Assembly: GCA_963697945.1 (NCBI GenBank) | Contig: OY969105.1 | Coordinates: 3,035,269 to 3,099,268 of the forward strand | Direction: 5' to 3' | Source: an uncultured Solirubrobacterales bacterium | GTDB lineage: Bacteria > Actinomycetota > Thermoleophilia > Solirubrobacterales > Solirubrobacteraceae | Length of the DNA: 64,000 nt | Shown: one piece after another, positions 1-64,000 of the stretch | Numbering within the stretch: position 1 is the stretch's first letter | Layout of the letters: every line of letters starts with the position of its first letter | The notes under the pieces: generated by a model | Told to the model about the DNA's origin: nothing | What the model saw: the letters and a program-made list of their open reading frames with translations, nothing else | The model's database searches: none | Translations under genes and position numbers: made by a program

Positions 1-186
1 GCCGACGCCCTGTTGACGGGCGAGCCGGCCGAGCGCGCGATGGCGCTGGCGCGCGAGCTGGACGTGCGGCTGATCGCCGCCGGGCACTATGCGACCGAGA
101 CGTTCGGCGTGCGCGCTCTGGGCGAGCATCTCGCCGAGCGCTTCGGCCTGCGGCACGTGTTCCTGGACGTGCCCAACCCGGTGTAG
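1..186 (+). CDS. Nif3/YbgI-like dinuclear metal-centre protein, C-terminal fragment (5' end outside window)
   Basis: Frame 1 reads [44 protein letters not shown]...DVPNPV*; the TGE and AGHYATE motifs are typical of NIF3 family C-termini. Confidence 0.85.
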
Positions 187-226
187 ATGGGAACGAATAA
201 GACCTGCGGATTGCGGGAAAGCTCTA

Positions 227-255
227 TTGCAAACGTCCGCTTCCAGCGCTAATTT
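227..255 (+). promoter_or_regulatory. Putative sigma-70 promoter
   Basis: TTGCAA-17 bp-TAATTT upstream of the small ORF at 306. Confidence 0.5.
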
Positions 256-305
256 GGGGTGTGCAGCCGGACATATGTGTATCTCGGACAGGAGGAGATC
301 TCCCG

Positions 306-488
306 ATGGCCAACCACCTGACGCCCACCGAGCTTGCCCGCGAAGCCGGATTGGGGCGCCGAGAAGTTCTGTCGAAGTGCCTCGAAAACGGTGTGCCGAT
401 CTTCAAGGGGCGGATCGACAAGAGCCTGTTCCTCGCCTCGATGCGCCAGGGTCGCTCCCAGCGGCGTCCTGCCGCGTTGAAGACCTAA
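306..488 (+). CDS. Small (60 aa) putative HTH DNA-binding protein
   Basis: GGAGGAG RBS before ATG at 306; MANHLTPTELAREAGLGRREVLSKCLENGVP has an HTH-like pattern. Confidence 0.6.
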   Translation: MANHLTPTELAREAGLGRREVLSKCLENGVPIFKGRIDKSLFLASMRQGRSQRRPAALKT

Positions 489-584
489 GCTCACCGCCCT
501 TCCAGGGCGAGCGCGAACCCCCTAAGATCTGATGGTCGCGCCCGTGCGACACGCAAGCGTCGATCGAAGAGGGAGAGAGCAGTC

Positions 585-2402
585 ATGGAGGCTACCGCCG
601 CGCCATCGGCAACTGCAGCGCAGACGATCGCCGACCTGATCCCGAACGCGGCCGAGCGCTATCCCGATCGCACTGCGATCCGTTACAAGCAAGAGGGCGA
701 GTGGCGAGACGTGACGTTCGCCGAGCTCGACAAGATCGTCGGCGAGGTGGCGCTCGGACTGATCGACCTCGGCATCGAGGCGGGCGAGCGCGTGTGCATC
801 CTCGCGAACACCCGTCCCGAGTGGTCCTACGCCGACCTGGCCGCGACGTCGGTGGGCGCGGTGGTCGTGCCGATCTACCAGACGAACTCGCCCGAGGAGT
901 GTCACTGGGTGATCTCCGATTCGGACGCCTGCGCGATCGTCTGCGAGGACGCCTCGCAATTGGCGAAGATCGCTGAGATCCGCGACAAGCTGCCGCACCT
1001 GCGCACGGTCGTCACGATCGACGTGCCCTCCCAGCAGGAGCTGACGCCCGAGATCGCGGCGCTGGAGGCGGTCCCGCTGGAGGAGGTGCGCACGCGCGGA
1101 CGGTCGCGCTCGCTGGAGGAGCTTGAGGCCCGCCGCATGGGGGTGCGCCCGGAGGACATCTTCACGTTCATCTACACCTCCGGCACGACCGGCCCGCCGA
1201 AGGGGTGCGTACTCACGCACGGCAACTATCGCGCGATCGTCGACATGGTCGAGTCGCGCGCGAGCCTTGCGAGCGATGCGGGCGATGTCGTCTACCTGTA
1301 TCTGCCGCTCGCGCACTCGTTCGCGCTGCTGTTGCAGCTGCTCGTGTTCGATTTGGGCGTCACGCTGGCATATTTCGGCGGGGACACCAAACAGATCATC
1401 GGTGAGCTCGCCGAGGTCAAGCCCACGTATTTGCCGTCGGTGCCGCGGATCTTCGAGAAGATCTACACGCTCGTCAGCGCGAACGCCGACCCCGAGGAGC
1501 TCGCGGGGGCGGTGCGCGTGGGGATGCAGGTGCGCGAACACCAGCTCGCCGGGCGGCCGATCCCGGACGAGCTGCAAGCCCCGTTCGAAGAGGCCGAGGA
1601 GCGCCTGTTCAAAAACGTGCGCGCGGCCTTCGGCGGGCGTGTGCGCGAGGCCGTCAGCGGCGCGGCCCCGATCGCGAAGGAGATCCTCGAATTCTTCTAC
1701 GCCTGTGGCGTGCCCGTGATGGAGGGCTATGGCATGACCGAGACCGCGACCGCCGCGACCGCGTGCAGCCCCGAGAACCATCGCTTCGGCAGCGTCGGCA
1801 AGCCCTTCCCGGGCGTCGAAGTGAAGATCGCCGACGACGGCGAGCTGTTGATCAAAGGCCCGAACATCTTCCAGGGCTACCACAACCGCGCCGAAGAGAC
1901 GTTCGGGGCGATCGAGGACGGGTGGCTGCACACGGGCGACCTCGGGCGCGTAGATGAGGACGGGTTCGTCTACATCGTCGGGCGCAAGAAGGACATCATC
2001 ATCACCGCCGGCGGCAAGAACCTCACCCCGGCGAACATCGAGAACGACCTCAAGCAGTGCCGCTGGATCTCCCAGGCGGTCATGCACGGCGATCAGCGCC
2101 CATACCCGGTGGCGCTGGTGACGCTCGACGAGGAAGAGATGGCCGGCTATGCCGCAGAGCACGGGTTGCCGAGCGACATGCCTTCGCTCGCGCGCGAGCC
2201 CGCGGTGCTGGCGCTCGTGCAGGAGGCGCTGGACAGGGCCAACGCGAAATACGCGCAGGTGGAGCAGGTGAAGAAGTTTGCGATCCTCGACCACGACCTC
2301 TCGCAGGAGACGGGCGAGCTGACGCCGACGCTGAAGGTTAAGCGCAATGTGGTCAACGACATGTATTCAGACGTGCTCGACCGGCTGTACGCGGCGGACT
2401 GA
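585..2402 (+). CDS. Long-chain fatty acid-CoA ligase (AMP-dependent synthetase)
   Basis: AMP-binding motifs FIYTSGTTGPPKG, EGYGMTE, GWLHTGDLG; C-terminal TPTLKVKR. Confidence 0.92.
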   Translation: MEATAAPSATAAQTIADLIPNAAERYPDRTAIRYKQEGEWRDVTFAELDKIVGEVALGLIDLGIEAGERVCILANTRPEWSYADLAATSVGAVVVPIYQTNSPEECHWVISDSDACAIVCEDASQLAKIAEIRDKLPHLRTVVTIDVPSQQELTPEIAALEAVPLEEVRTRGRSRSLEELEARRMGVRPEDIFTFIYTSGTTGPPKGCVLTHGNYRAIVDMVESRASLASDAGDVVYLYLPLAHSFALLLQLLVFDLGVTLAYFGGDTKQIIGELAEVKPTYLPSVPRIFEKIYTLVSANADPEELAGAVRVGMQVREHQLAGRPIPDELQAPFEEAEERLFKNVRAAFGGRVREAVSGAAPIAKEILEFFYACGVPVMEGYGMTETATAATACSPENHRFGSVGKPFPGVEVKIADDGELLIKGPNIFQGYHNRAEETFGAIEDGWLHTGDLGRVDEDGFVYIVGRKKDIIITAGGKNLTPANIENDLKQCRWISQAVMHGDQRPYPVALVTLDEEEMAGYAAEHGLPSDMPSLAREPAVLALVQEALDRANAKYAQVEQVKKFAILDHDLSQETGELTPTLKVKRNVVNDMYSDVLDRLYAAD

Positions 2403-2542
2403 CTGAGCGCAAACGATGACCGACCGTCCCCCGCGGGCGCACCGACGGCGCTCCGTCCCACGCTCGCGCGCCCGAGCGTGGGCGAGGAGCTGGACGGATG
2501 ATCGCGGGCGCCAACCCGAGCACCTGCGAACATAAGGGGCAG

Positions 2543-3022
2543 ATGCGCACCGACCCCTCCGATAACGGCGGCCTGTTCGTCGGTCGCCGGCCCGGCACCG
2601 CGCCGGTCCACTTCCGCTCGCTACCCGAGCGCGGCAGCGATCTGCGCCGACGCTTCGACGGTTCGCTGGCTGGTTTGCTGCTCGCGGGGATGACCGTGCT
2701 GAGCCTGCTCTGCTGGGGTCCGATCCCGGTCGCCTGTCTGTGGATCGCCGCACAGGTCAACTACCTGTCGGGCAGCGTGACGTTTGGCATATTCGTGGCT
2801 TTCGTAGGGCTGTTCGTGCTGCTGTTCGGCGCCCTGGCGATCCTGCGGCGCATGGACCAGGCCTGGATCCTCGTGCGCCGCGCCGCCGGGCACGACCAGC
2901 GCACGGGGGCGCTCGGGCGCGTGTTCGCGACCACGGCCGTGATCTGCGCCAGCGTGTTCGTGTTCTGGTTCGTCATCATCCACGGTCCGGGCTCGAGCAC
3001 GATGCCCGGAAACAAGCCGTGA
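2543..3022 (+). CDS. Hypothetical membrane protein (about 3 TM segments)
   Basis: AAGGGG RBS before ATG 2543; three hydrophobic stretches; co-oriented with neighbours. Confidence 0.6.
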   Translation: MRTDPSDNGGLFVGRRPGTAPVHFRSLPERGSDLRRRFDGSLAGLLLAGMTVLSLLCWGPIPVACLWIAAQVNYLSGSVTFGIFVAFVGLFVLLFGALAILRRMDQAWILVRRAAGHDQRTGALGRVFATTAVICASVFVFWFVIIHGPGSSTMPGNKP

Positions 3023-3081
3023 CAGTGCCGGCGATCGTCGGTGTCGCCGCGCACCGCCTTTCCGCGGATACGTAGATCGTC

Positions 3082-4185
3082 ATGAGCCTGCTCGACTATT
3101 ACCGCCAGTTCGAAGGGATGTCCGAGGAGGAGGTCAACGCGGAGCTACGCGAGGGGGCGGACGAGCGCAAACGCAAAGCGCTCATGCGCGTCGAGACGCT
3201 CGACCTCTCCCAAACGACGTGGCCCGAGCTGCCCCATCCGAGCATCGTCAGCGCGATCACGTTCGTGGCGCGCCGCGGCATGCAGCGCTACCCGCACCTG
3301 CGTGGCTCCCAGCTGCACGACGAGCTCGCCGAGCGCCACGGCGTGGACTCCGCCAGAGTGATCCTCGGCAACGGCGCCGCCGAGCTGCTGAGCTCCGCGA
3401 CACGCGCGCTGCTGGAGCCCGGACAGCGACTGCTGAGCGCGTGGCCTTCCTATCCCCTGTTTCCGATCATGGCCCGCCGCGCCCACGGGCAGGCGGTGCG
3501 TGTGTCCGGTGGCGTCGATGCCCTGCTGGAGGAGGCCCATCGCACGCCCGGCACGCGCGTGATCGCGATCGCCAGCCCGAACGACCCCACCGGCGAGCTG
3601 CTACCCAGGGCCGAACTCGAACGCCTCCTGGCGGGGCTCCCCGACGACGTGGCGGTGCTGCTGGACGAGTCGCTCGTGGAGTTCTCCGACGCCCAACCGG
3701 TCAACTCCTCGCTGCAGCTCGCGGCCGAGCATTCGCGGCTGTTCGTCGTGCGCAGCTTCTCCAAGGCCTGGGGCCTGGCGGGGCTGCGTGTGGGTTATGC
3801 GATCGGCGGGCCCGGATCGGAGGAGCTACTGGCGGAGCTGGCGCCCGACCTGGGCGTCTCGGAGGTCTCCCAGGCGGGCGCACTGGAAGCGCTTCGCGCG
3901 TGCTCGGAGATCGTCGACCGGCGCGTGAGCGCGATCGCGCGCGAGCGCACGGTCGTGACCGACGGCCTGCGTGAGCGCGGATTCGACGTTGCCGACAGCC
4001 AGGCGAACTTCGTCTGGGCGGCCCATCCGAGCGTCGATGGCGGCGAGCTCTCCGCACGGTTGTCCCGCGCCGGGATCCTCGTCGCCGGGGGCGCCGCCCT
4101 GGGCGAGCCCCGGCACGTGCGCATCGCGTTGCGCGACTCGCGCGCGAGCGAGCGTTTGCTTGAGGCGATCGACAAGTCGCTGTAG
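3082..4185 (+). CDS. PLP-dependent class I/II aminotransferase, histidinol-phosphate aminotransferase-like
   Basis: ILGNGAAELL, SPNDPTG, LLDE, PLP-lysine motif RSFSKAWGLAGLRVGY, SQANF. Confidence 0.88.
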   Translation: MSLLDYYRQFEGMSEEEVNAELREGADERKRKALMRVETLDLSQTTWPELPHPSIVSAITFVARRGMQRYPHLRGSQLHDELAERHGVDSARVILGNGAAELLSSATRALLEPGQRLLSAWPSYPLFPIMARRAHGQAVRVSGGVDALLEEAHRTPGTRVIAIASPNDPTGELLPRAELERLLAGLPDDVAVLLDESLVEFSDAQPVNSSLQLAAEHSRLFVVRSFSKAWGLAGLRVGYAIGGPGSEELLAELAPDLGVSEVSQAGALEALRACSEIVDRRVSAIARERTVVTDGLRERGFDVADSQANFVWAAHPSVDGGELSARLSRAGILVAGGAALGEPRHVRIALRDSRASERLLEAIDKSL

Positions 4186-4191
4186 GGCGTT

Positions 4192-4336
4192 CTGAGCGGT
4201 GCATGCACCGCTCAGCGGAGTCGTACATGTACGACTCCGTGACGAGCCGCATGCGGCTCGTCATCCGATGGGCGCATGCGCCCATCGGCGGGACCGCACA
4301 TGTGCGGTCCCGGGCAGGGCCGCATGCGGCCCTGCC
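4192..4336. repeat. Array 1 of six tandem 24-bp perfect palindromes centred on CATG
   Basis: Units 4192-4215, 4216-4239, 4240-4263, 4265-4288, 4289-4312, 4313-4336; each is a 10-bp arm + CATG + the exact reverse complement, checked base by base. Confidence 0.97.
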
Positions 4337-4344
4337 GTCCTTCC

Positions 4345-5670
4345 CTAGCCCGCGAGTCCCGACTGGCGCAGCAGCGCTCCGGTGGTGCCCTCGAGGATCT
4401 TCCGCCAGGCGCTCGCCTGCTCGGGCTCGACCTCGTCGAAGTGTTCCACGACCGCGCGCAGGCGCTCACCGGAGATGTTCAGCCCGTGGCGCTCGGCGAC
4501 CTCGCGGTAGTGCTCGTATTCGCCCGCCAGGTGCCGCGTGACCGACTGAAACCCGTGCTTGCCAATCTCAACGCGCGAGGCGAAGCTCATGATGGACGTC
4601 TGGAACATCAGCTTGTCAGCGGGCTCGGGCTCGATCAGGATGATGTCCACACCCGGATAGCGCTCGCCCCAGCGCTCGGCCAGCTCGTGCAGGCGCTGGT
4701 GGGCGAGCAGCTTGAACGCCTGATAGCCGATCTGCGGAAAGCCCATGTCCGAGACGCGCTTCGCGCGCACCCCGCCGAGCGTGCGGACGGTCTCCGAGAA
4801 GTCGTTCACGAACGGCACGATCGGGTTGATCACGACCACGAGCTTGGCCCCGGCTTCGACGGCGATGTCGAGGTTCGTGGTCGATACGAGCCCGCCGTCG
4901 ACCAGCTCGCGCTCGCCGACCGTCACCGGTGCGTACACCATCGGCAGCGCCCCCGAAGCTCGCACGGCAGTGGAGATCGGCACGCCCTGTAAACCGTTGT
5001 CGCGCCCGAACACCACCCGCTCGCACGTATCCAGATCGGTCGCCGTCAGGTACAGCTCGTGGCGTAGTTGGGTGAAGTCGTCGGTGCGCCCCGGCTCGCT
5101 CAGCACCTTGCGCAGGTACTCCTCGATTCCCTCGCCCGTGTACGCGCCCGAGGGCAGGCCCTCGGCGAAGCCCAACAGCACGTCCATCACCGACACCTGC
5201 CCGCGCTGGCGCACCACGTCGCGTGCCAACCCGAGCGCGCGCCACGGCAGCATCGCGCCCTTGCGCACGAGCTCGGTCAGGTTGGGGCGCAGCAGATCGC
5301 CGAGATCGATGTCCTCGAACGGCGATGGCGCCTGGTGGGTGACGACCTGCATCATCTCCTCGGGCGTCACCCCGTTCGCGCACAGCGCCGCGATGAACGA
5401 GCCGGCGGAGGTGCCGACGTAGATGTCGAACTGGTTCACCGTGCTGTTCGTCGCCAACAGGTCGAGCGCGCGCAGCGCACCGATCTCATAGACGCCACCG
5501 GTGAACCCTCCACCGCCGAGCACCAGCGCGGTCTTGTCGCTGCGCCGGCGCCGGCGTCGCCTGGTGGTGCTCGCCCCGATCGCCGCCCGGGCCGAGGATC
5601 GCGCGCGTGGACTGCTCGCGGAGCCGTTCGACCGCCCTGTTGCCGGTTCCAGCTTGACAACGCGTCCCAT
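4345..5670 (-). CDS. Patatin-like phospholipase
   Basis: LVLGGGGFTGG, GTSAG nucleophile elbow and DGG motif; start placed at ATG 5670 (MGRVVKLEP). Confidence 0.9.
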   Translation of the reverse strand: MGRVVKLEPATGRSNGSASSPRARSSARAAIGASTTRRRRRRRSDKTALVLGGGGFTGGVYEIGALRALDLLATNSTVNQFDIYVGTSAGSFIAALCANGVTPEEMMQVVTHQAPSPFEDIDLGDLLRPNLTELVRKGAMLPWRALGLARDVVRQRGQVSVMDVLLGFAEGLPSGAYTGEGIEEYLRKVLSEPGRTDDFTQLRHELYLTATDLDTCERVVFGRDNGLQGVPISTAVRASGALPMVYAPVTVGERELVDGGLVSTTNLDIAVEAGAKLVVVINPIVPFVNDFSETVRTLGGVRAKRVSDMGFPQIGYQAFKLLAHQRLHELAERWGERYPGVDIILIEPEPADKLMFQTSIMSFASRVEIGKHGFQSVTRHLAGEYEHYREVAERHGLNISGERLRAVVEHFDEVEPEQASAWRKILEGTTGALLRQSGLAG

Positions 5671-5694
5671 ACCACCCACCATCATATTCCCCGC

Positions 5695-6960
5695 GTGACT
5701 CGGAACCGGATTGCCCACACCCTGATCCTGCTCTGCGGGGCGCTCTCGACCCTCTGCGGCCTGCCCGCCGTGGCCGGTGCGGCGACGGTCAGCCTCGCCG
5801 GGTTGCAGGCCGATCTGACCCACCAGCTGGCCCTCGCCGGGCCCGCGGATGGGGCCTACGTGTATGACGTGAGCGCCCACCAGGCCCTCTTCTCCGAGCG
5901 CGCGACCACGCTACGCCCGCCCGCGTCGGTACAGAAGCTCTACACCGCCACGGCCCTGCTCGCGCGCATGGGGACGACCGGCCGGTTGAGTACGACCGTC
6001 TACGGAGTCGGGCGGCTCGCGCCTGGCGGGGTGTGGGAAGGCGACCTGTATCTGCGCGGCGGCGGCGACCCTACGTTCGGCTCCAGCGCGTTCATCCGCG
6101 CTCACTACGGCGGCATCGGCGCCTCTGTCTCGACGCTCGCCACACAGCTGGTCCACAGCGCGGGGATCCATCGCATCACCGGCCGAGTAGTGGGAGACGA
6201 GTCGTGGTTTGACTCGCTGCGCGGTGAGCCCTCAAGCAACTATGCGCCCGACCCGTTTCTCGAAGGCACGCTCTCGGGCTTGGCCTTCAATCGCGGCGCG
6301 AGCGGCTCCGAACGCGGCGCACACGCTCCCGCGGCGTTTGCGGCACGTGAGCTGTGGGCGAACTTGAAGAACGACGGCGTCGCGATCGCCGGTCACAGCG
6401 GCGCCGCGAGCATGCCTCCGGGGGCCACTCAGCTCGCGCGCGTCCAGTCGCCCACCGCCACCCAGCTGCTGGGCCTGACGCTGCCACCGTCGGACAATTT
6501 TTTCGCCGAGACGCTCGTCAAGGACCTCGGCGCGATGTACGCCGGCGCCGGCACCACCGCGGCCGGCGCGTCGGTCGTACGTCAGACGATCGCCTCGCTG
6601 CTCGGCATCCACCCGCACGTCGTGGACGGCTCGGGTCTCTCGGAATCCGATCTGACCTCGCCGTATGAGGTCACCGACCTGCTCGTCGAGCTGGCCTCGA
6701 CGCCGATCGGTCCGGTGTTGCGCGGCGATCTGGCGATCGCAGGACATACCGGGACGCTGGCCACGCGCATGCGCCATACCGGCGCCTCGGGGCGCTGTCA
6801 GGGCAAGACCGGCACGCTCACGGGCGTCTCCAACCTCGCCGGCTACTGCACCGCCGCAAACGGCCACACGCTTGCGTTCGCGCTCTTCACCGACGGGATC
6901 GCCACGGAAGCCGCGCACGTCTTCCAGGATCACATGGCGATCACGATCGCCGGTTACTAG
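5695..6960 (+). CDS. dacB: D-alanyl-D-alanine carboxypeptidase/endopeptidase (PBP4, peptidase S13)
   Basis: Signal peptide from GTG 5695; SxxK (PASVQKL), GDLYLRGGGDP, SDN, DGSGLS and KTG motifs. Confidence 0.9.
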   Translation: MTRNRIAHTLILLCGALSTLCGLPAVAGAATVSLAGLQADLTHQLALAGPADGAYVYDVSAHQALFSERATTLRPPASVQKLYTATALLARMGTTGRLSTTVYGVGRLAPGGVWEGDLYLRGGGDPTFGSSAFIRAHYGGIGASVSTLATQLVHSAGIHRITGRVVGDESWFDSLRGEPSSNYAPDPFLEGTLSGLAFNRGASGSERGAHAPAAFAARELWANLKNDGVAIAGHSGAASMPPGATQLARVQSPTATQLLGLTLPPSDNFFAETLVKDLGAMYAGAGTTAAGASVVRQTIASLLGIHPHVVDGSGLSESDLTSPYEVTDLLVELASTPIGPVLRGDLAIAGHTGTLATRMRHTGASGRCQGKTGTLTGVSNLAGYCTAANGHTLAFALFTDGIATEAAHVFQDHMAITIAGY

Positions 6961-7935
6961 AGGCTTGATGCGGGTTTATCGTCCGTCGTAGGCGGCGAGT
7001 GCTCGGGGTGGACGTCCGGCGAGGATGTTGATGTGCATTGCGAGGGTGAGGGCGAGGAGGCGTTGCGCGATGCGTTGTACGAGCCCTCCGAGTGTCTTGG
7101 CGAGGTGGTCTTCTAGGCGCATTTGGCGCTTGAGGTTGGAGAACACGCTCTCGATGACCAGGCGTACGCGTGCCTTGACGATCTCGCTGGCGGGGCGTGG
7201 ACCAGGACGGTGGCGCTCGGGCGTGATGAGTTGGACATTGATGAGTTCCATGCAATCTCGGTACTCCTTCCCCCAAAAGCCCTTATCGGCAAAGAGTGTG
7301 CTGCCGGAATGCGCGGCCGCCAACTCCAACGCACGTTCACGCTCTTGCCCGGTCTTGGGACCTGTGAGGTCATAACCGACGGGAACACCCTTTGCGTCGC
7401 TGATGAGCACAAGGCGCATTCCCCACACGAACAGGCTCTTGGATGGGCAGTAGCCGTAACTGGCATGCCCGGCGAACTCGCTGAACGATGCGCAGCCTGG
7501 ATAGTTGGCGCACGCGATCAGCGTTCCGTCGACCAGTCGCACCTGTCCATCGGCGATCAACTCGGCGACCATCATCTGCACCGTTGTGATCTGAGGTGTG
7601 AGCCGTCTAAGCCTGCGGTTGTACTGCGACTGGCCAGGTAACTCGGGGAAGAACCCGGGCAGCAACCGGCCGATCACACCCAAAAACTGGCGGTCTGAAC
7701 AGATCCCCGTCACCGCCTGGGCGACCCCCACCGCGATCAGCTCCTGATCTGTGACCTTGCCAGGTGGGCCCGGGCGAGGAATCGACAACGAGCAGGCGAA
7801 TACGTAGGCTGCAACAACGAGGGTCTCCAGCGAAGCGTCCATCTCGTGCTCCAATCACGAGTTGACAAGGGCTGGGGACCCTCTTCTCATCCCACCACCA
7901 CGATTCCTGCCCACCACCCAACCCGCATCAAGCCT
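6961..7935 (-). mobile_element. IS982-family insertion sequence, copy 1 (975 bp)
   Basis: Perfect 16-bp terminal IR AGGCTTGATGCGGGTT/AACCCGCATCAAGCCT; CTAG repeated on both flanks (6957-6960, 7936-7939); second copy at 52351-53325. Confidence 0.92.
6976..7842 (-). CDS. IS982-family DDE transposase
   Basis: KVTDQEL..FPELPGQSQYNRRLRRL N-terminus; DDE triad in VDGT, ADKGF, IESVFSNLK; GGAG RBS before ATG 7842. Confidence 0.88.
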   Translation of the reverse strand: MDASLETLVVAAYVFACSLSIPRPGPPGKVTDQELIAVGVAQAVTGICSDRQFLGVIGRLLPGFFPELPGQSQYNRRLRRLTPQITTVQMMVAELIADGQVRLVDGTLIACANYPGCASFSEFAGHASYGYCPSKSLFVWGMRLVLISDAKGVPVGYDLTGPKTGQERERALELAAAHSGSTLFADKGFWGKEYRDCMELINVQLITPERHRPGPRPASEIVKARVRLVIESVFSNLKRQMRLEDHLAKTLGGLVQRIAQRLLALTLAMHINILAGRPPRALAAYDGR

Positions 7936-9978
7936 CTAGAGGTCTCTGGCTTCAAGCAGCTCGCGCAACCCGTCCTCGTCGAGCACCGGCACCGCCAGGC
8001 GCTGGGCCTTGGCGAGCTTTGACCCGGCGGACTCGCCCGCGACGAGGTAGTCGGTGTTCTTCGACACCGACGCGGTGACGCGCCCGCCCGCGGCCATGAT
8101 CCGTTCGCTGGCCTGCTCGCGCGTCCAGTCCGGCAGGGTGCCGGTCAACACGAACGTCTTGCCCGCCAGCGGCCCCTCCGAGGGCGGCGGGCCCTGTTCG
8201 CGCAGCTGCAATCCGAGGCCGCGCAGGTCTGAGATCAGCGCGCGCATGCGCTCATCCTCGAGCTGGGCGCGGATCGTGCGCGCCATCTTCTCGCCGATGC
8301 CGGGGGTCTGGGAGATCTCCTCGGTGCTCGCCCCGAGCAGCGCGTCGATCGTGCGAAAGCGCATCGCGAGGTTGCGCGCGGTGATCTCGCCGACCTCCTC
8401 GATGCCGAGCCCAAAGAGCACGCGCGCGAACGGGCGCTGCTTTGAGGCCTCGATCGCGCCGATCAGGCTGCGTGCGGACTGCTCGGCGAAGCCCTCCAGC
8501 TCGATCAGCTGCTCGGCGGTCAGCCGGTAGAAGTCCGCGTCGGTACGCACCAGCCCGCGCTCCTGCAGCAGCGCGACCTGCTTCTCGCCCAGGCCCTCGA
8601 TGTCCATCGCGCCCTGGGAGACGAAGTGCTTGAGCAACTGCCATGCCCGTGCCGGACAATCGCGGTTGGGGCACTGCGTGAACACGCCCTCGCGCGGCTT
8701 GACCGTTTTGGTGTTGCAAAACGGGCACCTGGAAGGGGCGCGCGGACGCGGCGGACGCTTGCCGGAGCGGTCGAGCACGTGCGGCGCGGGCGAGACCACC
8801 TGCGGGATCACATCGCCCGCGCGCATCACGATCACCTCCTCGCCCGGACGCAGGTCCTTGCGGCGCAGATCCTCCTCGTTGTGGAGCGTCGCCAACTTGA
8901 TCGTCACCCCTCCGACCGCGACGGGTGTGAGCATGGCGTAGGGGCGCAAATCGCCGAACTTGCCGACGTTCCACATGACCTTCTCCAGGGTGGTCACGGC
9001 GGTGGTGGGCGGGAACTTCCAGGCGATCGCCCAGCGCGGATCGCGCCCGACCGAACCCAGGCGGCGCTGCAGCTGCAGATCGTCGACCTTCACCACCACC
9101 CCGTCGATCTCAAAGTCAAGCTCGCCGCGGCGGCGCTGCCAGTCAAGGCACTGTTCGATCACCTCCTCCTCGCTGTCCAGCACCTGAATGTCGGGGTTCA
9201 CACGGAAGCGATGCTCGCGCAACCACTCAAGCGCCTGGGAGTGGCGTTTGAGCTCGAAGGACAGCCCCTCAACGACACCCAGCTGGTAGCACCACATCGA
9301 CAACGGCCGCTCGCGCGCATCCGCGGGATCGAGTTGGCGGATCGTGCCGGCGGCGGAGTTGCGCGGGTTCATGAACGTCGGCTCTCCGGCCTGGGCGCGG
9401 CGCTCGTTGAGCGCGGCGAAGTCGGCCAGCGACATATACACCTCGCCGCGCACCTCCAAGAGTGGCGGCACATCCTCGACGCGCAGCGGGATCGAGCCGA
9501 TCGTGCGCAGGTTATGCGTGACGTCCTCCCCCACCTCGCCGTTACCGCGCGTGGCCCCGCGCTCGAGCACCCCTTCGCGATAGACGAGGCTCATCGCAAG
9601 CCCGTCGATCTTCGGCTCGACCACGAAACGAAAGCGCGGCTGCGCGATGCCCTCGCGCGCGAGATGGGTGCGCATCCGCTCGACCCACGCACGCAGCTCC
9701 TCCTCGGTACGAGCGTTCGGCAGCGAGAGCATCGGCTCCAGGTGCGTGACCTTCTCGAGCTTCCCCACCGGCTCCCCGCCCACGCGCTGGGTGGGCGAGT
9801 CGGGCGTACGCAGCTGGGGGTGGGTGGCCTCGATCGCGCGCAACTCGTCCAGCAGCGCGTCATAGACGTCATCGCCGATCTCCGGATCGTCGAGGACGTA
9901 ATAGCGATAGGCGTGATGTTCGAGCTGCGTGCGTAGCTCCCCCGCGCGAGCCCAAATCTCCTTTCCGGGTTCGCTCAC
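7936..9978 (-). CDS. ligA: NAD-dependent DNA ligase
   Basis: YYVLDDP, KIDGLA adenylation motif, DGVVVK, CPFC...CPNRDC zinc finger, HhH repeats, BRCT (TFVLTGTL). Confidence 0.97.
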   Translation of the reverse strand: MSEPGKEIWARAGELRTQLEHHAYRYYVLDDPEIGDDVYDALLDELRAIEATHPQLRTPDSPTQRVGGEPVGKLEKVTHLEPMLSLPNARTEEELRAWVERMRTHLAREGIAQPRFRFVVEPKIDGLAMSLVYREGVLERGATRGNGEVGEDVTHNLRTIGSIPLRVEDVPPLLEVRGEVYMSLADFAALNERRAQAGEPTFMNPRNSAAGTIRQLDPADARERPLSMWCYQLGVVEGLSFELKRHSQALEWLREHRFRVNPDIQVLDSEEEVIEQCLDWQRRRGELDFEIDGVVVKVDDLQLQRRLGSVGRDPRWAIAWKFPPTTAVTTLEKVMWNVGKFGDLRPYAMLTPVAVGGVTIKLATLHNEEDLRRKDLRPGEEVIVMRAGDVIPQVVSPAPHVLDRSGKRPPRPRAPSRCPFCNTKTVKPREGVFTQCPNRDCPARAWQLLKHFVSQGAMDIEGLGEKQVALLQERGLVRTDADFYRLTAEQLIELEGFAEQSARSLIGAIEASKQRPFARVLFGLGIEEVGEITARNLAMRFRTIDALLGASTEEISQTPGIGEKMARTIRAQLEDERMRALISDLRGLGLQLREQGPPPSEGPLAGKTFVLTGTLPDWTREQASERIMAAGGRVTASVSKNTDYLVAGESAGSKLAKAQRLAVPVLDEDGLRELLEARDL

Positions 9979-10793
9979 GACGCGGGGCGGGCGACCGAAC
10001 CGAGCAGCTCCTCCAGATCGAAGCCCCGGAGCGCCTGTAGGCCGGCGCGGTCTGTGAGGTCGAAGTGAATCGGGGTCACCGCGATACGTCCTGCGGCGAC
10101 CGCCGCGAGATCGGTGCCGGGCTCGTCATGAAAACCGGGGTCCGAGCCGTAGATCCAGTAGCGCCGGCGGTGCTTCTCCTCGTGCTCGAGCTTAAGCTCG
10201 TCCTCGTAGATCCGCTTGCCGATGCTCGTCACCTCCACGCCGCCGGGTTCGCCCGCGGGGACGTTCACGTTCAACAGCGTGCTCGCGGGCAACGGTACGT
10301 CCTCGATCCGCTCCACCAGCCGCGCCACGAACGCCGCCGCGGTCTCAAAGCCGAAGCCGCCGTCGTAGCGAAAGTCAAGCGCGCGCGCACGCGACTGCTG
10401 GGAGACGGCGATCGCGGGGATGCCCAGCACGACGCCCTCCAGGGCCGCCGCGACGGTGCCCGAATAGGTGATGTCATCGCCCAGGTTCGCCCCGTGGTTG
10501 ATGCCCGAGACGACCAGATCGGGATGAAAGCCCTCGACCAAACCGAGGCTCGCGAGCCGCACGCAATCCACCGGAGTGCCATCGGTGGCATAGCCGACGG
10601 TGCCATCCGAGAAGGGCGTCTCGGCGACCCACAACGGGCGACGCGTGGTAATCGACCGCGCCATCGCCGAGCGGTTGCCGTCGGGCGCGACCACCGCGAG
10701 CCGTACGCCATCGACGCCGACGAGCGCAGTCCGCATCGTTTGCAGGCCCTCGGCCTCGATCCCGTCGTCGTTGGTGAGCAGCACGTTCAGCAT
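9975..10793 (-). CDS. surE: 5'/3'-nucleotidase SurE
   Basis: LLTNDDGI, GTPVDCV, SGINHGANLG, YSGTVAAA. Confidence 0.96.
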   Translation of the reverse strand: MLNVLLTNDDGIEAEGLQTMRTALVGVDGVRLAVVAPDGNRSAMARSITTRRPLWVAETPFSDGTVGYATDGTPVDCVRLASLGLVEGFHPDLVVSGINHGANLGDDITYSGTVAAALEGVVLGIPAIAVSQQSRARALDFRYDGGFGFETAAAFVARLVERIEDVPLPASTLLNVNVPAGEPGGVEVTSIGKRIYEDELKLEHEEKHRRRYWIYGSDPGFHDEPGTDLAAVAAGRIAVTPIHFDLTDRAGLQALRGFDLEELLGSVARPAS

Positions 10794-10893
10794 GGTCTGC
10801 CCCCAGCATAGGGGCCGGCTCGGCTCATCCGGTGGCCGTCGGGTTATGAACCGCTTTCAAAGGATCGACACGCGGCCGATTTTGAAAAAGGTT

Positions 10894-11667
10894 CTACACA
10901 TCCTGCGGATAGGCGACCGAAGCCAGGGCCAATCCGTGCGCGAGCGCCGTCGGCCCGGCCTGCGCGCGTGGCCTGCCGCTGAGCAGGTCCGCGAACTCGG
11001 CAGGCGTGCGCAGGTGCAAGGCGACCTCGAGCATCGTGCCGACGAGGATCCGCACCATGTGGCGCATGAACGTGTCGGCCTCGATCCACAGCTCGAGCAT
11101 CTCGTGGGCCCCGCCCCTCGCCTGCGCCACGCCCGCCGTGCGCCACTCGGCGGCGAGGATCTCGCGTTCGAAGCGCGTGTGTTTGGTCTCCGAGGGCGTG
11201 AACGCGGTGAAGTCGTGCCTGCCGAGGAGCGCACTCGCGCACTCCTCCAGCGCCTCGCGATCGAGCGGGCGCGGCCACCACAGCGCGTGGCGGCGCTCGA
11301 ACGGATTGCGCGCGGGGCGCGTGAGAATGCGGTAGCAGTATGTGCGGCTGATGGCCGAGCGGCGGGCGTCCCACCCCTCCGGGGCCGGCTCGGCGGCGAG
11401 GATCGCGACGTCATCGGGCAGCAGGCCGTTCAACCGTCGCGGATCGACCGCCTCGTGGGCGTAACTGGCCACCTGACCCCAAGCGTGCACGCCGCGGTCG
11501 GTGCGTCCGGCGACGGTGAGCGTCAGCGGCCCGCCCGTCGTGGAGGCGTCACCGAGAACCGTGCGCAGCGCGCGCTCGACCTCCTCCTGGACCGTTCGCA
11601 GACCCGGCTGACGCGCCCAACCGATAAAGTCGGTTCCGTCGTATTCGAGCGTCAGCTTGGTAACCAT
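10894..11667 (-). CDS. truA: tRNA pseudouridine(38-40) synthase
   Basis: LEYDGTDFIGW, AGRTDRGVHA, GRHDFTAF, FMRHMVR. Confidence 0.96.
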   Translation of the reverse strand: MVTKLTLEYDGTDFIGWARQPGLRTVQEEVERALRTVLGDASTTGGPLTLTVAGRTDRGVHAWGQVASYAHEAVDPRRLNGLLPDDVAILAAEPAPEGWDARRSAISRTYCYRILTRPARNPFERRHALWWPRPLDREALEECASALLGRHDFTAFTPSETKHTRFEREILAAEWRTAGVAQARGGAHEMLELWIEADTFMRHMVRILVGTMLEVALHLRTPAEFADLLSGRPRAQAGPTALAHGLALASVAYPQDV

Positions 11668-11699
11668 CGCAGCAGCGGCGCGCCGCGTGAGCGACGACC

Positions 11700-12053
11700 T
11701 CAGACCAGCTCGATGAACACCATCTCGGTCGCGTCCGAGCGGCGCGGACCGAGCTTGAGGATGCGCGTATAGCCGCCGGGCCTGTCGGCGTAGCGGGGAG
11801 CGAGGTCCTCGAAGAGCTTGTGCACCGCGAACTTGTCCTGCGCCAAACGCGAGAGCGCCTGGCGGCGGGCGTGCAGATCGCTGCGCTTGGCAAGCGTGAT
11901 CAGCCGCTCGACCTCCGGTTTGACCGCGCGGGCCTTGGCAGAGGTCGTTTCGATGCGCTCGTGCTCGATGATCTCCTTCGAGAGGTTCATCAGCAGCGCC
12001 TTGCGATGGGCGCTCGTACGGCTGAGCTTATGTTTGGTCTTCTGGTGGCGCAT
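11700..12053 (-). CDS. rplQ: 50S ribosomal protein L17
   Basis: MRHQKTKHKLSRTSAHRKAL...RPGGYTRILKLG. Confidence 0.97.
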   Translation of the reverse strand: MRHQKTKHKLSRTSAHRKALLMNLSKEIIEHERIETTSAKARAVKPEVERLITLAKRSDLHARRQALSRLAQDKFAVHKLFEDLAPRYADRPGGYTRILKLGPRRSDATEMVFIELV

Positions 12054-12080
12054 GGTTCCGGAGAGTCTATTAGTCCAGAC

Positions 12081-13070
12081 TTAGTCCTGACGGAGATTCA
12101 GGCCCCGTGCGTGGAGCGTCTCGATGACCTCGTCGATCGACTTTTTGCCGAAGTTCGGGATCGCGTTGAGCTCGGCCTCGGACTTCGAGATGAGATCTCC
12201 GACGGTCTGGATGCCTGCGCGCTTGAGGCAGTTGTAGGAGCGCACACCGAGCTCGAGCTCCTCGATCAAGATGCCCCACTCCTCGCCCTGCAGGGCGCCC
12301 GCAGTCCCGCCGCCACCCGCGCCGCCCGGGACCGCGAGACCGTGACCGTCGAGCTGTCCGCCAGGAGCGGCACGAAGCTCTTGGATGCGGTCGGCATCGG
12401 TGAAGATCGCCAGCTGCGAGATCAACAGCTCGGCGGCCTCGCGCAGCGCGGCCTGAGGATCGATCGAGCCGTCTGTCTCGATGTCCAGGGTGAGCTTGTC
12501 GAAGTCGGTCTTCTGACCGACACGGGCCTGCTCGACGGCATAGGCGACACGACGCACGGGCGAGAAGATCGAGTCGATCGGGATCACACCGATGGGCTGG
12601 TCGGGCGACTTGTTCTCCTCGGCGGGGCGATATCCGCGGCCGCGACCGATCGTCATGTATAGCTCGAGCTTTGTCTTCTTCTCAAGCGTCGCGACGTGCA
12701 CGTCCGGGTTGAGGATCTCCACGCCGGCGGGCAAGTCGATGTCCTTGGCCGTGATTTCCCCCGGGCCGGTCACGACCAGCGGCGCCTCGACCTCGGTCGC
12801 GTCTGAGTGCATGCGGCAGACGATGCCCTTGAGGTTGAGCACGATGTCGGTCACGTCTTCCTTGACGCCCGGGATCGTCGAGAACTCGTGCGCGACTCCC
12901 TCGATGCGCACACTCGTGACGGCGGCGCCCGCGAGCGATGAGAGCAGCACGCGCCGCAGCGAGTTGCCGAACGTGTAGCCGAAACCGCGGTCGAGCGGCT
13001 CGATGGTGAACGTGCCGCGGTTCTGCTCCACGGACTCGCTTGTGATCCGGGGGATTTGGAAGTCGAGCAT
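12081..13070 (-). CDS. rpoA: RNA polymerase alpha subunit
   Basis: EPLDRGFGYTFGNSLRRVLLSSL; alpha-CTD ELELGVRSYNCLKRAGI; start placed at ATG 13070. Confidence 0.97.
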   Translation of the reverse strand: MLDFQIPRITSESVEQNRGTFTIEPLDRGFGYTFGNSLRRVLLSSLAGAAVTSVRIEGVAHEFSTIPGVKEDVTDIVLNLKGIVCRMHSDATEVEAPLVVTGPGEITAKDIDLPAGVEILNPDVHVATLEKKTKLELYMTIGRGRGYRPAEENKSPDQPIGVIPIDSIFSPVRRVAYAVEQARVGQKTDFDKLTLDIETDGSIDPQAALREAAELLISQLAIFTDADRIQELRAAPGGQLDGHGLAVPGGAGGGGTAGALQGEEWGILIEELELGVRSYNCLKRAGIQTVGDLISKSEAELNAIPNFGKKSIDEVIETLHARGLNLRQD

Positions 13071-13181
13071 CAGCGTCCTAACGTCGTCGTGTTGGTCTCG
13101 CACCGGCGCCCTCGCGAACGCCGGCTCCGGAGCGCCGTCCCCCCACCCGCGGGCGGAGTGATGACGGCATGGGCAAACCTG

Positions 13182-13802
13182 CTACTTCGAGTACAGCTCG
13201 ACGATGAGCTGCTCCTGCACCGGCGCGGCCACCTCGCGTCGCTCCGGCTTGCGCAGCACCTTGGCCGTGAGCGACTCGTGATCGGCCTGCAGCCACGCGG
13301 GTATCTGTCCTGTCAACTCGGTCGCATCCCTGACCACCTGCGTCGCCGCGGTGCCCGCCTTGATCGCGATCACCTCGCCGGCGCGCACCTGATAGCTGGG
13401 GATGTTCACCCGCCGGCCATTGACCGTCCAATGGCCGTGGCGGATCAGCTGGCGGGCCTGCCGGCGCGAGGCGGCAAACCCGAGCCGCACCAGCACGTTG
13501 TCCAACCGACACTCCAGCAGCACGAGCAAGTTCTCGCCCGTGATCCCCGGCTGCCGGGAAGCCTTCTCGTAGTAGCCGTGGAACTGGCGCTCGAGCACCC
13601 CGTAATAGCGGCGCGCCTTCTGCTTCTCGCGTAGCTGCAACCGGTACTCGCTCTGTTTCATCCGCCCGCGGCCGTGCTCGCCCGGCGGATAGGCGCGGCG
13701 CTCGACGCCACACTTGTCCGTCAGGCAGCGCTCGCCCTTGAGGAACAGCTTCTGTCCCTCGCGGCGGCACTGCTTGCACTGGGCTCCGGTGTCTCTGGCC
13801 AT
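13182..13802 (-). CDS. rpsD: 30S ribosomal protein S4
   Basis: [42 protein letters not shown]. Confidence 0.98.
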
Positions 13803-13804
13803 CG

Positions 13805-14197
13805 CTAGACCCTCCGCCGCTTACGTGGGCGGCAGCCGTTGTGGGCCTGCGGCGTGACGTCCTTGACGCCTGTCACCTCAAGCCCGGCGGCCTGTAGCGA
13901 ACGGATCGCCGTCTCGCGGCCGGAGCCGGGGCCCTTGACGTAGACCTCGACCTTCTGCAACCCCTGCTCCAAGCCCTTGCGCGCGGCCGCATCGGCGGTC
14001 ACCTGCGCTGCGAAGGGTGTCGACTTGCGCGAGCCCTTGAATCCGGCGCCGCCGGCGGACTCCCACGCGATCACGTTGCCGGTGGTGTCGGTCAACGAGA
14101 CGATCGTGTTGTTGAACGAGGTCTTGATGTGGGCCTGACCGATGGGGATGTTCTTCTTGGGCTTGCGTTTGCCACGGGCGCGTTTAGGAGGGGCCAT
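13805..14197 (-). CDS. rpsK: 30S ribosomal protein S11
   Basis: [38 protein letters not shown]. Confidence 0.98.
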
Positions 14198-14580
14198 TAC
14201 TTCTTACCGGCTTTCTTCTTGCCCGCGACCTGCATCCGCTTGGGGCCCTTGCGCGTGCGAGCGTTGGTCTTGGTCTTCTGCCCGCGCACGGGTAGACCCC
14301 GCCGGTGGCGCAGGCCGCGATAGCAGGCGATCTCCTGCAGGCGCTTGATGTCCTGCGAGCGCTCCCGGCGCAGATCGCCCTCGACGGTCAGTGAGCTGTC
14401 GATCGCGTCGCGAAGTTTGGCGACCTCGTCCTCGGTCAGGTCGCGCACGTAAGTATCGGGGCTCACACCGACCTCGGCCAGAATCTTGTTCGAGGTCGAG
14501 CGGCCGATGCCGAAGATGTAGGTCAGCCCGATCTCCGAGCGCTTGTTCAGGGGGAGGTTGACCCCGGCGATTCTTGCCAT
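14197..14580 (-). CDS. rpsM: 30S ribosomal protein S13
   Basis: [34 protein letters not shown]. Confidence 0.98.
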
Positions 14581-14587
14581 GCTGGCG

Positions 14588-14701
14588 TTAGCCCTGCCTT
14601 TGCTTGTGGCGCTTGTTCTGGCAGATGACCAGCACCGCGCCGTGGCGGCGGATGATCTTGCACTTCTCGCACATCGGCTTGACCGACGGTCTGACCTTCA
14701 T
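14588..14701 (-). CDS. rpmJ: 50S ribosomal protein L36 (zinc-binding form); not in ORF track
   Basis: Manual translation [37 protein letters not shown]. Confidence 0.97.
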
Positions 14702-14916
14702 GATCCCTTTCGGCTGGTCCCGGCGACCGGGCTCTGGCGACCGTTGTGGCCGCCGCTACCAGGTCGTGGATAACATGCTCTCGCGCGCGCACACGCCTCG
14801 CGTTCGAGCAGGACTCCGGATGGTAGCAACTCGGCGAAGCGGAGCGAAGTTCCCCCGCAGGCCGAGGTCTTCCGCAGGCCGAAATCCCCCGCGAGCCGAG
14901 GGTGTCCCGCGAGGTA

Positions 14917-15723
14917 TCAGCCGGCGCTGGCCGCGGCTTGAGGCTCGCCGACGGTCGGACGCTCCGCGGGCGCCAGATGCCACGGCGTGAGGATGCGCGG
15001 GCCCTCTGGCGTGATTGCGATCGTGAACTCGAAGTGTGCGGCGGGGGAGCCATCCTGGGAGAAGATCGCCCAGCCGTCGCCCGCCACCCTCACGCCGGCG
15101 CGCCCGGCGGTCATCATCGGCTCCACCGCGAGGACCATGCCCTCCTGCAACAGCGGGCCGCGACCGGGGCGTCCGTAGTTGGGGACCTGTGGGTCCTCGT
15201 GCATGGCGCGTCCGATGCCGTGCCCGACAAGCGAGCGGACGACCGACAGCCCGGCGCCCTCGGCTACGCGCTGGATGGCGCTTGAGAGATCGCCCATGCG
15301 GTTGCCGGCGCGGCACTGCTCGACGCCGACGTACAGCGACTGGCGAGTGGCGGCGAGCAGGTTCTCGGCCACGGGGTCGATCTCTCCGACCGGGAACGTG
15401 CGGGCGGCGTCGGCGACCCAGCCGTCGAGCGTAACGCCGACGTCGATCGAGATCACGTCACCGGGCGCGAGCGCGTAGGAGCCGGGGATGCCGTGCACGA
15501 CCATCGAATTCGGCGAGGCGCAGATCGAGCCGGGGAACCCGCGATAGCCCTTGAACGCCGGCGTGGCGCCACGGGAGCGGATGAACCGCTCGGCGATCGT
15601 GTCAAGCTCTGAGGTGCTGATCCCCGGACGGATGTGGCTCTCGAGCAGGTCGAGGGTCGCGACCAACACCTCGCCGGCGCGCGCCATCCGGTCGATCTCC
15701 TCGGGGGACTTGGTGATGATCAT
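14917..15723 (-). CDS. map: Type I methionine aminopeptidase
   Basis: FKGYRGFPGSICASPN, SIDVG, GHGIGRAMHEDP, HFEFT. Confidence 0.96.
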   Translation of the reverse strand: MIITKSPEEIDRMARAGEVLVATLDLLESHIRPGISTSELDTIAERFIRSRGATPAFKGYRGFPGSICASPNSMVVHGIPGSYALAPGDVISIDVGVTLDGWVADAARTFPVGEIDPVAENLLAATRQSLYVGVEQCRAGNRMGDLSSAIQRVAEGAGLSVVRSLVGHGIGRAMHEDPQVPNYGRPGRGPLLQEGMVLAVEPMMTAGRAGVRVAGDGWAIFSQDGSPAAHFEFTIAITPEGPRILTPWHLAPAERPTVGEPQAAASAG

Positions 15724-15823
15724 GTTCAGATGAGCTTAGCTTGAGCGCCTGGCCCGGCGACTGTCCCACTCCGGGTCTAAATCCATGCCGACGGTCCTCC
15801 CTGGACCCTCGGACCCGTGTCCG

Positions 15824-16504
15824 CTACAGCTTCTCCTCCAAGCGCAGCGTGGCGAGGGTGGCGCGGATACGATCATGGACCTCGTCGGGGCTGCGGCAGC
15901 CGTCGAAGCTGCGCAGCTGCCCGGTGCCTTCGTAGTAGCCGATCAGCGGCTCGGTCTGGCGGTGATAGACCTCAAGGCGCCGCCGGATCGTCTCCTCGCG
16001 ATCGTCGTCGCGTTGAATCAGACGCGAGCCGTCCTGATCACAGATGCCCTCGTGCTTGGGCGGGTCGAAGTCGACGTGGTAGATGTGAGCGGGATTCTTC
16101 ACGCACACTCGGCGTCCGCTCAGACGACGTACGAGCTCCTCGTCGGGGACCTCGATCGCGAGCACCGCCGTGAGCCGGCGATCCAGGCCACCGAGTGCCT
16201 GCGCGAGCGCGTCGGCCTGGGCCTCGTTGCGCGGAAACCCGTCGAGCAGGAACCCATCGCCGGCGTCGGCGTCGGAGACCCGCTGCACGATCATGCCGAT
16301 GATCACCTCGTCGGGGACGAGCTCGCCTGAGTCCATGTAGCGCTTGGCCTGCACTCCGAGCTCCGAGCCGGCGGTGACCTGAGCGCGCAGCATGTCTCCG
16401 GTGGAGATGTGCGGCAGCCCGAAGTCTTCGCGCAGGCGCTCGGCCTGCGTGCCCTTCCCGGCGCCCGGGGGACCGAGCAGGATCAAATTGAGCTCGGACG
16501 CCAC
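15824..16504 (-). CDS. adk: Adenylate kinase
   Basis: LLGPPGAGKGTQA P-loop, HISTGDMLR, LDGFPR, LID domain. Confidence 0.97.
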   Translation of the reverse strand: MASELNLILLGPPGAGKGTQAERLREDFGLPHISTGDMLRAQVTAGSELGVQAKRYMDSGELVPDEVIIGMIVQRVSDADAGDGFLLDGFPRNEAQADALAQALGGLDRRLTAVLAIEVPDEELVRRLSGRRVCVKNPAHIYHVDFDPPKHEGICDQDGSRLIQRDDDREETIRRRLEVYHRQTEPLIGYYEGTGQLRSFDGCRSPDEVHDRIRATLATLRLEEKL

Positions 16505-16514
16505 AAGCCCGAGA

Positions 16515-17786
16515 CTACTTCAGGAAGCCCTCGTAGCTGCGCATCATCAGCTGGGCCTCGAGCTGCTTCATCGTTTCCAGGGCGACACCGATCACGATCA
16601 GGATCGAGGTGCCACCGAACTGGAACTGCTGATGGGTGCGCGCGAACAGGATCGCGGGCAGCGCCGCGACCGCGGCGAGGAACAGGGCGCCGGGGAAGGT
16701 CAGGCGCGCGAGGATGCGATCGAGGAATTCGGCCGTGGGACGCCCGGGACGCACGCCCGGGATGAAGCCGCCGTACTTCTTGAGGTTGTCGGCCTGATCG
16801 ACCGGGTTGAAGGTGACGGCGGTGTAAAAGTAGGTGAACAGCAGGATCAGCAGCGACTGCCCGATGATGTAGTGCCAGCCGTTGGGCGTGAAGAAGTCTG
16901 AGATCTGCGTGCCCCAGTGGGTTTTCACGAGCTGACCGACGGTCGGCGGGAAGGCCATGAGGCTGGCGGCGAAGATCACGGGGATCACGCCCGCCATGTT
17001 CACTCGCAGGGGCAGATATGTCTGGCCGCCCTCGGACATGCGCCGTCCGATCACGCGCTTGGCGTACTGCACGGGGATGCGCCGCTGGCCCTCCTGCACG
17101 AACACGATCCCGGCGACGACCGCGAGCACGAGGAACGGCATCATCACCTTGAACACCTGATCCTGGGTCGTCCACCACTGCTGGATGCCGGAGGGCAGCC
17201 GCGAGACGATCGAGGCGAAGATCAGCAGCGAGATGCCGTTGCCGATGCCGCGCTGGGTGATCAGCTCACCGATCCACATCAAGAGCACGCAGCCGGTGGT
17301 CAGGCATACGACGATCAAGAAGACGTGCGGCGGGTCGAAGTGGGTCACGACGGATTCGCCGGCTTTGGCCTGCAACGAGTGGAACAGGAAGACGTAGCCG
17401 ATCGACTGGGCAAACGCGAGCCCGACCGTGAGGTAGCGGGTGTATTGGGTGATCCGCGCCTGGCCGACCTCGCCTTCCTTGGAGAGCTTTTCCAACGACG
17501 GGACGACCACCTGCAACAGCTGCAGGATGATCGAGGCGGTGATGTAGGGCATGATGCCCAGCGCGAACAGCGCAATCCGCGAGAGGCCGCCGCCGGAGAA
17601 CAGGTTCAAGTAGCTGAGGATTCCCGAGCCGCCGAACTGCTTCTGAATGTTGTTGACGGCCGTCAGGTTCACGCCCGGCACGGGGACGTGGGAGCCGATG
17701 CGATAGATCAGCAGCATCGCCGCGGTGAAGCCGAGCTTCTTGCGGATGTCCGCTACCTGGAACGCGTTTAGGATCGTGGAAAGCAT
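16515..17786 (-). CDS. secY: Preprotein translocase SecY
   Basis: FALGIMPYITASII, GIGNGISLLIF, GGFIPGVRPG, GGTSILIVIGV. Confidence 0.98.
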   Translation of the reverse strand: MLSTILNAFQVADIRKKLGFTAAMLLIYRIGSHVPVPGVNLTAVNNIQKQFGGSGILSYLNLFSGGGLSRIALFALGIMPYITASIILQLLQVVVPSLEKLSKEGEVGQARITQYTRYLTVGLAFAQSIGYVFLFHSLQAKAGESVVTHFDPPHVFLIVVCLTTGCVLLMWIGELITQRGIGNGISLLIFASIVSRLPSGIQQWWTTQDQVFKVMMPFLVLAVVAGIVFVQEGQRRIPVQYAKRVIGRRMSEGGQTYLPLRVNMAGVIPVIFAASLMAFPPTVGQLVKTHWGTQISDFFTPNGWHYIIGQSLLILLFTYFYTAVTFNPVDQADNLKKYGGFIPGVRPGRPTAEFLDRILARLTFPGALFLAAVAALPAILFARTHQQFQFGGTSILIVIGVALETMKQLEAQLMMRSYEGFLK

Positions 17787-17831
17787 GACTGGTGGGTCCG
17801 CTGGACGGGGTCGTCCGCGGAGCGCCCGATT

Positions 17832-18353
17832 CTAGCTCTCGACGATGTGGCAAGTGCCGCCCGCAGCCTCGATGCGCTCACGGGCGGTGGCGCTGAAGGC
17901 GTGGGCGTGGACGGTGAGCGCGTACGTAAGCTCACCGCGGGCGAGGATCTTGATGGGGATGTCCTTGCGGGTGCCCAGCCCGACGGCCTTGAGCGACTCG
18001 ACGGTCACCTCGGCGTTGGCCTGAAAGCGATCGGCGAGATCGCCGATGTTCACCGGCTGGGTGTGTGTGCGGAAGGGCTCGAAGGGCATCGACTTCTTCA
18101 TGTGCGGACCGCGAAGCTTGCGCATGCGCATGTGGATCGGCATCTGGCCGCCCTCGAAGCGCGCGCGGCGCTTGGAGCCCGAGCGTGCGCCGGCGCCCTT
18201 CTGGCCGCGCCCGGAAGTCTTGCCCGTACCCGAGCCTTCGCCGCGACCGACGCGCTTGCGCGGGCGGCGGCTGCCGGGGGCGGGACTGAGGTTATGCAGT
18301 CCGATGCGCTGTGCGCCCGTGTCCTCGGTCGTGTCCTGTTTGGCCGGGCTCAT
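17832..18353 (-). CDS. rplO: 50S ribosomal protein L15
   Basis: KRVGRGEGSGTGKTSGRGQKG, FEGGQMP. Confidence 0.97.
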   Translation of the reverse strand: MSPAKQDTTEDTGAQRIGLHNLSPAPGSRRPRKRVGRGEGSGTGKTSGRGQKGAGARSGSKRRARFEGGQMPIHMRMRKLRGPHMKKSMPFEPFRTHTQPVNIGDLADRFQANAEVTVESLKAVGLGTRKDIPIKILARGELTYALTVHAHAFSATARERIEAAGGTCHIVES

Positions 18354-18547
18354 GAGGGCTCTTGCACCTCGACGAGATGACGCACGGCGTGCAACATGCC
18401 GCGCGCCTGGGGACAGTCGCGGACCTGGACGGTATGCCCGATACGGCGCAGGCCGAGCGAGCGCAACGTGTCGAGCTGGCGGCGATCTGAACCGTTGCCC
18501 GAACGGCGCTGGGTGACCGTGAGCATGGTGGCGGTGGCGGTGGCCAT
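18350..18547 (-). CDS. rpmD: 50S ribosomal protein L30
   Basis: LTVTQRRSGNG...TLRSLGLRRIGHTV; spc operon position. Confidence 0.93.
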   Translation of the reverse strand: MATATATMLTVTQRRSGNGSDRRQLDTLRSLGLRRIGHTVQVRDCPQARGMLHAVRHLVEVQEPS

Positions 18548-19248
18548 CAGGCGGAGGCCTCCTCGACCTCGGACTCTGGCTCGGTCGAGGTGTCCGCGGA
18601 TGTCTCCGTCTCGGCCTTCACGGCGTCGTCGGCGGGTGCCGGCGACTCGGCCGCTACCCGCGAGGACTCATCGGGGGACGCCTCGGGAGCGGTGACCGAC
18701 TCGGCGGCGCCGTCGGTGGGAGCACCGCCGAGGCCGAGCACCTTGTCGATTGACAGGCCCCGCAAGCGCGCGACCTCCTCGGGCGTGCGCAGACCGCGCA
18801 GACCTTCGATTGTGGCCTTGACGAGGTTGATCGGGTTCTGGGTTCCGAGGCTCTTGGAGAGGATGTCGTGGATCCCCGCGAGCTCGAGCACCGCGCGCAC
18901 GCCGCCGCCGGCGATCACGCCGGTACCGGGAGAGGCGGGCTTCAAGAGGACGCGCCCGGCGCCGAAGATGCCGGTCGTCTGATGGGTGATCGTGCTGCCG
19001 TGCCGGGGCACCTTGAAGAGGTCCTTCTTGGCGCGCTCGACGCCCTTTTGGATCGCGAGCGGAACCTCGTTTGCCTTGCCGTAGCCGACGCCGACGGTTT
19101 CGCGCTCGTCGCCGACGACCACGAGTGCGGTGAACGAGAAGCGCCGGCCGCCCTTGACGACCTTGGCGACGCGGTTGATCTCGACGACCCGCTCCTGGAG
19201 ATCCAGGCCGGACGGGCTGACTGAGCGATCGGATGTGATTGGGGTCAT
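18547..19248 (-). CDS. rpsE: 30S ribosomal protein S5 with acidic C-terminal tail
   Basis: [32 protein letters not shown]. Confidence 0.98.
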
Positions 19249-19288
19249 AGGTGGGAGACGGAAGAGAGTAGCGGGCTGGAAGCGAGCG

Positions 19289-19642
19289 TCAGACTGTCAG
19301 GCCGGACTCGCGGATGGATTCGGCGAACGCGCGGACGTGACCGTGGTAGCGATAACCGCCGCGATCGAACACCGCTTCGGACACCTCGGCGGCCTTCGCC
19401 CGCTCGGCGAGCAACTGGCCCGCGCGCGTGGCGGCCTCGGATTTGCCCAGTGAGCGCAGCTCGGGCTCGAACCAGGCGACGGCCGCGATCGTGCGTCCGG
19501 AGACGTCGTCGATGACCTGCGCGGAGAGCCCACGGTTGGAACGAAACACCGAGATCCGTGGGCGCGTGGCGGTGCCGGAGATCTTTGCACGCACGCGGCG
19601 ACGACGTTTGAGCCGGCGGCGCTCCTTGGTGATGACGGTCAT
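19289..19642 (-). CDS. rplR: 50S ribosomal protein L18
   Basis: [23 protein letters not shown]. Confidence 0.97.
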
Positions 19643-19644
19643 GA

Positions 19645-20178
19645 CTAGGCCCTCTTCCCGACCTTGCGCTGGACGTACTCGCCCTCGTAGCGGATGCCCT
19701 TGCCCTTGTATGGCTCTGGCGGGCGCTGCTTGCGGATGATCGCGGCGGTCTCGCCGACGAGCTGCTTGGAGATTCCCTTGACGACGATGCGCGTCGGCTG
19801 GGGGACTTCGAATTCGATCCCGGCGGGCGCGGGGATCGGCACAGGATGGGAATAGCCGACGGCGAGCTCGAGGTTCTTGCCCTTCAGCTGCGCGCGGTAT
19901 CCGACCCCCTGGATCTCCAGGCGCTTTTCGTAGCCGTCGGTGACGCCCTGAACCATGTTGGCCAGCAGCGAGCGTGTGAGGCCGTGCAGCGCCCGGTGCT
20001 CGCCGCGATCGGTGGGTCGCGAGACGCGCAGCACCTCACCCTCCTGCACGACGCCGATGTCGCGGGAGATGCGCTCGGACAGTTCGCCTTTGGGGCCGCT
20101 GACGCGCACCGACTCGGGCTCGATCGCGACCGTCACGCCGGAGGGCACGGTAATGGGCTGTCTGCCTATACGGGACAT
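19645..20178 (-). CDS. rplF: 50S ribosomal protein L6
   Basis: [21 protein letters not shown]. Confidence 0.98.
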
Positions 20179-20194
20179 CGCTGGTTCCGTTCCC

Positions 20195-20602
20195 TCACCA
20201 GACCTGCGCCAGAACCTCGCCGCCGACGCCGGCAGCGCGCGCGTCGTGGCCGGTCATCACGCCGTGAGAGGTAGAGACGATCGAAGTGCCCATGCCGCCG
20301 AGCACCTTGGGGATGTGCTTGGCGTCGACATACGTGCGCCGTCCCGGACGGGACACGCGCCGCAATCCCGAGATCGCCGAGCGGCGATCGTCTGTGTACT
20401 TGAGCGTTATCTGGATCGACTTGCCGGGACCGCCGTCGGGAGCGGCGCCCACGGACCATGACTCGATGTAGCCCTGCTCGGCGAGGATTCGCGCGAGCTC
20501 GGACTTGAGCGTGGAAGCGGGTATGTCGACCGTCTCGTGGGCGGCGTGGATCGCGTTGCGCACCCGCGTGAGAAAGTCGGCTATCGGATCTGTCATGGAC
20601 AT
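20195..20602 (-). CDS. rpsH: 30S ribosomal protein S8
   Basis: [33 protein letters not shown]. Confidence 0.98.
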
Positions 20603-20642
20603 GGCTGAATGTGTACTGGGTTGAGTTCTGTGTGTTCGGCGA

Positions 20643-20828
20643 CTACCAGGAGGACTTGGTCATCCCCGGTATCTGACCGTTGTGGGCGAGCTCGCGCAGG
20701 CAGATGCGGCAGATCCCGAACTTGCGATAGACAGAGCGCGGGCGCCCGCAGCGATTGCAGCGAGTATAGGCGCGCGTTTTGAATTTGGGCGTGCGCGTCT
20801 GCTTGACGCGCAGAGAAACCTTGGCCAT
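20643..20828 (-). CDS. rpsN: 30S ribosomal protein S14 type Z
   Basis: 61 aa; RCNRCGR and ICRIC zinc ligands. Confidence 0.96.
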
Positions 20829-21460
20829 CAGTCGGCGTCCTTTAGATCGGCGTTGTCCGCTGTGTTTGCGTCGTCGGGGTCGTCAAAGCCGGCGGGTCGG
20901 CCTTGACGGGCGAAGGGCATGCCGAACGCCTCCAGGAGGGCGAATGCCTCGGCATCGCTGGTGGCGGTGGTCGTGATCGTGATGTCCAGGCCACGGATCT
21001 GATCGATCGAGTCGTAGTCGATCTCGGGAAAGATGATCTGCTCCTTGACGCCCAGCGAGTAGTTGCCGCGCCCGTCGAAGGACCGCGGGTTCAGGCCACG
21101 GAAGTCGCGGATCCGGGGAATCGCGATCGAGACGAGGCGGTCGAGGAACTCGTAGCCGCGCTCGGCTCGCAGCGTCACGGCGATGCCTACGGGCATACCC
21201 TCGCGCAGTTTGAATGCCGCGATCGACTTGCGCGCACGACGTACGCTCGGGCGCTGGCCGGCGATCGTTGCCAGCTGATCTTGCGCCGCCTTCAGCGCTT
21301 TGGAGTCCTGCTTGGCCATGCCGACGCCCATGTTGAGCACGACCTTCTCGAGTTTGGGCGCCTGCATCGGGGAGGAGTAGCCGAAGCGCTGGATCAACGC
21401 CGGACGAATCTCGTCCAGGTAGCGACTCTTCAGGCGGGCTGGGGGGGCTGTGGCGTTCAT
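20828..21460 (-). CDS. rplE: 50S ribosomal protein L5
   Basis: [26 protein letters not shown]. Confidence 0.98.
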
Positions 21461-21489
21461 GGTCTGGGTTCAGTCGGTGGTGGTTGGTC

Positions 21490-21858
21490 CTAGTCGATGA
21501 CAGCGCCGGAGCGTACGGCCACGCGCGAGCGTTTACCGCCGCTACGGTCGATCCGCACGCGTGTCGGCTGGCCTTTGGGGTCCAGCAGGACGACGTTGGA
21601 GATGTGGATGGGTCCCTCGCGCTCGATCACGCCGCCGAGCTGAGCCTGGGTCTGCGAACCGGCCACTTCCCGGGGACGGGTATGGCGCTTGATCATGTTC
21701 AGGCCCTCGACGTAGACGCGCTCGTTGGCCGGCTCGGTGCGCAGCACGCGACCGGTCTTGCCGCGGTCCTTGCCAGAGACGACACGCACCTGATCGCCCG
21801 AGCGGATCTTCAGCGTGCGCCGCTTGGGGGCGACGGCGGATTTGCGAGCAGCCATCAC
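21490..21858 (-). CDS. rplX: 50S ribosomal protein L24
   Basis: KOW motif [25 protein letters not shown]. Confidence 0.97.
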
Positions 21859-22223
21859 AGCACCTCCGGCGCGAGCGAGACGATCTTCATGAAGTTGCGC
21901 TCGCGCAGTTCGCGAGCCACCGGGCCGAACACTCGCGTGCCGCGCGGGTTGTTCTGCTCGTCGATGATCACGGCGGCGTTCTCGTCGAAGGCGATGTAGG
22001 TGCCGTCGTCGCGCCCGATCGGCTTTTTCGTACGCACCACAACGGCGGTCACGACCTCGCCCTTTTTAACGGCGCCCTGTGGGTTGGCCTGCTTGACGGT
22101 CGCCGTGATCACGTCACCGACGAAGGCATACCGGCGCCGAGAGCCGCCCTTGACACGGATACAGAGGATCTCGCGCGCGCCGGTGTTGTCGGCCACACGC
22201 AGTCGGGTCTCGTTTTGGATCAT
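21855..22223 (-). CDS. rplN: 50S ribosomal protein L14
   Basis: [31 protein letters not shown]. Confidence 0.98.
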
Positions 22224-22840
22224 CGCGCGCGCTCCAGCACGTCGACGAGCCTCCAGCGCTTGCTGCGCGACAGCGGCCGGCTCTCGATCACGCGCACCGT
22301 GTCGCCCTCGTGCGCGTCGTTGTTCTCGTCATGCGCGTGCAGCGTGCTCGAGCTGCGCACGATCTTCTCGTAGCGACGGTGCCTGCGGGCGGTGTCGATG
22401 CGGACCGTGATCGTCTTGTCGGCCTTGTCGGAGACGACGATTCCCTGGCGCACCTTGCGCACGCCCTCGGCCTGCGCGTGCACCGGCGCCAATGGCTCGG
22501 GAGCGCTGACGGCACCGCTGGCGCGGGCCGCGGTTCGCTTGGCGCGTTCCTGTAGGCGCCGGGTGCGACGACGAGCCGCCTTGGCCTTGCGCTCGGCCGC
22601 GCGTTCGGCGTGACGCTCCTCGGGGGAGCGCGCCGGGCGGGCCTCGCCGGCGTGCGTCGAACGCGCGGCGCGGCGACGCTCCTTGGGCGTGAGCTGCTCG
22701 GCCGTCTCAACCGCTGCGCTATCCGCTGCATCGGTGGAGGAGGCGGGCGCCGCGGGCGTGTCCGCCTCGGCAGCGGGCGCCTGCTCGCCTGTGTCAGGCG
22801 GGGGGGTCTCGGTGGTCTCGTCGTCTGTGTCGTCAGCCAT
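22220..22840 (-). CDS. rpsQ: 30S ribosomal protein S17 with long N-terminal extension
   Basis: C-terminal S17 domain ([27 protein letters not shown]); in-frame extension to an ATG just after rpmC. Confidence 0.93.
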
Positions 22841-22867
22841 GTCTTCTCAGCTCATCCTGTTCTGTGA

Positions 22868-23080
22868 TCAGTTGCCCTGGGGCGACCCGGAGGCCAGCTC
22901 GCGCTCACGCGCGACCGTGAGGGCGCGCGCCAGGTCACGCCTGGCGCGGGGAATGCCCGCGGTGTCGTCGAGTTCTCCGGTCGCGTTGGCGAAGCGCAGA
23001 CCGAACAGGTCTTTGCGCATGGTCGCGATCTGCTTGTCGAGTTCGTCGCTCTGAAGGTCTCTCATCTGCTTGGCGTCCAT
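22868..23080 (-). CDS. rpmC: 50S ribosomal protein L29
   Basis: DLFGLRFANATGEL, RRDLARALTV. Confidence 0.95.
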   Translation of the reverse strand: MDAKQMRDLQSDELDKQIATMRKDLFGLRFANATGELDDTAGIPRARRDLARALTVARERELASGSPQGN

Positions 23081-23083
23081 CGG

Positions 23084-23494
23084 TCAGTCCTCGCGCAACA
23101 CGAACTTAGATTTCACCGGGAGCTTGTGCGCGGCCAGTCGGATCGCATCGCGAGCCAGCGGCTCTGGCACTCCGGCCAGCTCGAACATCACGCGACCGGG
23201 CTTCACGACAGCGACCCAGCCTTCGGGCGATCCCTTGCCCGAGCCCATCCGCGTCTCGGCCGGCTTCTTGGTGACCGGCTTGTCCGGGAACACGTTGATC
23301 CAAACCTTGCCGCCACGCTTGATCTTGCGGGTCATCGCAATACGAGCGGCCTCGATCTGGCGGTTCGTGAGCCAGCCCTCCTCGAGCGCCTTCAGGCCAT
23401 ACTCGCCGAACTGGACCTTGACCTGCCCGCGCGAGACACCACCGCGACGCCCGCGGTGCTGCTTGCGATGCTTGACACGCTTGGGAGAAAGCAT
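23084..23494 (-). CDS. rplP: 50S ribosomal protein L16
   Basis: [27 protein letters not shown]. Confidence 0.98.
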
Positions 23495-24408
23495 CAGCGG
23501 GGACCTCCGCCGCCGCCACCGGAGCGAGGACCACGTCCCCCTCCTCCACCTCCGGGACCACGTCCACCACCACCGCCGCCCCCGCGACCGCCGGGACCGC
23601 CGAAACCGCCGCCGCGACCGCCACGTCCACCGCCCGGTCCGCCGCCGCGACCGCCGGGACCACCACTACCGCCGCGTCCACGCCCGCGCCCGTCACGCCC
23701 GTCGCGCCCTCCGCGCCCGTCACGATCGTTGCCGGGAGGGGCCGGCGCGGTCATGTCGGTGAGGTCAGCGCCGGTGTATCCCTCGGGCATGATCTCGCCC
23801 TTGTTCACCCAGCACTTGACGCCGATGCGCCCAAACGTCGTGCGCGCCTCGTAGAAGCCGTAGTCGATGTCGGCGCGCATCGTGTGCAGCGGCACGCGGC
23901 CGTCGGAGTAGCTTTCGGTGCGCGCCATCTCGGCGCCGCCCAGACGGCCCGCGACCTGCACCTTTACGCCCTTGGCGCCGGAGCGCATCGCGCTTGTCAG
24001 CGCACGCTTCATCGCGCGACGGAAGGCGACACGGTTTTGCAGTTGCTCGGCGATCGACTGCGCGACCAGCTTGGCATCGAGCTCCGGGCGCTTGATCTCG
24101 AGAATGTTGACCTTGATCTGCTTGGAGGTCAGGCGATGAAGATCGCGGCGCAGCGCGTCGACTTCGGTGCCGGACTTGCCGATCACGATGCCCGGGCGAG
24201 CGGTGTGGATGTTGACCTCGAGTTCGTTCGCGTCCTTGCGAATCGTGATGTCTGAGAGGCCGGCGTGCGCAAGCTTGCCGATGATGTGTTCGCGCACGCG
24301 AATGTCCTCGGCGAGATACTCGGAGAACGAGCGCTCGTTGAACCAGTTCGACTTCCAGTCATGGATGTAGCCGACGCGCATCGCCTCGGGGTGAACCTTT
24401 TGTCCCAT
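23494..24408 (-). CDS. rpsC: 30S ribosomal protein S3 with Gly/Arg-rich C-terminal tail
   Basis: [35 protein letters not shown]. Confidence 0.98.
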
Positions 24409-24481
24409 TTGCCGTTTCTCTGCTTCTCTCTTGGTCTGGAGTCTGTGTTGTGTTTGTGTGTGGTGGTAAGTGCGAGCCGGT

Positions 24482-25138
24482 CTAGGAGCCCGGGGTCAAA
24501 GTGATCGTCAGGTGGCTCGTACGCTTGTGAATCGGCGTTGCACGCCCCATCGCGCGCGGGCGAAAGCGCTTGATCGTCGGCCCCTCGTCGGCGTAGGCCT
24601 CGCGAACGACGAGATCTTCCTCGAGCAGTTCGTGATTGTTCTCGGCGTTCGCTACCGCCGACTCCAACAGCTTGCTCCAGTCGCGCGCCACCTCACGAGA
24701 GGTGAAGGCGAGGATAGCGCGTGCCTCGGGAACGGTCTTGCCGCGGATGTGGGGGCACACCATCCGCGCCTTGCGCGCCGAGGTCCGCACGTAACGCGCA
24801 TGCGCCCGCACGACTCGGCGGCGTGGCGGTTTTCCGGCGGCGCCACGAGCGGCTTTCTTGCTCTCGCTCGCGGGAGCCTCCTTCGCCGCCGACTCCTTGG
24901 CGGTCGGCTCTTTGGCGCTCTCGCTCTTGACCGCGGACTCTTTGGTCGCTTTTTTGGCAGCCGGTTTCTTGCCCTCGTCGCTCTTGGCCGCGGTCTCATC
25001 GGTCGCCTGCGTGTTCGCCTCCGTGCCTTTAGCGGCAGCTTTGGCCGGTTTTTTGGCGGCGGCTTTCTTGGCGGCCGGTTTCTTTGCGGCCTCGCTCTCC
25101 TCGGGCACCTTCTCGCCCTGCTCCTCCTCGGCGCTCAT
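24482..25138 (-). CDS. rplV: 50S ribosomal protein L22 with Lys/Ala/Glu-rich N-terminal extension
   Basis: [31 protein letters not shown]; start ATG 25138 overlaps the rpsS stop. Confidence 0.94.
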
Positions 25139-25410
25139 CAGCGGACCTTCCCCGATCCGGCATGACCGCGGAAGACGCGCGTGGGCGCGAACTCGCCGAG
25201 CTTGTGGCCGACCATCGACTCGCTGATGAACACGGGCACGTGTTTCTTGCCGTCGTGCACGGCGATCGTGTGCCCGACCATCTCCGGGAAGATCGTCGAG
25301 GCGCGCGACCAGGTGCGCAGCATTTTTTTGTTGTTCTCGGCGTTCAACGCCTCGATGCGGGAGAGCAAACGCTCCTGCACCCACGGGCCCTTCTTGCTTG
25401 AGCGACTCAT
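25138..25410 (-). CDS. rpsS: 30S ribosomal protein S19
   Basis: [28 protein letters not shown]; start ATG 25410. Confidence 0.98.
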
Positions 25411-25425
25411 GTCAGCGATTCCCTC

Positions 25426-25529
25426 CCACGGATACGTAGGGCAAGCTGGGCAAGGACGCAGTGAGCGAAGTGTGCTGTGCACACGAGTGATCGAGGACGC
25501 CGATCCAGCGCCGCCATACGTGTTCGTGG
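25426..25529 (+). repeat. Structured ~104-bp dispersed element, copy A
   Basis: 13-bp outer stem CCACGGATACGTA/TACGTGTTCGTGG, inner GCTGG/CCAGC, AGGACGC direct repeats, apical GTGTGC-TGT-GCACAC. Confidence 0.8.
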
Positions 25530-25530
25530 C

Positions 25531-26376
25531 TCATCGTTGCTTGCCCTTCCCGCGCCTGCGGCCGCGGACGATGTACTTGTCGGAGTTCTTGTTCTGCTTG
25601 CGCGTGCGATAGCCGAGCGTCGGCACTCCCCACGGGGTCACCGGATGACGACCCGCAGTGGTCGAGCCCTCGCCGCCGCCGTGCGGGTGATCGACAGGGT
25701 TCATCGCGGTGCCGCGTGTCTGCGGGCGCACGCCCATGTGGCGCTTGCGCCCCGCCTTGCCGACCTTGACGTTCTGGTGCTCGGCGTTACCGATCGTGCC
25801 GACGGTCGCCCGGCACTCGGCGCGGACCATCCGCATCTCGCCGGAGGGCAGACGCAGCGTCGCCATGTCGCCGTCGCGAGCCATCAACTGCACTCCGGCG
25901 CCGGCCGAGCGCGCCATCTGCCCGCCACGCCCGGGCTGCAGCTCGACGTTGTGCACGACCGTGCCGACGGGCATGCGCGAGAGCGCCAGGCAGTTGCCGA
26001 CCGCGATGTCCGCGTCATCGCCGGATGAGACGGTCATGCCCACGGTCAGGCGCTGGGGGGCGAGGATGTAGCGCTTCTCGCCATCGACGTAGTGCAGCAG
26101 CGCAATGTAGGAGGAGCGGTTGGGGTCATACTCGATCGCCGCGACCTTCGCGGGCACGCCGTCCTTGCGGCGCTTGAAGTCGATGCGCCGATAGGCACGC
26201 TTGGCGCCGCCACCGCGATGGCGGGCGGTCTTGCGTCCGTGAGCGTTGCGCCCACCGCTCTTCTTCAAGCCCTCGACGAGCGTCTTCTCCGGCTCGGACT
26301 TCGTGATCTCGGCGAAGTCCGGATAGGAGACGAAGCGTCGTCCGGGACTGGTGGGCTTGGGCTTGCGAATGGCCAT
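25531..26376 (-). CDS. rplB: 50S ribosomal protein L2
   Basis: [25 protein letters not shown]. Confidence 0.98.
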
Positions 26377-26387
26377 ACGCTCGACTC

Positions 26388-26684
26388 CTAGTCCAGGGCC
26401 GCCAGGCCGTGGAATATCGGAATGCTGTCGCCCTCACGCAGTTGCACGATCGCCTTCTTCCACGTGCGCGTGCGCCCGTTGACGGTGCCGCGGCGCTTGG
26501 GCTTGGACTTGACGCTGAGAGTTCTGACCTCGACCACGTGCACGTCGAAGAGCTCTTGTACAGCTTGGCGAATCTGCGTCTTGTGGGCATCGGGATGAAC
26601 CCTGAACGTGTAGCGGTTGGCCGCCGAGAGGACATAACTCTTCTCGGAGACGACCGGGCGGATGATCACCTGGGAGCTGTCCAT
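26388..26684 (-). CDS. rplW: 50S ribosomal protein L23
   Basis: [31 protein letters not shown]; start ATG 26684. Confidence 0.96.
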
Positions 26685-27493
26685 CAGGATGCGTCCTTCG
26701 CCTCGGCGTCGTCGGCGCCGGCCTCGTCGTCGTCCTCGGCCGTGGCTACCGGCTCGGCGGTCACAGCCGGCTTGGAGGGCTTTGCGCTCTTTGACTTCGC
26801 GGCGCCGGTCTCGCCGGCGCTGACCTGCTCGGCCACCGACGCTCCGTTGGCCCGGGCGCTCAGGGCGTCGAGGGCCGTTTGTGAGCACACGAGCGAGGCC
26901 GCGCGAACGAGATCGGCGATGCCGACGTTCTCGTGTGTCAGCACCGCTACGCCCGCGAGATTGCGAAACGACAACGCGGCGTCGCGCTCCTCGGCGCCGA
27001 GCACCACGAGCGTGGGAAAAGGCTGTCCCCAGTCGTCGAGCAAGTCGGCTGCCGCACTGGTCTTGGGCGCCGCGAACGCCGAGGCGTCGAGCACCGCGAT
27101 GGAGCCCCGTCCCGCATGCAACGAGAGCGCGCTACGCAGCGCCGCACGCTGCTCCTTGCGGTTGACCTTGAAGGTGTAGGAGCGGGGCTGGGGACCGAAT
27201 ACGGTTCCTCCGCCGGTCCAGATGGGTGAGCGGCTTGATCCCGCACGAGCGCGACCGGTGCCCTTCTGACGCCAGGGCTTGGCGCCTCCGCCGGAGACCA
27301 TGCCACGGGTTTTGGTGGCAGCGGTCCCACGTCGGCGCGCGGCCTGCTCGGCGCGCACGCTCTGGTGAACGAGCGGTTCGTGCCAGCGCGCGGTAAAGGC
27401 GCTGTCTTTGAGCTTGACGGTTTTGCCGGCGCCGAGCACCGGTGCCTCCGGTGTCTTGGCGCCCGAACGTGTCTTGCCAGCCGCCTCAGGCAT
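26684..27493 (-). CDS. rplD: 50S ribosomal protein L4
   Basis: KPWRQKGTGRARAGSSRSP, GGGTVFGPQPR. Confidence 0.98.
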   Translation of the reverse strand: MPEAAGKTRSGAKTPEAPVLGAGKTVKLKDSAFTARWHEPLVHQSVRAEQAARRRGTAATKTRGMVSGGGAKPWRQKGTGRARAGSSRSPIWTGGGTVFGPQPRSYTFKVNRKEQRAALRSALSLHAGRGSIAVLDASAFAAPKTSAAADLLDDWGQPFPTLVVLGAEERDAALSFRNLAGVAVLTHENVGIADLVRAASLVCSQTALDALSARANGASVAEQVSAGETGAAKSKSAKPSKPAVTAEPVATAEDDDEAGADDAEAKDAS

Positions 27494-28103
27494 CGCCGCG
27501 CACCTCCACGACGCTACCCCTCGCGCCCGGGACCGAGCCGCGCACCATCAGCAGGTTCTTCTCGGCGTCCACCGCCACGACCTCGAGCCCCTTCTGGGTC
27601 GCCCGGCGGCTGCCCATGTGTCCGGGACCGCGCAGACCACGCAGCACCCGCGAAGGGGTCGCGGAGGCGCCGATCGAACCGGGCGCTCGCACGTTGTGCG
27701 AACCGTGGGACTTCGGGCCGCTGGCGAAGTTGTGACGCTTGATCGTCCCCTGAAAGCCCTTGCCCTTGGAGATCCCCGCGATCTTCACACGCGCGCCGAC
27801 CTCAAATGACTCGACGGTCACCGTCTCGCCGACCTGAAGCTCACCGGCCTCGTCGCGAAACTCGACGAGATGACGCATCGGCGGAGCGTCGGCCTTTTTC
27901 AGATGGCCGAGCTCGGCTTTGCTGAGGTGCTTCTCGCGGGCCGCCCCGAACGCGAGCTGGACGGCGTCATAGCCGTCGCGCTCAGTGCTGCGAATCGCCG
28001 TGACCGGACATGGCCCCGCCTCCAGCACCGTGACGCGAGCGACCGCCCCGTCCTCCTGGAAGAGCTGAGTCATACCGAGCTTCTTTGCGAGTATGGCCGC
28101 CAT
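27486..28103 (-). CDS. rplC: 50S ribosomal protein L3
   Basis: [28 protein letters not shown]. Confidence 0.98.
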
Positions 28104-28112
28104 CGAATCGGG

Positions 28113-28439
28113 TTAGGTCGCCAGCCGGATCTCGATGTCGACGCCCGCGGGCAGATGGTCGAGGCGCTGCAAGGAATCGACCGTCTTGGGGGTCGGCTGA
28201 TGGATGTCGATCAGACGCTTGTGCGTGCGGATCTCGAAATGCTCGCGCGAGTCCTTGTCCTTGAACGGCGAGCGGATCACGCAGTAGACGTTCTTCTCGG
28301 TCGGCAGCGGGACCGGTCCGGACACGCTGGCACCCGTGCGCGTGGCCGTCTCCACGATCTCCTTGGCCGCGGACTCGATCGCGGAGGTGTCGTAGGCCTT
28401 GAGCCTTATGCGGATCTTGTTTTGGGTGGCTGGCGCCAT
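28113..28439 (-). CDS. rpsJ: 30S ribosomal protein S10
   Basis: [32 protein letters not shown]. Confidence 0.98.
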
Positions 28440-28704
28440 GGATTCGTTTGTGCTCTCTCGTGCTCGGTATCGGGGTTTCGCTGGTATCGGTCCTGCGTGT
28501 GCACTCTCGGTTTTCCCCCTCGACCGGGCGCCGGCTGAATGCCGGCCGGCCCAGGCGCCACCAAGCTCGGCGGCGGGCGGAACTCCCCCGGTGATCTCTG
28601 GGCGGCAGAGAAAGGGCGGATCCCGTGTCGGGGAACCGCCCCCTTCAATGCACGCCCCCGCGGTGGAGCGGTGTTAGTCGTATCGGACTGCCAATTGAAT
28701 GCGC

Positions 28705-28727
28705 CGCCGCCGGGGATCCCGGCGGCG
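28705..28727 (-). terminator. Hairpin just downstream of tuf, possible terminator or processing site
   Basis: CGCCGCCGGG-GAT-CCCGGCGGCG 10-bp stem, 11 nt after the tuf stop; no clear U-tract. Confidence 0.45.
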
Positions 28728-28738
28728 AACGCCCGGTA

Positions 28739-29923
<1,185 letters not shown>

Positions 29924-30099
29924 TTTTTGTTCGCTCCTGTAATCGACTTGTATGTCCGCCGTCAAAAGGCGAACCTAGAAAATCTATCTAAATGCTGCGT
30001 TTCGTGTGTGCTGGTTGGTTGGGTCTTGCAATTGGTCTGGCGTTAGTGTGGTCCAACTCCGTGTGACTTCTGACTGCAATTGCTCCTATCGCCTTATTT

Positions 30100-30205
30100 C
30101 TGAGAGGGCCGTGAGTCGAGCGAGACAAGGACGCAGGGAGCGTGGCGTACTACGTACGCGAGCGACCGAGGACGCAGTATCGCGAAGCGCTCACGGTCAT
30201 CTCAG
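30100..30205 (+). repeat. Structured ~104-bp dispersed element, copy B
   Basis: Outer stems CTGAGA/TCTCAG and GGCCGTGAG/CTCACGGTC, two AGGACGCAG, apical GCGTAC-TAC-GTACGC. Confidence 0.8.
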
Positions 30206-32304
30206 GCAGGTACGGGCTCTCCCGTGCGTTGCTCGACGATCTTCTCGGCGATGTTCGGCGGGACCTCCTCGTAGCCCTCGAACTGCATCGTGTAGTTCGC
30301 GCGGCCCTGCGTGTTGGAGCGCAGGTCGGTCGCATACCCGAACATCTCCGAGAGCGGCACGCGCGCGTGGATGGCGAGCGCGTTCCCTCGCTGCTCTGAT
30401 CCCTCCAGGTGCCCGCGCCGGCGTGAAAGGTCTCCCATCACGTCGCCCATGAACTCCTCCGGCGTGACCACCTCGACGGCAAAGATCGGCTCCAGCAGCA
30501 CAGGCTTGGCGCGCCTGGCGGCCTCCTTGAAGGCGATCGAACCGGCGACCTTGAATGCGATCTCCGAAGAGTCGACGTCGTGATACTTGCCGTCCACGAG
30601 CGTGACGCGCATGTCGACCATCGGATAGCCGGCCTTGACTCCGTTCTCCAGAGCCTCCTCGATGCCTTTGGCGACAGCCGGTATGAACTCGGAGGGGATG
30701 TTTCCGCCCTTGATCTTGTTGACGAACTCGAACCCCTCGCCGGGAGCGGGCTCGAGGTCGATGTAGACGACTCCGAACTGGCCCGAGCCTCCGGTCTGGC
30801 GCACGAACTTGCCTTCGACCTTCTGCACCGTCCCGCGGATCGTCTCGCGGTATGAGACCTGCGGGCGCCCAACGTTGGCCTCGACGCCGAACTCGCGCTT
30901 CATGCGGTCGACGAGCACTTCCAGATGTAGCTCGCCCATGCCCGAGATCTCGGTCTGGCCGGTCTCCTCGTTGGAGCGCACCTGAAAGGTCGGATCCTCC
31001 TCGGCCAGACGCCCGAGCGCGACCGACATCTTCTCCTGGTCGACCTTCGTCTTGGGCTCGACCGCGACCTTGATGACCGGATCGGGGAACACGATGTTCT
31101 CGAGCTTGATCGGCGCGTCGGGAGCGGCGAGCGTGTCGCCGGTGATGACCTGCTTGATGCCGACCGCCGCAGCGATGTCCCCCGCGTAGACCTCCGGGAC
31201 CTCCTCGCGCTCGTTGGCGTGCATCATCAGGATGCGCCCGATCCGCTCGGTCCGCCCGCTGTTGACGTTCAGCACGCGCGAGCCCGCCTCGAGTTTGCCC
31301 GAGTAGACGCGGAAGTAGGTCAGCTTGCCAACGTAGGGATCGGCCATGATCTTGAACGCCAGCGCCGCGAAAGGCTGGGAGTCGTCGGCGTTGCGTGTGA
31401 CCTCGCGCTCACCCTCCTCGCCGCGGACGAGTTCGGTGCCGGTCACCGGAGGAACGTCGAGCGGCGAGGGCAAATAGTCGATCACAGCGTCCAGCAGCGG
31501 CTGCACGCCCTTGTTCTTAAACGACGAGCCGCACAGCACCGGGGTCAGCTTGGTCGAGAGCGTCGCCTTGCGAATCGCCTGCTTCAGGAGCGCCTCGGGG
31601 ATCTCGCCCTCCTCGAGGATCAGCTCCAGGAGCCCGTCGTCGTAGTGGGAGACTTCCTCCAGCAGGTGCTCACGCGCCGCCGCGGCCTCGTCGGCCAGTC
31701 GCTCGGGAATCTCGACTTCGTCCTGCTCCTTGCCGAGCTCGTCCTTGTAGACGATCGCTTTCATCGCGACCAGATCGACGATCCCCTCGAAGTCGCCCTC
31801 GGCGCCGATCGGCAGCTGAATCGGGACGGGCTGGGCGCCGAGGCGGTCGATCATCGTCTGCACGCCCTGCTCGAAATCGGCGCCGGTGCGGTCCATCTTG
31901 TTGATGTAGGCGATCCGCGGGACGTGGTACTTGTCGGCCTGGCGCCACACCGTCTCGGACTGGGGCTCCACGCCCGCGACCGAATCGAACAGTGCGATCG
32001 CGCCGTCGAGCACGCGCAGTGAACGCTCGACCTCGACGGTGAAGTCGACGTGGCCGGGCGTGTCGATGATGTTGATGCGGTGATCCTTCCACTCCGCGGT
32101 GGTGGCGGCGGAGGTGATCGTGATGCCGCGCTCCTGCTCCTGTTCCATCCAGTCCATCGTGGCCGCGCCGTCGTGGACCTCACCGATCTTGTAGGTGCGA
32201 CCGGTGTAGTAGAGGATGCGCTCGGTCGTCGTCGTCTTACCGGCGTCGATGTGCGCCATGATCCCGATATTGCGGGTGTTGTGAAGTGTGAACTTACGTG
32301 GCAT
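30202..32304 (-). CDS. fusA: Elongation factor G
   Basis: [31 protein letters not shown]; 700 aa. Confidence 0.99.
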
Positions 32305-32354
32305 GGCTCGGTCTGGTGGGTGTGAAAAGGGTGTCTGTGCGGCGTGCTCGGGGC

Positions 32355-32379
32355 AAAAAAATGGGGCCCCTCGGGCCCA
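32355..32379 (-). terminator. Intrinsic terminator-like hairpin + U7, 50 nt upstream of the fusA start
   Basis: Minus strand GGGCCC-GAG-GGGCCC-CA-TTTTTTT. Confidence 0.6.
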
Positions 32380-32517
32380 CGCGCGCTGCTGGTCGGATCT
32401 GGACCGGTTCGCGTCGTTATCTGCTCGAGGTCACCATCTTGATTGCTTGGCTTCGCGGCGGGCCTGCTCGCACGGCTGCGCCCATACGCAAGGCGAGGCC
32501 GACTATAGCAGAGGATT

Positions 32518-33123
32518 TCAGGCGGTCTTTGCGTTTGCGTCCGTCGCCGGATCGGGGCAGGACCCGCTGCTGGGAGCGTCTTCGAACACCACGCTGAGGC
32601 GCTCCAGCACGCGGGTGGCGACGCGTAGCTCCTCCGGCTCAACGCCCTGTAGCGCAGCCTGCCAGCCTCCCTGCCAGGCGGCGCGCTTGGCCTCGATCTT
32701 GCCTCTGCCCTGCACCGTCAGACGGGAGACCACCACGCGGCGGTCGGTCTCAGAGCGAGCGCGCTCGACGTGACCGCAGTCCGCGAGATGCTCGAGCATC
32801 TGCGTGACGGTGGCTGGGGTCAGCCGCGCCGCTGCGGCGAGCTCCCCTGCCGGCAGCTCACCGCGCTCGTACAGCTCGATCAGCAGCTCGAACTGGGCAT
32901 GGCTGATCTCCGAGCCCCCGAGATGGGTGTCGCGACCGCGCAGGCGATTGAGACTGCGAAACACCCGGCGAAAGGCCTTACCGAGCCCGTCCAGCTCGGC
33001 GCTCCACTCCGGCGCCGGGTAAGCGAGCGCCGATCCCACCGCTCCCGAGTCCGAGGACCCGGGTGAGGAGGCCGGATCGGGGTCCGCCGGTTGGATGGAG
33101 GGTGTGGCCGCGGTTGGGCTCAT
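32518..33123 (-). CDS. MarR-family transcriptional regulator
   Basis: [36 protein letters not shown]. Confidence 0.9.
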
Positions 33124-33136
33124 GCCGCTGTCCCCA

Positions 33137-34627
33137 CTACGCCCCGAGCGGCTCGACCGCGGCCTCAGCGCCGGCGGCCTCGCGCGTGAGCTTCGCGCGC
33201 GGATTCTCGGCCCGTGCCAGCACCAGACACGGGATCAGCGACAGCAGCGCGATTGCCAGGGCCCACCAGTAGGCCGAGTTGAACGCGCTCGCGAGCTGCG
33301 CCGGCGTGGACGCGTGGGCGCCGGCGCGTTGCAGCACGACCGCGAGCACCGCCACTCCGATCGCCCCGCCGACACGCTGGAGCATGTTCAGCTGCGGCGT
33401 CGCGTCGGAGAGCTCCTCCGGTCGCAGTGCCGTGAACGCGGCGGTCATCGCGGGCATGAACGACAGCCCGATGCCCACGCCGCGCACGGCCAGCACGAGT
33501 GAAATCGCGACGATCGAGGTGTTCGCTCCGATCAGCACGAACGGGACCGTGCTCAGACACAGGATCGAGACGCCGACGATCGCCACGCGACCGCCCCCGA
33601 AGCGTTCGGTGAGGCGTCCGTTGAGCGGTCCGACGAGCAGCATCCCCAGCCCTTGCGGGCCGACGAGCAGGCCCGTGACGATGATGCTCTCGCCGCGCAC
33701 CTCCTGGTAGTAGAGCGGGATCAAAATCATCGCGCCGAACAGCGAGGCGCCCAGCCCGAACGTCGTCAGCGAGGCCGCCCCGAAGACGCGGTTCTTATAC
33801 AGACGGATGTCAAGCAGCGGACGCTCGACCCGCAGCGCGTGCCAACCGAACGCAAGCGTCAGCGCGACCCCGACCAGCAGCGGCCAGATCACGCTCGGGG
33901 CGGTGAGGCTGGCGTTCGTGCCGAGCTCCGACAGGCCATACACGACCGCGGTGGCGCCCGTCGAGATCAGTGCCAGGCCGAGCACGTCCAGCTGTCCGGC
34001 CTCGCCGGACTCGGTCTTCGGCAGCATCCGCCAGCCGAGCACGAACGCGACCACGCCGATCGGGACGTTGACGAGGAAGATCCACGACCAGTGCAGCTCC
34101 TGCAGGATCACGCCCCCGACCACCGGCCCGAGGATCGGTGCGAGCATCGCGGGCATCACCACGACGCCCATCACGCGACCCATCCGCTTGGGGCCCGCGA
34201 CCTGGGCCATGATCAGCTGAGCGATCGGCATGATCATCCCGCCGCCGGCTCCCTGCAGCACGCGAAAGAACACGAGCGTCGTCAGCGAGCCGGCCACCGC
34301 GCACAGTCCCGAGCCGGCCGTGAACAGCACCAGCGAGACCAGATACACGCGCTTGGCCCCGAACCGCCGTGCCGCCCATCCAGTCACCGGGATGACCGCC
34401 GCCAGCGCGAGCAGATAGCCGGTTACGACCCACTGCACTTGGGAGATCGAGCTGTGCAGATCGTGCCCGAGCGTGTGCAGCGCGACGTTCACGATGGTCG
34501 TGTCGAGGATCGACATGATCATCCCCAGGATCACCACGCCGGCGATCTTCCAGACGTAGGGCTCGATGTGATCTGAGGCCTCCGGGTGAAAGCCCGGATC
34601 GGCTGCGGTTGTCGGAGAGGAAGACAT
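33137..34627 (-). CDS. DHA2 (EmrB/QacA-type) MFS efflux transporter
   Basis: LDTTIVNVAL, QWVVTGYLLA, RRFGAKR, RVLQGAGGG, GPVVGG; about 14 TM. Confidence 0.92.
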   Translation of the reverse strand: MSSSPTTAADPGFHPEASDHIEPYVWKIAGVVILGMIMSILDTTIVNVALHTLGHDLHSSISQVQWVVTGYLLALAAVIPVTGWAARRFGAKRVYLVSLVLFTAGSGLCAVAGSLTTLVFFRVLQGAGGGMIMPIAQLIMAQVAGPKRMGRVMGVVVMPAMLAPILGPVVGGVILQELHWSWIFLVNVPIGVVAFVLGWRMLPKTESGEAGQLDVLGLALISTGATAVVYGLSELGTNASLTAPSVIWPLLVGVALTLAFGWHALRVERPLLDIRLYKNRVFGAASLTTFGLGASLFGAMILIPLYYQEVRGESIIVTGLLVGPQGLGMLLVGPLNGRLTERFGGGRVAIVGVSILCLSTVPFVLIGANTSIVAISLVLAVRGVGIGLSFMPAMTAAFTALRPEELSDATPQLNMLQRVGGAIGVAVLAVVLQRAGAHASTPAQLASAFNSAYWWALAIALLSLIPCLVLARAENPRAKLTREAAGAEAAVEPLGA

Positions 34628-34667
34628 TTGGTACCGAAAGTTTAGGTACCAAACCTTATTTCTTCAA
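34627..34667 (-). promoter_or_regulatory. Promoter TTGAAG-17-TAAACT overlapped by a 27-bp inverted repeat (probable MarR operator)
   Basis: -35 at 34662-34667 and -10 at 34639-34644 on the minus strand; palindrome TTTGGTACC-GAAAGTTTA-GGTACCAAA at 34627-34653. Confidence 0.75.
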
Positions 34668-34686
34668 CCCCGCCGAGGATGTTGTT

Positions 34687-34832
34687 CTGCTCGGCGCATG
34701 CGCCGAGCAGCGGGGGCGCGCATGCGCGCCCCCGAACGGGCCGCACATGTGCGGCCCGGGCGTCGCCACATGTGGCGACGCCTTGCGGGCGGTGCATGCA
34801 CCGCCCGCCGACCCCGCGCATGCGCGGGGTCG
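34687..34832. repeat. Array 2 of six tandem CATG-centred perfect palindromes
   Basis: Units 34687-34710, 34711-34734, 34737-34758 (22 bp), 34759-34782, 34785-34808, 34809-34832. Confidence 0.97.
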
Positions 34833-34887
34833 CCCTACAAGGTCAATGCGACCGATAGCCAGTCGGGCAATCGTATGTCGCTACGAC

Positions 34888-34991
34888 GTAGCGGTTCGAG
34901 GACCAAGCGGACCGCGGACGCAGGGAGCGAAGTGTGCTCTGCACATGAGCGACCGAGGACAAAGGTCCGCGCCGCGTCCTCGGGCCGCTAC
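34888..34991 (+). repeat. Structured ~104-bp dispersed element, copy C
   Basis: 16-bp outer stem GTAGCGGTTCGAGGAC/GTCCTCGGGCCGCTAC, inner GCGGACC/GGTCCGC, apical GTGTGC-TCT-GCACAT. Confidence 0.8.
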
Positions 34992-35458
34992 CAGCGGTAA
35001 TGGGCGAAGGCCTTGTTGGCCTGGGCCATGCGGTAAATGTCGTCCTTGCGCTTATACGCACCGCCCTGCTGAGACTGGGCGTCCAACAGCTCGTTGGCCA
35101 GTCGCTGGGCCATCGTCTTCTCGCGGCGCTGGCGCGCGAACTCGACCAGCCAGCGCACCGCCAGCGTACGCGCGCGGCGCGAAGCAACCTCGACGGGGAC
35201 CTGATAGGTGGCGCCACCGACGCGGCGCGATTTGACCTCAAGGGTCGGCGTGAGCGCCTTGATCGAGGCCTCGAGCGTCTCGATCGGGTCTTTGTCCGAG
35301 CGCTCCCCCAACAGTGCCAGCGCGTCGTAGACGATCCGCTCGGCCGTCGACTTCTTGCCGTCGAGCATCACCTTGTTGATCACCTGCTGGACCAGCTTCG
35401 AGCGATGTATCGGGTCCGCCTCCACGGGGCGAATTTGGGCGGCTGCGCGTCTGGGCAT
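34988..35458 (-). CDS. rpsG: 30S ribosomal protein S7
   Basis: [38 protein letters not shown]. Confidence 0.98.
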
Positions 35459-35464
35459 GAATCG

Positions 35465-35860
35465 TTACTTTTTCTTCACGCCGTACTGCGAGCGGGCCTT
35501 CTTGCGATCGCTCACGCCGGCGGCGTCGAGCGTGCCACGCACGACCTTGTAGCGAACACCCGGCAAGTCCTTGACGCGTCCACCGCGCACGAGCACCACC
35601 GAGTGCTCCTGCAAGTTGTGGCCCTCACCGGGGATGTAAGCGGTGACCTCGATCGACCCGGAGATGCGAATACGCGCAACCTTGCGCAGCGCGGAGTTAG
35701 GCTTCTTCGGTGTGGTCGTATACACACGCGTGCACACCCCGCGACGCTGTGGCGCCGCGACCTTCTTCTTGCGCCCCTTGCCCGACTTCAGGCCAGGAGT
35801 CGCCAGCTTCTTCTTGGGGGCCACGCGCCCCTTGCGCACGAGCTGTGATGTGGTCGGCAT
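35465..35860 (-). CDS. rpsL: 30S ribosomal protein S12
   Basis: [36 protein letters not shown]; start ATG 35860. Confidence 0.98.
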
Positions 35861-35910
35861 TCGGCCGGGGATGGTAGCAGCGCGGCGCGCCCGTGCGAGC
35901 GATCGGGTCG

Positions 35911-36801
35911 CTAAGCCGTCGCCGAGGCCGCAGCGGGAACTCCCGCCGCGCGGACGGGAGCGGGCATCAACGCGCACGCGACGACCACGAGCACGAACGC
36001 CAGCGACTGCAGTACCACGCCCACGGGGCTGGCCGCCATCGGGTCGCCGAACACGACGATCCCTCCGGCGATACCCGCGATGTTCGCGGCCGTTCCGGTC
36101 ACCGCGATGACGGGCACGGCGTCTCCGTCTTGGAGTCCGCGCGCGGACGCGTAGAACGCGACGATCGAGGCGAGCAGTGCGACCGCCAGCCAGGGGCTGA
36201 GCAGGAGCGCGAGCAGACCGTGTGCTCCCGTGATGCCCGACAGCGCCTTGATGGCCGTGTCTGAGACCCCGAACAGGATCCCGGAAGCGGCGCCCAGCAT
36301 CACACCGTGATGCTCCACGGGGCCACCCATGCGCGGCCCCATGATCAAGAGGCCGCCCAACCCGAACAGGCCGGCCTCAAAGGAGATCATCGCCGCCTGC
36401 GAAAACTGCGAGTGCGCGCCGTGCATCGCCGGCAGCGTCACGCCGAGCATCACCAAACCCACGCCGGTCAGACACAGGCCGATCCACTGACGGCGACCGA
36501 CCGCGAAACCGAACATGCGATCGGCCATCACCGCGATGAACACGATGCCGGCCGCCAGCGAGACCTGGATTACCGACATCGGTGCCAGCGTGAGGGCCGC
36601 CACATGCAGAGCCCAACTGGCGGTCGCGACGATCATGCCGATCGTGAACCACTTCGAGGCGAACAGCGCTCGGGCCGAACGCAGCGGATGGCGCACCTGC
36701 ACGCTCGGGGCGGCGTTGGCGCCCCGATACTTGTAAAAGAAGCCGAGGTTCGCGACGAACGCGCACGCGAGTGCCAGGAGGATGCCGAGGGCGAGGGTCA
36801 T
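35911..36801 (-). CDS. DMT-superfamily-like multi-pass membrane protein
   Basis: About 9-10 hydrophobic segments; [18 protein letters not shown] resembles DMT/EamA-type repeats. Confidence 0.6.
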
Positions 36802-36977
36802 GAGAGTGGTTTGTTCGGTCGTCTTGTTTGTGGTCGGGAAGTTAGAGCTGCTGGTGAGCGTCCTGTACTGCTGAGAGCTATCGGCGTCCCCACGCCCGCC
36901 CTGAAGTGCATCGACAGAGCCCGGCTACTGCTTTACTTGCCGCACTCGATCCGGGCACATTACCGGTGCGAACCTGT

Positions 36978-37538
36978 ATGCGAGCTAAAGAACAACAGCC
37001 CTACGAGAAGCCTCTGCTGATGGTGGACATCGACGGAGTCATCTCGCTGTTCGGCTTCGCCGGGCAGACACCGTGGACCGAGCGCGTCACTGCGCAGGCG
37101 GGCTCCTTCCACACGATCGACGGCGTGCCCCACTTCCTTTCGCCCGCCGCCGCCGCGCACCTGCTGACGCTGGCGAGCGACTTCGACCTCGTATGGGCCA
37201 GCGGCTGGGAGGAGAAGGCCGAGGAATATCTGCCGCGCCTGCTCGAACTGCCGGCGGGCCTGCCGTTCCTCAGCTTCGAGCGCTCGCCCGGGCGCGGCAA
37301 CGCCCACTGGAAGCTGGCGGCGATCGAGGAGTACGCCGGTTCGCGAGCGTTGGCGTGGATCGACGACGCGTTCAACGATTCCTGCCACGCATGGGCGGCC
37401 ACGCGCCCAGCGCCCACGCTGCTGGTGCAGACCGCGCCGGAGCGGGGCTTGACCTCAGTCGAGGCTCAACTGCTGTTGGACTGGGCACGAGAGCTCTCGC
37501 CGGCGAGGAACCGGCGTTCCAGATTGGTGCGCACCTGA
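36978..37538 (+). CDS. HAD-superfamily domain protein
   Basis: LLMVDIDGVI (motif I), VWASGW (motif II), WKL, AWIDD (motif IV). Confidence 0.75.
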   Translation: MRAKEQQPYEKPLLMVDIDGVISLFGFAGQTPWTERVTAQAGSFHTIDGVPHFLSPAAAAHLLTLASDFDLVWASGWEEKAEEYLPRLLELPAGLPFLSFERSPGRGNAHWKLAAIEEYAGSRALAWIDDAFNDSCHAWAATRPAPTLLVQTAPERGLTSVEAQLLLDWARELSPARNRRSRLVRT

Positions 37539-38089
37539 GGCCACTCCTGGTCGGTGATGCTGTAGTAGGCCGAGTCCCGCACGCCGACTCCCGGCATCTG
37601 CACGTGCTTGCGCAGGATGCCCTCGAACTGTGCCGGGAGCGCCTCGATCGCCGCGCGGGAGCGCTCGTTGCGGGCGTCGGTCTTGAACTCCACCCGCATA
37701 CACGCAAGGCGCTCGAACGCATGCTCGAGCATCAGCAGCTTTGCCTCGACGTTCGCTCCGGTTCGCCACATCGAGGGCGTGAGCCAGGTCCAGCCGATCT
37801 CCACGCCCCGGTGAGCCTCGCGCACGTTCAGATAGCGCGTGCTTCCGATCGGCTCTCCGCTCATGCGATCGACCGTCGCGAACACCCCCTCCCTGCCCGC
37901 CTGTGACTCCGCCAGGCTGGCGGCGAACCACGCCGAGAAGATTTCGCGGCTGTCTCCGACCGGCGCCAGCCAGCGCCAGATCTCAGGATGCTGGGCGGCA
38001 GCGAACAGGCCCTCTTCGTGACCAGCATCCAGTGGCTCGAGCACCACAATCTGGCCCTCCAGGCGCGTTGTCAGCCGCTGCTCCCACAT
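37466..38089 (-). CDS. GNAT acetyltransferase, RimJ/RimL-like
   Basis: VEIGWTWL, NVEAKLLMLEHAFE, RVEFKTDARNERSRAAI. Confidence 0.88.
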   Translation of the reverse strand: MWEQRLTTRLEGQIVVLEPLDAGHEEGLFAAAQHPEIWRWLAPVGDSREIFSAWFAASLAESQAGREGVFATVDRMSGEPIGSTRYLNVREAHRGVEIGWTWLTPSMWRTGANVEAKLLMLEHAFERLACMRVEFKTDARNERSRAAIEALPAQFEGILRKHVQMPGVGVRDSAYYSITDQEWPQVRTNLERRFLAGESSRAQSNSS

Positions 38090-38139
38090 CGCGGTCCCCA
38101 GGCTATCTGCTCGCTGTGCCGCGATAGGCTGCCAGAGCG

Positions 38140-38622
38140 ATGGCAGGCACGAACATCAACGAGCCCATCTTCGACGAGCCGCGCGAGCACCCCGGGTTCA
38201 ACTGCAAACGGGCGCGTCTCAGCCGCCAGGCCGGCAGCGAGCGACTGGGGTTGAGCCTGTGGGAGCTGCCGCCCGGCGAAGCGGCCTTTCCCTACCACTA
38301 TCACCTCACCGAGGAGGAGCTCGTGGTGGTGCTCGACGGAGCCCCGAGCCTGCGCACGCCCGAGGGCTGGCGCGACCTCGCTCAGGGGGAGGTCGTCCCG
38401 TTCCTGCGCGGCGAGCACGGCGCCCATCAGCTCGTCAACCGCACCAACGAGACGGTGCGCTTTCTGGCGTTCAGCACCAACGGCGAGCCCGACATCGTGA
38501 TCCGCCCCGACTCGAACACGCTCGGCGCCTACGAGCGCCAGGTGGACGGAGGTGGCCTGCGAGCGGTCTTCCGCGCCGCGGACACCGTCGACTATTACGA
38601 GGGCGAGCACCCTCCGGACTGA
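38140..38622 (+). CDS. Cupin domain protein
   Basis: LPPGEAAFPYHYHLTEEELVVVLDG, GAHQLVN. Confidence 0.88.
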   Translation: MAGTNINEPIFDEPREHPGFNCKRARLSRQAGSERLGLSLWELPPGEAAFPYHYHLTEEELVVVLDGAPSLRTPEGWRDLAQGEVVPFLRGEHGAHQLVNRTNETVRFLAFSTNGEPDIVIRPDSNTLGAYERQVDGGGLRAVFRAADTVDYYEGEHPPD

Positions 38623-38651
38623 AAAACGCGGCCGGGCATTACCCGGCCGCG
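38622..38651 (-). terminator. Intrinsic terminator of rpoC
   Basis: CGCGGCCGGG/CCCGGCCGCG 10-bp stem followed by T5 on the minus strand, 22 nt after the rpoC stop. Confidence 0.7.
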
Positions 38652-38673
38652 CGTGTCCAACTGTACCCGAGGA

Positions 38674-42783
<4,110 letters not shown>

Positions 42784-42884
42784 CTGTTAACTCTGGCTTT
42801 CGCTTGCGGGTGAAACGGACGGTTGCGGTTCTGCCATGCCGGTGTCCCGCCGAACCGCCGGCGGGTGCTGTGCGTCGCCCGGGT

Positions 42885-46610
<3,726 letters not shown>

Positions 46611-47135
46611 GAAAACGTCTCCTTCGGAGGGCGAGAAACGGACGTAGGGAGGGCGCCCGAGAGCGCGACCAGCAAAGATAGCACAGGTCATCGACGCCCT
46701 TAAGTGGGCCGCCGACGCTCACGGACCCCGCCCTCGACGATCGCGTATGTGGCGCGACGCCATGCTTCCGGAGCGGCTGCGGCTATTGGTCAGCGCCCGG
46801 CACTTTACCGGAAAATCGGCCCGTTTGTTAGGCGCGGTTAAAGACGGGCGCAAACCCGCGGGGCGAGGCCGCCGGAGCACTGTGCACGTGCGGCGCGCGT
46901 CCACCCGGCGCCGTGAACGTGCGAGGAGCCCCTCGGCCGGCGGGGCCGGCGGTTGCTCGCAATGCCTGTCCGCCCCTCAATGATCTCCCAATTCGGCGTT
47001 AACGCGCGCGCACACGCGTTAACGCCGAAAAAGAGAGAGATATGCCTGCGCCCCCTCACCGCCCATACTCGCCCCCAAGCTCCCAACTCGCAAAAAAACG
47101 GGAGGGAGGGCGAGATGGGAGGAAGGAAGGGGGAC

Positions 47136-47528
47136 CTACTTCAGCTCGACGCTCCCGCCGGCCTCCTCGAGTTCGGCCTTGAGCTTGTCGGCCTCCTCCT
47201 TCTCGATGCCCTCCTTGACCGGCTTGGGGGCCTCGTCGACGAGCGCCTTGGCCTCTTTCAGGCCGAGGCCGGTGGCCGCGCGCACGACCTTGATGACCTG
47301 GATCTTCTTATCGCCGGACGCCGTGAGGATCACGTCGACGGTGCTCGAAGCTTCCTCCTCGGCACCGCCATCGCCACCGCCGGCCGCTCCCCCCGCTGCG
47401 GCCACCGGCGCGGCTACGGCCGCGGCGGAGACGCCGAACTCCTCCTCGAGCGCCTTGATGCGCTCGGCGAGCTCGAGCACCGAAATGCCCTTCAGCTCCT
47501 CGATCCAATCCTGTGTGCTGGTTGCCAT
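47136..47528 (-). CDS. rplL: 50S ribosomal protein L7/L12
   Basis: [25 protein letters not shown]. Confidence 0.98.
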
Positions 47529-47534
47529 GACTGT

Positions 47535-48086
47535 TCAGTCCTCCGATGTGGTGGTTGAAGTTGGGGTTTCCTGCTGCTTCTGCTCTTGCACCTGGCCGAG
47601 GGCCACGGCGAGGCCACCGACGAGGGCGCCAAGGGTGCGTACAAGCCCTGAGACGGGCGAGGCGACGACTCCGACGAGTTGCCCGTATAGGACTTCACGG
47701 GAGGGCAGGCGCGAGAGCGAGCGAATCTGCTCGACTTCGAGCGCGGCGCCATCCATCAGCCCACCCTTGAACGGCAGCAGCTGGGTCGCACGCCCGTAGT
47801 CGGCGAGCGCTTTGGCGGCGGTGGCGATGTCACCGCGCACGAACGTGAGCGCGGTGGGGCCCTGCAGGAGCTCCTTGAGCGTCTCAGCGCCCGCCTGGTC
47901 GGCGGCGCGTTCGGTGAGCGAGTTCTTGACGACCTTGAAGGTCGCATCGGACTCGCGCAGCTTCGCACGCAGCTCCGCAGCCTGGGGCACGGAGATGCCC
48001 TTGTAGTCGACCGCGAAGACGGCCTGCGAGGAGTCTATGTGGGCCGCGATCTCGGCGATCGCGGCGGCCTTTTGGTCTCGATTCAT
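47535..48086 (-). CDS. rplJ: 50S ribosomal protein L10
   Basis: FKVVKNSL, LQGPTALTF, LSRLPSRE. Confidence 0.97.
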   Translation of the reverse strand: MNRDQKAAAIAEIAAHIDSSQAVFAVDYKGISVPQAAELRAKLRESDATFKVVKNSLTERAADQAGAETLKELLQGPTALTFVRGDIATAAKALADYGRATQLLPFKGGLMDGAALEVEQIRSLSRLPSREVLYGQLVGVVASPVSGLVRTLGALVGGLAVALGQVQEQKQQETPTSTTTSED

Positions 48087-48174
48087 TCAGTGGCTCCTGT
48101 CCCGGTCTTCTGTCGCGCGCACATAACGTGGCGCGACCGCCGAGGGTCTGTGGTGGCCTGTGTGTGTGGAAGCG

Positions 48175-48912
48175 CTAAGCGGCGACCGCGGTCGCTGAAG
48201 ACGCCTCCTCGATGATGTCGCGTGTACGGCTCGGATCGACCTTCACGCCCGGGCCCATCGTGGAGGTGAGGGTGATCGTGCGCAGATACCGGCCCTTCGC
48301 GGCCGAGGGCTTGGCGCGGATCAACTCTTCGACCACGGCCGCATAGTTCTCCAGCAGCGCACTCTCGGTGAAGCTCGCGCGGCCGATCACCATGTGCACG
48401 ATCGCGGTGCGGTCGGTGCGGTACTCGACCTTGCCCGACTTGGACTCCTCGACGGCTTTGGCCACGTCCATCGTGACCGTCCCGACCTTCGGGTTGGGCA
48501 TCTTGCCCGACGGTCCGAGGATCCGCCCGAGGCGACCGACCACCGACATCAGGTCGGGCGTGGCGATCGCGACGTCGAACTCGTCGAAGCCCTCCTCGAT
48601 GCGCTTGGCCAGATCCTCGCCGCCGACGACGTCCGCACCGGCCGCTTCGGCCTGCTGAGCGCGATCGCCCTGGGCGAAGACGGCGATGCGCACGTCCTTG
48701 CCCAGGCCGTTGGGCAGCGCGATCGTGCCGCGCAGTTGCTCGTCGGCATGGCGCACGTTCAGACCTGTGCGCACATGCAGCTCGACCGCCTCGTCGAACT
48801 TCGCGCTGGCCAGGCCCTTGACCAGCGAGACGGCCTCGGCGGGCTCGTACTCGTGCTCGCGGTCGATCTTCGCCAATCCCTCGCGGTGACGGCGGCCGTG
48901 GTGGGAACTCAC
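48175..48912 (-). CDS. rplA: 50S ribosomal protein L1
   Basis: [44 protein letters not shown]. Confidence 0.98.
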
Positions 48913-49334
48913 GAGGCCACCTCCACGCCCATCGAGCGCGCCGTCCCCGCGATGATCTTCGCGGCCTGGTCGACGTCGTGGGCGTTCAAATCCGCGAGCT
49001 TGCGCTCGGCGATCTCCCGCAGCTGCGCCTGGGTGATCGTGCCGACCTTCGTGCGGTTGGGCTCGCCCGAGCCCTTGCCGATGCGCAGCGCCTGCTTGAT
49101 CAGCACGGCCGCGGGAGGCGTCTTGGTGACGAACGTGAACGAACGATCCTCATAAACGGTGATCACGACCGGGATCGTGGTCCCGGTTTCGGACTGCGTC
49201 TGCGCGTTGAAGGCCTTGCAGAACTCCATGATGTTGATCCCGTGCTGACCCAGCGCAGGACCGACCGGCGGGGCCGGGCTGGCCTGGCCGCCGTTGGCTT
49301 GGAGCTTTATCGTTGTGAGTACCTTCTTGGCCAT
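48909..49334 (-). CDS. rplK: 50S ribosomal protein L11
   Basis: [33 protein letters not shown]. Confidence 0.98.
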
Positions 49335-49384
49335 ATCGAACGCCTAGGTTAGCTGCGATTGACTGGGATTGTCTTCTTGATGTC

Positions 49385-49528
49385 GCCCACGGCGCGTGCG
49401 CCGTGGGCCGCAGGCGCGCATGCGCGCCTGCGTGGGAGCCGCACATGTGCGGCTCCACCGGCGGCGCATGCGCCGCCGGCCAGACGGGCGCATGCGCCCG
49501 TCTGCGGGTCGGTACATGTACCGACCCG
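49385..49528. repeat. Array 3 of six tandem CATG-centred palindromes
   Basis: Units 49385-49408 (core CGTG), 49409-49432, 49435-49456 (22 bp), 49458-49479 (22 bp), 49481-49504, 49505-49528. Confidence 0.97.
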
Positions 49529-49531
49529 GTC

Positions 49532-50056
49532 CTAAATCTTTTTTACCTGATCAAAACCCACCTCTACGGGGGTCTCGCGGCCGAAGATTGATACCAGGAC
49601 CTTCAACTTGGCCGCGTCCTCGTTGATCTCCGAGATCTCCCCCGAGAAGTCCGAGAGCGGTCCGGAGACCACCTTGACGGACTCGCCGATCTGAAACTGC
49701 GCGCGCGTGCGCGGCGCCGTGGCGACGTCGGTCTTGTGCAACAGCCGATCGACCTCGACCTGGGTCAGCGGCACGGGCTCCTGGGAGGCGCCGACGAAGC
49801 CGGTCACGCCGGGGGTGCCCTTGACGACGCCCCAGGAGTCCTCGTTGAGCTCCATGTTCACGAGCACATAGCCGGGCATCGTGCGCTTCTCCACGGTGAC
49901 CTTCTGGTTGTCCTTCATCTCCGAGACGGACTCGGTCGGGACGACCACGTTGCGCACGGCGCGCTGCTGGCCGAGCGAGATCACGCGATGCTCGAGGTTC
50001 TGTTTGACCTTGTTCTCGTGGCCTGAATAAGTGTTGACGACGTACCAGCGAAACAT
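49532..50056 (-). CDS. nusG: Transcription termination/antitermination factor NusG
   Basis: WYVVNTYSGHENKV, PGYVLVNM, KOW GESVKVVSGP, VSIFGRETPVE. Confidence 0.98.
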   Translation of the reverse strand: MFRWYVVNTYSGHENKVKQNLEHRVISLGQQRAVRNVVVPTESVSEMKDNQKVTVEKRTMPGYVLVNMELNEDSWGVVKGTPGVTGFVGASQEPVPLTQVEVDRLLHKTDVATAPRTRAQFQIGESVKVVSGPLSDFSGEISEINEDAAKLKVLVSIFGRETPVEVGFDQVKKI

Positions 50057-50106
50057 TCTTGCTCTCTAGTTCCTAACTCGTGAGGAGCGCGCGATCGACG
50101 GCGTGC

Positions 50107-50703
50107 TCAGAGGATGAAATCGACGACTTCCTTTGCCACATAGTCCGCGAGGCCTAGGTAGGCGCCGGCGATCGCGACGAAACCGAGGACGACCGCGGTG
50201 GCCGAAAAGACGTGGCGGCGGTCGGGCCATTGAACCCGCTGAAGCTCCGCCCAGCTGGCGCGCAGAAAGCCGATCGCGCGGTTGCCTTTGCGGATCGGTG
50301 CGCCCGAGGCCTGCTCGGGGCTGACGCCGCCTCCCCTACCGCGCCCTCCGCCGGCGCCCTCCTGCAGTTCGTCCTCGGTGAGATCGCCCTCGGCCTCCGC
50401 CTCGGCCTCGATCTCGGCCTCGGAGAGCGTCTCGGCGTTCGCGGCGACTCCGTGGGCGCCGGCGATGAGTGCGGCGTCGAACTCGTCGACGTCTCCCGCG
50501 TGCTCCAGCGCGCCGGGCAGGTCGGCTCGCTCGACCCGACCCAGCTCGTGCGCAGGCGACGACGCAGCTGACGGGGCGGCTGTGGTCTGAGCGTCCGCCG
50601 CCCCATCCTCGGGCGCAGCCGGCTCGGGACCCGTGCCAGGGCCAGGTCTCGCGGCGCCACGGCGGGCGCGACGTTGCTTTGCGCGTTTGCGATCACGGGC
50701 CAC
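50107..50703 (-). CDS. secE: Preprotein translocase SecE with long N-terminal extension
   Basis: C-terminal FLRASWAELQRVQWP followed by one TM segment; lies between rpmG and nusG. Confidence 0.9.
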   Translation of the reverse strand: MARDRKRAKQRRARRGAARPGPGTGPEPAAPEDGAADAQTTAAPSAASSPAHELGRVERADLPGALEHAGDVDEFDAALIAGAHGVAANAETLSEAEIEAEAEAEGDLTEDELQEGAGGGRGRGGGVSPEQASGAPIRKGNRAIGFLRASWAELQRVQWPDRRHVFSATAVVLGFVAIAGAYLGLADYVAKEVVDFIL

Positions 50704-50724
50704 AGCACAGCGCTCCAGCGCTCG

Positions 50725-50889
50725 CTAACGAGTCTCCCGATGACCGGTATGACGCCGGCACCAGCGGCAGTACTTGCGCAGGGATATCCGATCGGGGTTG
50801 TTGCGCTTGCTCTTGTTCGTCTGGTAGTTGCGATGCTTGCACTCCTCGCATGCGAGGGTGATAGCGATGCGAACGTCTCCGCGGGCCAT
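50725..50889 (-). CDS. rpmG: 50S ribosomal protein L33 (zinc-binding form); not in ORF track
   Basis: Manual translation [54 protein letters not shown]. Confidence 0.97.
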
Positions 50890-51152
50890 AGCGAGTTCTG
50901 TGCTCCCTGCGCCGATCGTGGGTGTGGATACCGAGCCCGGGCGAAGAAAAACCCCGCCCAGGCGCGAGGTGTACGGCAGTCTAGCGCGTGTTCGCCGCCC
51001 GGGCGATTAGACGGAAACGACCCGGCCCGCCAGCGTGGCCTTCGCGCGGTTTCACCGCCGACGAGAGCGCCCCGGGAACGGTCGCTCAGGGGCCAGAGGC
51101 GCGGGCGGGCGGATCGCGGCGCCGGCGGGCGCCCAGGCGCTGGGCGGCGGTC

Positions 51153-52211
51153 TCACTCATACAAAGTGAACGTCGCCAAGATCACATACAGCGCGACCAG
51201 CGCCCAACCCTCGAACTCCGCGGCCTCACCGTCGCCGGTGACCTGCGAGAGCGTCAGCGCGGTCAGGGCGAGGGCACCGATGTAGACGGGCGCCAGGGCA
51301 AACGTAAGCTGGGTGGAGAGGGCGAAAGAGACGAGCACCAGCAGCGGGAACAGGAACGCGGCGATCTGCGCGACCGAGTTCTTCACGACCGAGATCGCAA
51401 GGTCCGAGCGGTGCTTGTAGGCGAGCACGAGACCGGCGACGTTCTCCACGGCGTTTCCCGCAATCGCCACGATCACGAGCCCCGCAAAGGCCTGGGAGAG
51501 GTTCAGCACGGCAATCGCGGGCGCCAGACCGTTGACGAACCAGTCGGAGACGAACGCCGAGGCGCCCCCCGCGATCAGCAACAGCGTGAGCGTCACCCCG
51601 AGTCCCAGGCGCGGACCGCCGTAGCCCTCCGGCGGAGACACGTCCGAGCGCAGATACGGGATCACCCAGGCGAGATACACGACCAGCAGGCACACGGCGC
51701 CGATGGCCGAGATCGTCTCGACGTGGTGGCTGGCAGGGTCGTGCGCGGCGAGTGACAGTCCGAGCAGCACGATGATGAAGACCGCCAACAGCAGCAGCGT
51801 GGCCGTATCGCGGGGGAGCTTGGAGGAGAACCGCATCACCCCATCGGGTGATCGCCGCGCGCCGATCACGATCACGAGGCCCAGCACCAGCAGCGCGTTC
51901 GCGAGGATCGAGCCGACGATCGCGGTCTGCGCGACCACCAACTCGCCGGCTTTGAGCGCGAAGATCACCACGAACAGCTCGGGCAGGTTGCCGAGCGTGG
52001 ACTGCAACATGCCCGTGACTCCGGGCCCAAAGCGCTCGCCCAGCTGCTCGGTCGCAAACGACACCACCCAGGCCAGGCCCGCGAGCGCGAGCGTCGCGAG
52101 CGCGAACCGCGGGACGGGCGCCCAGGCACCGTAGTTCGCGACGCCCGCGAGCGCCGTCAACAACACGATCAGCGCCAGCGCGCCGCGCTCCGGGTTACTC
52201 AGACGGGACAT
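51153..52211 (-). CDS. cax: Ca2+/H+ antiporter (CaCA family)
   Basis: alpha-1 repeat STLGNLPEL, GSILANALLVLG; alpha-2 repeat AIAGNAVEN, KNSVAQIA. Confidence 0.9.
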   Translation of the reverse strand: MSRLSNPERGALALIVLLTALAGVANYGAWAPVPRFALATLALAGLAWVVSFATEQLGERFGPGVTGMLQSTLGNLPELFVVIFALKAGELVVAQTAIVGSILANALLVLGLVIVIGARRSPDGVMRFSSKLPRDTATLLLLAVFIIVLLGLSLAAHDPASHHVETISAIGAVCLLVVYLAWVIPYLRSDVSPPEGYGGPRLGLGVTLTLLLIAGGASAFVSDWFVNGLAPAIAVLNLSQAFAGLVIVAIAGNAVENVAGLVLAYKHRSDLAISVVKNSVAQIAAFLFPLLVLVSFALSTQLTFALAPVYIGALALTALTLSQVTGDGEAAEFEGWALVALYVILATFTLYE

Positions 52212-52247
52212 CGCGCAGGCGAGAATAGTTGGTGCGAATCTGCGCTC

Positions 52248-52350
52248 CTAGACGGCCGGGAGGCAAGAGAGGCAAGAACGCAGGAGGCGAGGCGTACTAC
52301 GTACGCGAGCCGACGAGGACGCAGCATCTCGCCGCCTCCCGACCGTCTAG
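52248..52350 (+). repeat. Structured ~104-bp dispersed element, copy D
   Basis: 17-bp outer stem CTAGACGGCCGGGAGGC/GCCTCCCGACCGTCTAG (1 mismatch), apical GCGTAC-TAC-GTACGC, GAGGACGCAG. Confidence 0.8.
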
Positions 52351-53325
52351 AGGCTTGATGCGGGTTTATCGTCCGTCGTAGGCGGCGAGTGCTCGGGGTG
52401 GACGTCCGGCGAGGATGTTGATGTGCATTGCGAGGGTGAGGGCGAGGAGGCGTTGCGCGATGCGTTGTACGAGCCCTCCGAGTGTCTTGGCGAGGTGGTC
52501 TTCTAGGCGCATTTGGCGCTTGAGGTTGGAGAACACGCTCTCGATGACCAGGCGTACGCGTGCCTTGACGATCTCGCTGGCGGGGCGTGGACCAGGACGG
52601 TGGCGCTCGGGCGTGATGAGTTGGACATTGATGAGTTCCATGCAATCTCGGTACTCCTTCCCCCAAAAGCCCTTATCGGCAAAGAGTGTGCTGCCGGAAT
52701 GCGCGGCCGCCAACTCCAACGCACGTTCACGCTCTTGCCCGGTCTTGGGACCTGTGAGGTCATAACCGACGGGAACACCCTTTGCGTCGCTGATGAGCAC
52801 AAGGCGCATTCCCCACACGAACAGGCTCTTGGATGGGCAGTAGCCGTAACTGGCATGCCCGGCGAACTCGCTGAACGATGCGCAGCCTGGATAGTTGGCG
52901 CACGCGATCAGCGTTCCGTCGACCAGTCGCACCTGTCCATCGGCGATCAACTCGGCGACCATCATCTGCACCGTTGTGATCTGAGGTGTGAGCCGTCTAA
53001 GCCTGCGGTTGTACTGCGACTGGCCAGGTAACTCGGGGAAGAACCCGGGCAGCAACCGGCCGATCACACCCAAAAACTGGCGGTCTGAACAGATCCCCGT
53101 CACCGCCTGGGCGACCCCCACCGCGATCAGCTCCTGATCTGTGACCTTGCCAGGTGGGCCCGGGCGAGGAATCGACAACGAGCAGGCGAATACGTAGGCT
53201 GCAACAACGAGGGTCTCCAGCGAAGCGTCCATCTCGTGCTCCAATCACGAGTTGACAAGGGCTGGGGACCCTCTTCTCATCCCACCACCACGATTCCTGC
53301 CCACCACCCAACCCGCATCAAGCCT
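52351..53325 (-). mobile_element. IS982-family insertion sequence, copy 2 (975 bp)
   Basis: Same IRs, length and ORF translations as copy 1; CTAG at 52347-52350 and 53326-53329. Confidence 0.92.
52366..53232 (-). CDS. IS982-family DDE transposase
   Basis: Translation identical to the copy 1 transposase. Confidence 0.88.
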   Translation of the reverse strand: MDASLETLVVAAYVFACSLSIPRPGPPGKVTDQELIAVGVAQAVTGICSDRQFLGVIGRLLPGFFPELPGQSQYNRRLRRLTPQITTVQMMVAELIADGQVRLVDGTLIACANYPGCASFSEFAGHASYGYCPSKSLFVWGMRLVLISDAKGVPVGYDLTGPKTGQERERALELAAAHSGSTLFADKGFWGKEYRDCMELINVQLITPERHRPGPRPASEIVKARVRLVIESVFSNLKRQMRLEDHLAKTLGGLVQRIAQRLLALTLAMHINILAGRPPRALAAYDGR

Positions 53326-53907
53326 CTAGTGGCTCTCGAGGACCCGGTCGATCAAGCCGTACTCCTGCGCCTGCTCGGCCGTGAAGAAACGGTCGCGCTC
53401 CATATCCCTGCGCACCTGCTCGGTCGGGCGGCCGGTGTGTTCGGCGTAGATTTCGTCCAGGCGGCCCCTGACGGCGAGGATCTCGCGGGCGTGGATCTCG
53501 ATGTCGGTCGACTGGCCTTCGAACCCGGCCGAGGGCTGATGGATGAGGATGCGGCTGTTCGGCAACGCCGCGCGCTTGCCCTTCGTTCCTCCGGCCAGCA
53601 GCAACGAGCCCATCGACATCGCCACGCCCACGCACATCGTCGCGATGTCCGGCTTGACGAAGCGCATCGTGTCGTAGATCGCCAGCCCCGAATAGACCGA
53701 GCCGCCGGGGGAGTTGATGTAGATCGAGATGTCCTTCTCGGGGTCCTCCGACTCCAGATGCAGCAACTGAGCGACCACCAGGTTGGCGACCTGATCGTCG
53801 ATCGGGGTGCCGAGGAAGATGATGCGCTCGTTAAGCAAGCGCGAATAGATGTCGAACTCGCGCTCGCCCCGGGCGGTGCGCTCTATGACCATCGGAATCA
53901 GAGGCAT
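53326..53907 (-). CDS. clpP: ATP-dependent Clp protease proteolytic subunit
   Basis: [25 protein letters not shown]; catalytic Ser (AMSMG), His (IHQP), Asp (ERDRF). Confidence 0.97.
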
Positions 53908-54054
53908 CGCCCCACCCTATCGGTCCAGGCCGGCGGCGCCCGTTTAAGCGCCGGTTTGCGAGCGTCGATGCGGGGGTAGACGGCGTTTCCGGGACACACC
54001 CGTGTAGCTTCCCGCAATCGCTGTCCGTCTCCGCGACCGCCGTCCCGATCGCAA

Positions 54055-54618
54055 ATGCGCGCGCACATCGACACCACACCACCGTCCTCCCCCCCGCACC
54101 CTCGCGGCCCGCGCCGCCATTTTCGCGCGGCGCTCGCCACACTCGTGATGAGCCTGCTCGGGGCTACAGCGGCGATCCCCGCCGTGGCGATGACCAGCCA
54201 TGCCGGCTGGCCCGCCAACCAGCACCTGGTGATGGACAAGGGACCCGCCGGACGCGAACACCTGCTGGTGGGCCGGCCCCACGTGCACAACTACCTGCTC
54301 GGCGGCTACGGCGACGACACGATCTACGGCGGCGAAGCCGGCGATGTGATCTGGGGCGACTACCACCCCACGGGCTGGCCTAGCTCGCAGGTGGCGGTGA
54401 TCCATGCGGGCAACGGCAAGAACTTCATCTACTCCAACGACACCTACAACTACGTCTGGACCGGGACCAACCCGCAGACGGTCGTGCACGCGCACGAGGA
54501 CTCGGGGATCATTCACTGCGAAAACCCGAACATCGTCGTCTACACCAGCCACCACGCGCTGCCCCATTACGTCCTGCACGGCTGCAGGCACATCAGCTTC
54601 TACTCGGTCGGCTACTGA
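54055..54618 (+). CDS. Hypothetical secreted protein with short Gly/Asp (RTX-like) repeats
   Basis: Signal-peptide-like ATLVMSLLGATAAIPAVA; LLGGYGDDTIYGGEAGDVIWGD. Confidence 0.65.
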   Translation: MRAHIDTTPPSSPPHPRGPRRHFRAALATLVMSLLGATAAIPAVAMTSHAGWPANQHLVMDKGPAGREHLLVGRPHVHNYLLGGYGDDTIYGGEAGDVIWGDYHPTGWPSSQVAVIHAGNGKNFIYSNDTYNYVWTGTNPQTVVHAHEDSGIIHCENPNIVVYTSHHALPHYVLHGCRHISFYSVGY

Positions 54619-54703
54619 TCGGACTTCCCCCGGGGTCGCGCGCGGCGGTGACCGGTCCGCGCGACGAGCCGCTCGGCCGGCGGGGCGCCCTCGCCAGAAC
54701 GCC

Positions 54704-55690
<987 letters not shown>

Positions 55691-55779
55691 CGTCGTGCTC
55701 TCCTCGCTGAGGGCTGGGTTCTCGCCGAACCCGCAAGGGGTCCGTGCCGCGGACCGCGTGCGGGCCCGCGCCAGACATA

Positions 55780-56337
55780 ATGGCAATTGCAGTGTTCCCG
55801 CTGAACCTCCCGAACATGCTCACGGTGCTGCGCATCATGCTGGTGCCGGTGCTGGTGGTGGCGCTGCTCGGCAACACCCAAGAGGGGGACGTGCTCGCCG
55901 CGATCGTGTTCGCGCTCGCTTCGGCGACCGACTTCGTCGACGGCTATCTCGCGCGCTCGCGCCACAGCGTGACGACGTTCGGTAAGCTGATGGACCCGCT
56001 CGCGGACAAGCTCCTGATCGTCGCCGCGCTGATCGCGCTCGTGTCGCTGAACCGGCTGGAAGCGTGGGTGGCGATGGTGATCATCACCCGCGAGCTCGCC
56101 GTCACGGTGCTCAGGCTCGGTGCGACCCAGGCCGGGGTCGTGATGGCCGCGAGCATGCTGGGCAAGATCAAGACCTGCATGCAGATCGCGTTGATCCTCG
56201 CGCTGATCGCCGTGCACGGACAGCCGCTGTGGCTCTCGCTGCTGCTGTACGCGACCGTGCTCGTGACGATCGTCTCGGGGCTGGACTTCTTCTTTGGACT
56301 GCGCCGGCGCCTGGCGCGCGCTCAGACCGACGGCTGA
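55780..56337 (+). CDS. pgsA: CDP-diacylglycerol--glycerol-3-phosphate 3-phosphatidyltransferase
   Basis: [40 protein letters not shown]; the true start may be GTG 55792. Confidence 0.93.
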
Positions 56338-56494
56338 GCCTTCTGGCTGCCCCGGCGCCCCGGCGCGCGTTTCAGACCGACGGCTGAGCCTTCTTCGGGC
56401 TGCCCCGGCGCCCGGCGCGCGTTTCAGACCGACGGCTGAGCCTTCTTCGGGCTGCCCCGGCGCCCCGGCGCGCGTTTCAGACCGACGGCTGAGC
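56286..56494. repeat. Tandem repeat, four copies of a 50-53-bp unit
   Basis: TCAGACCGACGGCTGAGC recurs at 56322, 56372, 56424 and 56477 with near-identical linkers. Confidence 0.9.
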
Positions 56495-57529
56495 GTCGTG
56501 CGCGCCGCCGCGCGGGCGATCGGGAGCGGAAAGCCACTCCTCCAGAGTCGTCTGACGGCCGGGCGGCGTAGCGGAGTCGATCTCCGCACGCAGCTCCGAG
56601 AGCAGCGAATGGCGCTCGGCCAGGACGTTGTGCTGATGGATCGTCTCCAGATTCTCCTGACGCGCGGAGACGAAGCTCGCGCCGTCCAGCTCCGGAAAGC
56701 GTGCGACGACGCCCGCGAGCATCTCGCGCACGCAATCCTCGACGAACCGCGGGCGGGCGTGGGCCCGTTCGACGACCGCCACCTCGTCGCTGCGCTTCAT
56801 CAGCTCGTAGATCTCCGAGGACATGCTCGACTCGACGATCTCAAGCAGCGCCCGCGCGTCGATCTCGACGTCGCACTCCTCGATACACCCGATCTGCAGC
56901 GTGCCCAGGCCGCGCTGATTGTGGGTCGCCACGGGCACCCGCGCGAGGATGCGCTCGATCTGTTCCTCCGTGAAGCCATCGGTGCGCAGACGCTCGCCCG
57001 CGCGCCCAGCGATCAGCTCCTGCGCGCACGGGCAGGCGGTCATGCCGGTGGCGGAGACGCCCACGACGCGGCGAGTGCCGTGTTCGTGCGCCACCGCGCG
57101 CCCGAGGAGCGTGTAGATCTCTTGAGTTTCCACTCCCGAGACCGGCGCGGGCTTGTGCTCGGGGTAACGCGCCGCGATCGTGACTTCCGCGCGCAACGCA
57201 TCCTGGCGGGCGCGCACCAACTCGGCGATGTGCTGGGCCAGCGTCTCGGCGCGAAACGGGGACTCGCTGAGAACGACCTCGCCGATCGCCTCGTTGACGA
57301 CCTCCTCGAAGCGAGACATGTGCGCGCCCTTCTGACCGGAACTCAGATCCACGAAACAGGACAGGCGCGCGAAGAACAGCTCCTCGCGGATGCGCACCAC
57401 CTTCTCCACGCCCGTCACGCCCACCCGCGACAGGCCGATCGGCACCGAGGGCGCCCGCGCCTGAACGTCGTCGCCCAAAGGATGCGTCGGAGACAGCGTG
57501 TTGATCTGCCGGGTCGCCTGCACCAGCAC
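56477..57529 (-). CDS. folE2: GTP cyclohydrolase I, FolE2/MptA type
   Basis: DDVQ, VGVTGV, KGAHMSRF, GMTACPC, ATHNQRG, YELMKRSDE, PRFVED, ETIHQHN. Confidence 0.92.
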   Translation of the reverse strand: MLVQATRQINTLSPTHPLGDDVQARAPSVPIGLSRVGVTGVEKVVRIREELFFARLSCFVDLSSGQKGAHMSRFEEVVNEAIGEVVLSESPFRAETLAQHIAELVRARQDALRAEVTIAARYPEHKPAPVSGVETQEIYTLLGRAVAHEHGTRRVVGVSATGMTACPCAQELIAGRAGERLRTDGFTEEQIERILARVPVATHNQRGLGTLQIGCIEECDVEIDARALLEIVESSMSSEIYELMKRSDEVAVVERAHARPRFVEDCVREMLAGVVARFPELDGASFVSARQENLETIHQHNVLAERHSLLSELRAEIDSATPPGRQTTLEEWLSAPDRPRGGAHDAQPSV

Positions 57530-57884
57530 CCAAGCCTAGCGGCCCATCACCGCCAGGCGCACAAGCCGCACGCCTCGACCAGCGAGTGGCCGGCGCGTGC
57601 CGACGCTACCGGCGTACACGACTGCGGATTCTGGTATCACTTCGCACTTAGCCGGTCGAGTCAACCCCCGAAGAATGTTGGGGAGCGAGGTCTGAGGAGT
57701 GTCGGGAAAACGGCGAAAGCCAACGCGAAGGGCAAACGGGGAACGACTCACAGGCCGGCAAGCCAGACAGATGCGATCGAGTAATCACACAGGAGGAGGC
57801 TAGAAGCCGTAAGTCGGGTCAGGGGAGGTCGCAGCGGACAGGTCGGCTGCGACGGGGAAGCCGTTTGGATCCTGGGGGTCCATA

Positions 57885-59126
57885 ATGAGCAATAGTGTCG
57901 AGGTCTTGATCGCCACGGACAGTACGGCCGTGGTTGAGATCGATGAGTTGCAGGGAGTGATCGCAGAAGGTCAGGAACGGGGGTTCCTCACCTACGAGGC
58001 GGTCGCGTCAGCGATGGAAGAGGCCGAGCTGACGCACGAACAGACGCAAGATCTGCTCAGCTACCTGGAGGAGCACGGCATCGAGGTGCTGGCTGCGGGC
58101 GAGCCCGAGCCGAGCGTGTCCGCCGATGAGCCCCACGCGGGCCCCGGCGCCGGGCACACCGGAGTGCTGGGAGTTTCGTCCGAGGATCCTGCCCTGGCGA
58201 GCGTCGCCGGGACCGGCAACGAGGATGCGCTCGACCGGGTCCGGGGCGCGAAGACGCGGATCGAGGAGCTGCGCAAGGCCGACGTGGAACTGGGGGGCGA
58301 GCCCAGCCTCGACTCGCTGCGGCTGTACCTGCGCTCGATCGGACGAGTGCCGCTGCTGAGCGCCGAGGAGGAGGTGTCCCTGGCCAAGCGCATCGAGCGC
58401 GGCGACGTCGCCGCCAAGCAGCACATGGTCGAGGCGAACCTACGCCTGGTCGTGTCGATCGCCAAGGGATACGTGGGTCGCGGTCTGACCTTCCTGGACC
58501 TCATCCAAGAGGGCTCGCTCGGGCTGATCCGGGCGGTCGAGAAGTTCGACTACCGCAAGGGCTACAAGTTCTCCACCTACGCCACCTGGTGGATCAGACA
58601 GGCCGTCACACGGGCGATCGCCGACAAGGGACGGACGATCCGGATCCCCGTGCACATGGTCGAGCGGCTGAACAAGGTCGTCCACGCCGAGCGCGTGCTG
58701 ATCCAGCGGCTGGGCCGCGAACCCTCCGGCGCCGAGATCGCCGCCGAGCTCAAGTGCTCGATCAAAGAGGTGCGCGAGGTGATGCGCATGGCACAACAGC
58801 CGGTCTCGCTGGAGAAGCCCGTCGGCGACGAGGACGACACCGCACTGGCCGACTTCGTCGAGGACGACACCGCCGAGTCTCCCTTCGAGATCGCCTCCAC
58901 CGCGCTACGGCGCGAAAACGTCGTGCGCGTGCTCGCGGCGCTCCCACGGCGCGAGCGCGAGGTGATCGAGATGCGCTACGGCATCACCGGCGGGCGCCAG
59001 CGCACGCTCGAGGAGGTCGGGCGTGCCTTCAACATCACCCGCGAGCGCGTCCGCCAGATCGAGAACCGCACCCTCAAAAAGCTCCAAACCCTGCCCGACG
59101 CACAGCAGTTGCGCGAGGCATCGTAG
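57885..59126 (+). CDS. RpoD-like (group 1/2) sigma-70 factor
   Basis: Region 1.1 ([10 protein letters not shown]), 1.2 ([11 protein letters not shown]), 2 ([19 protein letters not shown]), 4 ([15 protein letters not shown]). Confidence 0.93.
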
Positions 59127-59146
59127 GGAACGAGTTCCGTCCTGTC

Positions 59147-59162
59147 ACGAACGTATGTTCGT
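59147..59162. promoter_or_regulatory. LexA (SOS) box
   Basis: ACGAAC-GTAT-GTTCGT matches the Gram-positive/actinobacterial CGAAC-N4-GTTCG consensus; 3 nt before ATG 59166. Confidence 0.8.
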
Positions 59163-59165
59163 GTC

Positions 59166-59585
59166 ATGCAACCGCTCTCAACCCGCCGCCAGGGGGACAT
59201 TGGCGAGCTTTCCGCGATGGATTGGCTTAGTCAGCAGGGATACGGTATTTATATCCCGGTCGGTCACAGTCCCAACTGTGACGTGGTTGCCGATGCAGGC
59301 GATGCGCTTCTGCGCATTCAAGTCAAGACCTCAACGGTCTATCGGAAGTGTCGCTGGGAGGTCACCGTCTGCACCAAGGGGGGCAACAGAAGCTGGAATG
59401 GGCTAGTCAAGCGCCTCGACACATCACACATCGACTACTTGTTTGTTCTCGTTGCCGACGGTCGCCGCTGGTTCATACCTTCCTTCGCCATCGGCGGCGG
59501 CAGCGGCATTCTCCTGGGCGGTCCCAAGTACGCCGACTACGAAGTCGATCCAGGGCGACCGTTGCCATCGCAAGCGACAAGCTGA
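59166..59585 (+). CDS. PD-(D/E)XK endonuclease, I-Ssp6803I/PDDEXK_5-like
   Basis: QGDIGEL helix, P..HSPNCD, LRIQVKT, IDYLFV; acidic/QxK residues D11, E14, D39, Q52, K54. Confidence 0.82.
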   Translation: MQPLSTRRQGDIGELSAMDWLSQQGYGIYIPVGHSPNCDVVADAGDALLRIQVKTSTVYRKCRWEVTVCTKGGNRSWNGLVKRLDTSHIDYLFVLVADGRRWFIPSFAIGGGSGILLGGPKYADYEVDPGRPLPSQATS

Positions 59586-59605
59586 TCGCTATCCTCGTCC
59601 ACCCC

Positions 59606-59687
59606 GGCGGGGTTCCCGAGCGGTCAAAGGGACGAGACTGTAAATCTCGCGGCTCAGCCTTCGCAGGTTCGAATCCTGCCCCCGCCA
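59606..59687 (+). tRNA. tRNA-Tyr(GTA), CCA not encoded
   Basis: Acceptor GGCGGGG/CCCCGCC + A73; anticodon arm CGAGA-CTGTAAA-TCTCG; long variable arm; GCAGG-TTCGAAT-CCTGC T arm. Confidence 0.97.
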
Positions 59688-59778
59688 TCTTTTCGCGTCA
59701 CCCCCGGCATAAACGGCTTCGCGGTGGGATCATCTGGGTAAGTAGCACGCCATACCCAAGAGAAAAGGAGTTCCAGTC

Positions 59779-60231
59779 ATGGAGTCCTCCGCATCCCCCG
59801 CCAGTCGCGTGCTGGTCGTGGCCCACAAGACGGCGGCCACCCAACCGCTGCTCGACGCCGTCCGCGAGCGCGCCGCGCGCGGACGGTGCGTGTTCACGCT
59901 GCTCGTACCCAACGCCACCCACGGCCTGCACAAGGTCGTCGATCCCGAGGACCAGGCCGAAAGCGAGGCCCATACCGTGCTCAATCGCGCCCTGCCGCTG
60001 CTCGAAGGCGCGGCCGGGGCTCCGGTTGAGGGACTGATCGGCGATCCCGACCCGATCGCGGCCGTGCACGACGCGATCAACCTGCACGGCTTCGACGAGG
60101 TGATCGTTTCGACGCTCTCTGCGAAAGTCTCTCGCTGGCTGAGGCTCGATCTGCCGAGCAAGGTCGCGGGCATGGGCCTGCCGGTTATGACGGTTACGCC
60201 CGGCGAGAGCGTGGCTGCCGCGGCCGGTTGA
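59779..60231 (+). CDS. Universal-stress-protein-like domain protein
   Basis: AAAAGGAG RBS; RVLVVA..., GDPDP..AV.DA, FDEVIVST pattern. Confidence 0.7.
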   Translation: MESSASPASRVLVVAHKTAATQPLLDAVRERAARGRCVFTLLVPNATHGLHKVVDPEDQAESEAHTVLNRALPLLEGAAGAPVEGLIGDPDPIAAVHDAINLHGFDEVIVSTLSAKVSRWLRLDLPSKVAGMGLPVMTVTPGESVAAAAG

Positions 60232-60549
60232 CGCCCACACTCGGCCGGCGGCCGGCGGCCCAGGGCGAACGGGCGCCGAGTCGCGCGCTCGGTCACCGGC
60301 AGATCAACTGTCCAGCCCCGGGTCGCCGGTGGGGCTATCGGGCATTTTCGCCAGTCTGGGCGCCACATCTTTTGACTGGCAGTAAAATGAGAAAATGTTT
60401 CTCTCTCGGTGGCGGCTCGACGCCGGTACGCAACGCCCGGCGACACGCACGAATACCGGTTCGCAGCCCATAAGTCATGAGACAGATGTCAGTCGGTGTT
60501 TTGTCCGGCGAGCACCTGTCTGTAGACCTTCCGTCTGCCAGACGCGAGA

Positions 60550-60786
60550 GTGCGCCGCGTGAAACCACAGGAGTCCGTGCGAGCGCAGTTCGCCGAGAAC
60601 TTGCGCAGCCATCGCGAACGACTGCAGCTCTCCCAGGAAGAGCTGGCGGCGATCTGCGATTTGCACCGCACCGAGATCAGCCTGCTGGAGCGCTGCAAGC
60701 GCTCCCCGCGCCTGGAGACGATCGTGGTTCTCTCGCGCGCCCTTGGGCTCACCTGCGCGGGCGACCTGCTCACCGGTATCGGCTAA
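60550..60786 (+). CDS. XRE-family HTH transcriptional regulator
   Basis: LRSHRERLQLSQEELAAICDLHRTEISLLER; the true start may be GTG 60559. Confidence 0.85.
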   Translation: MRRVKPQESVRAQFAENLRSHRERLQLSQEELAAICDLHRTEISLLERCKRSPRLETIVVLSRALGLTCAGDLLTGIG

Positions 60787-61148
60787 ACGCGCTCGCCCTT
60801 GGCTTACGCGGCGCCTTTGCGCCGCGAGACAACGAGCGCCGCGAGGCCCGCGATCGAGCGCGCCGAGGATCAGTGCGGTGATGCCAAGGCCCTTGCTCGC
60901 CCCGCTACTCGACGTGGCGCCGGCGGGCGTCGGCCCGACCCCCTTTGATTCGGTCCGCCTGATCTGGACTCATGAACGGGGTCCGGTCACAAACCCGGCA
61001 ACCCACGCAGATGCGCACGCCGCCTGCCATGCTCACCGAGCACCCGGACCAACCCGGCCGCTCCATCCTGTCTAGTGGTCAGACCTCTGACAGTGGAGGA
61101 GGGGAGGTATCCGTCGGCCCGTGCGTCGTTGAGCGTGAATCCATGCCG

Positions 61149-61913
61149 TTACTCTTGCGTGGTCTCGCTCGCCTCCAGAGTCGAGGAAACCTTCACGAGC
61201 TCGAGCAGCTCTCCGGGTGGAGTGCCACGCAGCAGCCAGCCATCGTCTTGCTGGTTGACGAGGTTCTGCTTGGCCAGCTCGGAGAGCGCGCTGGTCACGG
61301 TCGGACGGCGTGCGGCGGCTAGGTCGGCCAGCACGTTGTGGGTGAGCGCCAGTGGGAGGTTGACTCCGTCACTGCGCACCCGTCCCCAGCGCCCGGCGAG
61401 ATGCCAGAAGAGCATGCGCAGGCGCACGTCCACGCGCGCCTGATGGACGATCGCCATGTTGACCGTCAGGTTGCGTGAGCGCTGCAGGGCGCGTCCGACG
61501 AGGCGACCGGTCAACTGGGGATAGCGCACGAGGCGTCGGGTGAACGGCTCGTCGAGGATGGCCATCCTGACGGGCTCGATGATCCGCCAGCCGGTGGTCA
61601 TCGGCAGCGTCGGTGGCTCGTCCTCGCCCTGCCATGGTCGCAGCAGATCTCCCGTTCCCAGCAACTCGGCGCCGAAGCGGCCGTCCACACCGACGCGGCG
61701 GATCAGCAAGCCGCGCAGGACAAGCAAGCCGATCCCGTCGCCCGACAGGACCGTTTGCGGCGCGCTCCAGGGTCCGCCCGGCACCGTGATCGTCCTGGCC
61801 AGGCACTCCTTGGCGGCAAGTTCGCGGCGCTCAAGTGGGATTGCCTCGGCGAGCTCTCCGTCTTCGTCCAGCACACGACACACCTCAGGCGAAGCTTGCA
61901 TGGCCGCGCTCAT
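61149..61913 (-). CDS. Crp/Fnr-family transcriptional regulator
   Basis: cNMP-binding-like GLLVLRG..ELLGTGDLL; C-terminal HTH LTHNVLADLAAARRPTVTSALSEL; start uncertain. Confidence 0.85.
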   Translation of the reverse strand: MSAAMQASPEVCRVLDEDGELAEAIPLERRELAAKECLARTITVPGGPWSAPQTVLSGDGIGLLVLRGLLIRRVGVDGRFGAELLGTGDLLRPWQGEDEPPTLPMTTGWRIIEPVRMAILDEPFTRRLVRYPQLTGRLVGRALQRSRNLTVNMAIVHQARVDVRLRMLFWHLAGRWGRVRSDGVNLPLALTHNVLADLAAARRPTVTSALSELAKQNLVNQQDDGWLLRGTPPGELLELVKVSSTLEASETTQE

Positions 61914-62099
61914 ACCCACAATCTCGCAGATCTCCCGCGGCCGACCGGCGCGAGTCGCTCCTTCACCACGCGTCATGGCAGCAGATTCGCATCAGCGAAT
62001 GTCCCGAGCATTGAGTGCAGGTCAGATTTCTGACCAGCGGACGTCGGCCCGGCCCCTCGACGGCTTGCAGCCTGTGGGCGGTCGCATACGCTCGCGTCA

Positions 62100-63941
62100 G
62101 TGATGGTGAATCCGAGACACAATCTCCAGACAGGCGTGCTCGCGAGCTGGCTCGACCGGCTGCGCCGCTCGGCAGCGCGCGGCAGCGGCGGTCTGACTGC
62201 GCTCGCGCTGTTGACCGGGGCCGGTGCGGGTCTCGGGGCGATCGCGTTTCGCTACATGATCCTCGGCTTCACCGAGCTGTTCACGGGACACAGCCAGTAC
62301 GGTGCGACCGGCCGGACGATCAACCCGCATCTCCCCGGTCTCGGTATCTGGTTCGTCCTCGCCGTGCCGATCGTGGGAGGTTTGATCTACGGACCACTGG
62401 TGAGCCGCTTTGCTCCCGAGGCCCGCGGGCATGGCGTGCCGGAGGTGATGTACGCGGTCAACCGGCTCGGTGGGCGGATGCGCCCGCAGGTACCGGTCGT
62501 GAAGTCGCTCGCCTCGGCGATCTGCATCGGCTCCGGCGGCTCGGTCGGCCGCGAGGGGCCGATCGTGCAGATCGGCTCGGCTCTCGGGTCGGTGACAGGC
62601 CAGCTGATGCGGGTATCGGAGTCACACCTGAGCCTGCTCGTCGCGTGCGGGGCCGCGGGCGGCATCTCGGCGACGTTCAACGCGCCACTCGCCGGGGTGT
62701 TCTTCGCACTGGAGCTGATCCTGCGCAACTTCGAGACGCGCTCCTTCGGCCTGGTCGTGCTCAGCTCCGTCACCGCGGATGCGATCGGCCGAGCCGCGTT
62801 CGGCAGCCACGCCTTCCTGTCGCTGCCCGCCTTCACGTTCAGCTCGCCGCTTGAGCTGTTGCTCTACGCCGGCCTCGGAGTGCTCGCCACCGGGGTCGGG
62901 CTTGGCTTCGTACGAGTGCTCTACGCCGGGGAGGACGTCTCCGACCAGATCTGGAACGGCCGCCCGGAATGGCTGCGACCCGCCGTCGGCGGCGTGCTGC
63001 TCGGACTGCTGCTGCTCGCGGTCCCCGAGATGTACGGAGTCGGCTACCCCGTGCTGGCGCTCGCGATCTCCGGCCACTACATCGTGATCGCGCTGCTCGG
63101 ACTGCTGGCCGCGAAGATCCTCGCGACGAGCCTGACGATGTGGATCGGCGGATCGGGTGGCGTATTCGCACCTTCGCTGTTCATGGGAGCGATGCTCGGC
63201 TCGGCCTACGGCGCCGTCGCGCATGAGATCGTGCCCGGCGTTGCGGTCGCCGCCGGCGCCTACGGGCTGGTGGGGATGGGCGCCGTGTTCGCCTCCTCCG
63301 CACGCGCTCCGATCACGGCCGTGCTGATCATCTTCGAGCTCACAGGCGACTACCGCATCATCCTGCCGCTGATGATCGCGATCATCGTCGCGACCGCGCT
63401 CTCAAATTCGATCACGCACGACACGATCTACACGCTCAAGCTGCGCCGTCGCGGAATCGACATCGAACGGCCACAGGGAACGCTGATGGCGCGGATCTCC
63501 GTCGCCGAGGCGCTCGGCGAGCCTCCCCGGCCACTGAGGCCCGAACAGCCGCTGCGGGACGTCCTCGGACGCTTCACCGACGAGCACGTCGACGCCCTGC
63601 CCGTGGCCGAGCGCGACGGCGCACTGCTCGGCGTGATCACCGCGATCGACATCGAGCAGGCGATCGGTGACGCCCGCGAGGGTCTCACCGCCGGCAGTCT
63701 CGTGCACGAGGTGCCCGAGTTGCGCGTCGATCAATCGCTCGAGGACGCGGTCCGTGCGCTCGCCGCCACCGACCACGAGGGCCTGCCAATCCTCGACGCC
63801 GAGGGCGAGCACGTGGTCGGATGGCTCACCCACCGTCGTCTGCTGCGCGCCTACCACGCACATCTTGAAAACAGCGCCGGGACAGCCGGTCAGCCGCAAA
63901 ACTGCCTGCCCAACGAAACCGCGCCTTGGTCAGGATTCTGA
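62100..63941 (+). CDS. ClC-family chloride channel/transporter with C-terminal CBS domains
   Basis: GHGVPE, GSVGREGP, FNAPLAGVFF, GGVFAPSL, TIYT; CBS pair (LPVAERDGALLGVIT, LPILD..VVGWLT). Confidence 0.93.
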   Translation: MMVNPRHNLQTGVLASWLDRLRRSAARGSGGLTALALLTGAGAGLGAIAFRYMILGFTELFTGHSQYGATGRTINPHLPGLGIWFVLAVPIVGGLIYGPLVSRFAPEARGHGVPEVMYAVNRLGGRMRPQVPVVKSLASAICIGSGGSVGREGPIVQIGSALGSVTGQLMRVSESHLSLLVACGAAGGISATFNAPLAGVFFALELILRNFETRSFGLVVLSSVTADAIGRAAFGSHAFLSLPAFTFSSPLELLLYAGLGVLATGVGLGFVRVLYAGEDVSDQIWNGRPEWLRPAVGGVLLGLLLLAVPEMYGVGYPVLALAISGHYIVIALLGLLAAKILATSLTMWIGGSGGVFAPSLFMGAMLGSAYGAVAHEIVPGVAVAAGAYGLVGMGAVFASSARAPITAVLIIFELTGDYRIILPLMIAIIVATALSNSITHDTIYTLKLRRRGIDIERPQGTLMARISVAEALGEPPRPLRPEQPLRDVLGRFTDEHVDALPVAERDGALLGVITAIDIEQAIGDAREGLTAGSLVHEVPELRVDQSLEDAVRALAATDHEGLPILDAEGEHVVGWLTHRRLLRAYHAHLENSAGTAGQPQNCLPNETAPWSGF

Positions 63942-64000
63942 CAATCGCGCCCCACCTTGGCCCCGCTCGATGGCATGCTCCCCAAGCCTCCGCGCATAGG

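Follow-up and report, generated by a model that had tools for sequence, protein, structure and literature searches.

Three intergenic arrays of abutting perfect palindromes lie in the window (the whole 64,000-nt stretch of DNA analysed here), and it is nearly certain that they belong to a family that is real and lineage-wide in Solirubrobacterales. This repeat family is apparently undescribed so far; we take it as new and unusual, but of a known kind, that of extragenic palindromic repeats resembling REP/BIME. As the two arms of a unit always change together, the arrays look like DNA copying across a hairpin that keeps the palindromes perfect. The best explanation as a whole package combines a REP/BIME-like family, symmetry kept by template switching and a hairpin role at gene 3' ends; we hold the balance to be even on whether all three parts are right together.

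Array architecture and distribution

The arrays (unstranded), their units and the features beside array 1 are as follows.

Array 1, 4192-4336: 145 bp; six 24-bp perfect palindromes, all with CATG centres
Array 1 units: 4192-4215, 4216-4239, 4240-4263, 4265-4288, 4289-4312, 4313-4336; T linker at 4264
Array 2, 34687-34832: 146 bp; six units, all of 24 bp except one of 22 bp
Array 2 units: 34687-34710, 34711-34734, 34737-34758 (22 bp), 34759-34782, 34785-34808, 34809-34832
Array 3, 49385-49528: 144 bp; six units
Array 3 units: 49385-49408 (CGTG centre), 49409-49432, 49435-49456 (22 bp), 49458-49479 (22 bp), 49481-49504, 49505-49528
4183-4185 (+): TAG that ends the aminotransferase-like ORF 3082-4185, 6 nt ahead of array 1
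4345-4347 (-): stop of the patatin-like ORF 4345-5880, convergent with the ORF above; array 1 ends 8 nt short of it
4189-4191 (+): GTT flank beside array 1, marking the 'first-unit' end of the family polarity

The window thus holds 18 units in three intergenic arrays within 64 kb, 15 of 24 bp and three of 22 bp, and these are short, palindromic, extragenic and repeated, as in REP elements (units of 20-40 bp). Arm pairs are fully complementary in all 18 units, and 17 of the 18 have a CATG centre in an RCATGY core. The exception is the unit at 49385-49408, whose 10-bp arms are perfectly complementary around CGTG; the other units of array 3 are three perfect 24-bp palindromes and two of 22 bp. 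Direct reading and an exhaustive palindrome scan reproduced the array positions, lengths, unit counts and arms given in an earlier sequence-only reading, and ORF coordinates confirmed that array 1 sits between convergent genes, 6 nt and 8 nt from their stops. The claim that arrays always have six units holds inside the window, but not in relatives, where arrays of three to eight units occur. Array 2 has the rpsG stop (minus strand, 34988) on one side and an MFS gene, starting at 34627, on the other, with TGTTGTT at 34680-34686 as the counterpart of the GTT flank. Array 3 begins 3 nt past the nusG stop (49532-49534, minus strand), upstream of rplK, and its ortholog in L016 has TAGTT at the nusG end.

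Across the family, the unit is dyad-symmetric and sharply 24 bp long, sometimes 22 bp, with a YRCATGYR centre and GC-rich outer arms. The centre is an 8-bp alternating pyrimidine-purine tract in which the positions flanking CATG are C in 84% and G in 73%. Inner arms are perfect in 383/393 units, the half-length is 12 in 74% of units, symmetry runs past 12 in only 3.7% of terminal units, and linkers between units measure 0-2 nt. The loop is CATG in ~87% of units unbiased by the scan pattern; the rare alternative centres TATA and ATAT are likewise self-complementary. Outer arms vary freely from unit to unit, without conserved sequence, and between units of one array 5.6 of 10 arm positions differ on average. 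Unit types occupy set positions in the array: the first is CCGGnCGGCG, the second CGGGGCCGCG and the last GnCnnnGCCG. The three window arrays have the same unit types in the same order, which bears out the idea that they are homologous blocks. The arrays also have a polarity, as one end reads ...TGTT; TT/AA stands at one end in 44/82 arrays, with the consensus (A/G)TGNTGTT. No convincing pattern was found in the outermost bases of the 22-bp units.

Chance does not explain the arrays, as only four other perfect palindromes of at least 16 bp occur in the 64-kb window, every one exactly 16 bp long, and a spacing-only pattern (four RCATGY at ~24-bp steps) matches the three arrays alone, against 0.00 matches expected from 100 shuffles. 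Assemblers are able to create or collapse palindromes, and the window is metagenome-derived, so an assembly or polishing artefact was weighed as well. However, the window sequence is supported by Logan contigs from independent soil runs, with the architecture present in four separate runs. Nanopore and Illumina MAGs of several projects contain homologous arrays, and the same architecture was found in Nanopore-based closed chromosomes, MEGAHIT MAGs and SPAdes MAGs (~68 genomes from independent projects altogether), with orthologous copies at identical gene junctions. Closed Solirubrobacterales chromosomes with arrays include OY970221.1, OY970062.1, OY969898.1, OY970204.1, OY970161.1 and OY970308.1. 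Independent genomes, Logan contigs, orthologous copies and shuffles together refute artefact and chance, which we regard as vanishingly improbable.

A pattern scan of 185,579 species genomes, which required at least four units per array, returned at least 119 loci, with ~80 true arrays among the matches listed. At least ~80 further arrays are thus known from ~68 genomes labelled Solirubrobacterales or Solirubrobacteraceae, one being labelled only Actinomycetota, whereas the listed matches from other taxa all lacked palindromes. This confirms the expectation that arrays occur elsewhere in the lineage. Four units were counted in 36 arrays, five in 24, six in 18 and seven or eight in three, and single MAGs carry up to at least four arrays among the matches listed. 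The window itself is 92-94% identical to one Solirubrobacteraceae MAG. Among viral contigs, 109 pattern matches yielded 0 palindrome arrays, the matches being period-24 tandem or coding repeats, and blastn against plasmid and phage collections gave no match to the arrays. Rfam identified one tRNA only in the whole window at the gathering score; a permissive search with array 1 gave only sub-threshold matches to multi-hairpin sRNAs (best 30 bits, cut-off 52). Within the literature that was searchable, such arrays are undescribed for Solirubrobacterales or Thermoleophilia, and an exact-protein look-up of the gene adjoining an array gave no record. Solirubrobacterales are among the commonest soil actinomycetes and barely cultured, and we know of no non-coding repeat families described in them. 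The arrays are of use as a clean lineage marker.

Mirrored change between orthologous arrays

We compared seven independent orthologous species pairs (32 unit pairs). All 51 arm differences were mirrored in the opposite arm (51/51), as the sequence-only reading had supposed from the window alone; 28 were transitions and 23 transversions (45%), and 40 of the 51 fall in the outer six positions. The array 2 ortholog in L085 has five units, one unit being missing, and 11/50 arm positions have changed, all mirrored. The array 3 ortholog in L016 (3473-3616) shows four mirrored and no unmirrored arm changes, along with one centre and two linker changes. Arm divergence was 7% between the window and L016, against 13-19% at third codon positions in flanking genes, and 22% between the window and L085, against 25-35%. 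Mismatched arm pairs are nonetheless scarce (10/3,537, 0.28%). In 150 distinct units, 98.1% of cells pair, versus 55% in shuffles; all four Watson-Crick types occur at each of the 10 pairs, and G:U occupies 2/1,349 cells of the inner nine pairs. Single changes that break symmetry are far commoner in the central 4 nt than in the arms: CGTG (twice), CACG, CTTG and CAAG were found among ~70 units whose centre the scan pattern left free.

This suggests that symmetry is probably kept by arm-to-arm templated copying rather than by stepwise compensatory selection on an RNA stem. One arm would template the other across the 4-nt loop, through intra-strand template switching at a hairpin during replication, as in quasipalindrome mutagenesis, and a change in a single arm would then be rapidly erased or mirrored. 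Asymmetric variants in the centre are expected if the centre is a loop that is not copied. Template switching is known both to make inverted repeats perfect and to preserve them, and in quasipalindrome correction imperfect arms are made perfect by copying from the other arm (PMC7202029, PMC5941160, PMC8794818). The traits by which template switching may be recognised in sequence comparisons (mirrored changes, transversions, scarce wobble and asymmetry mainly in the central 4 nt) all appear to be present. Of the two routes to enforced symmetry in the sequence-only reading, fold-back copying fits mirrored changes, transversions and scarce G:U better than base-by-base selection does.

Under the standard compensatory-neutral model of population genetics, double changes by way of a deleterious intermediate become fixed at ~2u/s times the neutral rate. 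As this is orders of magnitude slower than the observed rate of double changes, ordinary compensatory selection does not account for them, and if the intermediates were neutral, mismatches would be common, yet they make up 10 of 3,537 arm pairs. The contending view is that the array is purely an RNA-level element, a multi-hairpin 3'-UTR terminator or stabiliser under ordinary purifying and compensatory selection, with no DNA copying step. Arrays stand directly after stop codons, their predicted RNA hairpins are very stable, covariation in the arms is overwhelming, and in the X2 strain array 1 has 0/145 differences while its flanks differ by ~11% (Logan contigs), all of which speaks for such an element. 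However, G:U is essentially absent although well tolerated in RNA stems, the 45% of mirrored changes that are transversions have no possible wobble intermediate, and arm divergence of the same order as third-codon-position divergence with zero intermediates is incompatible with the compensatory-neutral model. Moreover, array polarity is unrelated to transcription direction and arrays can be inverted, the conserved and self-complementary loop is superfluous for a stem-only role, and arrays lack a following U-tract. We consider a purely RNA-level element decidedly improbable.

Arm-to-arm copying may not be the only source of mirrored change. Rates are very uneven between array comparisons: array 1 is unchanged in the X2 strain, whereas L052 and L114 have flanks that are 95-96% identical, yet units have been replaced and added. 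These uneven rates and the unit replacement mean that some of the 'mirrored substitutions' are possibly whole-unit replacements from other arrays. Identical units, e.g., GGCAGGGCCG followed by CATG, turn up repeatedly, in many species, in arrays that are not orthologous (26 units within one mismatch), which is hard to square with near-neutral drift of the arms unless units are also copied between arrays. With hundreds of independently evolving perfect palindromes, the family forms a data set for arm-to-arm copying versus ordinary substitution, which is directly relevant to the long-standing question of how the sequence of a stem can drift without loss of pairing.

Gene ends and possible function

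Arrays typically start a few to ~60 nt from a stop codon; a coding stop lies within 20 nt in 32/82 arrays and within 150 nt in 50/82. Beside arrays, TAG accounts for a raised share of stops (58% vs 33%, p = 5e-4). Two of the three window arrays stand at the ends of highly expressed operons, after rpsG and nusG. Array 1 is predicted to fold as RNA into six 10-bp hairpins (-124.7 kcal/mol, z = -10.4), and the prediction is six hairpins at ~-125 kcal/mol (z ~-10) on either strand; as DNA, its units are predicted to form hairpins of -10 to -13 kcal/mol each. TTTT follows within 12 nt in only 1/82 arrays, so that they do not count as canonical intrinsic terminators. In this genome region, hairpin-plus-T terminators of the canonical type show no enrichment (five found, 8.9 expected). 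Array polarity and the direction of genes showed no association (8 vs 11), and this independence, together with inversion of an array in situ (L073 vs L115), fits an orientation-free role. Metatranscriptome contigs matched only conserved coding parts from other taxa.

By analogy with REPs, we tentatively propose that the arrays are orientation-independent hairpin barriers at transcript ends, a function to which we give somewhat less than even weight. The arrays would form the 3' end of transcripts from the upstream gene, and each would fold into a block of 4-8 very stable 10-bp hairpins. Such a block would bar read-through and 3' exonucleases in either orientation and, near a stop codon, would brake terminating ribosomes. 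The roles reported for REPs, protection of 3' ends and a barrier to read-through, are those proposed here, and REP/BIME elements in enterobacteria have been ascribed the same role. In E. coli, REPs close to the stop codon interfere with terminating ribosomes. Hairpin-only ('I-shaped') terminators, reported in Actinobacteria, are single, imperfect hairpins unrelated in sequence. The arrays resemble them as GC-rich stem-loops without a U-tract directly downstream of genes in high-GC actinomycetes, but consist of 4-8 hairpins in a row with a common centre, fixed length and perfect arms. They offer a test bed for REP-like function at gene ends in a phylum with scarce canonical terminators. The hairpin role leaves the conserved centre, the self-complementarity of its rare alternatives and the 24-bp length unexplained; the centre and the length point to an additional sequence-specific partner or constraint.

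A rival reading has the arrays act as double-stranded DNA. Each unit would then either bind a dimeric protein that reads YRCATGYR or serve as a cruciform- or Z-DNA-prone buffer or mark of supercoiling at gene ends, with arm symmetry needed for extrusion; the binding of gyrase or IHF to BIMEs would be the parallel. The palindromes are perfect through the centre, with TATA and ATAT centres keeping self-complementarity; the centre alternates pyrimidine and purine over 8 bp, and d(CGCATGCG)-type sequences are Z-prone. Strict Watson-Crick pairing, orientation independence, the sharply defined unit length and the position of two window arrays at the ends of the rpsG and nusG operons also agree with a double-stranded element. 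Against this, the outer arms have no conserved sequence, so that a protein could read the 8-bp centre at most, outside arrays RCATGY and YRCATGYR are neither rarer nor commoner than expected and lack palindromic context, the 24-bp period is out of helical phase, and no candidate protein was found. In the twin-domain model, positive supercoiling arises between convergent genes; around array 1 it would thus be positive rather than negative, which disfavours cruciforms and Z-DNA. We judge a double-stranded element very unlikely. The related suggestion that CATG is a restriction or methylation target avoided elsewhere failed: RCATGY makes up 23% of non-array CATG sites versus 25% expected, which means that CATG is not avoided outside arrays.

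Unit turnover, candidate mobility and known repeat families

Arrays persist for long at orthologous sites, yet their units are gained, lost, replaced and inverted. Whole arrays also differ in presence. L070 has a five-unit array starting CCGGTCGGCG, whereas the same site in L044 has no array and an ordinary hairpin instead (CGGTCGG-N10-CCGACCG), and presence/absence was likewise seen between L051 and the window at 59.1 kb. No target-site duplication is visible in these two comparisons, in both of which the sites have diverged. Some arrays are accompanied by a flank module, CGCATGC-TT(W)n-AAAGCTGATG, which is strictly array-associated and found at either end. The module ...AAAGCTGATGNTGT is inverted at both ends of the array in L084 and more weakly so in L015 and L010; it is single-ended in ~10 further arrays and missing from most, including all three in the window. 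Across genome loci and a metagenome scan, the module was never seen away from arrays or flanking a gene: used as bait for an autonomous element, it gave 120 metagenome matches, of which 118 were chance matches in coding sequence and two were true, both beside arrays. Fold prediction indicates that a flank-module hairpin would not be stable.

These observations raise the possibility of a non-autonomous mobile element, in which a trans-acting enzyme copies arrays or single units between sites after recognising the YRCATGYR hairpin; candidates are HUH transposases (REP/RAYT-like or IS200/IS605-like) and other structure-specific nucleases. The symmetry would in that case follow, as a by-product, from a single-stranded hairpin intermediate, and any host function would be secondary or absent. 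The two presence/absence sites, the replaced and added units between genomes with 95% identical flanks, the identical units in unrelated arrays and species, the conserved centre and 24-bp length and the array inverted in situ can all be read in this way, as can the flank module, which in L084 is inverted at both ends like MITE termini, and the TAG enrichment, which could reflect target preference. However, within ~4 kb of 80 arrays there is no transposase-like or other recurrent non-syntenic gene; clustering of 513 ORFs from these 80 loci gave housekeeping families only. The absence of target-site duplications and of the module beside genes or away from arrays also counts against mobility, as do the several arrays that are stably orthologous across species and the lack of near-identical array copies in the window, where only unit types are common to the three arrays. 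A mobile element is, in our view, unlikely.

A bolder reading, which we rate as quite unlikely, has the arrays as the product of a dedicated Solirubrobacterales DNA-level system, a self-symmetrising palindromic element. Here, an enzyme would recognise the 24-bp hairpin or cruciform with its YRCATGYR tip, units would be made or repaired by fold-back synthesis, and the enzyme would add, replace and invert units. Fold-back synthesis by such an enzyme would give exact symmetry and exact length, in contrast to a REP-like passenger whose tidiness is owed to ordinary errors of replication. If the centre and 24-bp length do reflect a dedicated enzyme, the arrays would be a new class of DNA element. 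The proposal of a new repeat system stands as far as an unusual new family is concerned, but finds no support with respect to machinery of its own, as no partner gene was found within ~4 kb of 80 arrays.

The family can be placed most closely beside REP/BIME arrays, which are known in Enterobacteria, Pseudomonas and Stenotrophomonas (PMC2817692, PMC3116915, PMC3733652). Both comprise short GC-rich extragenic palindromes that are clustered, lineage-specific and present in many copies; they lie for the most part at gene 3' ends and in gaps between convergent or co-directional genes, and can form stable RNA or ssDNA hairpins. In both, unit number varies between strains and arrays are present or absent at orthologous sites. 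Nevertheless, units of the present arrays are perfect through the centre and therefore without orientation, and the tag that marks REPs (defined in PMC3733652) is practically missing, with GTAG at two and CGTC at two of 383 unit ends. Conservation is confined to the 8-bp centre, whereas REPs of one family share their whole sequence. Units abut (0-2 nt), unlike BIMEs, which alternate orientation with defined spacers, and different unit types stand at different positions, unlike in REP/BIME. No RAYT gene was found near the arrays (within ~4 kb of 80 arrays), and their host is an actinomycete order outside the REP surveys compared. The sequence-only reading recognised no described element with this architecture, and neither Rfam nor these surveys gave a match.

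Other known systems share fewer traits with the arrays. Inverted repeats maintained by template switching show the same multi-base 'compensatory' changes, strict Watson-Crick pairing and uncopied loop. However, template switching is a mutational mechanism, described for scattered single repeats and rRNA stems rather than for a family of phased arrays, and it predicts neither the fixed CATG centre, the 24-bp unit nor the array architecture. MITEs and palindromic elements derived from IS200/IS605 are also small, non-coding, hairpin-rich and present or absent at orthologous sites, and a minority of arrays (L084 and, more weakly, L015 and L010) have inverted terminal modules, which might correspond to the terminal inverted repeats of MITEs. 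Unlike MITEs, the arrays have no target-site duplication, mostly lack a terminal module and consist of abutting perfect palindromes inside. A parent IS with matching ends did not turn up, and the ends of the IS in the window are unrelated.

Growth of arrays by tandem unit duplication was rejected, as adjacent units differ at 5.6 positions versus 5.5 for random pairs, and near-identical neighbours (8/311) are, if anything, rarer than among random pairs (5%). The arrays form a real repeat family and, as their units differ, not a simple tandem repeat. CRISPR arrays have a similar period of a few tens of bp and partly palindromic repeats, but here, as the sequence-only reading had argued, there are no spacers between units; in addition, the 'repeats' are unlike each other, neither a leader nor cas genes are seen and the arrays are short (70-190 bp). 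The arrays are a recurrent feature of these genomes that is prone to mis-handling by gene callers and by CRISPR and terminator finders.

Palindrome arrays in the window and in related genomes

Direct reading and a scan of every dyad centre in the window confirmed in detail the arrays that the sequence-only reading had described:

4192-4336: array 1, six perfect palindromes, each of 24 bp and directly abutting, with one additional T (4264)
34687-34832: array 2, five 24-bp units and one 22-bp unit
49385-49528: array 3, a CGTG-centred first unit with perfect 10-bp arms, then three 24-bp and two 22-bp units that are perfect throughout

The window is 67% G+C, and outside the arrays its 64 kb hold four perfect palindromes of at least 16 bp, each exactly 16 bp long. 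Four RCATGY motifs at ~24-bp spacing occur only in the three arrays, with 0.00 matches expected from shuffles. Two solitary imperfect CATG-centred quasi-palindromes, at 12799-12822 (CGTCTGAGTGCATGCGGCAGACG) and 50840-50862 (CACTCCTCGCATGCGAGGGTG), may be decayed or nascent single units.

This stretch of DNA is present in public soil metagenome runs, where contigs span array 1, and similar CATG-centred palindromes lie on many other contigs from those runs. A genome scan with a pattern defined by spacing only, covering one genome per bacterial or archaeal species, matched at least 119 loci in the genomes searched (given L numbers here). Among the 119 matches listed, ~80 are true arrays, from ~68 different genomes; these stem from several projects, and long-read as well as short-read assemblies are represented. 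All of the ~80 arrays are labelled Solirubrobacterales or Solirubrobacteraceae, bar one labelled Actinomycetota only, and the palindromes are absent from every listed match in other taxa. The ribosomal-protein and rpoBC region of the window is itself 92-94% identical to a Solirubrobacteraceae MAG. Such arrays were not found in IMG/VR viruses, PLSDB plasmids or GenBank phages, an Rfam search returned no matching family, and the REP surveys and other literature searched make no mention of them.

Array 1 takes up the whole space between two convergent genes: an aminotransferase-like ORF ends in TAG 6 nt from one end of the array, and a patatin-like ORF has its stop 8 nt from the other. Array 2 is flanked by rpsG and an MFS-transporter gene (33137-34627, minus strand), after which comes a MarR-like ORF (32518-33123); the MarR/MFS pair sits inserted between rpsG and fusA. 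Just upstream of the transporter gene, an operator-like perfect inverted repeat (GGTACCGAAAGTTTAGGTACC, 34630-34650) is identical base for base in the related locus L085, with a diverged spacer around it. Array 3 starts 3 nt past the nusG stop, upstream of rplK. In metatranscriptome contigs of run X22, from other relatives, only 5-14 nt separate the nusG stop from the rplK start, so the array 3 spacer (203 nt, 49335-49537) is a lineage-specific addition.

Architecture of units and arrays

The anatomy of the arrays was derived from 82 arrays and 393 units, taken from the window and loci L001-L119. The count of six, constant across the three window arrays, does not extend to relatives, in which the number ranges from 3 to 8 (4 units in 36 arrays, 5 in 24 and 6 in 18). 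Inner arms are perfect in 383 of the 393 units, and the ten arm mismatches show no G:T excess. Units are centred on YRCATGYR, eight bases in which pyrimidine and purine alternate; outward from this centre, two arm positions are G or C and the outer six vary freely. In ~70 units the CATG was not imposed by the scan pattern, and ~61 of these still have it. The other centres are the self-complementary TATA and ATAT and the one-base variants CGTG (twice), CACG, CTTG and CAAG. Palindrome half-lengths of 12 and 11 account for 74% and 16% of units, and only 3.7% of terminal units extend past 12 on their outer side, where no neighbour constrains them. Linkers between units measure 0 nt in 54% of cases, 1 nt (mostly A or T) in 24% and otherwise 2 nt.

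The arrays are polar, as (A/G)TGNTGTT abuts one end in 44 of them. Counted from this TGTT end, the consensus units are CCGGnCGGCG, CGGGGCCGCG and so on, to a last GnCnnnGCCG. The suspected kinship of the three window arrays is borne out by their common unit types and identical polar order. Some units are near-exactly repeated in unrelated arrays and species; the last unit of array 1 (GGCAGGGCCG, then CATG) has 26 relatives within one mismatch. Neighbouring units are no more similar than random unit pairs.

About one in six arrays has, at either end, a flank module CGCATGC-TT(W)n-AAAGCTGATG, with an A/T-rich W stretch of 2-10 nt and a start that resembles the left half of a unit. L084 carries it inverted at both array ends (3027-3047 and 3253-3273), and it also occurs at L099, L004, L002, L005, L040, L061, L077, L083, L097, L114, L297 and L324. 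No flank module was seen away from arrays in the genome loci or the metagenome scan. At L049 (~4566-4605), short tandem TCTAGCG-like heptamers directly adjoin the array.

Mirrored change and probable arm-to-arm copying

The mirrored divergence proposed from the window holds at orthologous sites: all 51 arm differences in 32 unit pairs, from seven independent species pairs, are mirrored. They comprise 28 transitions and 23 transversions, and 40 lie in the outer six arm positions. Array 3 and L016, whose flanks are 92-94% identical and whose nusG, rplK and rplA third codon positions differ by 13-19%, differ by four changes in the arms, all of them mirrored, together with two in linkers and one in a centre. 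Between array 2 and L085 (flanks 86% identical, third codon positions differing by 25-35%), one unit is missing and 11 of 50 arm positions have changed, every one mirrored. Across 150 distinct units, 98.1% of cells are paired, against 55% in shuffles and 34-48% with slid partners. All four Watson-Crick types are present at each of the ten arm pairs, and G:U occurs in 2 of 1,349 cells of the inner nine.

Ordinary compensatory selection on an RNA stem is disfavoured on three counts. Wobble pairs are missing, though RNA tolerates them, and transversions, for which a wobble route does not exist, make up nearly half of all mirrored changes. The arms diverge at ~0.4-0.8 of the third-codon-position rate, whereas mismatched intermediates make up only ~0.3% of pairs. 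In the compensatory-neutral model, a double change whose intermediate is deleterious reaches fixation at ~2u/s of the neutral rate. This is orders of magnitude slower than needed, and neutral intermediates, if they existed, should be common.

If instead one arm were copied from the other, a new change would soon be erased or mirrored, and a pair would evolve at about the single-site rate and almost never be found unpaired. Arm-to-arm copying thus removes the difficulty of rates and intermediates. Replication template switching does such copying at quasipalindromes (PMC7202029); it has also been put forward as what keeps inverted repeats perfect in bacteria (PMC5941160) and as the means by which stems arise and persist (PMC8794818). 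Changes that break the symmetry fall mainly within the central four bases, as expected if the centre is an uncopied loop. Replacement of whole units from other arrays may lie behind some of the mirrored substitutions; this too is a copying process and would likewise keep units perfect. The arrays are of interest mainly because nature has, in them, run a large experiment on copying between arms.

Whole units and arrays also change. The arrays of L046 and L111 differ by three units. L052 and L114 have flanks that are 95-96% identical, yet one unit is replaced, one is added, and there is an 85-nt insertion bearing the flank module. This array changed faster than its flanks, unlike array 1 in a related soil strain (run X2, 2,352-bp contig), which has 0 differences in 145 positions between flanks that differ by ~11%. 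Array evolution therefore looks episodic. At one gene junction in two species, the array and its TGTT flank are oppositely oriented (L073, 6417-6539; L115, 4217-4313), which reflects either whole-array inversion or independent insertion.

Template switching leaves several features unexplained: a CATG centre that is nearly fixed and has YR/YR shoulders, rare centres that are self-complementary, a sharply defined length of 24 bp, unit types tied to position, identical units shared by unrelated arrays, and the flank module. Together they suggest that specific sequences are recognised or that copying takes place from one array to another, which would, by analogy with the RAYTs of REPs, mean a trans-acting partner. 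No recurrent partner gene lies within ~4 kb of 80 arrays. RCATGY is not avoided outside the arrays in the window, which makes a restriction system targeting it unlikely. A dedicated enzyme behind the fixed centre and length would make the arrays of much greater interest.

Gene setting, possible function and classification

By a conservative coding test, a gene stop lies within 20 nt of 32 of the 82 arrays and within 150 nt of 50; seven arrays lie between convergent stops. The adjacent stop is TAG in 58% of cases, compared with 33% among the remaining genes at these loci (Fisher p = 5e-4). TAGGG/CCCTA or TAGTT borders many arrays. Array polarity and the direction of the neighbouring gene are unrelated (8 vs 11), the arrays are not followed by a T-run, and canonical terminators are not enriched in the window region. 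The RNA of either strand is predicted to fold into consecutive hairpins, each a 10-bp stem with a 4-nt loop (~-125 kcal/mol, z ~-10). Single units folded as DNA reach a predicted -10 to -13 kcal/mol.

At the 3' end of a message, such hairpins would form a block hindering read-through and exonucleases, and arrays within ribosome reach of a stop codon would interfere with termination. A REP/BIME-like role of this kind is suggested by the position immediately past stop codons, the very stable predicted hairpins, a predicted action in either orientation, the retention of arrays at the same junctions (nusG/rplK, rpsG/next gene and downstream of ftsZ, the last in L040, L046 and L111), the ordinary hairpin at one empty site and the scarcity of canonical terminators. 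At that site L070 has a five-unit array starting CCGGTCGGCG, vs CGGTCGG-N10-CCGACCG in L044. By this analogy, a 3'-end hairpin block is a possible role that we propose tentatively.

A role at the DNA level, as protein sites, cruciform or Z-DNA, or in topology, seems improbable to us. That the arrays are mainly a selfish mobile element is also unlikely, though less so. One site differs by presence: L051 has a five-unit array (2634-2840), and the window has none at 59127-59605, where the stop of a sigma-factor-like gene and a tRNA (59606-59687) are separated by ~480 bp of unrelated DNA that includes a small ORF. Terminal repeats of the MITE kind are seen in a minority of arrays, and no target duplication is visible at the two filled/empty sites compared.

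The arrays resemble REP/BIME elements in position, size, GC-rich palindromy, clustering and lineage restriction, but lack three of their defining features: a GTAG or CGTC tag, a conserved whole-unit sequence, and oriented imperfect units alternating with spacers. CRISPR, a canonical terminator and an Rfam member were each rejected as their identity. They form a family of extragenic palindromic repeat arrays that apparently has not been described before. Its hallmarks are perfect 24-bp units that abut directly, are not alike in sequence and evolve through mirrored change. It would be the first repeat family described from an order that is abundant in soil.

The window also contains a ~50-bp tandem repeat in three copies (56289-56494; 91-92% identity in self-comparison). 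An insertion sequence of ~991 bp is present in two copies, 99.8% identical, at 6957-7947 and 52347-53337. It encodes a 292-aa DDE transposase (in the first copy, ORF 6976-7854 on the minus strand) and has terminal inverted repeats GAGGCTTGATGCGGGTT and CTAG flanks. As the orthologous locus L016 lacks the copy at 52347-53337, this insertion is recent.

Follow-up and report, generated by a model that had tools for sequence, protein, structure and literature searches.

Imperfect-palindrome hairpin repeats with a conserved two-fold symmetric loop at the stop codons of housekeeping genes in Solirubrobacterales

In a 64,000-nt stretch of DNA from an uncultured Solirubrobacterales bacterium (the window), four hairpins of about 104 nt stand at the ends of rplB, fusA, rpsG and clpP. 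We asked what these hairpins are, which of their strands is the active one, and whether they serve the host or propagate on their own account. Culture-based work is scarce on the Solirubrobacterales, Actinomycetota that abound in soil. The original prediction proposed either an unannotated structured RNA motif or a REP/MITE-like single-stranded DNA (ssDNA) element recognised by a dimeric protein.

All four copies lie on the + strand at the predicted coordinates (Table 1), and these coordinates confirm that each adjoins a stop codon, in the case of clpP before an insertion sequence (IS) came between. The neighbouring genes encode, by Pfam, L2, S19, EF-G, EF-Tu, S7 and ClpP, and the IS transposase is DDE_Tnp_1. 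The terminal CTAG of copy D (52347-52350) is the target duplication of this IS5-family IS, and the second CTAG (53322-53325) contains the clpP stop codon, indicating that copy D adjoined clpP before the IS arrived. The IS is present as two identical copies of about 975 bp (~6961-7935 and ~52351-53325), each flanked by CTAG, with the DDE_Tnp_1 transposase, a 104-aa upstream ORF and the terminal inverted repeat GAGGCTTGATGCGGGTT. We rejected it as the transposase that mobilises the hairpin element, since it is a CTAG-duplicating IS5-type IS with an identical copy at an unrelated site. The str operon of the window has a further irregularity: an MFS transporter gene (33137-34627, - strand) lies between rpsG and fusA, normally contiguous, and it is conserved in three relatives (L087, L083 and L065; L numbers denote related loci throughout).

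Copy A was predicted to split rplB from rpsS, and it does so as an insertion: the junction measures 119 nt here versus 15 nt in relative L105. The element lies 15 nt from the rpsS start, and its + strand folds with an energy of -50.2 kcal/mol (z -4.2). In its left outer arm the inner 9 nt, ACGTAGGGC, are common to subfamily copies at other loci, and the outer 8 nt are site-specific. In the list of open reading frames the rpsS frame is prolonged upstream through copy A (25138-25482, - strand, 114 aa from a GTG); the real S19 start is the ATG at 25410, which gives 90 aa and a full Pfam match. Thus, the element can mislead gene callers.

Table 1. Coordinates of the four hairpin copies in the window, the parts of copy A and the adjoining stop codons. 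Bit scores are those of the covariance model.
Feature	Position	Strand	Details
Copy A	25426-25529	+	104 nt; flanked by rplB stop codon and rpsS RBS; model match 25427-25528, 88.8 bits
Copy A, left outer arm CCACGGATACGTAGGGC	25426-25442	+	pairs with 25513-25529
Copy A, symmetric internal loop, left half AAGGACGCA	25452-25460	+	
Copy A, apical hairpin GTGTGC TGT GCACAC	25470-25484	+	6 bp and 3-nt loop
Copy A, symmetric internal loop, right half GAGGACGCC	25493-25501	+	
Copy A, right outer arm GCCATACGTGTTCGTGG	25513-25529	+	ends 1 nt short of rplB stop codon
rplB stop codon	25531-25533	-	1 nt past copy A
Copy B	30100-30205	+	106 nt; fusA/tuf spacer; 88.1 bits; fold z -5.0
fusA stop codon	30202-30204	-	within right arm of copy B
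Copy C	34888-34991	+	104 nt; downstream of rpsG; 94.4 bits
rpsG stop codon	34988-34990	-	within right arm of copy C
Copy D	52248-52350	+	103 nt; near clpP; IS5-family insertion in terminal CTAG; 91.2 bits

Each of the four copies folds into the shared architecture that had been described. From the outside in, a 17-18-bp outer stem is followed by an AA/GCC junction, a 7-bp stem (P2) and a 9x9 symmetric loop that carries AAGGACGCA on its 5' side and GAGGACGCM on its 3' side; above the loop come GG/CC, tandem GA/GA, GC/GC, a 3x2 loop and the apical 6-bp stem with its 3-nt loop. Copy C has a variant of the symmetric loop, GCGGACGCA / GAGGACAAA. Compared with dinucleotide shuffles, the + strands of the four copies fold with z-scores of -4.2 to -6.8, and a gapped pattern of the core has 3 exact matches in the window versus 0.05 expected. 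When the 64-kb window is searched with the covariance model, only the four copies are found (88-94 bits), the next best match scoring 16 bits.

We quantified the structure on an ungapped alignment of 56 copies and repeated the counts on 112 model-aligned copies. With the predicted partners 93% of cells are paired, versus 25-43% when the partners are slid by 1-3 columns, and the covariation score is 0.61-0.63 versus 0.16 after shuffling, with none of 500 shuffles reaching the observed value. Both sides have changed in 15 of 16 outer-stem pairs and 5 of 7 P2 pairs among the 56 copies, and in 29 of 33 pairs among the 112. RNAalifold, unaided, returns the same fold, including two isolated G-C pairs within the symmetric loop. 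The compensatory changes noticed in the apical stem of the window copies extend to the whole family (columns 45-57, CG in 44 and UA in 12; columns 48-54, GC in 52 and AU in 4). Slid controls, shuffles and the unaided fold together bear out a structured element with significant covariation.

The symmetric loop is the most conserved part of the element, the columns of AAGGACGCA being invariant or nearly so in the 56-sequence alignment. Read against itself it gives the oppositions R.M, A.C, G.G, G-C, A.A, C-G, G.G, C.A and M.R, confirming its two-fold symmetry. The outer stems had been called unrelated in sequence, and this stands for their site-specific outer ends; it does not stand for the inner half, which is shared within subfamilies, or for certain fixed non-Watson-Crick positions. 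U.G wobbles recur at outer-stem pairs 6-8, a purine-purine mismatch recurs at pairs 12-13, and P2 of one large subfamily contains tandem G.A. Diverged copies keep the loop boxes and have the apical hairpin swapped for others or enlarged: in L055 (7789-7909), L051 (4152-4292) and L057 (5732-5835) it is replaced or extended by 20-40 nt, with both RAGGACGCM boxes retained, and similar apical variants occur in metatranscriptome contigs over window positions 30148-30156. The alignments thus show stems that are free to vary provided they pair, around a central part that is nearly constant over about 100 species.

To delimit the family we scanned one genome per species with the exact core pattern, which yielded at least 119 loci from about 100 species-level metagenome-assembled genomes (MAGs). 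Among the matches listed, nearly all MAGs are labelled Solirubrobacterales, Solirubrobacteraceae, Thermoleophilaceae or Thermoleophilia, and the remaining labels are broad actinobacterial ones that would include Solirubrobacterales/Thermoleophilia. Across the family the element is 101-107 nt long. With the covariance model about 10 further copies were found in 766 kb of flanking DNA (~1 per 77 kb), a density that points to tens of copies in each genome.

The element was predicted to be unannotated, and our searches agree. Rfam 15 recognises only a tRNA in the whole window at the gathering threshold; around copies A and B, relaxing the cut-off to E<=10 adds nothing but chance matches to unrelated families, which score 14-15 bits and fall outside the element. 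No match came from the plasmid and phage collections, queried by BLAST with copy B, or from IMG/VR, scanned with the pattern, and a literature search by taxon, concept and literal sequence (full text) found nothing relevant. Neither a match to a known family nor a lack of significant covariation was thus encountered, and the repeat family is real, statistically solid and apparently undescribed.

We examined the gene context of the copies by calling the coding strand of each flank from codon-position GC. Among the copies listed, the neighbouring genes converge at 33, are co-directional at 44 (folding strand antisense at 30, sense at 14) and diverge at 1; about a third of copies are in convergent spacers. 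The family is therefore found almost exclusively at gene 3' ends, and the genes are housekeeping ones: those upstream encode NAD synthase, S7, FtsZ, aminoacyl-tRNA synthetases, SufBD and Hsp70, among others. In most copies the stop codon lies 0-8 nt inside the end of the outer stem. The element ends read CTRR...YYAG, with variation, and the GTAG seen in some left arms is only the mirror image of a TAG stop codon. Assigned by the adjacent stop codon, single-sided copies number 58 antisense versus 19 sense. The claim that the folding strand is antisense to the host mRNA holds for all four window copies and becomes, family-wide, only a 2-3:1 tendency (58:19; 30:14).

An accompanying HUH/RAYT or IS transposase had also been envisaged, and none was found next to the copies examined, the IS at copy D being of an unrelated IS5 type. 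Mobile-element genes are absent from the 25 most frequent Pfam families of 107 upstream ORFs; HUH/RAYT, Y1 transposase, recombinase and reverse transcriptase genes do not adjoin the copies examined; and no RAYT gene lies between the two inverted element pairs examined, in L055 and L057.

The position of the copies invites a reading in which the element acts in cis in the mRNA, as a 3' stabiliser, an RNase III-type site or a U-tract-independent terminator or insulator, with the loop as the site of an RNA-binding protein or nuclease. We regard this as possible but doubtful. It is favoured by the concentration at 3' ends (33 convergent and 44 co-directional copies against 1 divergent), by the stop codon within the stem, by the well-expressed housekeeping genes upstream and by the conservation of the core across the order. 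The element is also present in soil metatranscriptome contigs (Logan, unstranded), where it is contiguous with the 3' end of fusA. Against it, terminators would hardly be expected inside the S10 and str operons, where copies occur, and a U-tract is absent on both sides. Over the 10 nt beyond the hairpin the mean count is 1.9 for T on one flank and 2.1 for A on the opposite flank (background 1.6), and only 3 of 109 copies have at least 5 T or A beyond the hairpin on either side. An intrinsic (Rho-independent) terminator is thereby ruled out.

Strand preference provides a further view of the element. For 125 copies the outer arms were aligned to each other under a scoring scheme with equal penalties for G.T and A.C; on the purine-loop (+) strand the oppositions comprise 1776 Watson-Crick pairs, 94 G.T, 19 A.C and 89 others, and a model-based alignment gives 95 G.T versus 16 A.C. 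The excess is present in the inner and outer halves of the stem alike, and it persists whichever neighbour ends at the element, with G.T:A.C of 54:9 where only the right one does, 15:1 where only the left one does and 13:5 where both do. Of 109 copies, 93 have the more stable fold on the + strand when RNA parameters are used and 100 when DNA parameters are used, and both strands fold strongly (-60 and -55 kcal/mol). The prediction from the window copies, that wobbles favour folding of the + strand, therefore generalises, and the purine-loop strand is the better-folding and apparently the selected one, whatever the direction of the neighbouring gene. Cytosine deamination occurs mainly on the non-transcribed strand and the lagging-strand template; these known mutational asymmetries predict the opposite sign, so we read the G.T bias as selection on, or inheritance of, the fold of the purine-loop strand.

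These counts cut both ways for a role in the mRNA. Where the mRNA carries the - strand, the variable stems read in that mRNA show 54 A.C versus 9 G.U, the opposite of what selection for pairing in the mRNA should leave. Speaking for such a role are the strong folding of both strands and several conserved A.C oppositions of the + strand, in the junction and loop, which are G.U on its complement, the commoner mRNA-sense strand; the mRNA-sense strand may thus be a second functional form.

The better folding of the + strand could also point to an independent small or antisense RNA gene on that strand, directed against the 3' end of the upstream gene, and purine-rich GGA loops do resemble those of protein-sponge RNAs. 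We consider this highly improbable: there is neither room for a promoter nor conservation of one, with only 15 nt between copy A and the rpsS start and with variable left arms; there is no terminator; the copies number in the tens and differ in their stems; and the orientation flips at orthologous sites. A link to the direction of replication is likewise not supported, as GC skew is only weakly related to element orientation (-0.008 +/- 0.004). In L079/L118 and L015, copies on one chromosome face opposite ways at a distance of 8 kb, arguing against any simple link of this kind.

Another possibility is a host-domesticated DNA site for a structure- or sequence-specific binding protein (a nucleoid protein, gyrase or topoisomerase, cf. 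E. coli BIME/REP, or a cruciform binder), which would recognise the extruded hairpin or two direct AGGACGCAG boxes spaced 41 bp apart where transcription units end. Gene 3' ends and convergent spacers are where positive supercoils accumulate, the core does not vary over about 100 species, the loop is two-fold symmetric, and the strand asymmetry of the stems is independent of transcription direction, all of which would suit such a site. Still, covarying stems are needless for duplex binding, cruciform energetics alone would not explain G.T on one particular strand, close relatives can dispense with the sites, and no candidate protein is known; we therefore judge it unlikely.

Synteny with related genomes shows how mobile the copies are. 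Six junctions are filled in one genome and empty, or different, in a relative. The rplB/rpsS junction is filled by copy A and measures 15 nt in L105, and the fusA/tuf junction is filled by copy B and empty both in L087, at 92% nt identity, and in L105. Conversely, rplF/rplR is filled in L002 and has its genes 2 nt apart in the window, rplW/rplB is filled in L105 and empty in the window, and an element of L108 corresponds to an empty site at window 12054-12082. At window 49334-49532, L074 carries the element and the window a different repeat. One metatranscriptome contig joins rpsS to rplB across the position of copy A, indicating a relative with an empty site, and other contigs join tuf to fusA, skipping the whole copy-B spacer. 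That the same junctions are empty in close relatives weighs against an mRNA element, too.

Clustering of the upstream proteins gave 13 orthologous groups, in 5 of which the element is in opposite orientations between genomes with its subfamily type unchanged, one such site being located downstream of a class II aminoacyl-tRNA synthetase gene. Either orientation at one orthologous site again argues against action in the mRNA. At the rpsG site four genomes share common arms and have two different core types; the orthologues of copy C in L083, L087 and L065 have the same arms and differ in core type. A subfamily with the inner arms ACGYAGGGC / GCCATRCGT is found at non-orthologous sites, where its outermost 2-10 bp differ from copy to copy, yet remain complementary and reach into the last codons of different genes. 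Filled and empty sites compared at four junctions show no direct target duplication flanking the element; the element ends there are inverted complements that include the stop codon. These comparisons show that copies are gained, lost and inverted in place, and that cores are swapped, between related genomes.

Two origins for the copies were considered and set aside. Insertion into pre-existing palindromes, including CATG-centred ones, is contradicted as a general rule by empty sites without a palindrome and by subfamily junction dinucleotides that are, by eye, inconsistent. Scans for half-sites, which would reveal an autonomous parent with a gene between half-elements, returned only chance coding matches and one remnant. 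This remnant, at ~825-870 of L105, is the right half of a subfamily-A element (CGAGGACGCCGATCCGGCGCCGCCATGCGTGCTC) without the left half, just downstream of the rpsS gene (protein match 869-1135), and it is apparently the product of a deletion. Tandem or partly duplicated copies with identical arms occur in L016 (1392-1685), L037 (3933-4119) and L052 (2137-2341), and their sequences indicate local duplication events.

The different repeat at window 49334-49532 belongs to a second family, made up of 22-24-nt perfect palindromes arranged head to tail in arrays of 5-6, each with a variable arm of 9-10 nt, an RCATGY centre and the reverse-complement arm. Arrays lie at window 4192-4336, 34687-34832 and 49409-49528, the last of these sites being occupied by a 104-nt element in L074, and also in L065, L083, L006, L030, L091 and L001. 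The window has 17 CATG-centred palindromes and none with any other palindromic 4-mer at the centre. In orthologous units changes are mirrored on both arms, with no mismatched intermediates; a palindrome array is missing in the closest relative, L087, and similar units recur across arrays. A separate tandem repeat at 56289-56494 has 4 copies of a 52-nt period (91% matches; consensus CTTCTTCGGGCTGCCCCGGCGCCCCGGCGCGCGTTTCAGACCGACGGCTGAGC).

How does the element compare with known repeats? With REP/REPIN-RAYT systems it has in common extragenic hairpin repeats in tens to hundreds of copies, placement at gene 3' ends and between convergent genes with avoidance of divergent promoter regions (here 33/44/1 convergent, co-directional and divergent), presence/absence polymorphism and, as in REPINs, a length of about 100 nt with a long hairpin fold; we also count as a likeness the REP trait of a strand-specific folded ssDNA recognised by a dimeric protein. 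In contrast, REP/REPIN sequences conserve the stem and a 5' GT(A/G)G box, whereas here the stems vary and a non-complementary loop is conserved; the core is kept over a whole order rather than being species-specific, and no RAYT is near the copies examined. We therefore rejected REP proper, as the stem is not conserved (29 of 33 pairs vary) and the GTAG box is absent. ERIC/IRU and Correia (NEMIS) elements are likewise imperfect palindromes, of 100-150 nt, in transcribed intergenic regions in either orientation, are co-transcribed with flanking genes, including within operons, and vary in presence among relatives. Unlike the present family they are conserved over their full length with terminal inverted repeats, and Correia elements duplicate a TA target, whereas no direct duplication accompanies the present elements, whose site-specific termini take in the stop codon. 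A classical MITE is also rejected, although insertion polymorphism at six junctions is a MITE trait: the outermost 8-10 bp differ even within one subfamily, and there is no target-site duplication. The REP/MITE-like label of the original prediction thus survives for an extragenic, multi-copy, polymorphic repeat and fails for the stem and box of REP and for the termini and duplication of MITEs.

Integron attC sites offer another likeness, as they directly follow and often overlap a stop codon, conserve structure over stem sequence with fixed unpaired or extrahelical features, and fold on one strand, which tends to be antisense to the gene; their recognition as folded ssDNA by recombinase dimers is again counted as a likeness. 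However, attC sites conserve the outer R''/R' boxes (RYYYAAC / GTTRRRY) and vary centrally, the reverse of what is seen here, and the genes here are fixed members of housekeeping operons rather than cassettes, with no IntI or attI seen. Since the ends lack R''/R' boxes and the flanks are ribosomal and housekeeping genes, we rejected integron attC as an identity. Phage T7 intercistronic RNase III sites and mycobacterial TRIT are repeated conserved hairpins after stop codons that shape mRNA 3' ends, and both are known to act in the mRNA sense only. The present family differs from these in having both orientations, no U-tract and, in co-directional copies, wobbles that favour the mostly antisense strand. 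From known systems as a whole it is set apart by its conserved symmetric loop, its site-specific ends at stop codons and a strand asymmetry that is independent of transcription.

The attC likeness could be extended to an undescribed folded-single-strand recombination or transposition system, attC/IntI- or IS200/RAYT-like, operating at housekeeping stop codons, which we consider quite unlikely. In such a system a strand-specific dimeric enzyme would insert, exchange and flip a ~70-nt core with two RAGGACGCM boxes between site-specific arms, and hairpin-templated (template-switch) synthesis would restore the arms as inverted copies of the flank. The arrays of perfect RCATGY-centred 24-nt palindromes might then be products of the same palindrome-maintaining machinery.

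The explanation we prefer, with a probability of roughly 0.4, is an old and still-turning-over family of imperfect-palindrome intergenic repeats, specific to Solirubrobacterales and resembling REP/REPIN and ERIC in kind. The hairpin would be mobile or copy-converted, and the dimeric protein responsible for its propagation would bind its purine-loop strand in folded form, probably as ssDNA. The active form would be the folded single strand of the purine-loop orientation, and ssDNA is preferred because in about half of the copies no gene's mRNA can include the element in this sense. The symmetric loop may be the docking site of a homodimeric, strand-specific protein, the likeliest partner being an enzyme that copies or moves the element in trans, such as a RAYT/IS200-type HUH enzyme or a folded-single-strand recombinase. 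In mRNA the element would be a passive, stable hairpin without a U-tract; it would be tolerated in tight operons because the hairpin holds its ends together and so keeps the stop codon and the next RBS adjacent. The antisense excess could reflect selection against purine loops that resemble Shine-Dalgarno sequences (AAGGA, GGGAG, GAGGA) in the mRNA. The near-invariant core across the order exceeds what is typical of REP or MITE families, and a host function fits it at least as well as a selfish element does.

Rfam and the literature searched thus lack a heavily covarying motif that occurs in about 100 species. Its design is the converse of what is usual in bacterial repeats: the stems vary, the loop is fixed and the ends merge with stop codons, and one site can carry it in either orientation or with a different core. 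If the partner is an ssDNA-hairpin enzyme, the element would represent a new substrate class for HUH/recombinase systems and a marker of genome dynamics in Solirubrobacterales; if it acts in the mRNA, it would be a 3'-end or intercistronic signal of wide occurrence, present even in such central operons as S10 and str. In both cases MAG pipelines should mask or annotate it, because it creates spurious ORFs, such as the rpsS frame prolonged through copy A (25138-25482), and breaks synteny-based operon predictions.

Follow-up and report, generated by a model that had tools for sequence, protein, structure and literature searches.

Between the ribosomal protein gene rpsG and the promoter of an MFS transporter gene, a 67% G+C actinobacterium carries six perfect palindromes in a row, each centred on CATG. 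This locus raises the question of what kind of element such a row represents, what it may do behind a ribosomal protein gene, and how its symmetry is kept. The window, by which we mean the whole 64,000-nt stretch of DNA that was analysed, spans the rpoBC/str-operon region, and NusG homologues at 97-99% identity to its own carry the label Solirubrobacteraceae. Reading along the minus strand, one meets rpsL, rpsG, an imperfect hairpin referred to here as element C, a 42-nt spacer, the palindromes (array 2), the flank AACAACATC, a 10-nt spacer and the MFS promoter, followed 11 nt on by the ATG of the MFS transporter and then by a MarR gene, fusA and tuf. Pfam confirmed the MFS gene and the MarR gene downstream of it. 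The gene upstream of array 2 is rpsG, whose transcript would enter element C and then the array; an exact-protein look-up of its product, S7, gave no match. The features of the locus are as follows.

34625-34627, minus strand: ATG start of the MFS transporter gene
34630-34650, minus strand: perfect inverted-repeat operator GGTACC-N9-GGTACC
34630-34667, minus strand: MFS promoter region, with -35-like and -10-like elements and the inverted-repeat operator
34639-34644, minus strand: -10-like element TAAACT, embedded in the operator
34662-34667, minus strand: -35-like element TTGAAG, followed by a 17-nt spacer
34678-34686, minus strand: polar flank AACAACATC, adjoining the unit-1 end of array 2 and matching the consensus AACARCATC
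34687-34710: array 2 unit 1, 24 bp, CTGCTCGGCG-CATG-CGCCGAGCAG
34711-34734: array 2 unit 2, 24 bp, CGGGGGCGCG-CATG-CGCGCCCCCG
34735-34736: unpaired spacer AA before unit 3
34737-34758: array 2 unit 3, 22 bp, CGGGCCGCA-CATG-TGCGGCCCG
34759-34782: array 2 unit 4, 24 bp, GGCGTCGCCA-CATG-TGGCGACGCC
34783-34784: unpaired spacer TT before unit 5
34785-34808: array 2 unit 5, 24 bp, GCGGGCGGTG-CATG-CACCGCCCGC
34809-34832: array 2 unit 6, 24 bp, CGACCCCGCG-CATG-CGCGGGGTCG
34836-34990, minus strand: element C, a long imperfect hairpin from the rpsG stop codon (UAGCGG...CCGCUA), with an 82-nt repeat core at 34890-34971
34988-35458, minus strand: rpsG (ribosomal protein S7), identified by translation, with the neighbouring rpsL identified by Pfam

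Direct reading of the sequence and a mechanical scan bore out in every detail the arms, the mirroring and the 2-nt gaps that the initial annotation had described. Array 2 (34687-34832) consists of six abutting units of the general form N9-10-CATG-N9-10, measuring 24, 24, 22, 24, 24 and 24 bp in order, and all are 100% self-complementary around CATG. Its location was also as first described, between element C (core 34890-34971) and the MFS -35 box (TTGAAG, 34662-34667), the latter lying 19 nt from the end of the array. The position of the MFS start (34625-34627) leaves the mRNA little or no leader, and the -35-like hexamer and the operator have the same spacing in all MFS relatives inspected, whether arrays are present or not. 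Element C represents a separate dispersed repeat family with other copies in the window at 25428-25509, 30103-30184 and 52250-52331; in relatives this family is present at rpsG and at nusG-rplK.

Two further arrays sharing no unit with array 2 or with each other are found in the window.

4192-4336: array 1, six perfect units that take up the space between two convergent genes, 6 nt from the stop codon of an aminotransferase gene and 8 nt from that of a patatin-like gene; orthologue in the related locus L116
49385-49528: array 3, six units between nusG and rplK, starting 3 nt past the nusG stop codon, the first unit (49385-49408) with a mutated centre, CGTG, and the remaining units (49409-49528) CATG-centred; orthologues in L012, L235 and L252

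Chance does not account for these palindromes, since the window holds 17 perfect ones with arms of at least 11 nt, all inside arrays 1, 2 and 3, against a mean of 0.10 and a maximum of 1 in 200 first-order Markov simulations of the window. Similarly, a spacing pattern of four CATG sites matched eight times in the window compared to 0.00 times in 100 shuffles. Of the 204 CATG sites in the window, 17 lie in perfect palindromes with arms of 11-12 nt, and at 146 the symmetry stops at the tetramer itself.

The pattern CATGYR-N16-YRCATGYR-N15-18-YRCATGYR-N15-18-YRCATG was searched for in one genome per species from 185,579 species, yielding at least 119 loci. Among the matches listed, 108 of the 119 were Solirubrobacterales/Solirubrobacteraceae MAGs (two of them labelled only Actinomycetota), all carrying genuine palindrome arrays, and the other 11 (Lachnospiraceae, Legionella, Alteromonas and others) were plain direct tandem repeats; among these matches, CATG arrays are restricted to the order Solirubrobacterales. 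Viral contigs scanned for CATG palindrome arrays yielded none. A phage or plasmid origin was rejected on this ground and because the genome matches outside the Solirubrobacterales were direct tandem repeats. An assembly artefact was rejected as well, because MAGs with arrays come from nanopore and Illumina projects alike, and these independent assemblies hold homologous arrays that differ from one another. The search demanded CATG and YR in four consecutive regular units and is biased towards such arrays, so that arrays with other centres would be missed; the 17 CATG-centred units of the window, found without this requirement, nevertheless obey the YRCATGYR rule.

Examination of the relatives' arrays in 8-kb MAG pieces defined the anatomy of the family, in which each array consists of 3-8 abutting perfect palindromes of 22-24 bp. 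The census among the matches listed comprised 540 perfect units across 118 arrays. Arm length, counted from the middle of CATG, is 12 nt for 374 units and 11 nt for another 89. Successive centres lie 24 nt apart in 256 cases, and distances of 23 nt and 25 nt were each recorded about 60 times. Neighbouring units are separated by 0 nt (210 cases), 1 nt (96) or 2 nt (36), and the spacer letters are 69% A/T against a background of roughly 68% G+C. Perfect palindromes of 20 bp or more numbered 564 in 1.35 Mb of array-bearing DNA, and 542 of them were CATG-centred. The central 8-mers of these were CGCATGCG (330), CACATGTG (129), TGCATGCA (69) and TACATGTA (14), all conforming to YRCATGYR, an alternating pyrimidine-purine run that contains RCATGY; one later exception, AACATGTT, was seen in L252. 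The inner arm is semi-conserved and the outer arm hypervariable (372 distinct arms among 504 units), such that centre and inner arm are kept while the outer arm varies. Adjacent units are no more similar than distant ones (0.44 vs 0.43), and recent tandem duplication was rejected as the origin of the arrays on this ground.

All arrays are intergenic, and their placement relative to genes is tight. Using a crude GC3-based heuristic gene caller, a confident gene 3' end was found within 90 nt of 68 of 113 arrays, with a median stop-to-array distance of 15 nt and a lower quartile of 7 nt. The contexts of 92 arrays were scored as co-directional (62), convergent (17) and apparently divergent (13), the last class being unreliable on account of long uncalled stretches and the crude caller. 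Within co-directional pairs, the array adjoins the upstream stop codon and the larger gap precedes the next gene. Arrays lie directly behind stop codons in either orientation, in about 60 different gene contexts. They have a polar end, AACARCATC, as judged from an AAC start in 50 of 215 array ends (about 1% expected), with C at position 6 in 88%; C-rich sequence is found at the remaining ends. Either end can face the upstream gene, and the hairpins formed from the two strands are identical, every unit being its own reverse complement. A REP-type GTAG/CGTC tag was considered and rejected, GTAG near arrays being explained by TAG-rich stop-codon usage: GTAG occurs at 34% of array-adjacent stop codons compared to 28% for all genes, and TAG accounts for 53% of array-adjacent stop codons against a background of 52%.

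To follow the inheritance of array 2, 80 metagenome loci with the same rpsG-MFS arrangement were retrieved through a search with the MFS protein. Orthologues of array 2, matched unit for unit at the same site, were identified in L095 (a GTDB MAG), L063/L129, L151, L158, L162 and L187; in the metagenome loci concerned the MFS proteins are 76-78% identical to that of the window. Array 2 is old, being common to deeply diverged MFS loci, with decayed units in L151, L158 and L162. Orthologous arrays persist unit for unit while the flanking spacer DNA is scrambled, and arrays are vertically inherited at orthologous sites. The closest MFS relatives, L120-L128 (86-96% MFS identity), do not have array 2, and their rpsG-MFS spacer holds nothing, a small unrelated hairpin or element C alone; in L122, the TAG is followed by 4 nt and then the -35 box. 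The nusG-rplK slot is more dynamic than the rpsG-MFS slot, and contigs encoding the same NusG protein show five states.

State 1: a spacer of 2-12 nt
State 2: a spacer of 36-41 nt
State 3: a spacer of 123-177 nt with a copy of element C starting at the stop codon
State 4: element C plus a three-unit CATG array (L252)
State 5: a six-unit array (L235, the window and L012)

For instance, L233 and L234 (3 nt) and L235 (239 nt) encode an identical NusG protein from nusG genes that are 94.7% identical in DNA sequence. Loss or gain of arrays between species-level relatives is frequent, and any function of the arrays must be dispensable given that the closest relatives lack array 2 and array 3. Taken together, the arrays are long-lived inhabitants of these genomes, subject to frequent deletion and occasional partial copying, and do not form a recently proliferating repeat.

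This variable presence (a nusG-rplK spacer of 2-3 to 239 nt with identical NusG; array 2 missing from its closest relatives), like the extragenic clustering of palindromes behind genes, is what would be expected if the arrays were REP/BIME-type mobile or domesticated elements whose hairpins are cut near CATG by a hairpin-specific ssDNA transposase (RAYT/Y1-HUH or similar), any effect on transcripts being secondary. We consider this explanation unlikely. HUH nuclease sites typically combine a conserved loop with variable stems, and further support comes from the polar end AACARCATC and from half-units that meet a ATCAGCTTT motif exactly at CATG; yet the unit sequence is not conserved, as the arm counts above indicate, and the frequency of GTAG/CGTC is no higher than stop codons explain. 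Some arrays of the same genome do share blocks, with 5 of 45 same-genome pairs exceeding the 99th percentile of the background and two identical consecutive units common to L089 and L101, but arrays at different loci of one genome are on the whole barely more similar than arrays of different genomes (0.378 vs 0.350). Neither is a target-site duplication seen at filled compared to empty nusG-rplK and rpsG-MFS sites, nor are adjacent units closer than distant ones, and vertical inheritance at orthologous sites extends across MFS proteins only about 75% identical. The sole insertion sequence in the window, found by Pfam in the subset of window genes scanned, is a DDE IS5-like element. As to the ATCAGCTTT motif, its reading as a mini-ORF (MLLKS*) was dropped because the frame is not conserved across loci.

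The initial annotation had proposed that the arms provide direct evidence of compensatory evolution. With the window hairpins taken as structure, a seven-sequence alignment of array 2 comprised 59 stem pairs, in which 97.2% of the cells were paired; 20 of the 59 pairs had changed on both sides (39 cells) and three on one side. These covariation values were reached by none of 500 shuffles, and sliding the partners by 1-3 columns reduced pairing to 29-53%. Mirrored and one-sided changes were also counted over 20 orthologous array pairs of 84-99% identity, drawn from many loci; less similar pairs (below about 84%) were left out because register shifts contaminate automatic counts. The count revealed 826 unchanged stem pairs, 78 mirrored changes and 16 one-sided changes, the last figure including some alignment noise. 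Stem substitutions are almost always mirrored in both arms. At one position of the orthologues L026, L043 and L092, A, C and T alleles all occur, each of them mirrored.

The proposal of compensatory change is upheld by these orthologues and not by the comparison of arrays 2 and 3 from which it had been drawn, whose evidence is not significant. Units 1-3 of array 2 do resemble array 3 in the manner described, but this resemblance does not exceed that obtained by permuting unit order (p=0.185), 18.5% of the permutations of array 3 scoring at least equally, and colinear homology between the two arrays was rejected. Their similarity score (0.32) is in fact below the mean for unrelated arrays (0.35); with half of each unit made up by the shared core, a likeness of about 74% is seen between any two arrays. 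Strong homology by position was likewise rejected for the arrays as a whole, a modest excess being limited to the two units nearest the AAC end (0.55 vs 0.45-0.49).

The nature of the mirrored changes bears on how symmetry is kept. Of the 78 mirrored changes, 36 (46%) are of transversion type (e.g. C:G to G:C or G:C to T:A), a kind of change for which no G:T or G:U intermediate is available, and among roughly 5,700 stem pairs only about 6 were in a G:T state. Whereas the term compensatory suggests that pairing is what selection acts on, the scarcity of G:T states together with the many transversion-type double changes points to a copying process at the DNA level. Selection for RNA pairing alone fits these data poorly, as it would tolerate G:U and favour transition pathways, and the units are symmetrical through their palindromic centre even where one strand alone is likely transcribed. 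Quasipalindrome correction by template switching during replication is known to render imperfect inverted repeats perfect (PMC7202029), and template switching creates and maintains RNA hairpins (PMC8794818). Perfect symmetry is probably kept in this way, with a change in one arm being copied to the other by template switching within the palindrome as it is replicated. Such a process predicts the very pattern observed here, with one-event copying of arms, multi-base and transversion-type changes and short-lived imperfect states (PMC7202029; PMC8794818); it is a mutational mechanism and not an element. Stem mismatches were rare in the static census, affecting only about 12 units among roughly 570.

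Neither the fixed length of the arms nor the invariance of the YRCATGYR core is accounted for by template switching. A one-sided change of the central A/T was found in about 10 units and a mirrored centre, TATA, in three (static census). Position for position, such one-sided centre mutations outnumber stem mismatches about eightfold but fail to spread, suggesting purifying selection on the centre and, by extension, a factor that recognises it in RNA or DNA. Constant arm length and core would both be held by purifying selection, probably through a factor recognising the loop or centre. We know of no report of template switching maintaining a genome-wide family of hundreds of fixed-centre perfect palindromes.

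That the arrays could be no more than a functionless by-product of template switching pivoting on CATG, persisting where insertions are tolerated just after stop codons, strikes us as improbable. A single template-switch event can create a perfect stem (PMC8794818), a self-complementary tetranucleotide is an ideal switch point, and the arrays are dispensable, often lost and accompanied by half-units abutting CATG. But by-products would hardly survive deep divergence at orthologous sites amid scrambled spacer DNA, nor would their arms be held at 11-12 nt with centre and inner arm conserved and only the outer arm free. One-sided centre mutations that exist without spreading are equally unexpected, as is the want of extended symmetry at most other CATG sites of the window. 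A related proposal, to which we also give a slim chance, makes the arrays both product and substrate of an active CATG-directed DNA process run by a lineage-specific RCATGY nickase or HUH-type nuclease. A nick at the centre would be followed by fold-back or template-switch synthesis, palindromising about 10 nt of flanking DNA; new perfect units would arise at the polar AACARCATC end and old ones would be continually re-symmetrised. The ATCAGCTTT-joined half-units, like the partial duplications of units in L235, L071 and L104, would then represent intermediates, and the arrays would be a self-copying DNA element of a new type instead of a REP variant.

The palindromic conserved centre, the lack of wobble pairs and the TATA variant fit a function or mechanism at the DNA level at least as well as one in RNA. 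In one such account, the YRCATGYR duplex or cruciform is bound, cut or methylated by a dimeric protein (an RCATGY-specific enzyme, a nucleoid protein or a topoisomerase, for instance), and the arrays serve as topological or replication barriers separating transcription units. Units are perfect DNA palindromes over their whole length, with the centre no exception; RCATGY and an 8-bp alternating pyrimidine-purine run are present in every centre; G:T states are nearly absent; and arrays with regular 24-bp unit spacing occur in both orientations and also between convergent genes. A dimeric protein, in contrast, has no need of palindromic variable arms, and placement tight against stop codons, as opposed to anywhere in the spacers, points to transcripts. 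Cruciform extrusion is poor for GC-rich palindromes of 24 bp, and we know of no candidate protein. Taking both sides together, we regard this account as decidedly unlikely.

Folded as RNA, array 2 yields six consecutive hairpins of 9-10 bp with a free energy of -135.8 kcal/mol and a z-score of -9.46; the fold of element C has a z of -2.65. Metatranscriptome contigs from three soil or sediment runs carried CATG arrays of related organisms, often near contig ends. These contigs are assemblies from other organisms with possible DNA content, and the runs with the window's organism are of DNA only; they are suggestive, being compatible with transcription and 3' ends in arrays without amounting to proof.

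GC-rich hairpins right behind genes, one array of them at the nusG/rplK junction, bring to mind ordinary intrinsic (Rho-independent) terminators repeated for efficiency. In E. coli, the nusG/rplK junction has a terminator. Of the hallmarks of an intrinsic terminator, the GC-rich hairpin near a gene end is present at the arrays but the U-rich tract of 7-9 nt after the hairpin is not: no U-tract was found beside any array on either strand, where the flanks are AACARCATC or C-rich. A terminator scan flagged a canonical hairpin followed by TTTTT after rpoC in the same genome and none of the arrays. The mycobacterial RNA polymerase, an actinobacterial enzyme, requires a U-tract in vitro and does not terminate at U-less hairpins (PMC3993855), which makes a canonical terminator unlikely here. 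A conserved loop and perfect DNA symmetry, moreover, are not features of terminators, and we judge this explanation very improbable indeed. Nor was a clear rut signal found, the sequence just downstream of the arrays being only weakly C-rich (a weak excess of C over G within the first 20 nt).

A different kind of gene-end structure appears more plausible than a canonical terminator by analogy with E. coli, namely a REP-like stabiliser combined with a partial, factor-dependent stop. REP325 of E. coli, made of six repeats, is a partly Rho-dependent attenuator or terminator and a stabiliser of the upstream mRNA, and REP positions vary between strains (bioRxiv 10.64898/2026.03.23.713779). Tentatively, and with chances that we would put a little short of even, we favour the reading of array 2 as a transcribed 3'-end hairpin block of a Solirubrobacterales-specific family, similar to REP clusters, with its symmetry kept at the DNA level. 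Transcribed together with the genes before it, the array would form the 3' portion of their message (in this case rpsL-rpsG and element C), and its RNA would fold into successive, very stable hairpins of 10 bp, each with CAUG as its loop. The self-complementarity of every unit would let the element work alike on either strand. Like E. coli REP clusters, it might block 3'-to-5' exonucleases and impose a partial, factor-dependent stop. Array 2 would in this manner separate the ribosomal-protein transcript from the MarR-controlled MFS promoter 19 nt on; the rpsL-rpsG message would be protected, and less read-through would reach the MarR-repressed promoter. The suggestion of a terminator or insulator made on first inspection fits the position of the array, in that arrays adjoin stop codons and the -35 box is 19 nt away; the role proposed here would come close to that of the insulator.

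A single hairpin would be sufficient for protection, and the presence of 4-8 units is not explained by a protective role.

Among known systems, CATG arrays resemble REP/BIME in placement and, by analogy, probably in function. Like REP/BIME, of which REP325 likewise has six repeats, they are clustered GC-rich extragenic palindromes behind genes or between convergent genes (PMC3333891; PMC4550694; bioRxiv 10.64898/2026.03.23.713779), and their presence varies between relatives. REP clusters are transcribed, and a role as partial terminator and mRNA stabiliser has been proposed or demonstrated for them. REP units, however, are imperfect palindromes of a few sequence families repeated hundreds of times, with a GTAG tag, alternating orientation with defined linkers and a tie to the RAYT transposase. 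CATG units are perfect, abut one another (0-2 nt), share only YRCATGYR, have arms that are nearly all different and lack a GTAG tag. Extragenic stem-loops clustered behind genes or between convergent genes are thus common to both, and the near-identical repeated unit and the GTAG/CGTC tag that define REP/BIME are not found. The GTAG- and CGTC-tagged repeats (SMAG, RPE and others; PMC3733652) and REPINs are, like CATG arrays, lineage-specific dispersed intergenic stem-loops; the tagged families have a terminal tag and a conserved stem where CATG arrays have a conserved centre and a free stem. Stem-loops without a U-tract just downstream of genes have been described in a published study as protecting the transcript from PNPase and RNase II and are, like CATG hairpins, energetically stable, but they are single and unrelated, with no shared loop, DNA symmetry or arrays; a rut-like C-rich downstream tract is not evident at CATG arrays.

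CRISPR arrays are reminiscent of CATG arrays in their regular short motif (here every 24 bp), variable sequence in between and polar flank. The conserved part of CATG arrays, in contrast, is 8-10 bp, each "spacer" consists of two half-arms, each complementary across its own CATG core, and unit number stays constant as arrays are inherited across species. Among the neighbouring genes that were inspected in the window and flanks there were no cas genes, and a CRISPR array was rejected because only the 8-10-bp core is shared and each unit is a palindrome. A MITE was rejected on the basis that there is neither a target-site duplication nor near-identical copies. Rfam returned only tRNA for the whole window, and a permissive scan of 34560-35010 gave RsmW as best match with 31.3 bits against a threshold of 52. 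No description of such arrays was found in the literature, where two surveys of REP-like repeats make no mention of Solirubrobacter, Conexibacter or the Thermoleophilia, the class to which the Solirubrobacterales belong. CATG arrays belong to the extragenic-palindrome kind, set apart by perfect symmetry, free arms, a constant centre and abutting units; they are a previously undescribed REP-like gene-end element.

On the practical side, CATG arrays in soil MAGs can disrupt or mislead annotation as well as programs that predict terminators or look for repeats and CRISPRs. If the reading proposed here is true, the family would offer a clean natural data set on the upkeep of stem pairing, with hundreds of units and thousands of stem pairs, and would favour one-step copying at the DNA level over stepwise RNA compensation, a point testable in metagenomic population data. 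The invariant YRCATGYR core would predict a trans-acting factor. A widespread uncultured order of soil bacteria would have its own, hitherto undescribed, gene-end punctuation, built from a constant centre and free arms.

The str operon is normally contiguous (rpsL-rpsG-fusA-tuf). In the window, a pair made up of an MFS gene and, directly downstream of it, a MarR gene (32518-34627) sits within this operon between rpsG and fusA. The region upstream of the MFS gene was read in 12 metagenome loci from soil and peat, and in every one of them rpsG directly precedes that gene. The MFS promoter region has counterparts in the related loci L120-L128 and in other MFS loci:

34625-34667, MFS promoter region

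Throughout these loci, as in the window, a -35-like/-10-like pair is conserved, and a perfect inverted repeat, GGTACC-N9-GGTACC, overlaps the -10. Since the ATG lies 11 nt past the -10, the MFS mRNA is probably leaderless. The MFS gene is likely to be a MarR-repressed efflux pump.

Element C, of about 120-170 nt, is a second dispersed structured repeat besides the CATG arrays (rows of palindromic units centred on CATG). Its core reads GTCCTCGGTCGCTC-GTGTGC-n-GCACAC-TTCGCTC-CTGCGTCC, and it was located at the following sites:

34836-34990, minus strand, element C after rpsG (core 34890-34971)
25428-25509, 30103-30184 and 52250-52331, other copies in the window
L121, L125, L129, L158, L162 and L187, copies behind rpsG in relatives
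L218, L220-222, L226, L252 and L255, copies behind nusG in relatives

The element begins exactly at a stop codon, which forms part of its basal stem (UAGCGG...CCGCUA after rpsG; UGAGGCGG...CCCCUCA after nusG in relatives). Gene-end slots are common to element C and the CATG arrays, both being present at some sites. A search of Rfam returned no match for element C. One of its copies (52250-52331) is directly adjoined by an IS5-like insertion sequence, present twice in the window:

52335-53341 and around 6945-7951, IS5-like insertion sequence

The two copies are identical over the 300 nt compared; the element encodes a DDE_Tnp_1 transposase of 292 aa and has inverted repeats of about 17 nt, with CTAG flanking both sides.

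Across all Solirubrobacterales loci, TAG was the commonest stop codon (52%), followed by TGA (42%) and TAA (6%), whereas TGA is the usual preferred stop in high-G+C bacteria; the G+C content of these genomes is roughly 68%. Two further repeats were seen in the window: a tandem repeat at 56340-56512 (three copies of 52-53 nt each, 82-88% identical), and a repeat of 9/12-nt period at 23519-23692, CCn-rich on the plus strand and lying within a long ORF, where it probably encodes a Gly/Pro-rich low-complexity protein segment.

Hairpins were also found behind rpoC and tuf:

38626-38652, minus strand, canonical hairpin+TTTTT terminator behind rpoC
28705-28727, minus strand, 10-bp perfect hairpin behind tuf, devoid of a T-tract

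The 10-bp stem and loop (TAATG) of the rpoC terminator are similar to one array unit.

Near the arrays, a motif recurred, (A)ACAnCATCAGCTTT-n5-8-CATG-YR, with a GC-rich arm behind it:

L002, L004, L005, L030, L042, L062 (two copies), L071, L083, L089, L091, L097 and L104, half-unit motif
L235, 980-1000, half-unit motif

This half-unit consists of a single arm fused exactly at CATG to an A/T-rich segment, and adjoins the polar array end (that carrying the conserved flank); in L071, L104, L042 and L235, part of the last unit is duplicated alongside it.

In array 3, between nusG and rplK, unit 1 (49385-49408) has perfect arms and a CGTG centre; this centre is a recent one-sided loop mutation, as the orthologues L012 and L235 have CATG. 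The junction was compared between window 49336-49531 and L217-L255, on contigs with identical NusG proteins. The spacer measured either 2-12 or 36-41 nt, or was longer: 123-177 nt where it contains element C, 287 nt where a 3-unit array accompanies element C, and 239 nt where it consists of an array of 6 units. The otherwise ultra-conserved nusG-rplK junction is a hot spot of structured-cassette gain and loss.

Follow-up and report, generated by a model that had tools for sequence, protein, structure and literature searches.

Array A3, a row of six head-to-tail palindromic units between nusG and rplK (positions 49385-49528, no strand assigned), is on balance probably a member of a family of dispersed non-coding repeats that is specific to the lineage of uncultured Solirubrobacterales. 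We read it as a hairpin-array repeat similar to REP/BIME elements or TRITs, with arms kept symmetric at the DNA level and a probable role as hairpin barrier at 3' ends; the stated confidence refers to this explanation as a whole. The element joins a sequence-specific centre to structure-specific arms. The family of CATG hairpin arrays is previously undescribed, as full-text literature searches returned no description of such arrays, and its nearest analogues by position, polymorphism and structure are REP/BIME elements and TRITs. All positions refer to the window, i.e. the whole stretch of 64,000 nucleotides that was analysed (67% G+C).

The genes around array A3 are encoded on the minus strand: secE (50107-50703), nusG (49532-50056, TAG stop at 49532-49534), rplK for L11 (48909-49334) as well as rplA, rplJ and rplL. 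From the nusG stop to the rplK ATG (49334) the gap measures 197 nt and contains the array, which begins 3 nt past the nusG stop, as stated in an earlier note on this DNA, and lies 50 nt upstream of rplK. The units are abutting palindromes of 22-24 nt, consisting of G+C-rich arms of 9-10 bp which flank a 4-nt centre, with centre-to-centre spacings of 24, 25, 23, 24 and 24 nt. Unit 1 (49385-49408) has the arms GCCCACGGCG and CGCCGTGGGC around a centre reading CGTG (49395-49398), while the centre is CATG in units 2 (49409-49432, arm CGCAGGCGCG), 3 (49435-49456, 9-bp arm GGAGCCGCA), 4 (49458-49479, 9-bp arm CCGGCGGCG), 5 (49481-49504, arm CAGACGGGCG) and 6 (49505-49528, arm CGGGTCGGTA). Unit 3 is of a common type that recurs in other arrays. 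On re-examination the six arms given by the earlier note matched exactly. The array is predicted to fold as six separate hairpins, with -136.8 kcal/mol (z -9.3) for RNA and -80 kcal/mol (z -9.5) for DNA.

Two further arrays of six units each are present in the window. Array A1 (4192-4336) is located between convergent genes, a class I/II aminotransferase gene whose stop is 6 nt off and a patatin-like gene whose stop is 8 nt off. Array A2 (34687-34832) is found 155 nt past the rpsG stop and 59 nt ahead of the start of an MFS transporter gene. A2 and A3 are collinear with 74% identity over 89 nt and have the 25/23 spacing irregularity in common; between A1 and A3, two-unit blocks are 81% alike. 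The window holds 21 perfect palindromes of at least 16 nt, 17 of which are CATG-centred units of 22-24 nt, all within the three clusters A1, A2 and A3. By our own estimate, about 0.05 perfect palindromes of at least 22 nt are expected by chance per 64 kb at the window composition, versus the 17 seen. Sampling without the requirement for four centres yielded the three six-unit arrays and no isolated unit, and the spacing pattern of four RCATGY centres gave 8 matches in the window versus none in 100 shuffles. An origin by chance, from low-complexity sequence or as assembly artefact, for which nothing speaks beyond the G+C-rich background, thus has a negligible probability in our view: apart from the shuffles, the same array A3 is present in independent assemblies and technologies (loci L016 and L121, runs X1-X6) and control pattern matches outside the clade have no paired arms.

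Several other repeats and elements were observed in the window. Another family of intergenic repeats, whose conserved core CAAGGACGCAGGGAGCGAAGTGTGCTnCGCACACGAGCGACCGAGGACGC measures ~50-60 nt, occurs at 25428-25509, 30103-30184, 34890-34971 and 52250-52331, one of these copies being placed between array A2 and the rpsG stop, and also in L136 (2022-2185) and L133 (787-965); it has no Rfam match at gathering score. rpsL-rpsG (34988-35977) are followed by this repeat, array A2 and the MFS transporter gene (33137-34627) instead of fusA-tuf. A small, operator-like palindrome, GGTACCgaaagtttaGGTACC, extends from the upstream flank of the MFS gene into its first bases (about 34631-34651). Two IS copies (~6957-7860 and ~52347-53250), identical over at least their first 300 nt and with the same ORFs, encode a 292-aa DDE_Tnp_1 (PF01609) transposase. 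They were considered as the element linked to the arrays and rejected, being ordinary IS neither of which adjoins an array in the window. A 52-53-nt tandem repeat in three copies is located at 56340-56512, and a C/G-rich repeat with 9/12-nt periodicity, probably coding for a Gly/Pro-rich protein segment, at 23519-23692.

The distribution of the family was determined by scanning one genome per species of Bacteria and Archaea for the RCATGY spacing pattern of A3 type (at least four centres). The scan returned at least 119 loci; together with the window, at least 80 arrays with at least 369 units were collected, mostly of 4-6 units per array (range 3-8). Among the matches listed, all loci with paired arms belong to MAGs assigned to Solirubrobacterales or Solirubrobacteraceae, plus one labelled only Actinomycetota, whereas what matched in other taxa proved to be microsatellites or 24-nt tandem repeats that are unrelated and lack paired arms. 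Moreover, several matches per MAG are found among those listed. A link to phages was discarded, as none of 109 pattern matches in IMG/VR viral contigs has paired arms.

The centre of the units is nearly invariant. Among the matches listed, it reads CATG in 361 of 369 units (98%), with GCATGC (260) and ACATGT (101) as central 6-mers; the eight other centres include four single-base variants and three self-complementary A/T-rich ones (TATA twice, ATAT once). The arms in turn are free in sequence but strictly paired. In the same 369 units, the pairs 1-9 counted from the centre are mismatched in 10 of 3321 cases, with no G-T wobble. An alignment of 148 units shows zero one-sided changes and zero G-U at these pairs, along with 27-82 two-sided changes per pair, and yields a covariation score of 0.83 versus 0.24 when shuffled and 0.13-0.19 with slid partners. 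Pair 10 is formed in 82% of the units among the matches listed. Pair 11 is formed in 6% as Watson-Crick pair (15% allowing G-U) and thus falls below the slid controls of 36-48%, which indicates that stems are actively limited to 10 bp.

At the level of sequence the units have little in common. The 369 units among the matches listed carry 295 distinct arms, whose consensus CGGrGCGGYR is weak; 5' arms are rich in purines. All 18 units of the window differ, random units agree at 4.5 of 10 arm positions and neighbouring units are no more similar than that (4.3 of 10). No arm is repeated within one array in any of the 80 arrays among the matches listed. Since arms are not repeated and neighbours are unlike, the units of an array cannot cross-pair. 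Certain unit types (GGCAGGGCCG, CGAGGCCGCA, CCGGTCGGCG) nevertheless recur across genomes. Tandem Repeats Finder did not see a 24-nt period because the units are too dissimilar; what is repeated is the structure and the centre of 4-6 nt. Three other readings of the periodicity were dismissed: a 72-nt super-repeat of three units, with a lag-3 similarity (4.67/10) barely above random (4.51), translated 8-codon units of 24 nt, the frame of which is broken by spacings of 23, 25 and 26 nt, and restriction avoidance, given that the 204 CATG sites of the window are no fewer than the 194 expected.

The orthologous array A3 in the MAG locus L016 differs by four arm substitutions, all four of which are compensated (A:T <-> G:C) and none uncompensated. 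They comprise a G>A / C>T pair in unit 4 and two pair changes in unit 5. Four additional metagenomes from soil or rhizosphere contain related strains, whose contigs provide further variants: 49411C>T together with 49430G>A in unit 2 (run X2), 49513T>C together with 49520A>G in unit 6 (X5 and X6, as well as L016), and a triple change at 49501-49503 that is mirrored in the opposite arm. The proposal of the earlier note that arms are kept paired, in agreement with hairpins, is borne out by these paired variants, by L016 and by the 148 aligned units. As far as can be read from such comparisons, the compensated evolution shows that the arms pair within one strand. Relative to L016, 4 of 58 arm pairs have changed (7%), while at four-fold degenerate sites the divergence is 18% in nusG and 27% in rplK. 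Arms thus evolve about three times slower than synonymous sites and are constrained as well as symmetric, so that correction alone would be insufficient and selection is needed as well.

The CGTG of unit 1 was confirmed as the sole non-self-complementary centre among the 18 window units. The earlier note had taken it as a sign that the centre tolerates change, which is not supported by the family, whose most conserved part is the centre. Position 49396 is A in L016, L121 and the contigs of X2-X6; G occurs solely in the window and in run X1. As judged from these loci, the CGTG is a private, derived SNP and provides no evidence for tolerance by the centre. The earlier note had also allowed for a sequencing error. 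The variant cannot be so called; run X1, which is from the same study and shares 92% of sampled words with the window, is possibly the window's source sample.

Both the fixed centre and the symmetry could seemingly be explained by a binding array in double-stranded DNA, in which a dimeric protein of nucleoid, partition or regulator type recognises RCATGY once per 24 bp and coats the tract. The invariant RCATGY, the strict 24-bp phasing and a symmetry of both strands without G-T would all agree with that, as would, as weak evidence, the fact that array units are unseen in RNA contigs (see below). Variable arms would however need no self-complementarity for such binding and half-sites would drift apart, yet all arm changes are compensated; the avoided 11th pair is a rule about stem length rather than about a duplex, and there is neither a regulator gene nearby nor a common gene context. 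We therefore regard the duplex-binding array as improbable.

A second reading would be a structured RNA that serves as sponge of the CsrB/Rsm type or as regulatory module in 3' UTRs, with an RNA-binding protein attached to its CAUG tetraloops. Similar to CsrB/RsmW sponges and MAEB (PMC1950547), the arrays line up several hairpins whose loops are conserved and whose stems covary, which is the architecture of sponge RNAs, and among the Rfam matches below threshold RsmW ranks first (30-31 bits). Those RNAs, in contrast, tolerate G-U and occur in one orientation; their loops or linkers are purine-rich (GGA) and they are transcribed from promoters of their own. The arrays have CAUG loops and zero G-U in ~1330 stem cells (pairs 1-9), unlike helices selected as RNA; they are found in both orientations relative to flanking genes (15 versus 7, p=0.13), no promoter of their own was found, and array units are missing from metatranscriptome contigs, which counts as weak evidence. 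In Rfam, only a tRNA reaches the gathering score and the sub-threshold matches are generic hairpins. Membership in the CsrB/Rsm clan (Rfam CL00106) was rejected on the basis of the RsmW score, which is far under the gathering score of 52 bits, and of the loops being CAUG instead of GGA. A role as RNA module is accordingly quite improbable.

Array A3 is an insertion, as relatives with empty nusG-rplK sites indicate. Among 80 metagenome loci with NusG of 88-98% identity, the orthologous array was found in L121 only. In L120, L124 and others the TAA stop of nusG overlaps the rplK ATG as TAATG, and many other relatives have nusG-rplK gaps of 2-15 nt. A contig of X5 joins 49334 to 49538 via five letters, which likewise results in an empty TAATG site. 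The empty orthologous gap that the earlier note had proposed to look for in relatives thus exists. Another group of relatives without the array has a gap of ~160 nt filled by a repeat of CAAGGACGCAGGGAGCGAAGTGTGCTnCGCACACGAGCGACCGAGGACGC type. For array A1 an empty allele is present in an X6 contig that joins 4185 to 4347 with 12 nt in between; in a second X6 allele, units 1-3 are replaced by 80 different letters. At some sites the arrays are long-lived. Downstream of a cyclophilin gene, an array is present at the same place in four species (83-93% protein identity), the units of which are widely diverged and differ in number while their palindromes are still perfect. At this site, L049 (3393-4700) has an extra 1.2-kb antisense gene and 8-9-nt tandem repeats similar to GTCTAGCG which abut the array.

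A different, partly rearranged nusG-rplK gap was observed in L126 (1849-2334). It measures 485 nt and consists of about four tandem copies of a ~70-nt block. Its units are chimeric: left and right arms that stem from different units meet at CATG. Such units are non-palindromic and have not been corrected. The arrangement suggests, as judged from the sequence, recombination at the centres followed by duplication.

The two ends of an array differ. About half of the arrays have ..(C)TGTT on one side (AACAnCATC when read outward), and pyrimidines prevail on the other side (CCCTA, TTCCT). The loci L084 (3026-3270), L099 (3495-3521), L004 (4646-4673), L083 (1238-1267) and L005 (4360-4387) carry a longer, A/T-rich end, CATGCTTATAAAAAGCTGATG(n)TGTT, and in the loci examined the CATGCTTATAAAAAGCTGATG motif was found solely beside arrays. 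Only in L084 is a flank of 26 nt inverted on both sides, so that a 12-bp outer stem could close the whole array. The orientation of the asymmetric ends relative to transcription shows no significant bias in the counts given above. Flanking 2-4-mers match at chance rate, providing no sign of a target-site duplication, and GTC...GTC around array A3 was set aside as coincidence on this basis. A fixed insertion target was not seen at the two empty sites (A3 and A1). We found no near-identical recent array copy, no recurrent neighbour gene when the 614 proteins predicted around 80 arrays (8-kb pieces) were clustered all against all, and no transposase between paired arrays, where the genes are ordinary metabolic ones. 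As a mobilising gene, a target-site duplication and a near-identical copy were all missing, we infer mobility from presence and absence alone.

A rather unlikely reading is that the arrays are self-maintaining elements, in which a putative dedicated enzyme would read the CATG-loop hairpin of 10 bp in single-stranded DNA, spread the arrays and copy arm to arm. Candidates would be a nuclease similar to HUH/Y1 enzymes or a system that cleaves mismatches, e.g. the actinobacterial NucS acting on extruded stems. If this were true, the palindromes would owe their perfection to the enzyme instead of to selection per site, and the family would form a partnership of REP/RAYT type in which both the chemistry and the logic of recognition are new, the latter resting on a constant loop, a free stem and a measured length.

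The position of arrays relative to genes was evaluated with our own crude codon-usage gene caller, trained on the array loci. Among the matches listed, 65 arrays are located in 39 tandem, 17 convergent and 9 divergent gaps. Compared to background gene pairs (72% tandem, 12.5% convergent, 16% divergent), convergent gaps are enriched about 2-fold (26% versus 12.5%); divergent gaps, with 14% of arrays, have the same share as in the background and are not depleted. Stops pointing into arrays are within 10 nt in 26 of 73 cases and within 20 nt in 35 of 73, and arrays in tandem gaps are closer to the upstream stop than to the downstream start in 30 of 39 (both among the matches listed). TAG is over-represented at stops adjacent to arrays (≤ 30 nt), accounting for 27 of 44 (61%) versus 35% overall (p=0.0004), often as GTAG or TAGG. 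This excess could reflect a target preference or a stop supplied by the element.

The location right after stops, the enrichment in convergent gaps and the high stability of the hairpins would be in line with plain intrinsic (Rho-independent) terminators that are bidirectional as palindromes and stacked for efficiency. The tails argue against it. At least five T within the 10 nt past the last hairpin are found in 2 of 79 arrays among the matches listed, and a terminator scan detected no terminator-like site in array A3 or its tail. Mycobacterial RNA polymerase requires a U-tract for intrinsic termination in vitro (PMC3993855), which together with the missing U-tracts makes canonical termination unlikely. 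Moreover, part of the arrays lie in divergent gaps, a single hairpin would be enough, and neither the constant CATG loop nor the number of 4-8 units is explained. Assignment to canonical intrinsic terminators was hence rejected, the structure being a G+C-rich hairpin without immediate U-tract, and we consider plain terminators an unlikely explanation. No RNA run was found to contain array A3. In four soil metatranscriptomes no contigs match array units, the common unit types included, which is weak evidence and tells little in either direction as these are assembled contigs and G+C-rich hairpins sequence poorly; two of the four contain nusG and rplK of relatives at high depth with the gap not covered.

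The gene positions also bear on a device that acts as DNA only, i.e. a cruciform or single-strand hairpin that absorbs supercoils or pauses or marks replication, with no role as RNA. The DNA-level symmetry, the flexible CA/TG centre within G+C-rich arms and the DNA folding score given above would suit it, and BIMEs of E. coli are known to bind gyrase. Arrays are however located downstream of genes, where positive supercoiling disfavours extrusion, and are not enriched in divergent gaps. G+C-rich arms of 10 bp furthermore extrude slowly. A pure DNA device is accordingly quite improbable as well.

Our preferred explanation, the hairpin-array repeat with DNA-level symmetry and a barrier function at 3' ends, would operate in three steps. 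First, the symmetry of the arms would be kept at the DNA level, likely by hairpin-templated correction through template switching at quasipalindromes in replication or repair, combined with selection. Quasipalindrome template-switch mutation, where synthesis uses one arm as template for the other, is documented (PMC7202029). Such maintenance in DNA is suggested by the fact that G-T/G-U is absent, that the arrays behave alike in either orientation and that no single-arm intermediates are seen, and correction at this level would in turn explain why wobble pairs and single-arm intermediates are missing. The slow arms and the capped stem length imply that selection or a length-measuring protein must act as well. 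Second, a putative protein, either a mobilising enzyme or a hairpin-binding factor, may read the CATG centre together with the constant stem of 10 bp and the two unlike ends (..TGTT | units | CCCTA..), and the invariant centre argues for sequence-specific recognition.

Third, every unit would form its own hairpin in the transcript because the units of an array cannot cross-pair, and the row of six would represent a very stable barrier or insulator at the 3' end, as assumed for REP/BIME elements and mycobacterial TRITs. With this barrier in place, the nusG message would be ended or protected and rplK would be uncoupled from it; rplK may then use its own conserved leader. The 50-nt leader (49335-49384, minus strand) occurs only together with array A3, and its array-proximal GACATC fits the family end motif (A/G)ACAnCATC. 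TAACCT (49351-49346), proposed by the earlier note as a possible -10 of rplK, is located 11 nt upstream of the rplK ATG within a block of 32 nt that is identical in L016 in spite of 18-27% synonymous divergence and thus fits a functional rplK leader or promoter. A promoter scan detected no two-hexamer promoter of sigma-70 type around TAACCT or array A3. The identity of the block would fit start signals of rplK's own at this site. When transcribed, array A3 would most likely have the effect of a 3'-end barrier that insulates nusG from rplK.

The array family resembles REP/BIME elements in many respects, yet as judged from our analysis it belongs to no described family, since it lacks a shared unit sequence and the GTAG/CGTC tag. 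REP elements are short, clustered extragenic palindromes of 20-40 bp (PMC3733652, PMC2817692), comparable to the units of 24 nt with stems of 9-10 bp. They lie downstream of genes (PMC3733652), mostly between ORFs that are unidirectional or convergent, similar to the 56 of 65 arrays in tandem or convergent gaps (among the matches listed, own gene caller). Both show presence/absence polymorphism, and REPs are regarded as mobile DNA of the non-autonomous kind which works in the form of RNA hairpins. Copies of REP, in contrast, share a family sequence and are imperfect palindromes, while each unit here has its own arms, a perfect palindrome and a constant centre of 4-6 nt. REP carries an unpaired GTAG/CGTC tag; between array units there are 0-2 nt and no conserved tetranucleotide, and the GTAG at some array edges appears solely as stop-codon context. 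BIMEs alternate the orientation of REPs with linkers, whereas array units abut in a 24-nt phase. REP copies number ~100 or more per genome; the 64 kb of the window hold 3 arrays (18 units), and several matches per MAG are among those listed. The RAYT (a Y1 transposase) that accompanies REP/BIME is flanked by repeats. No recurrent gene adjoins the arrays within the 8-kb pieces, and we know of no RAYT in the Solirubrobacterales clade. The REP survey (PMC3733652) does not mention Actinobacteria.

TRITs, palindromic elements that hug stop codons in Mycobacterium (PMC3152330), are likewise actinobacterial, lineage-restricted and form a bidirectional hairpin; there are ~150 copies with no canonical U-tract and a binding factor was proposed. 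As compared by description, they differ in being a single, sequence-conserved hairpin that overlaps the stop (about -8) and is restricted to Mycobacterium, whereas the arrays consist of 4-8 hairpins with variable stems, start 0-10 nt past the stop and belong to Solirubrobacterales. MITEs and the PATEs derived from IS200/IS605 are also small non-coding insertions rich in hairpins, and derivatives of IS200/IS605 share with the arrays the missing target-site duplication, the general lack of terminal inverted repeats and two different ends. The terminal inverted repeats and target-site duplications of MITEs are absent here (apart from the inverted flank of L084), and PATEs, the hairpins of which are read as single-stranded DNA in genomes that encode TnpA, insert beside a fixed target of 4-5 nt, for which the two empty sites give no indication. 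Unlike in both, no related transposase or near-identical copies were found in the loci examined, and the body is a phased array of palindromes instead of two subterminal hairpins. With CRISPR the arrays have in common short palindromic units at regular spacing; they differ by having no constant repeat, no spacers and no cas genes nearby (neighbours are ribosomal or metabolic), and by occurring as several small arrays.

In practical terms, such arrays will break assemblies, confuse predictors of CRISPR and terminators and yield spurious ORFs in MAG annotation. Uncultured Solirubrobacterales are abundant in soils. REP-like elements are poorly known in Actinomycetota, and we found none described for these soil bacteria. 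The family separates a sequence signal, the invariant RCATGY centre, from a pure structure signal, the free, perfectly complementary stems of fixed length, two signals that are usually confounded. Hundreds of units that evolve by compensated double changes with no wobble intermediates represent a natural test bed for the upkeep of palindromes, i.e. for the question of template-switch correction versus selection, and likewise for how tandem hairpins 0-10 nt past stops relate to termination, mRNA decay and translational coupling.
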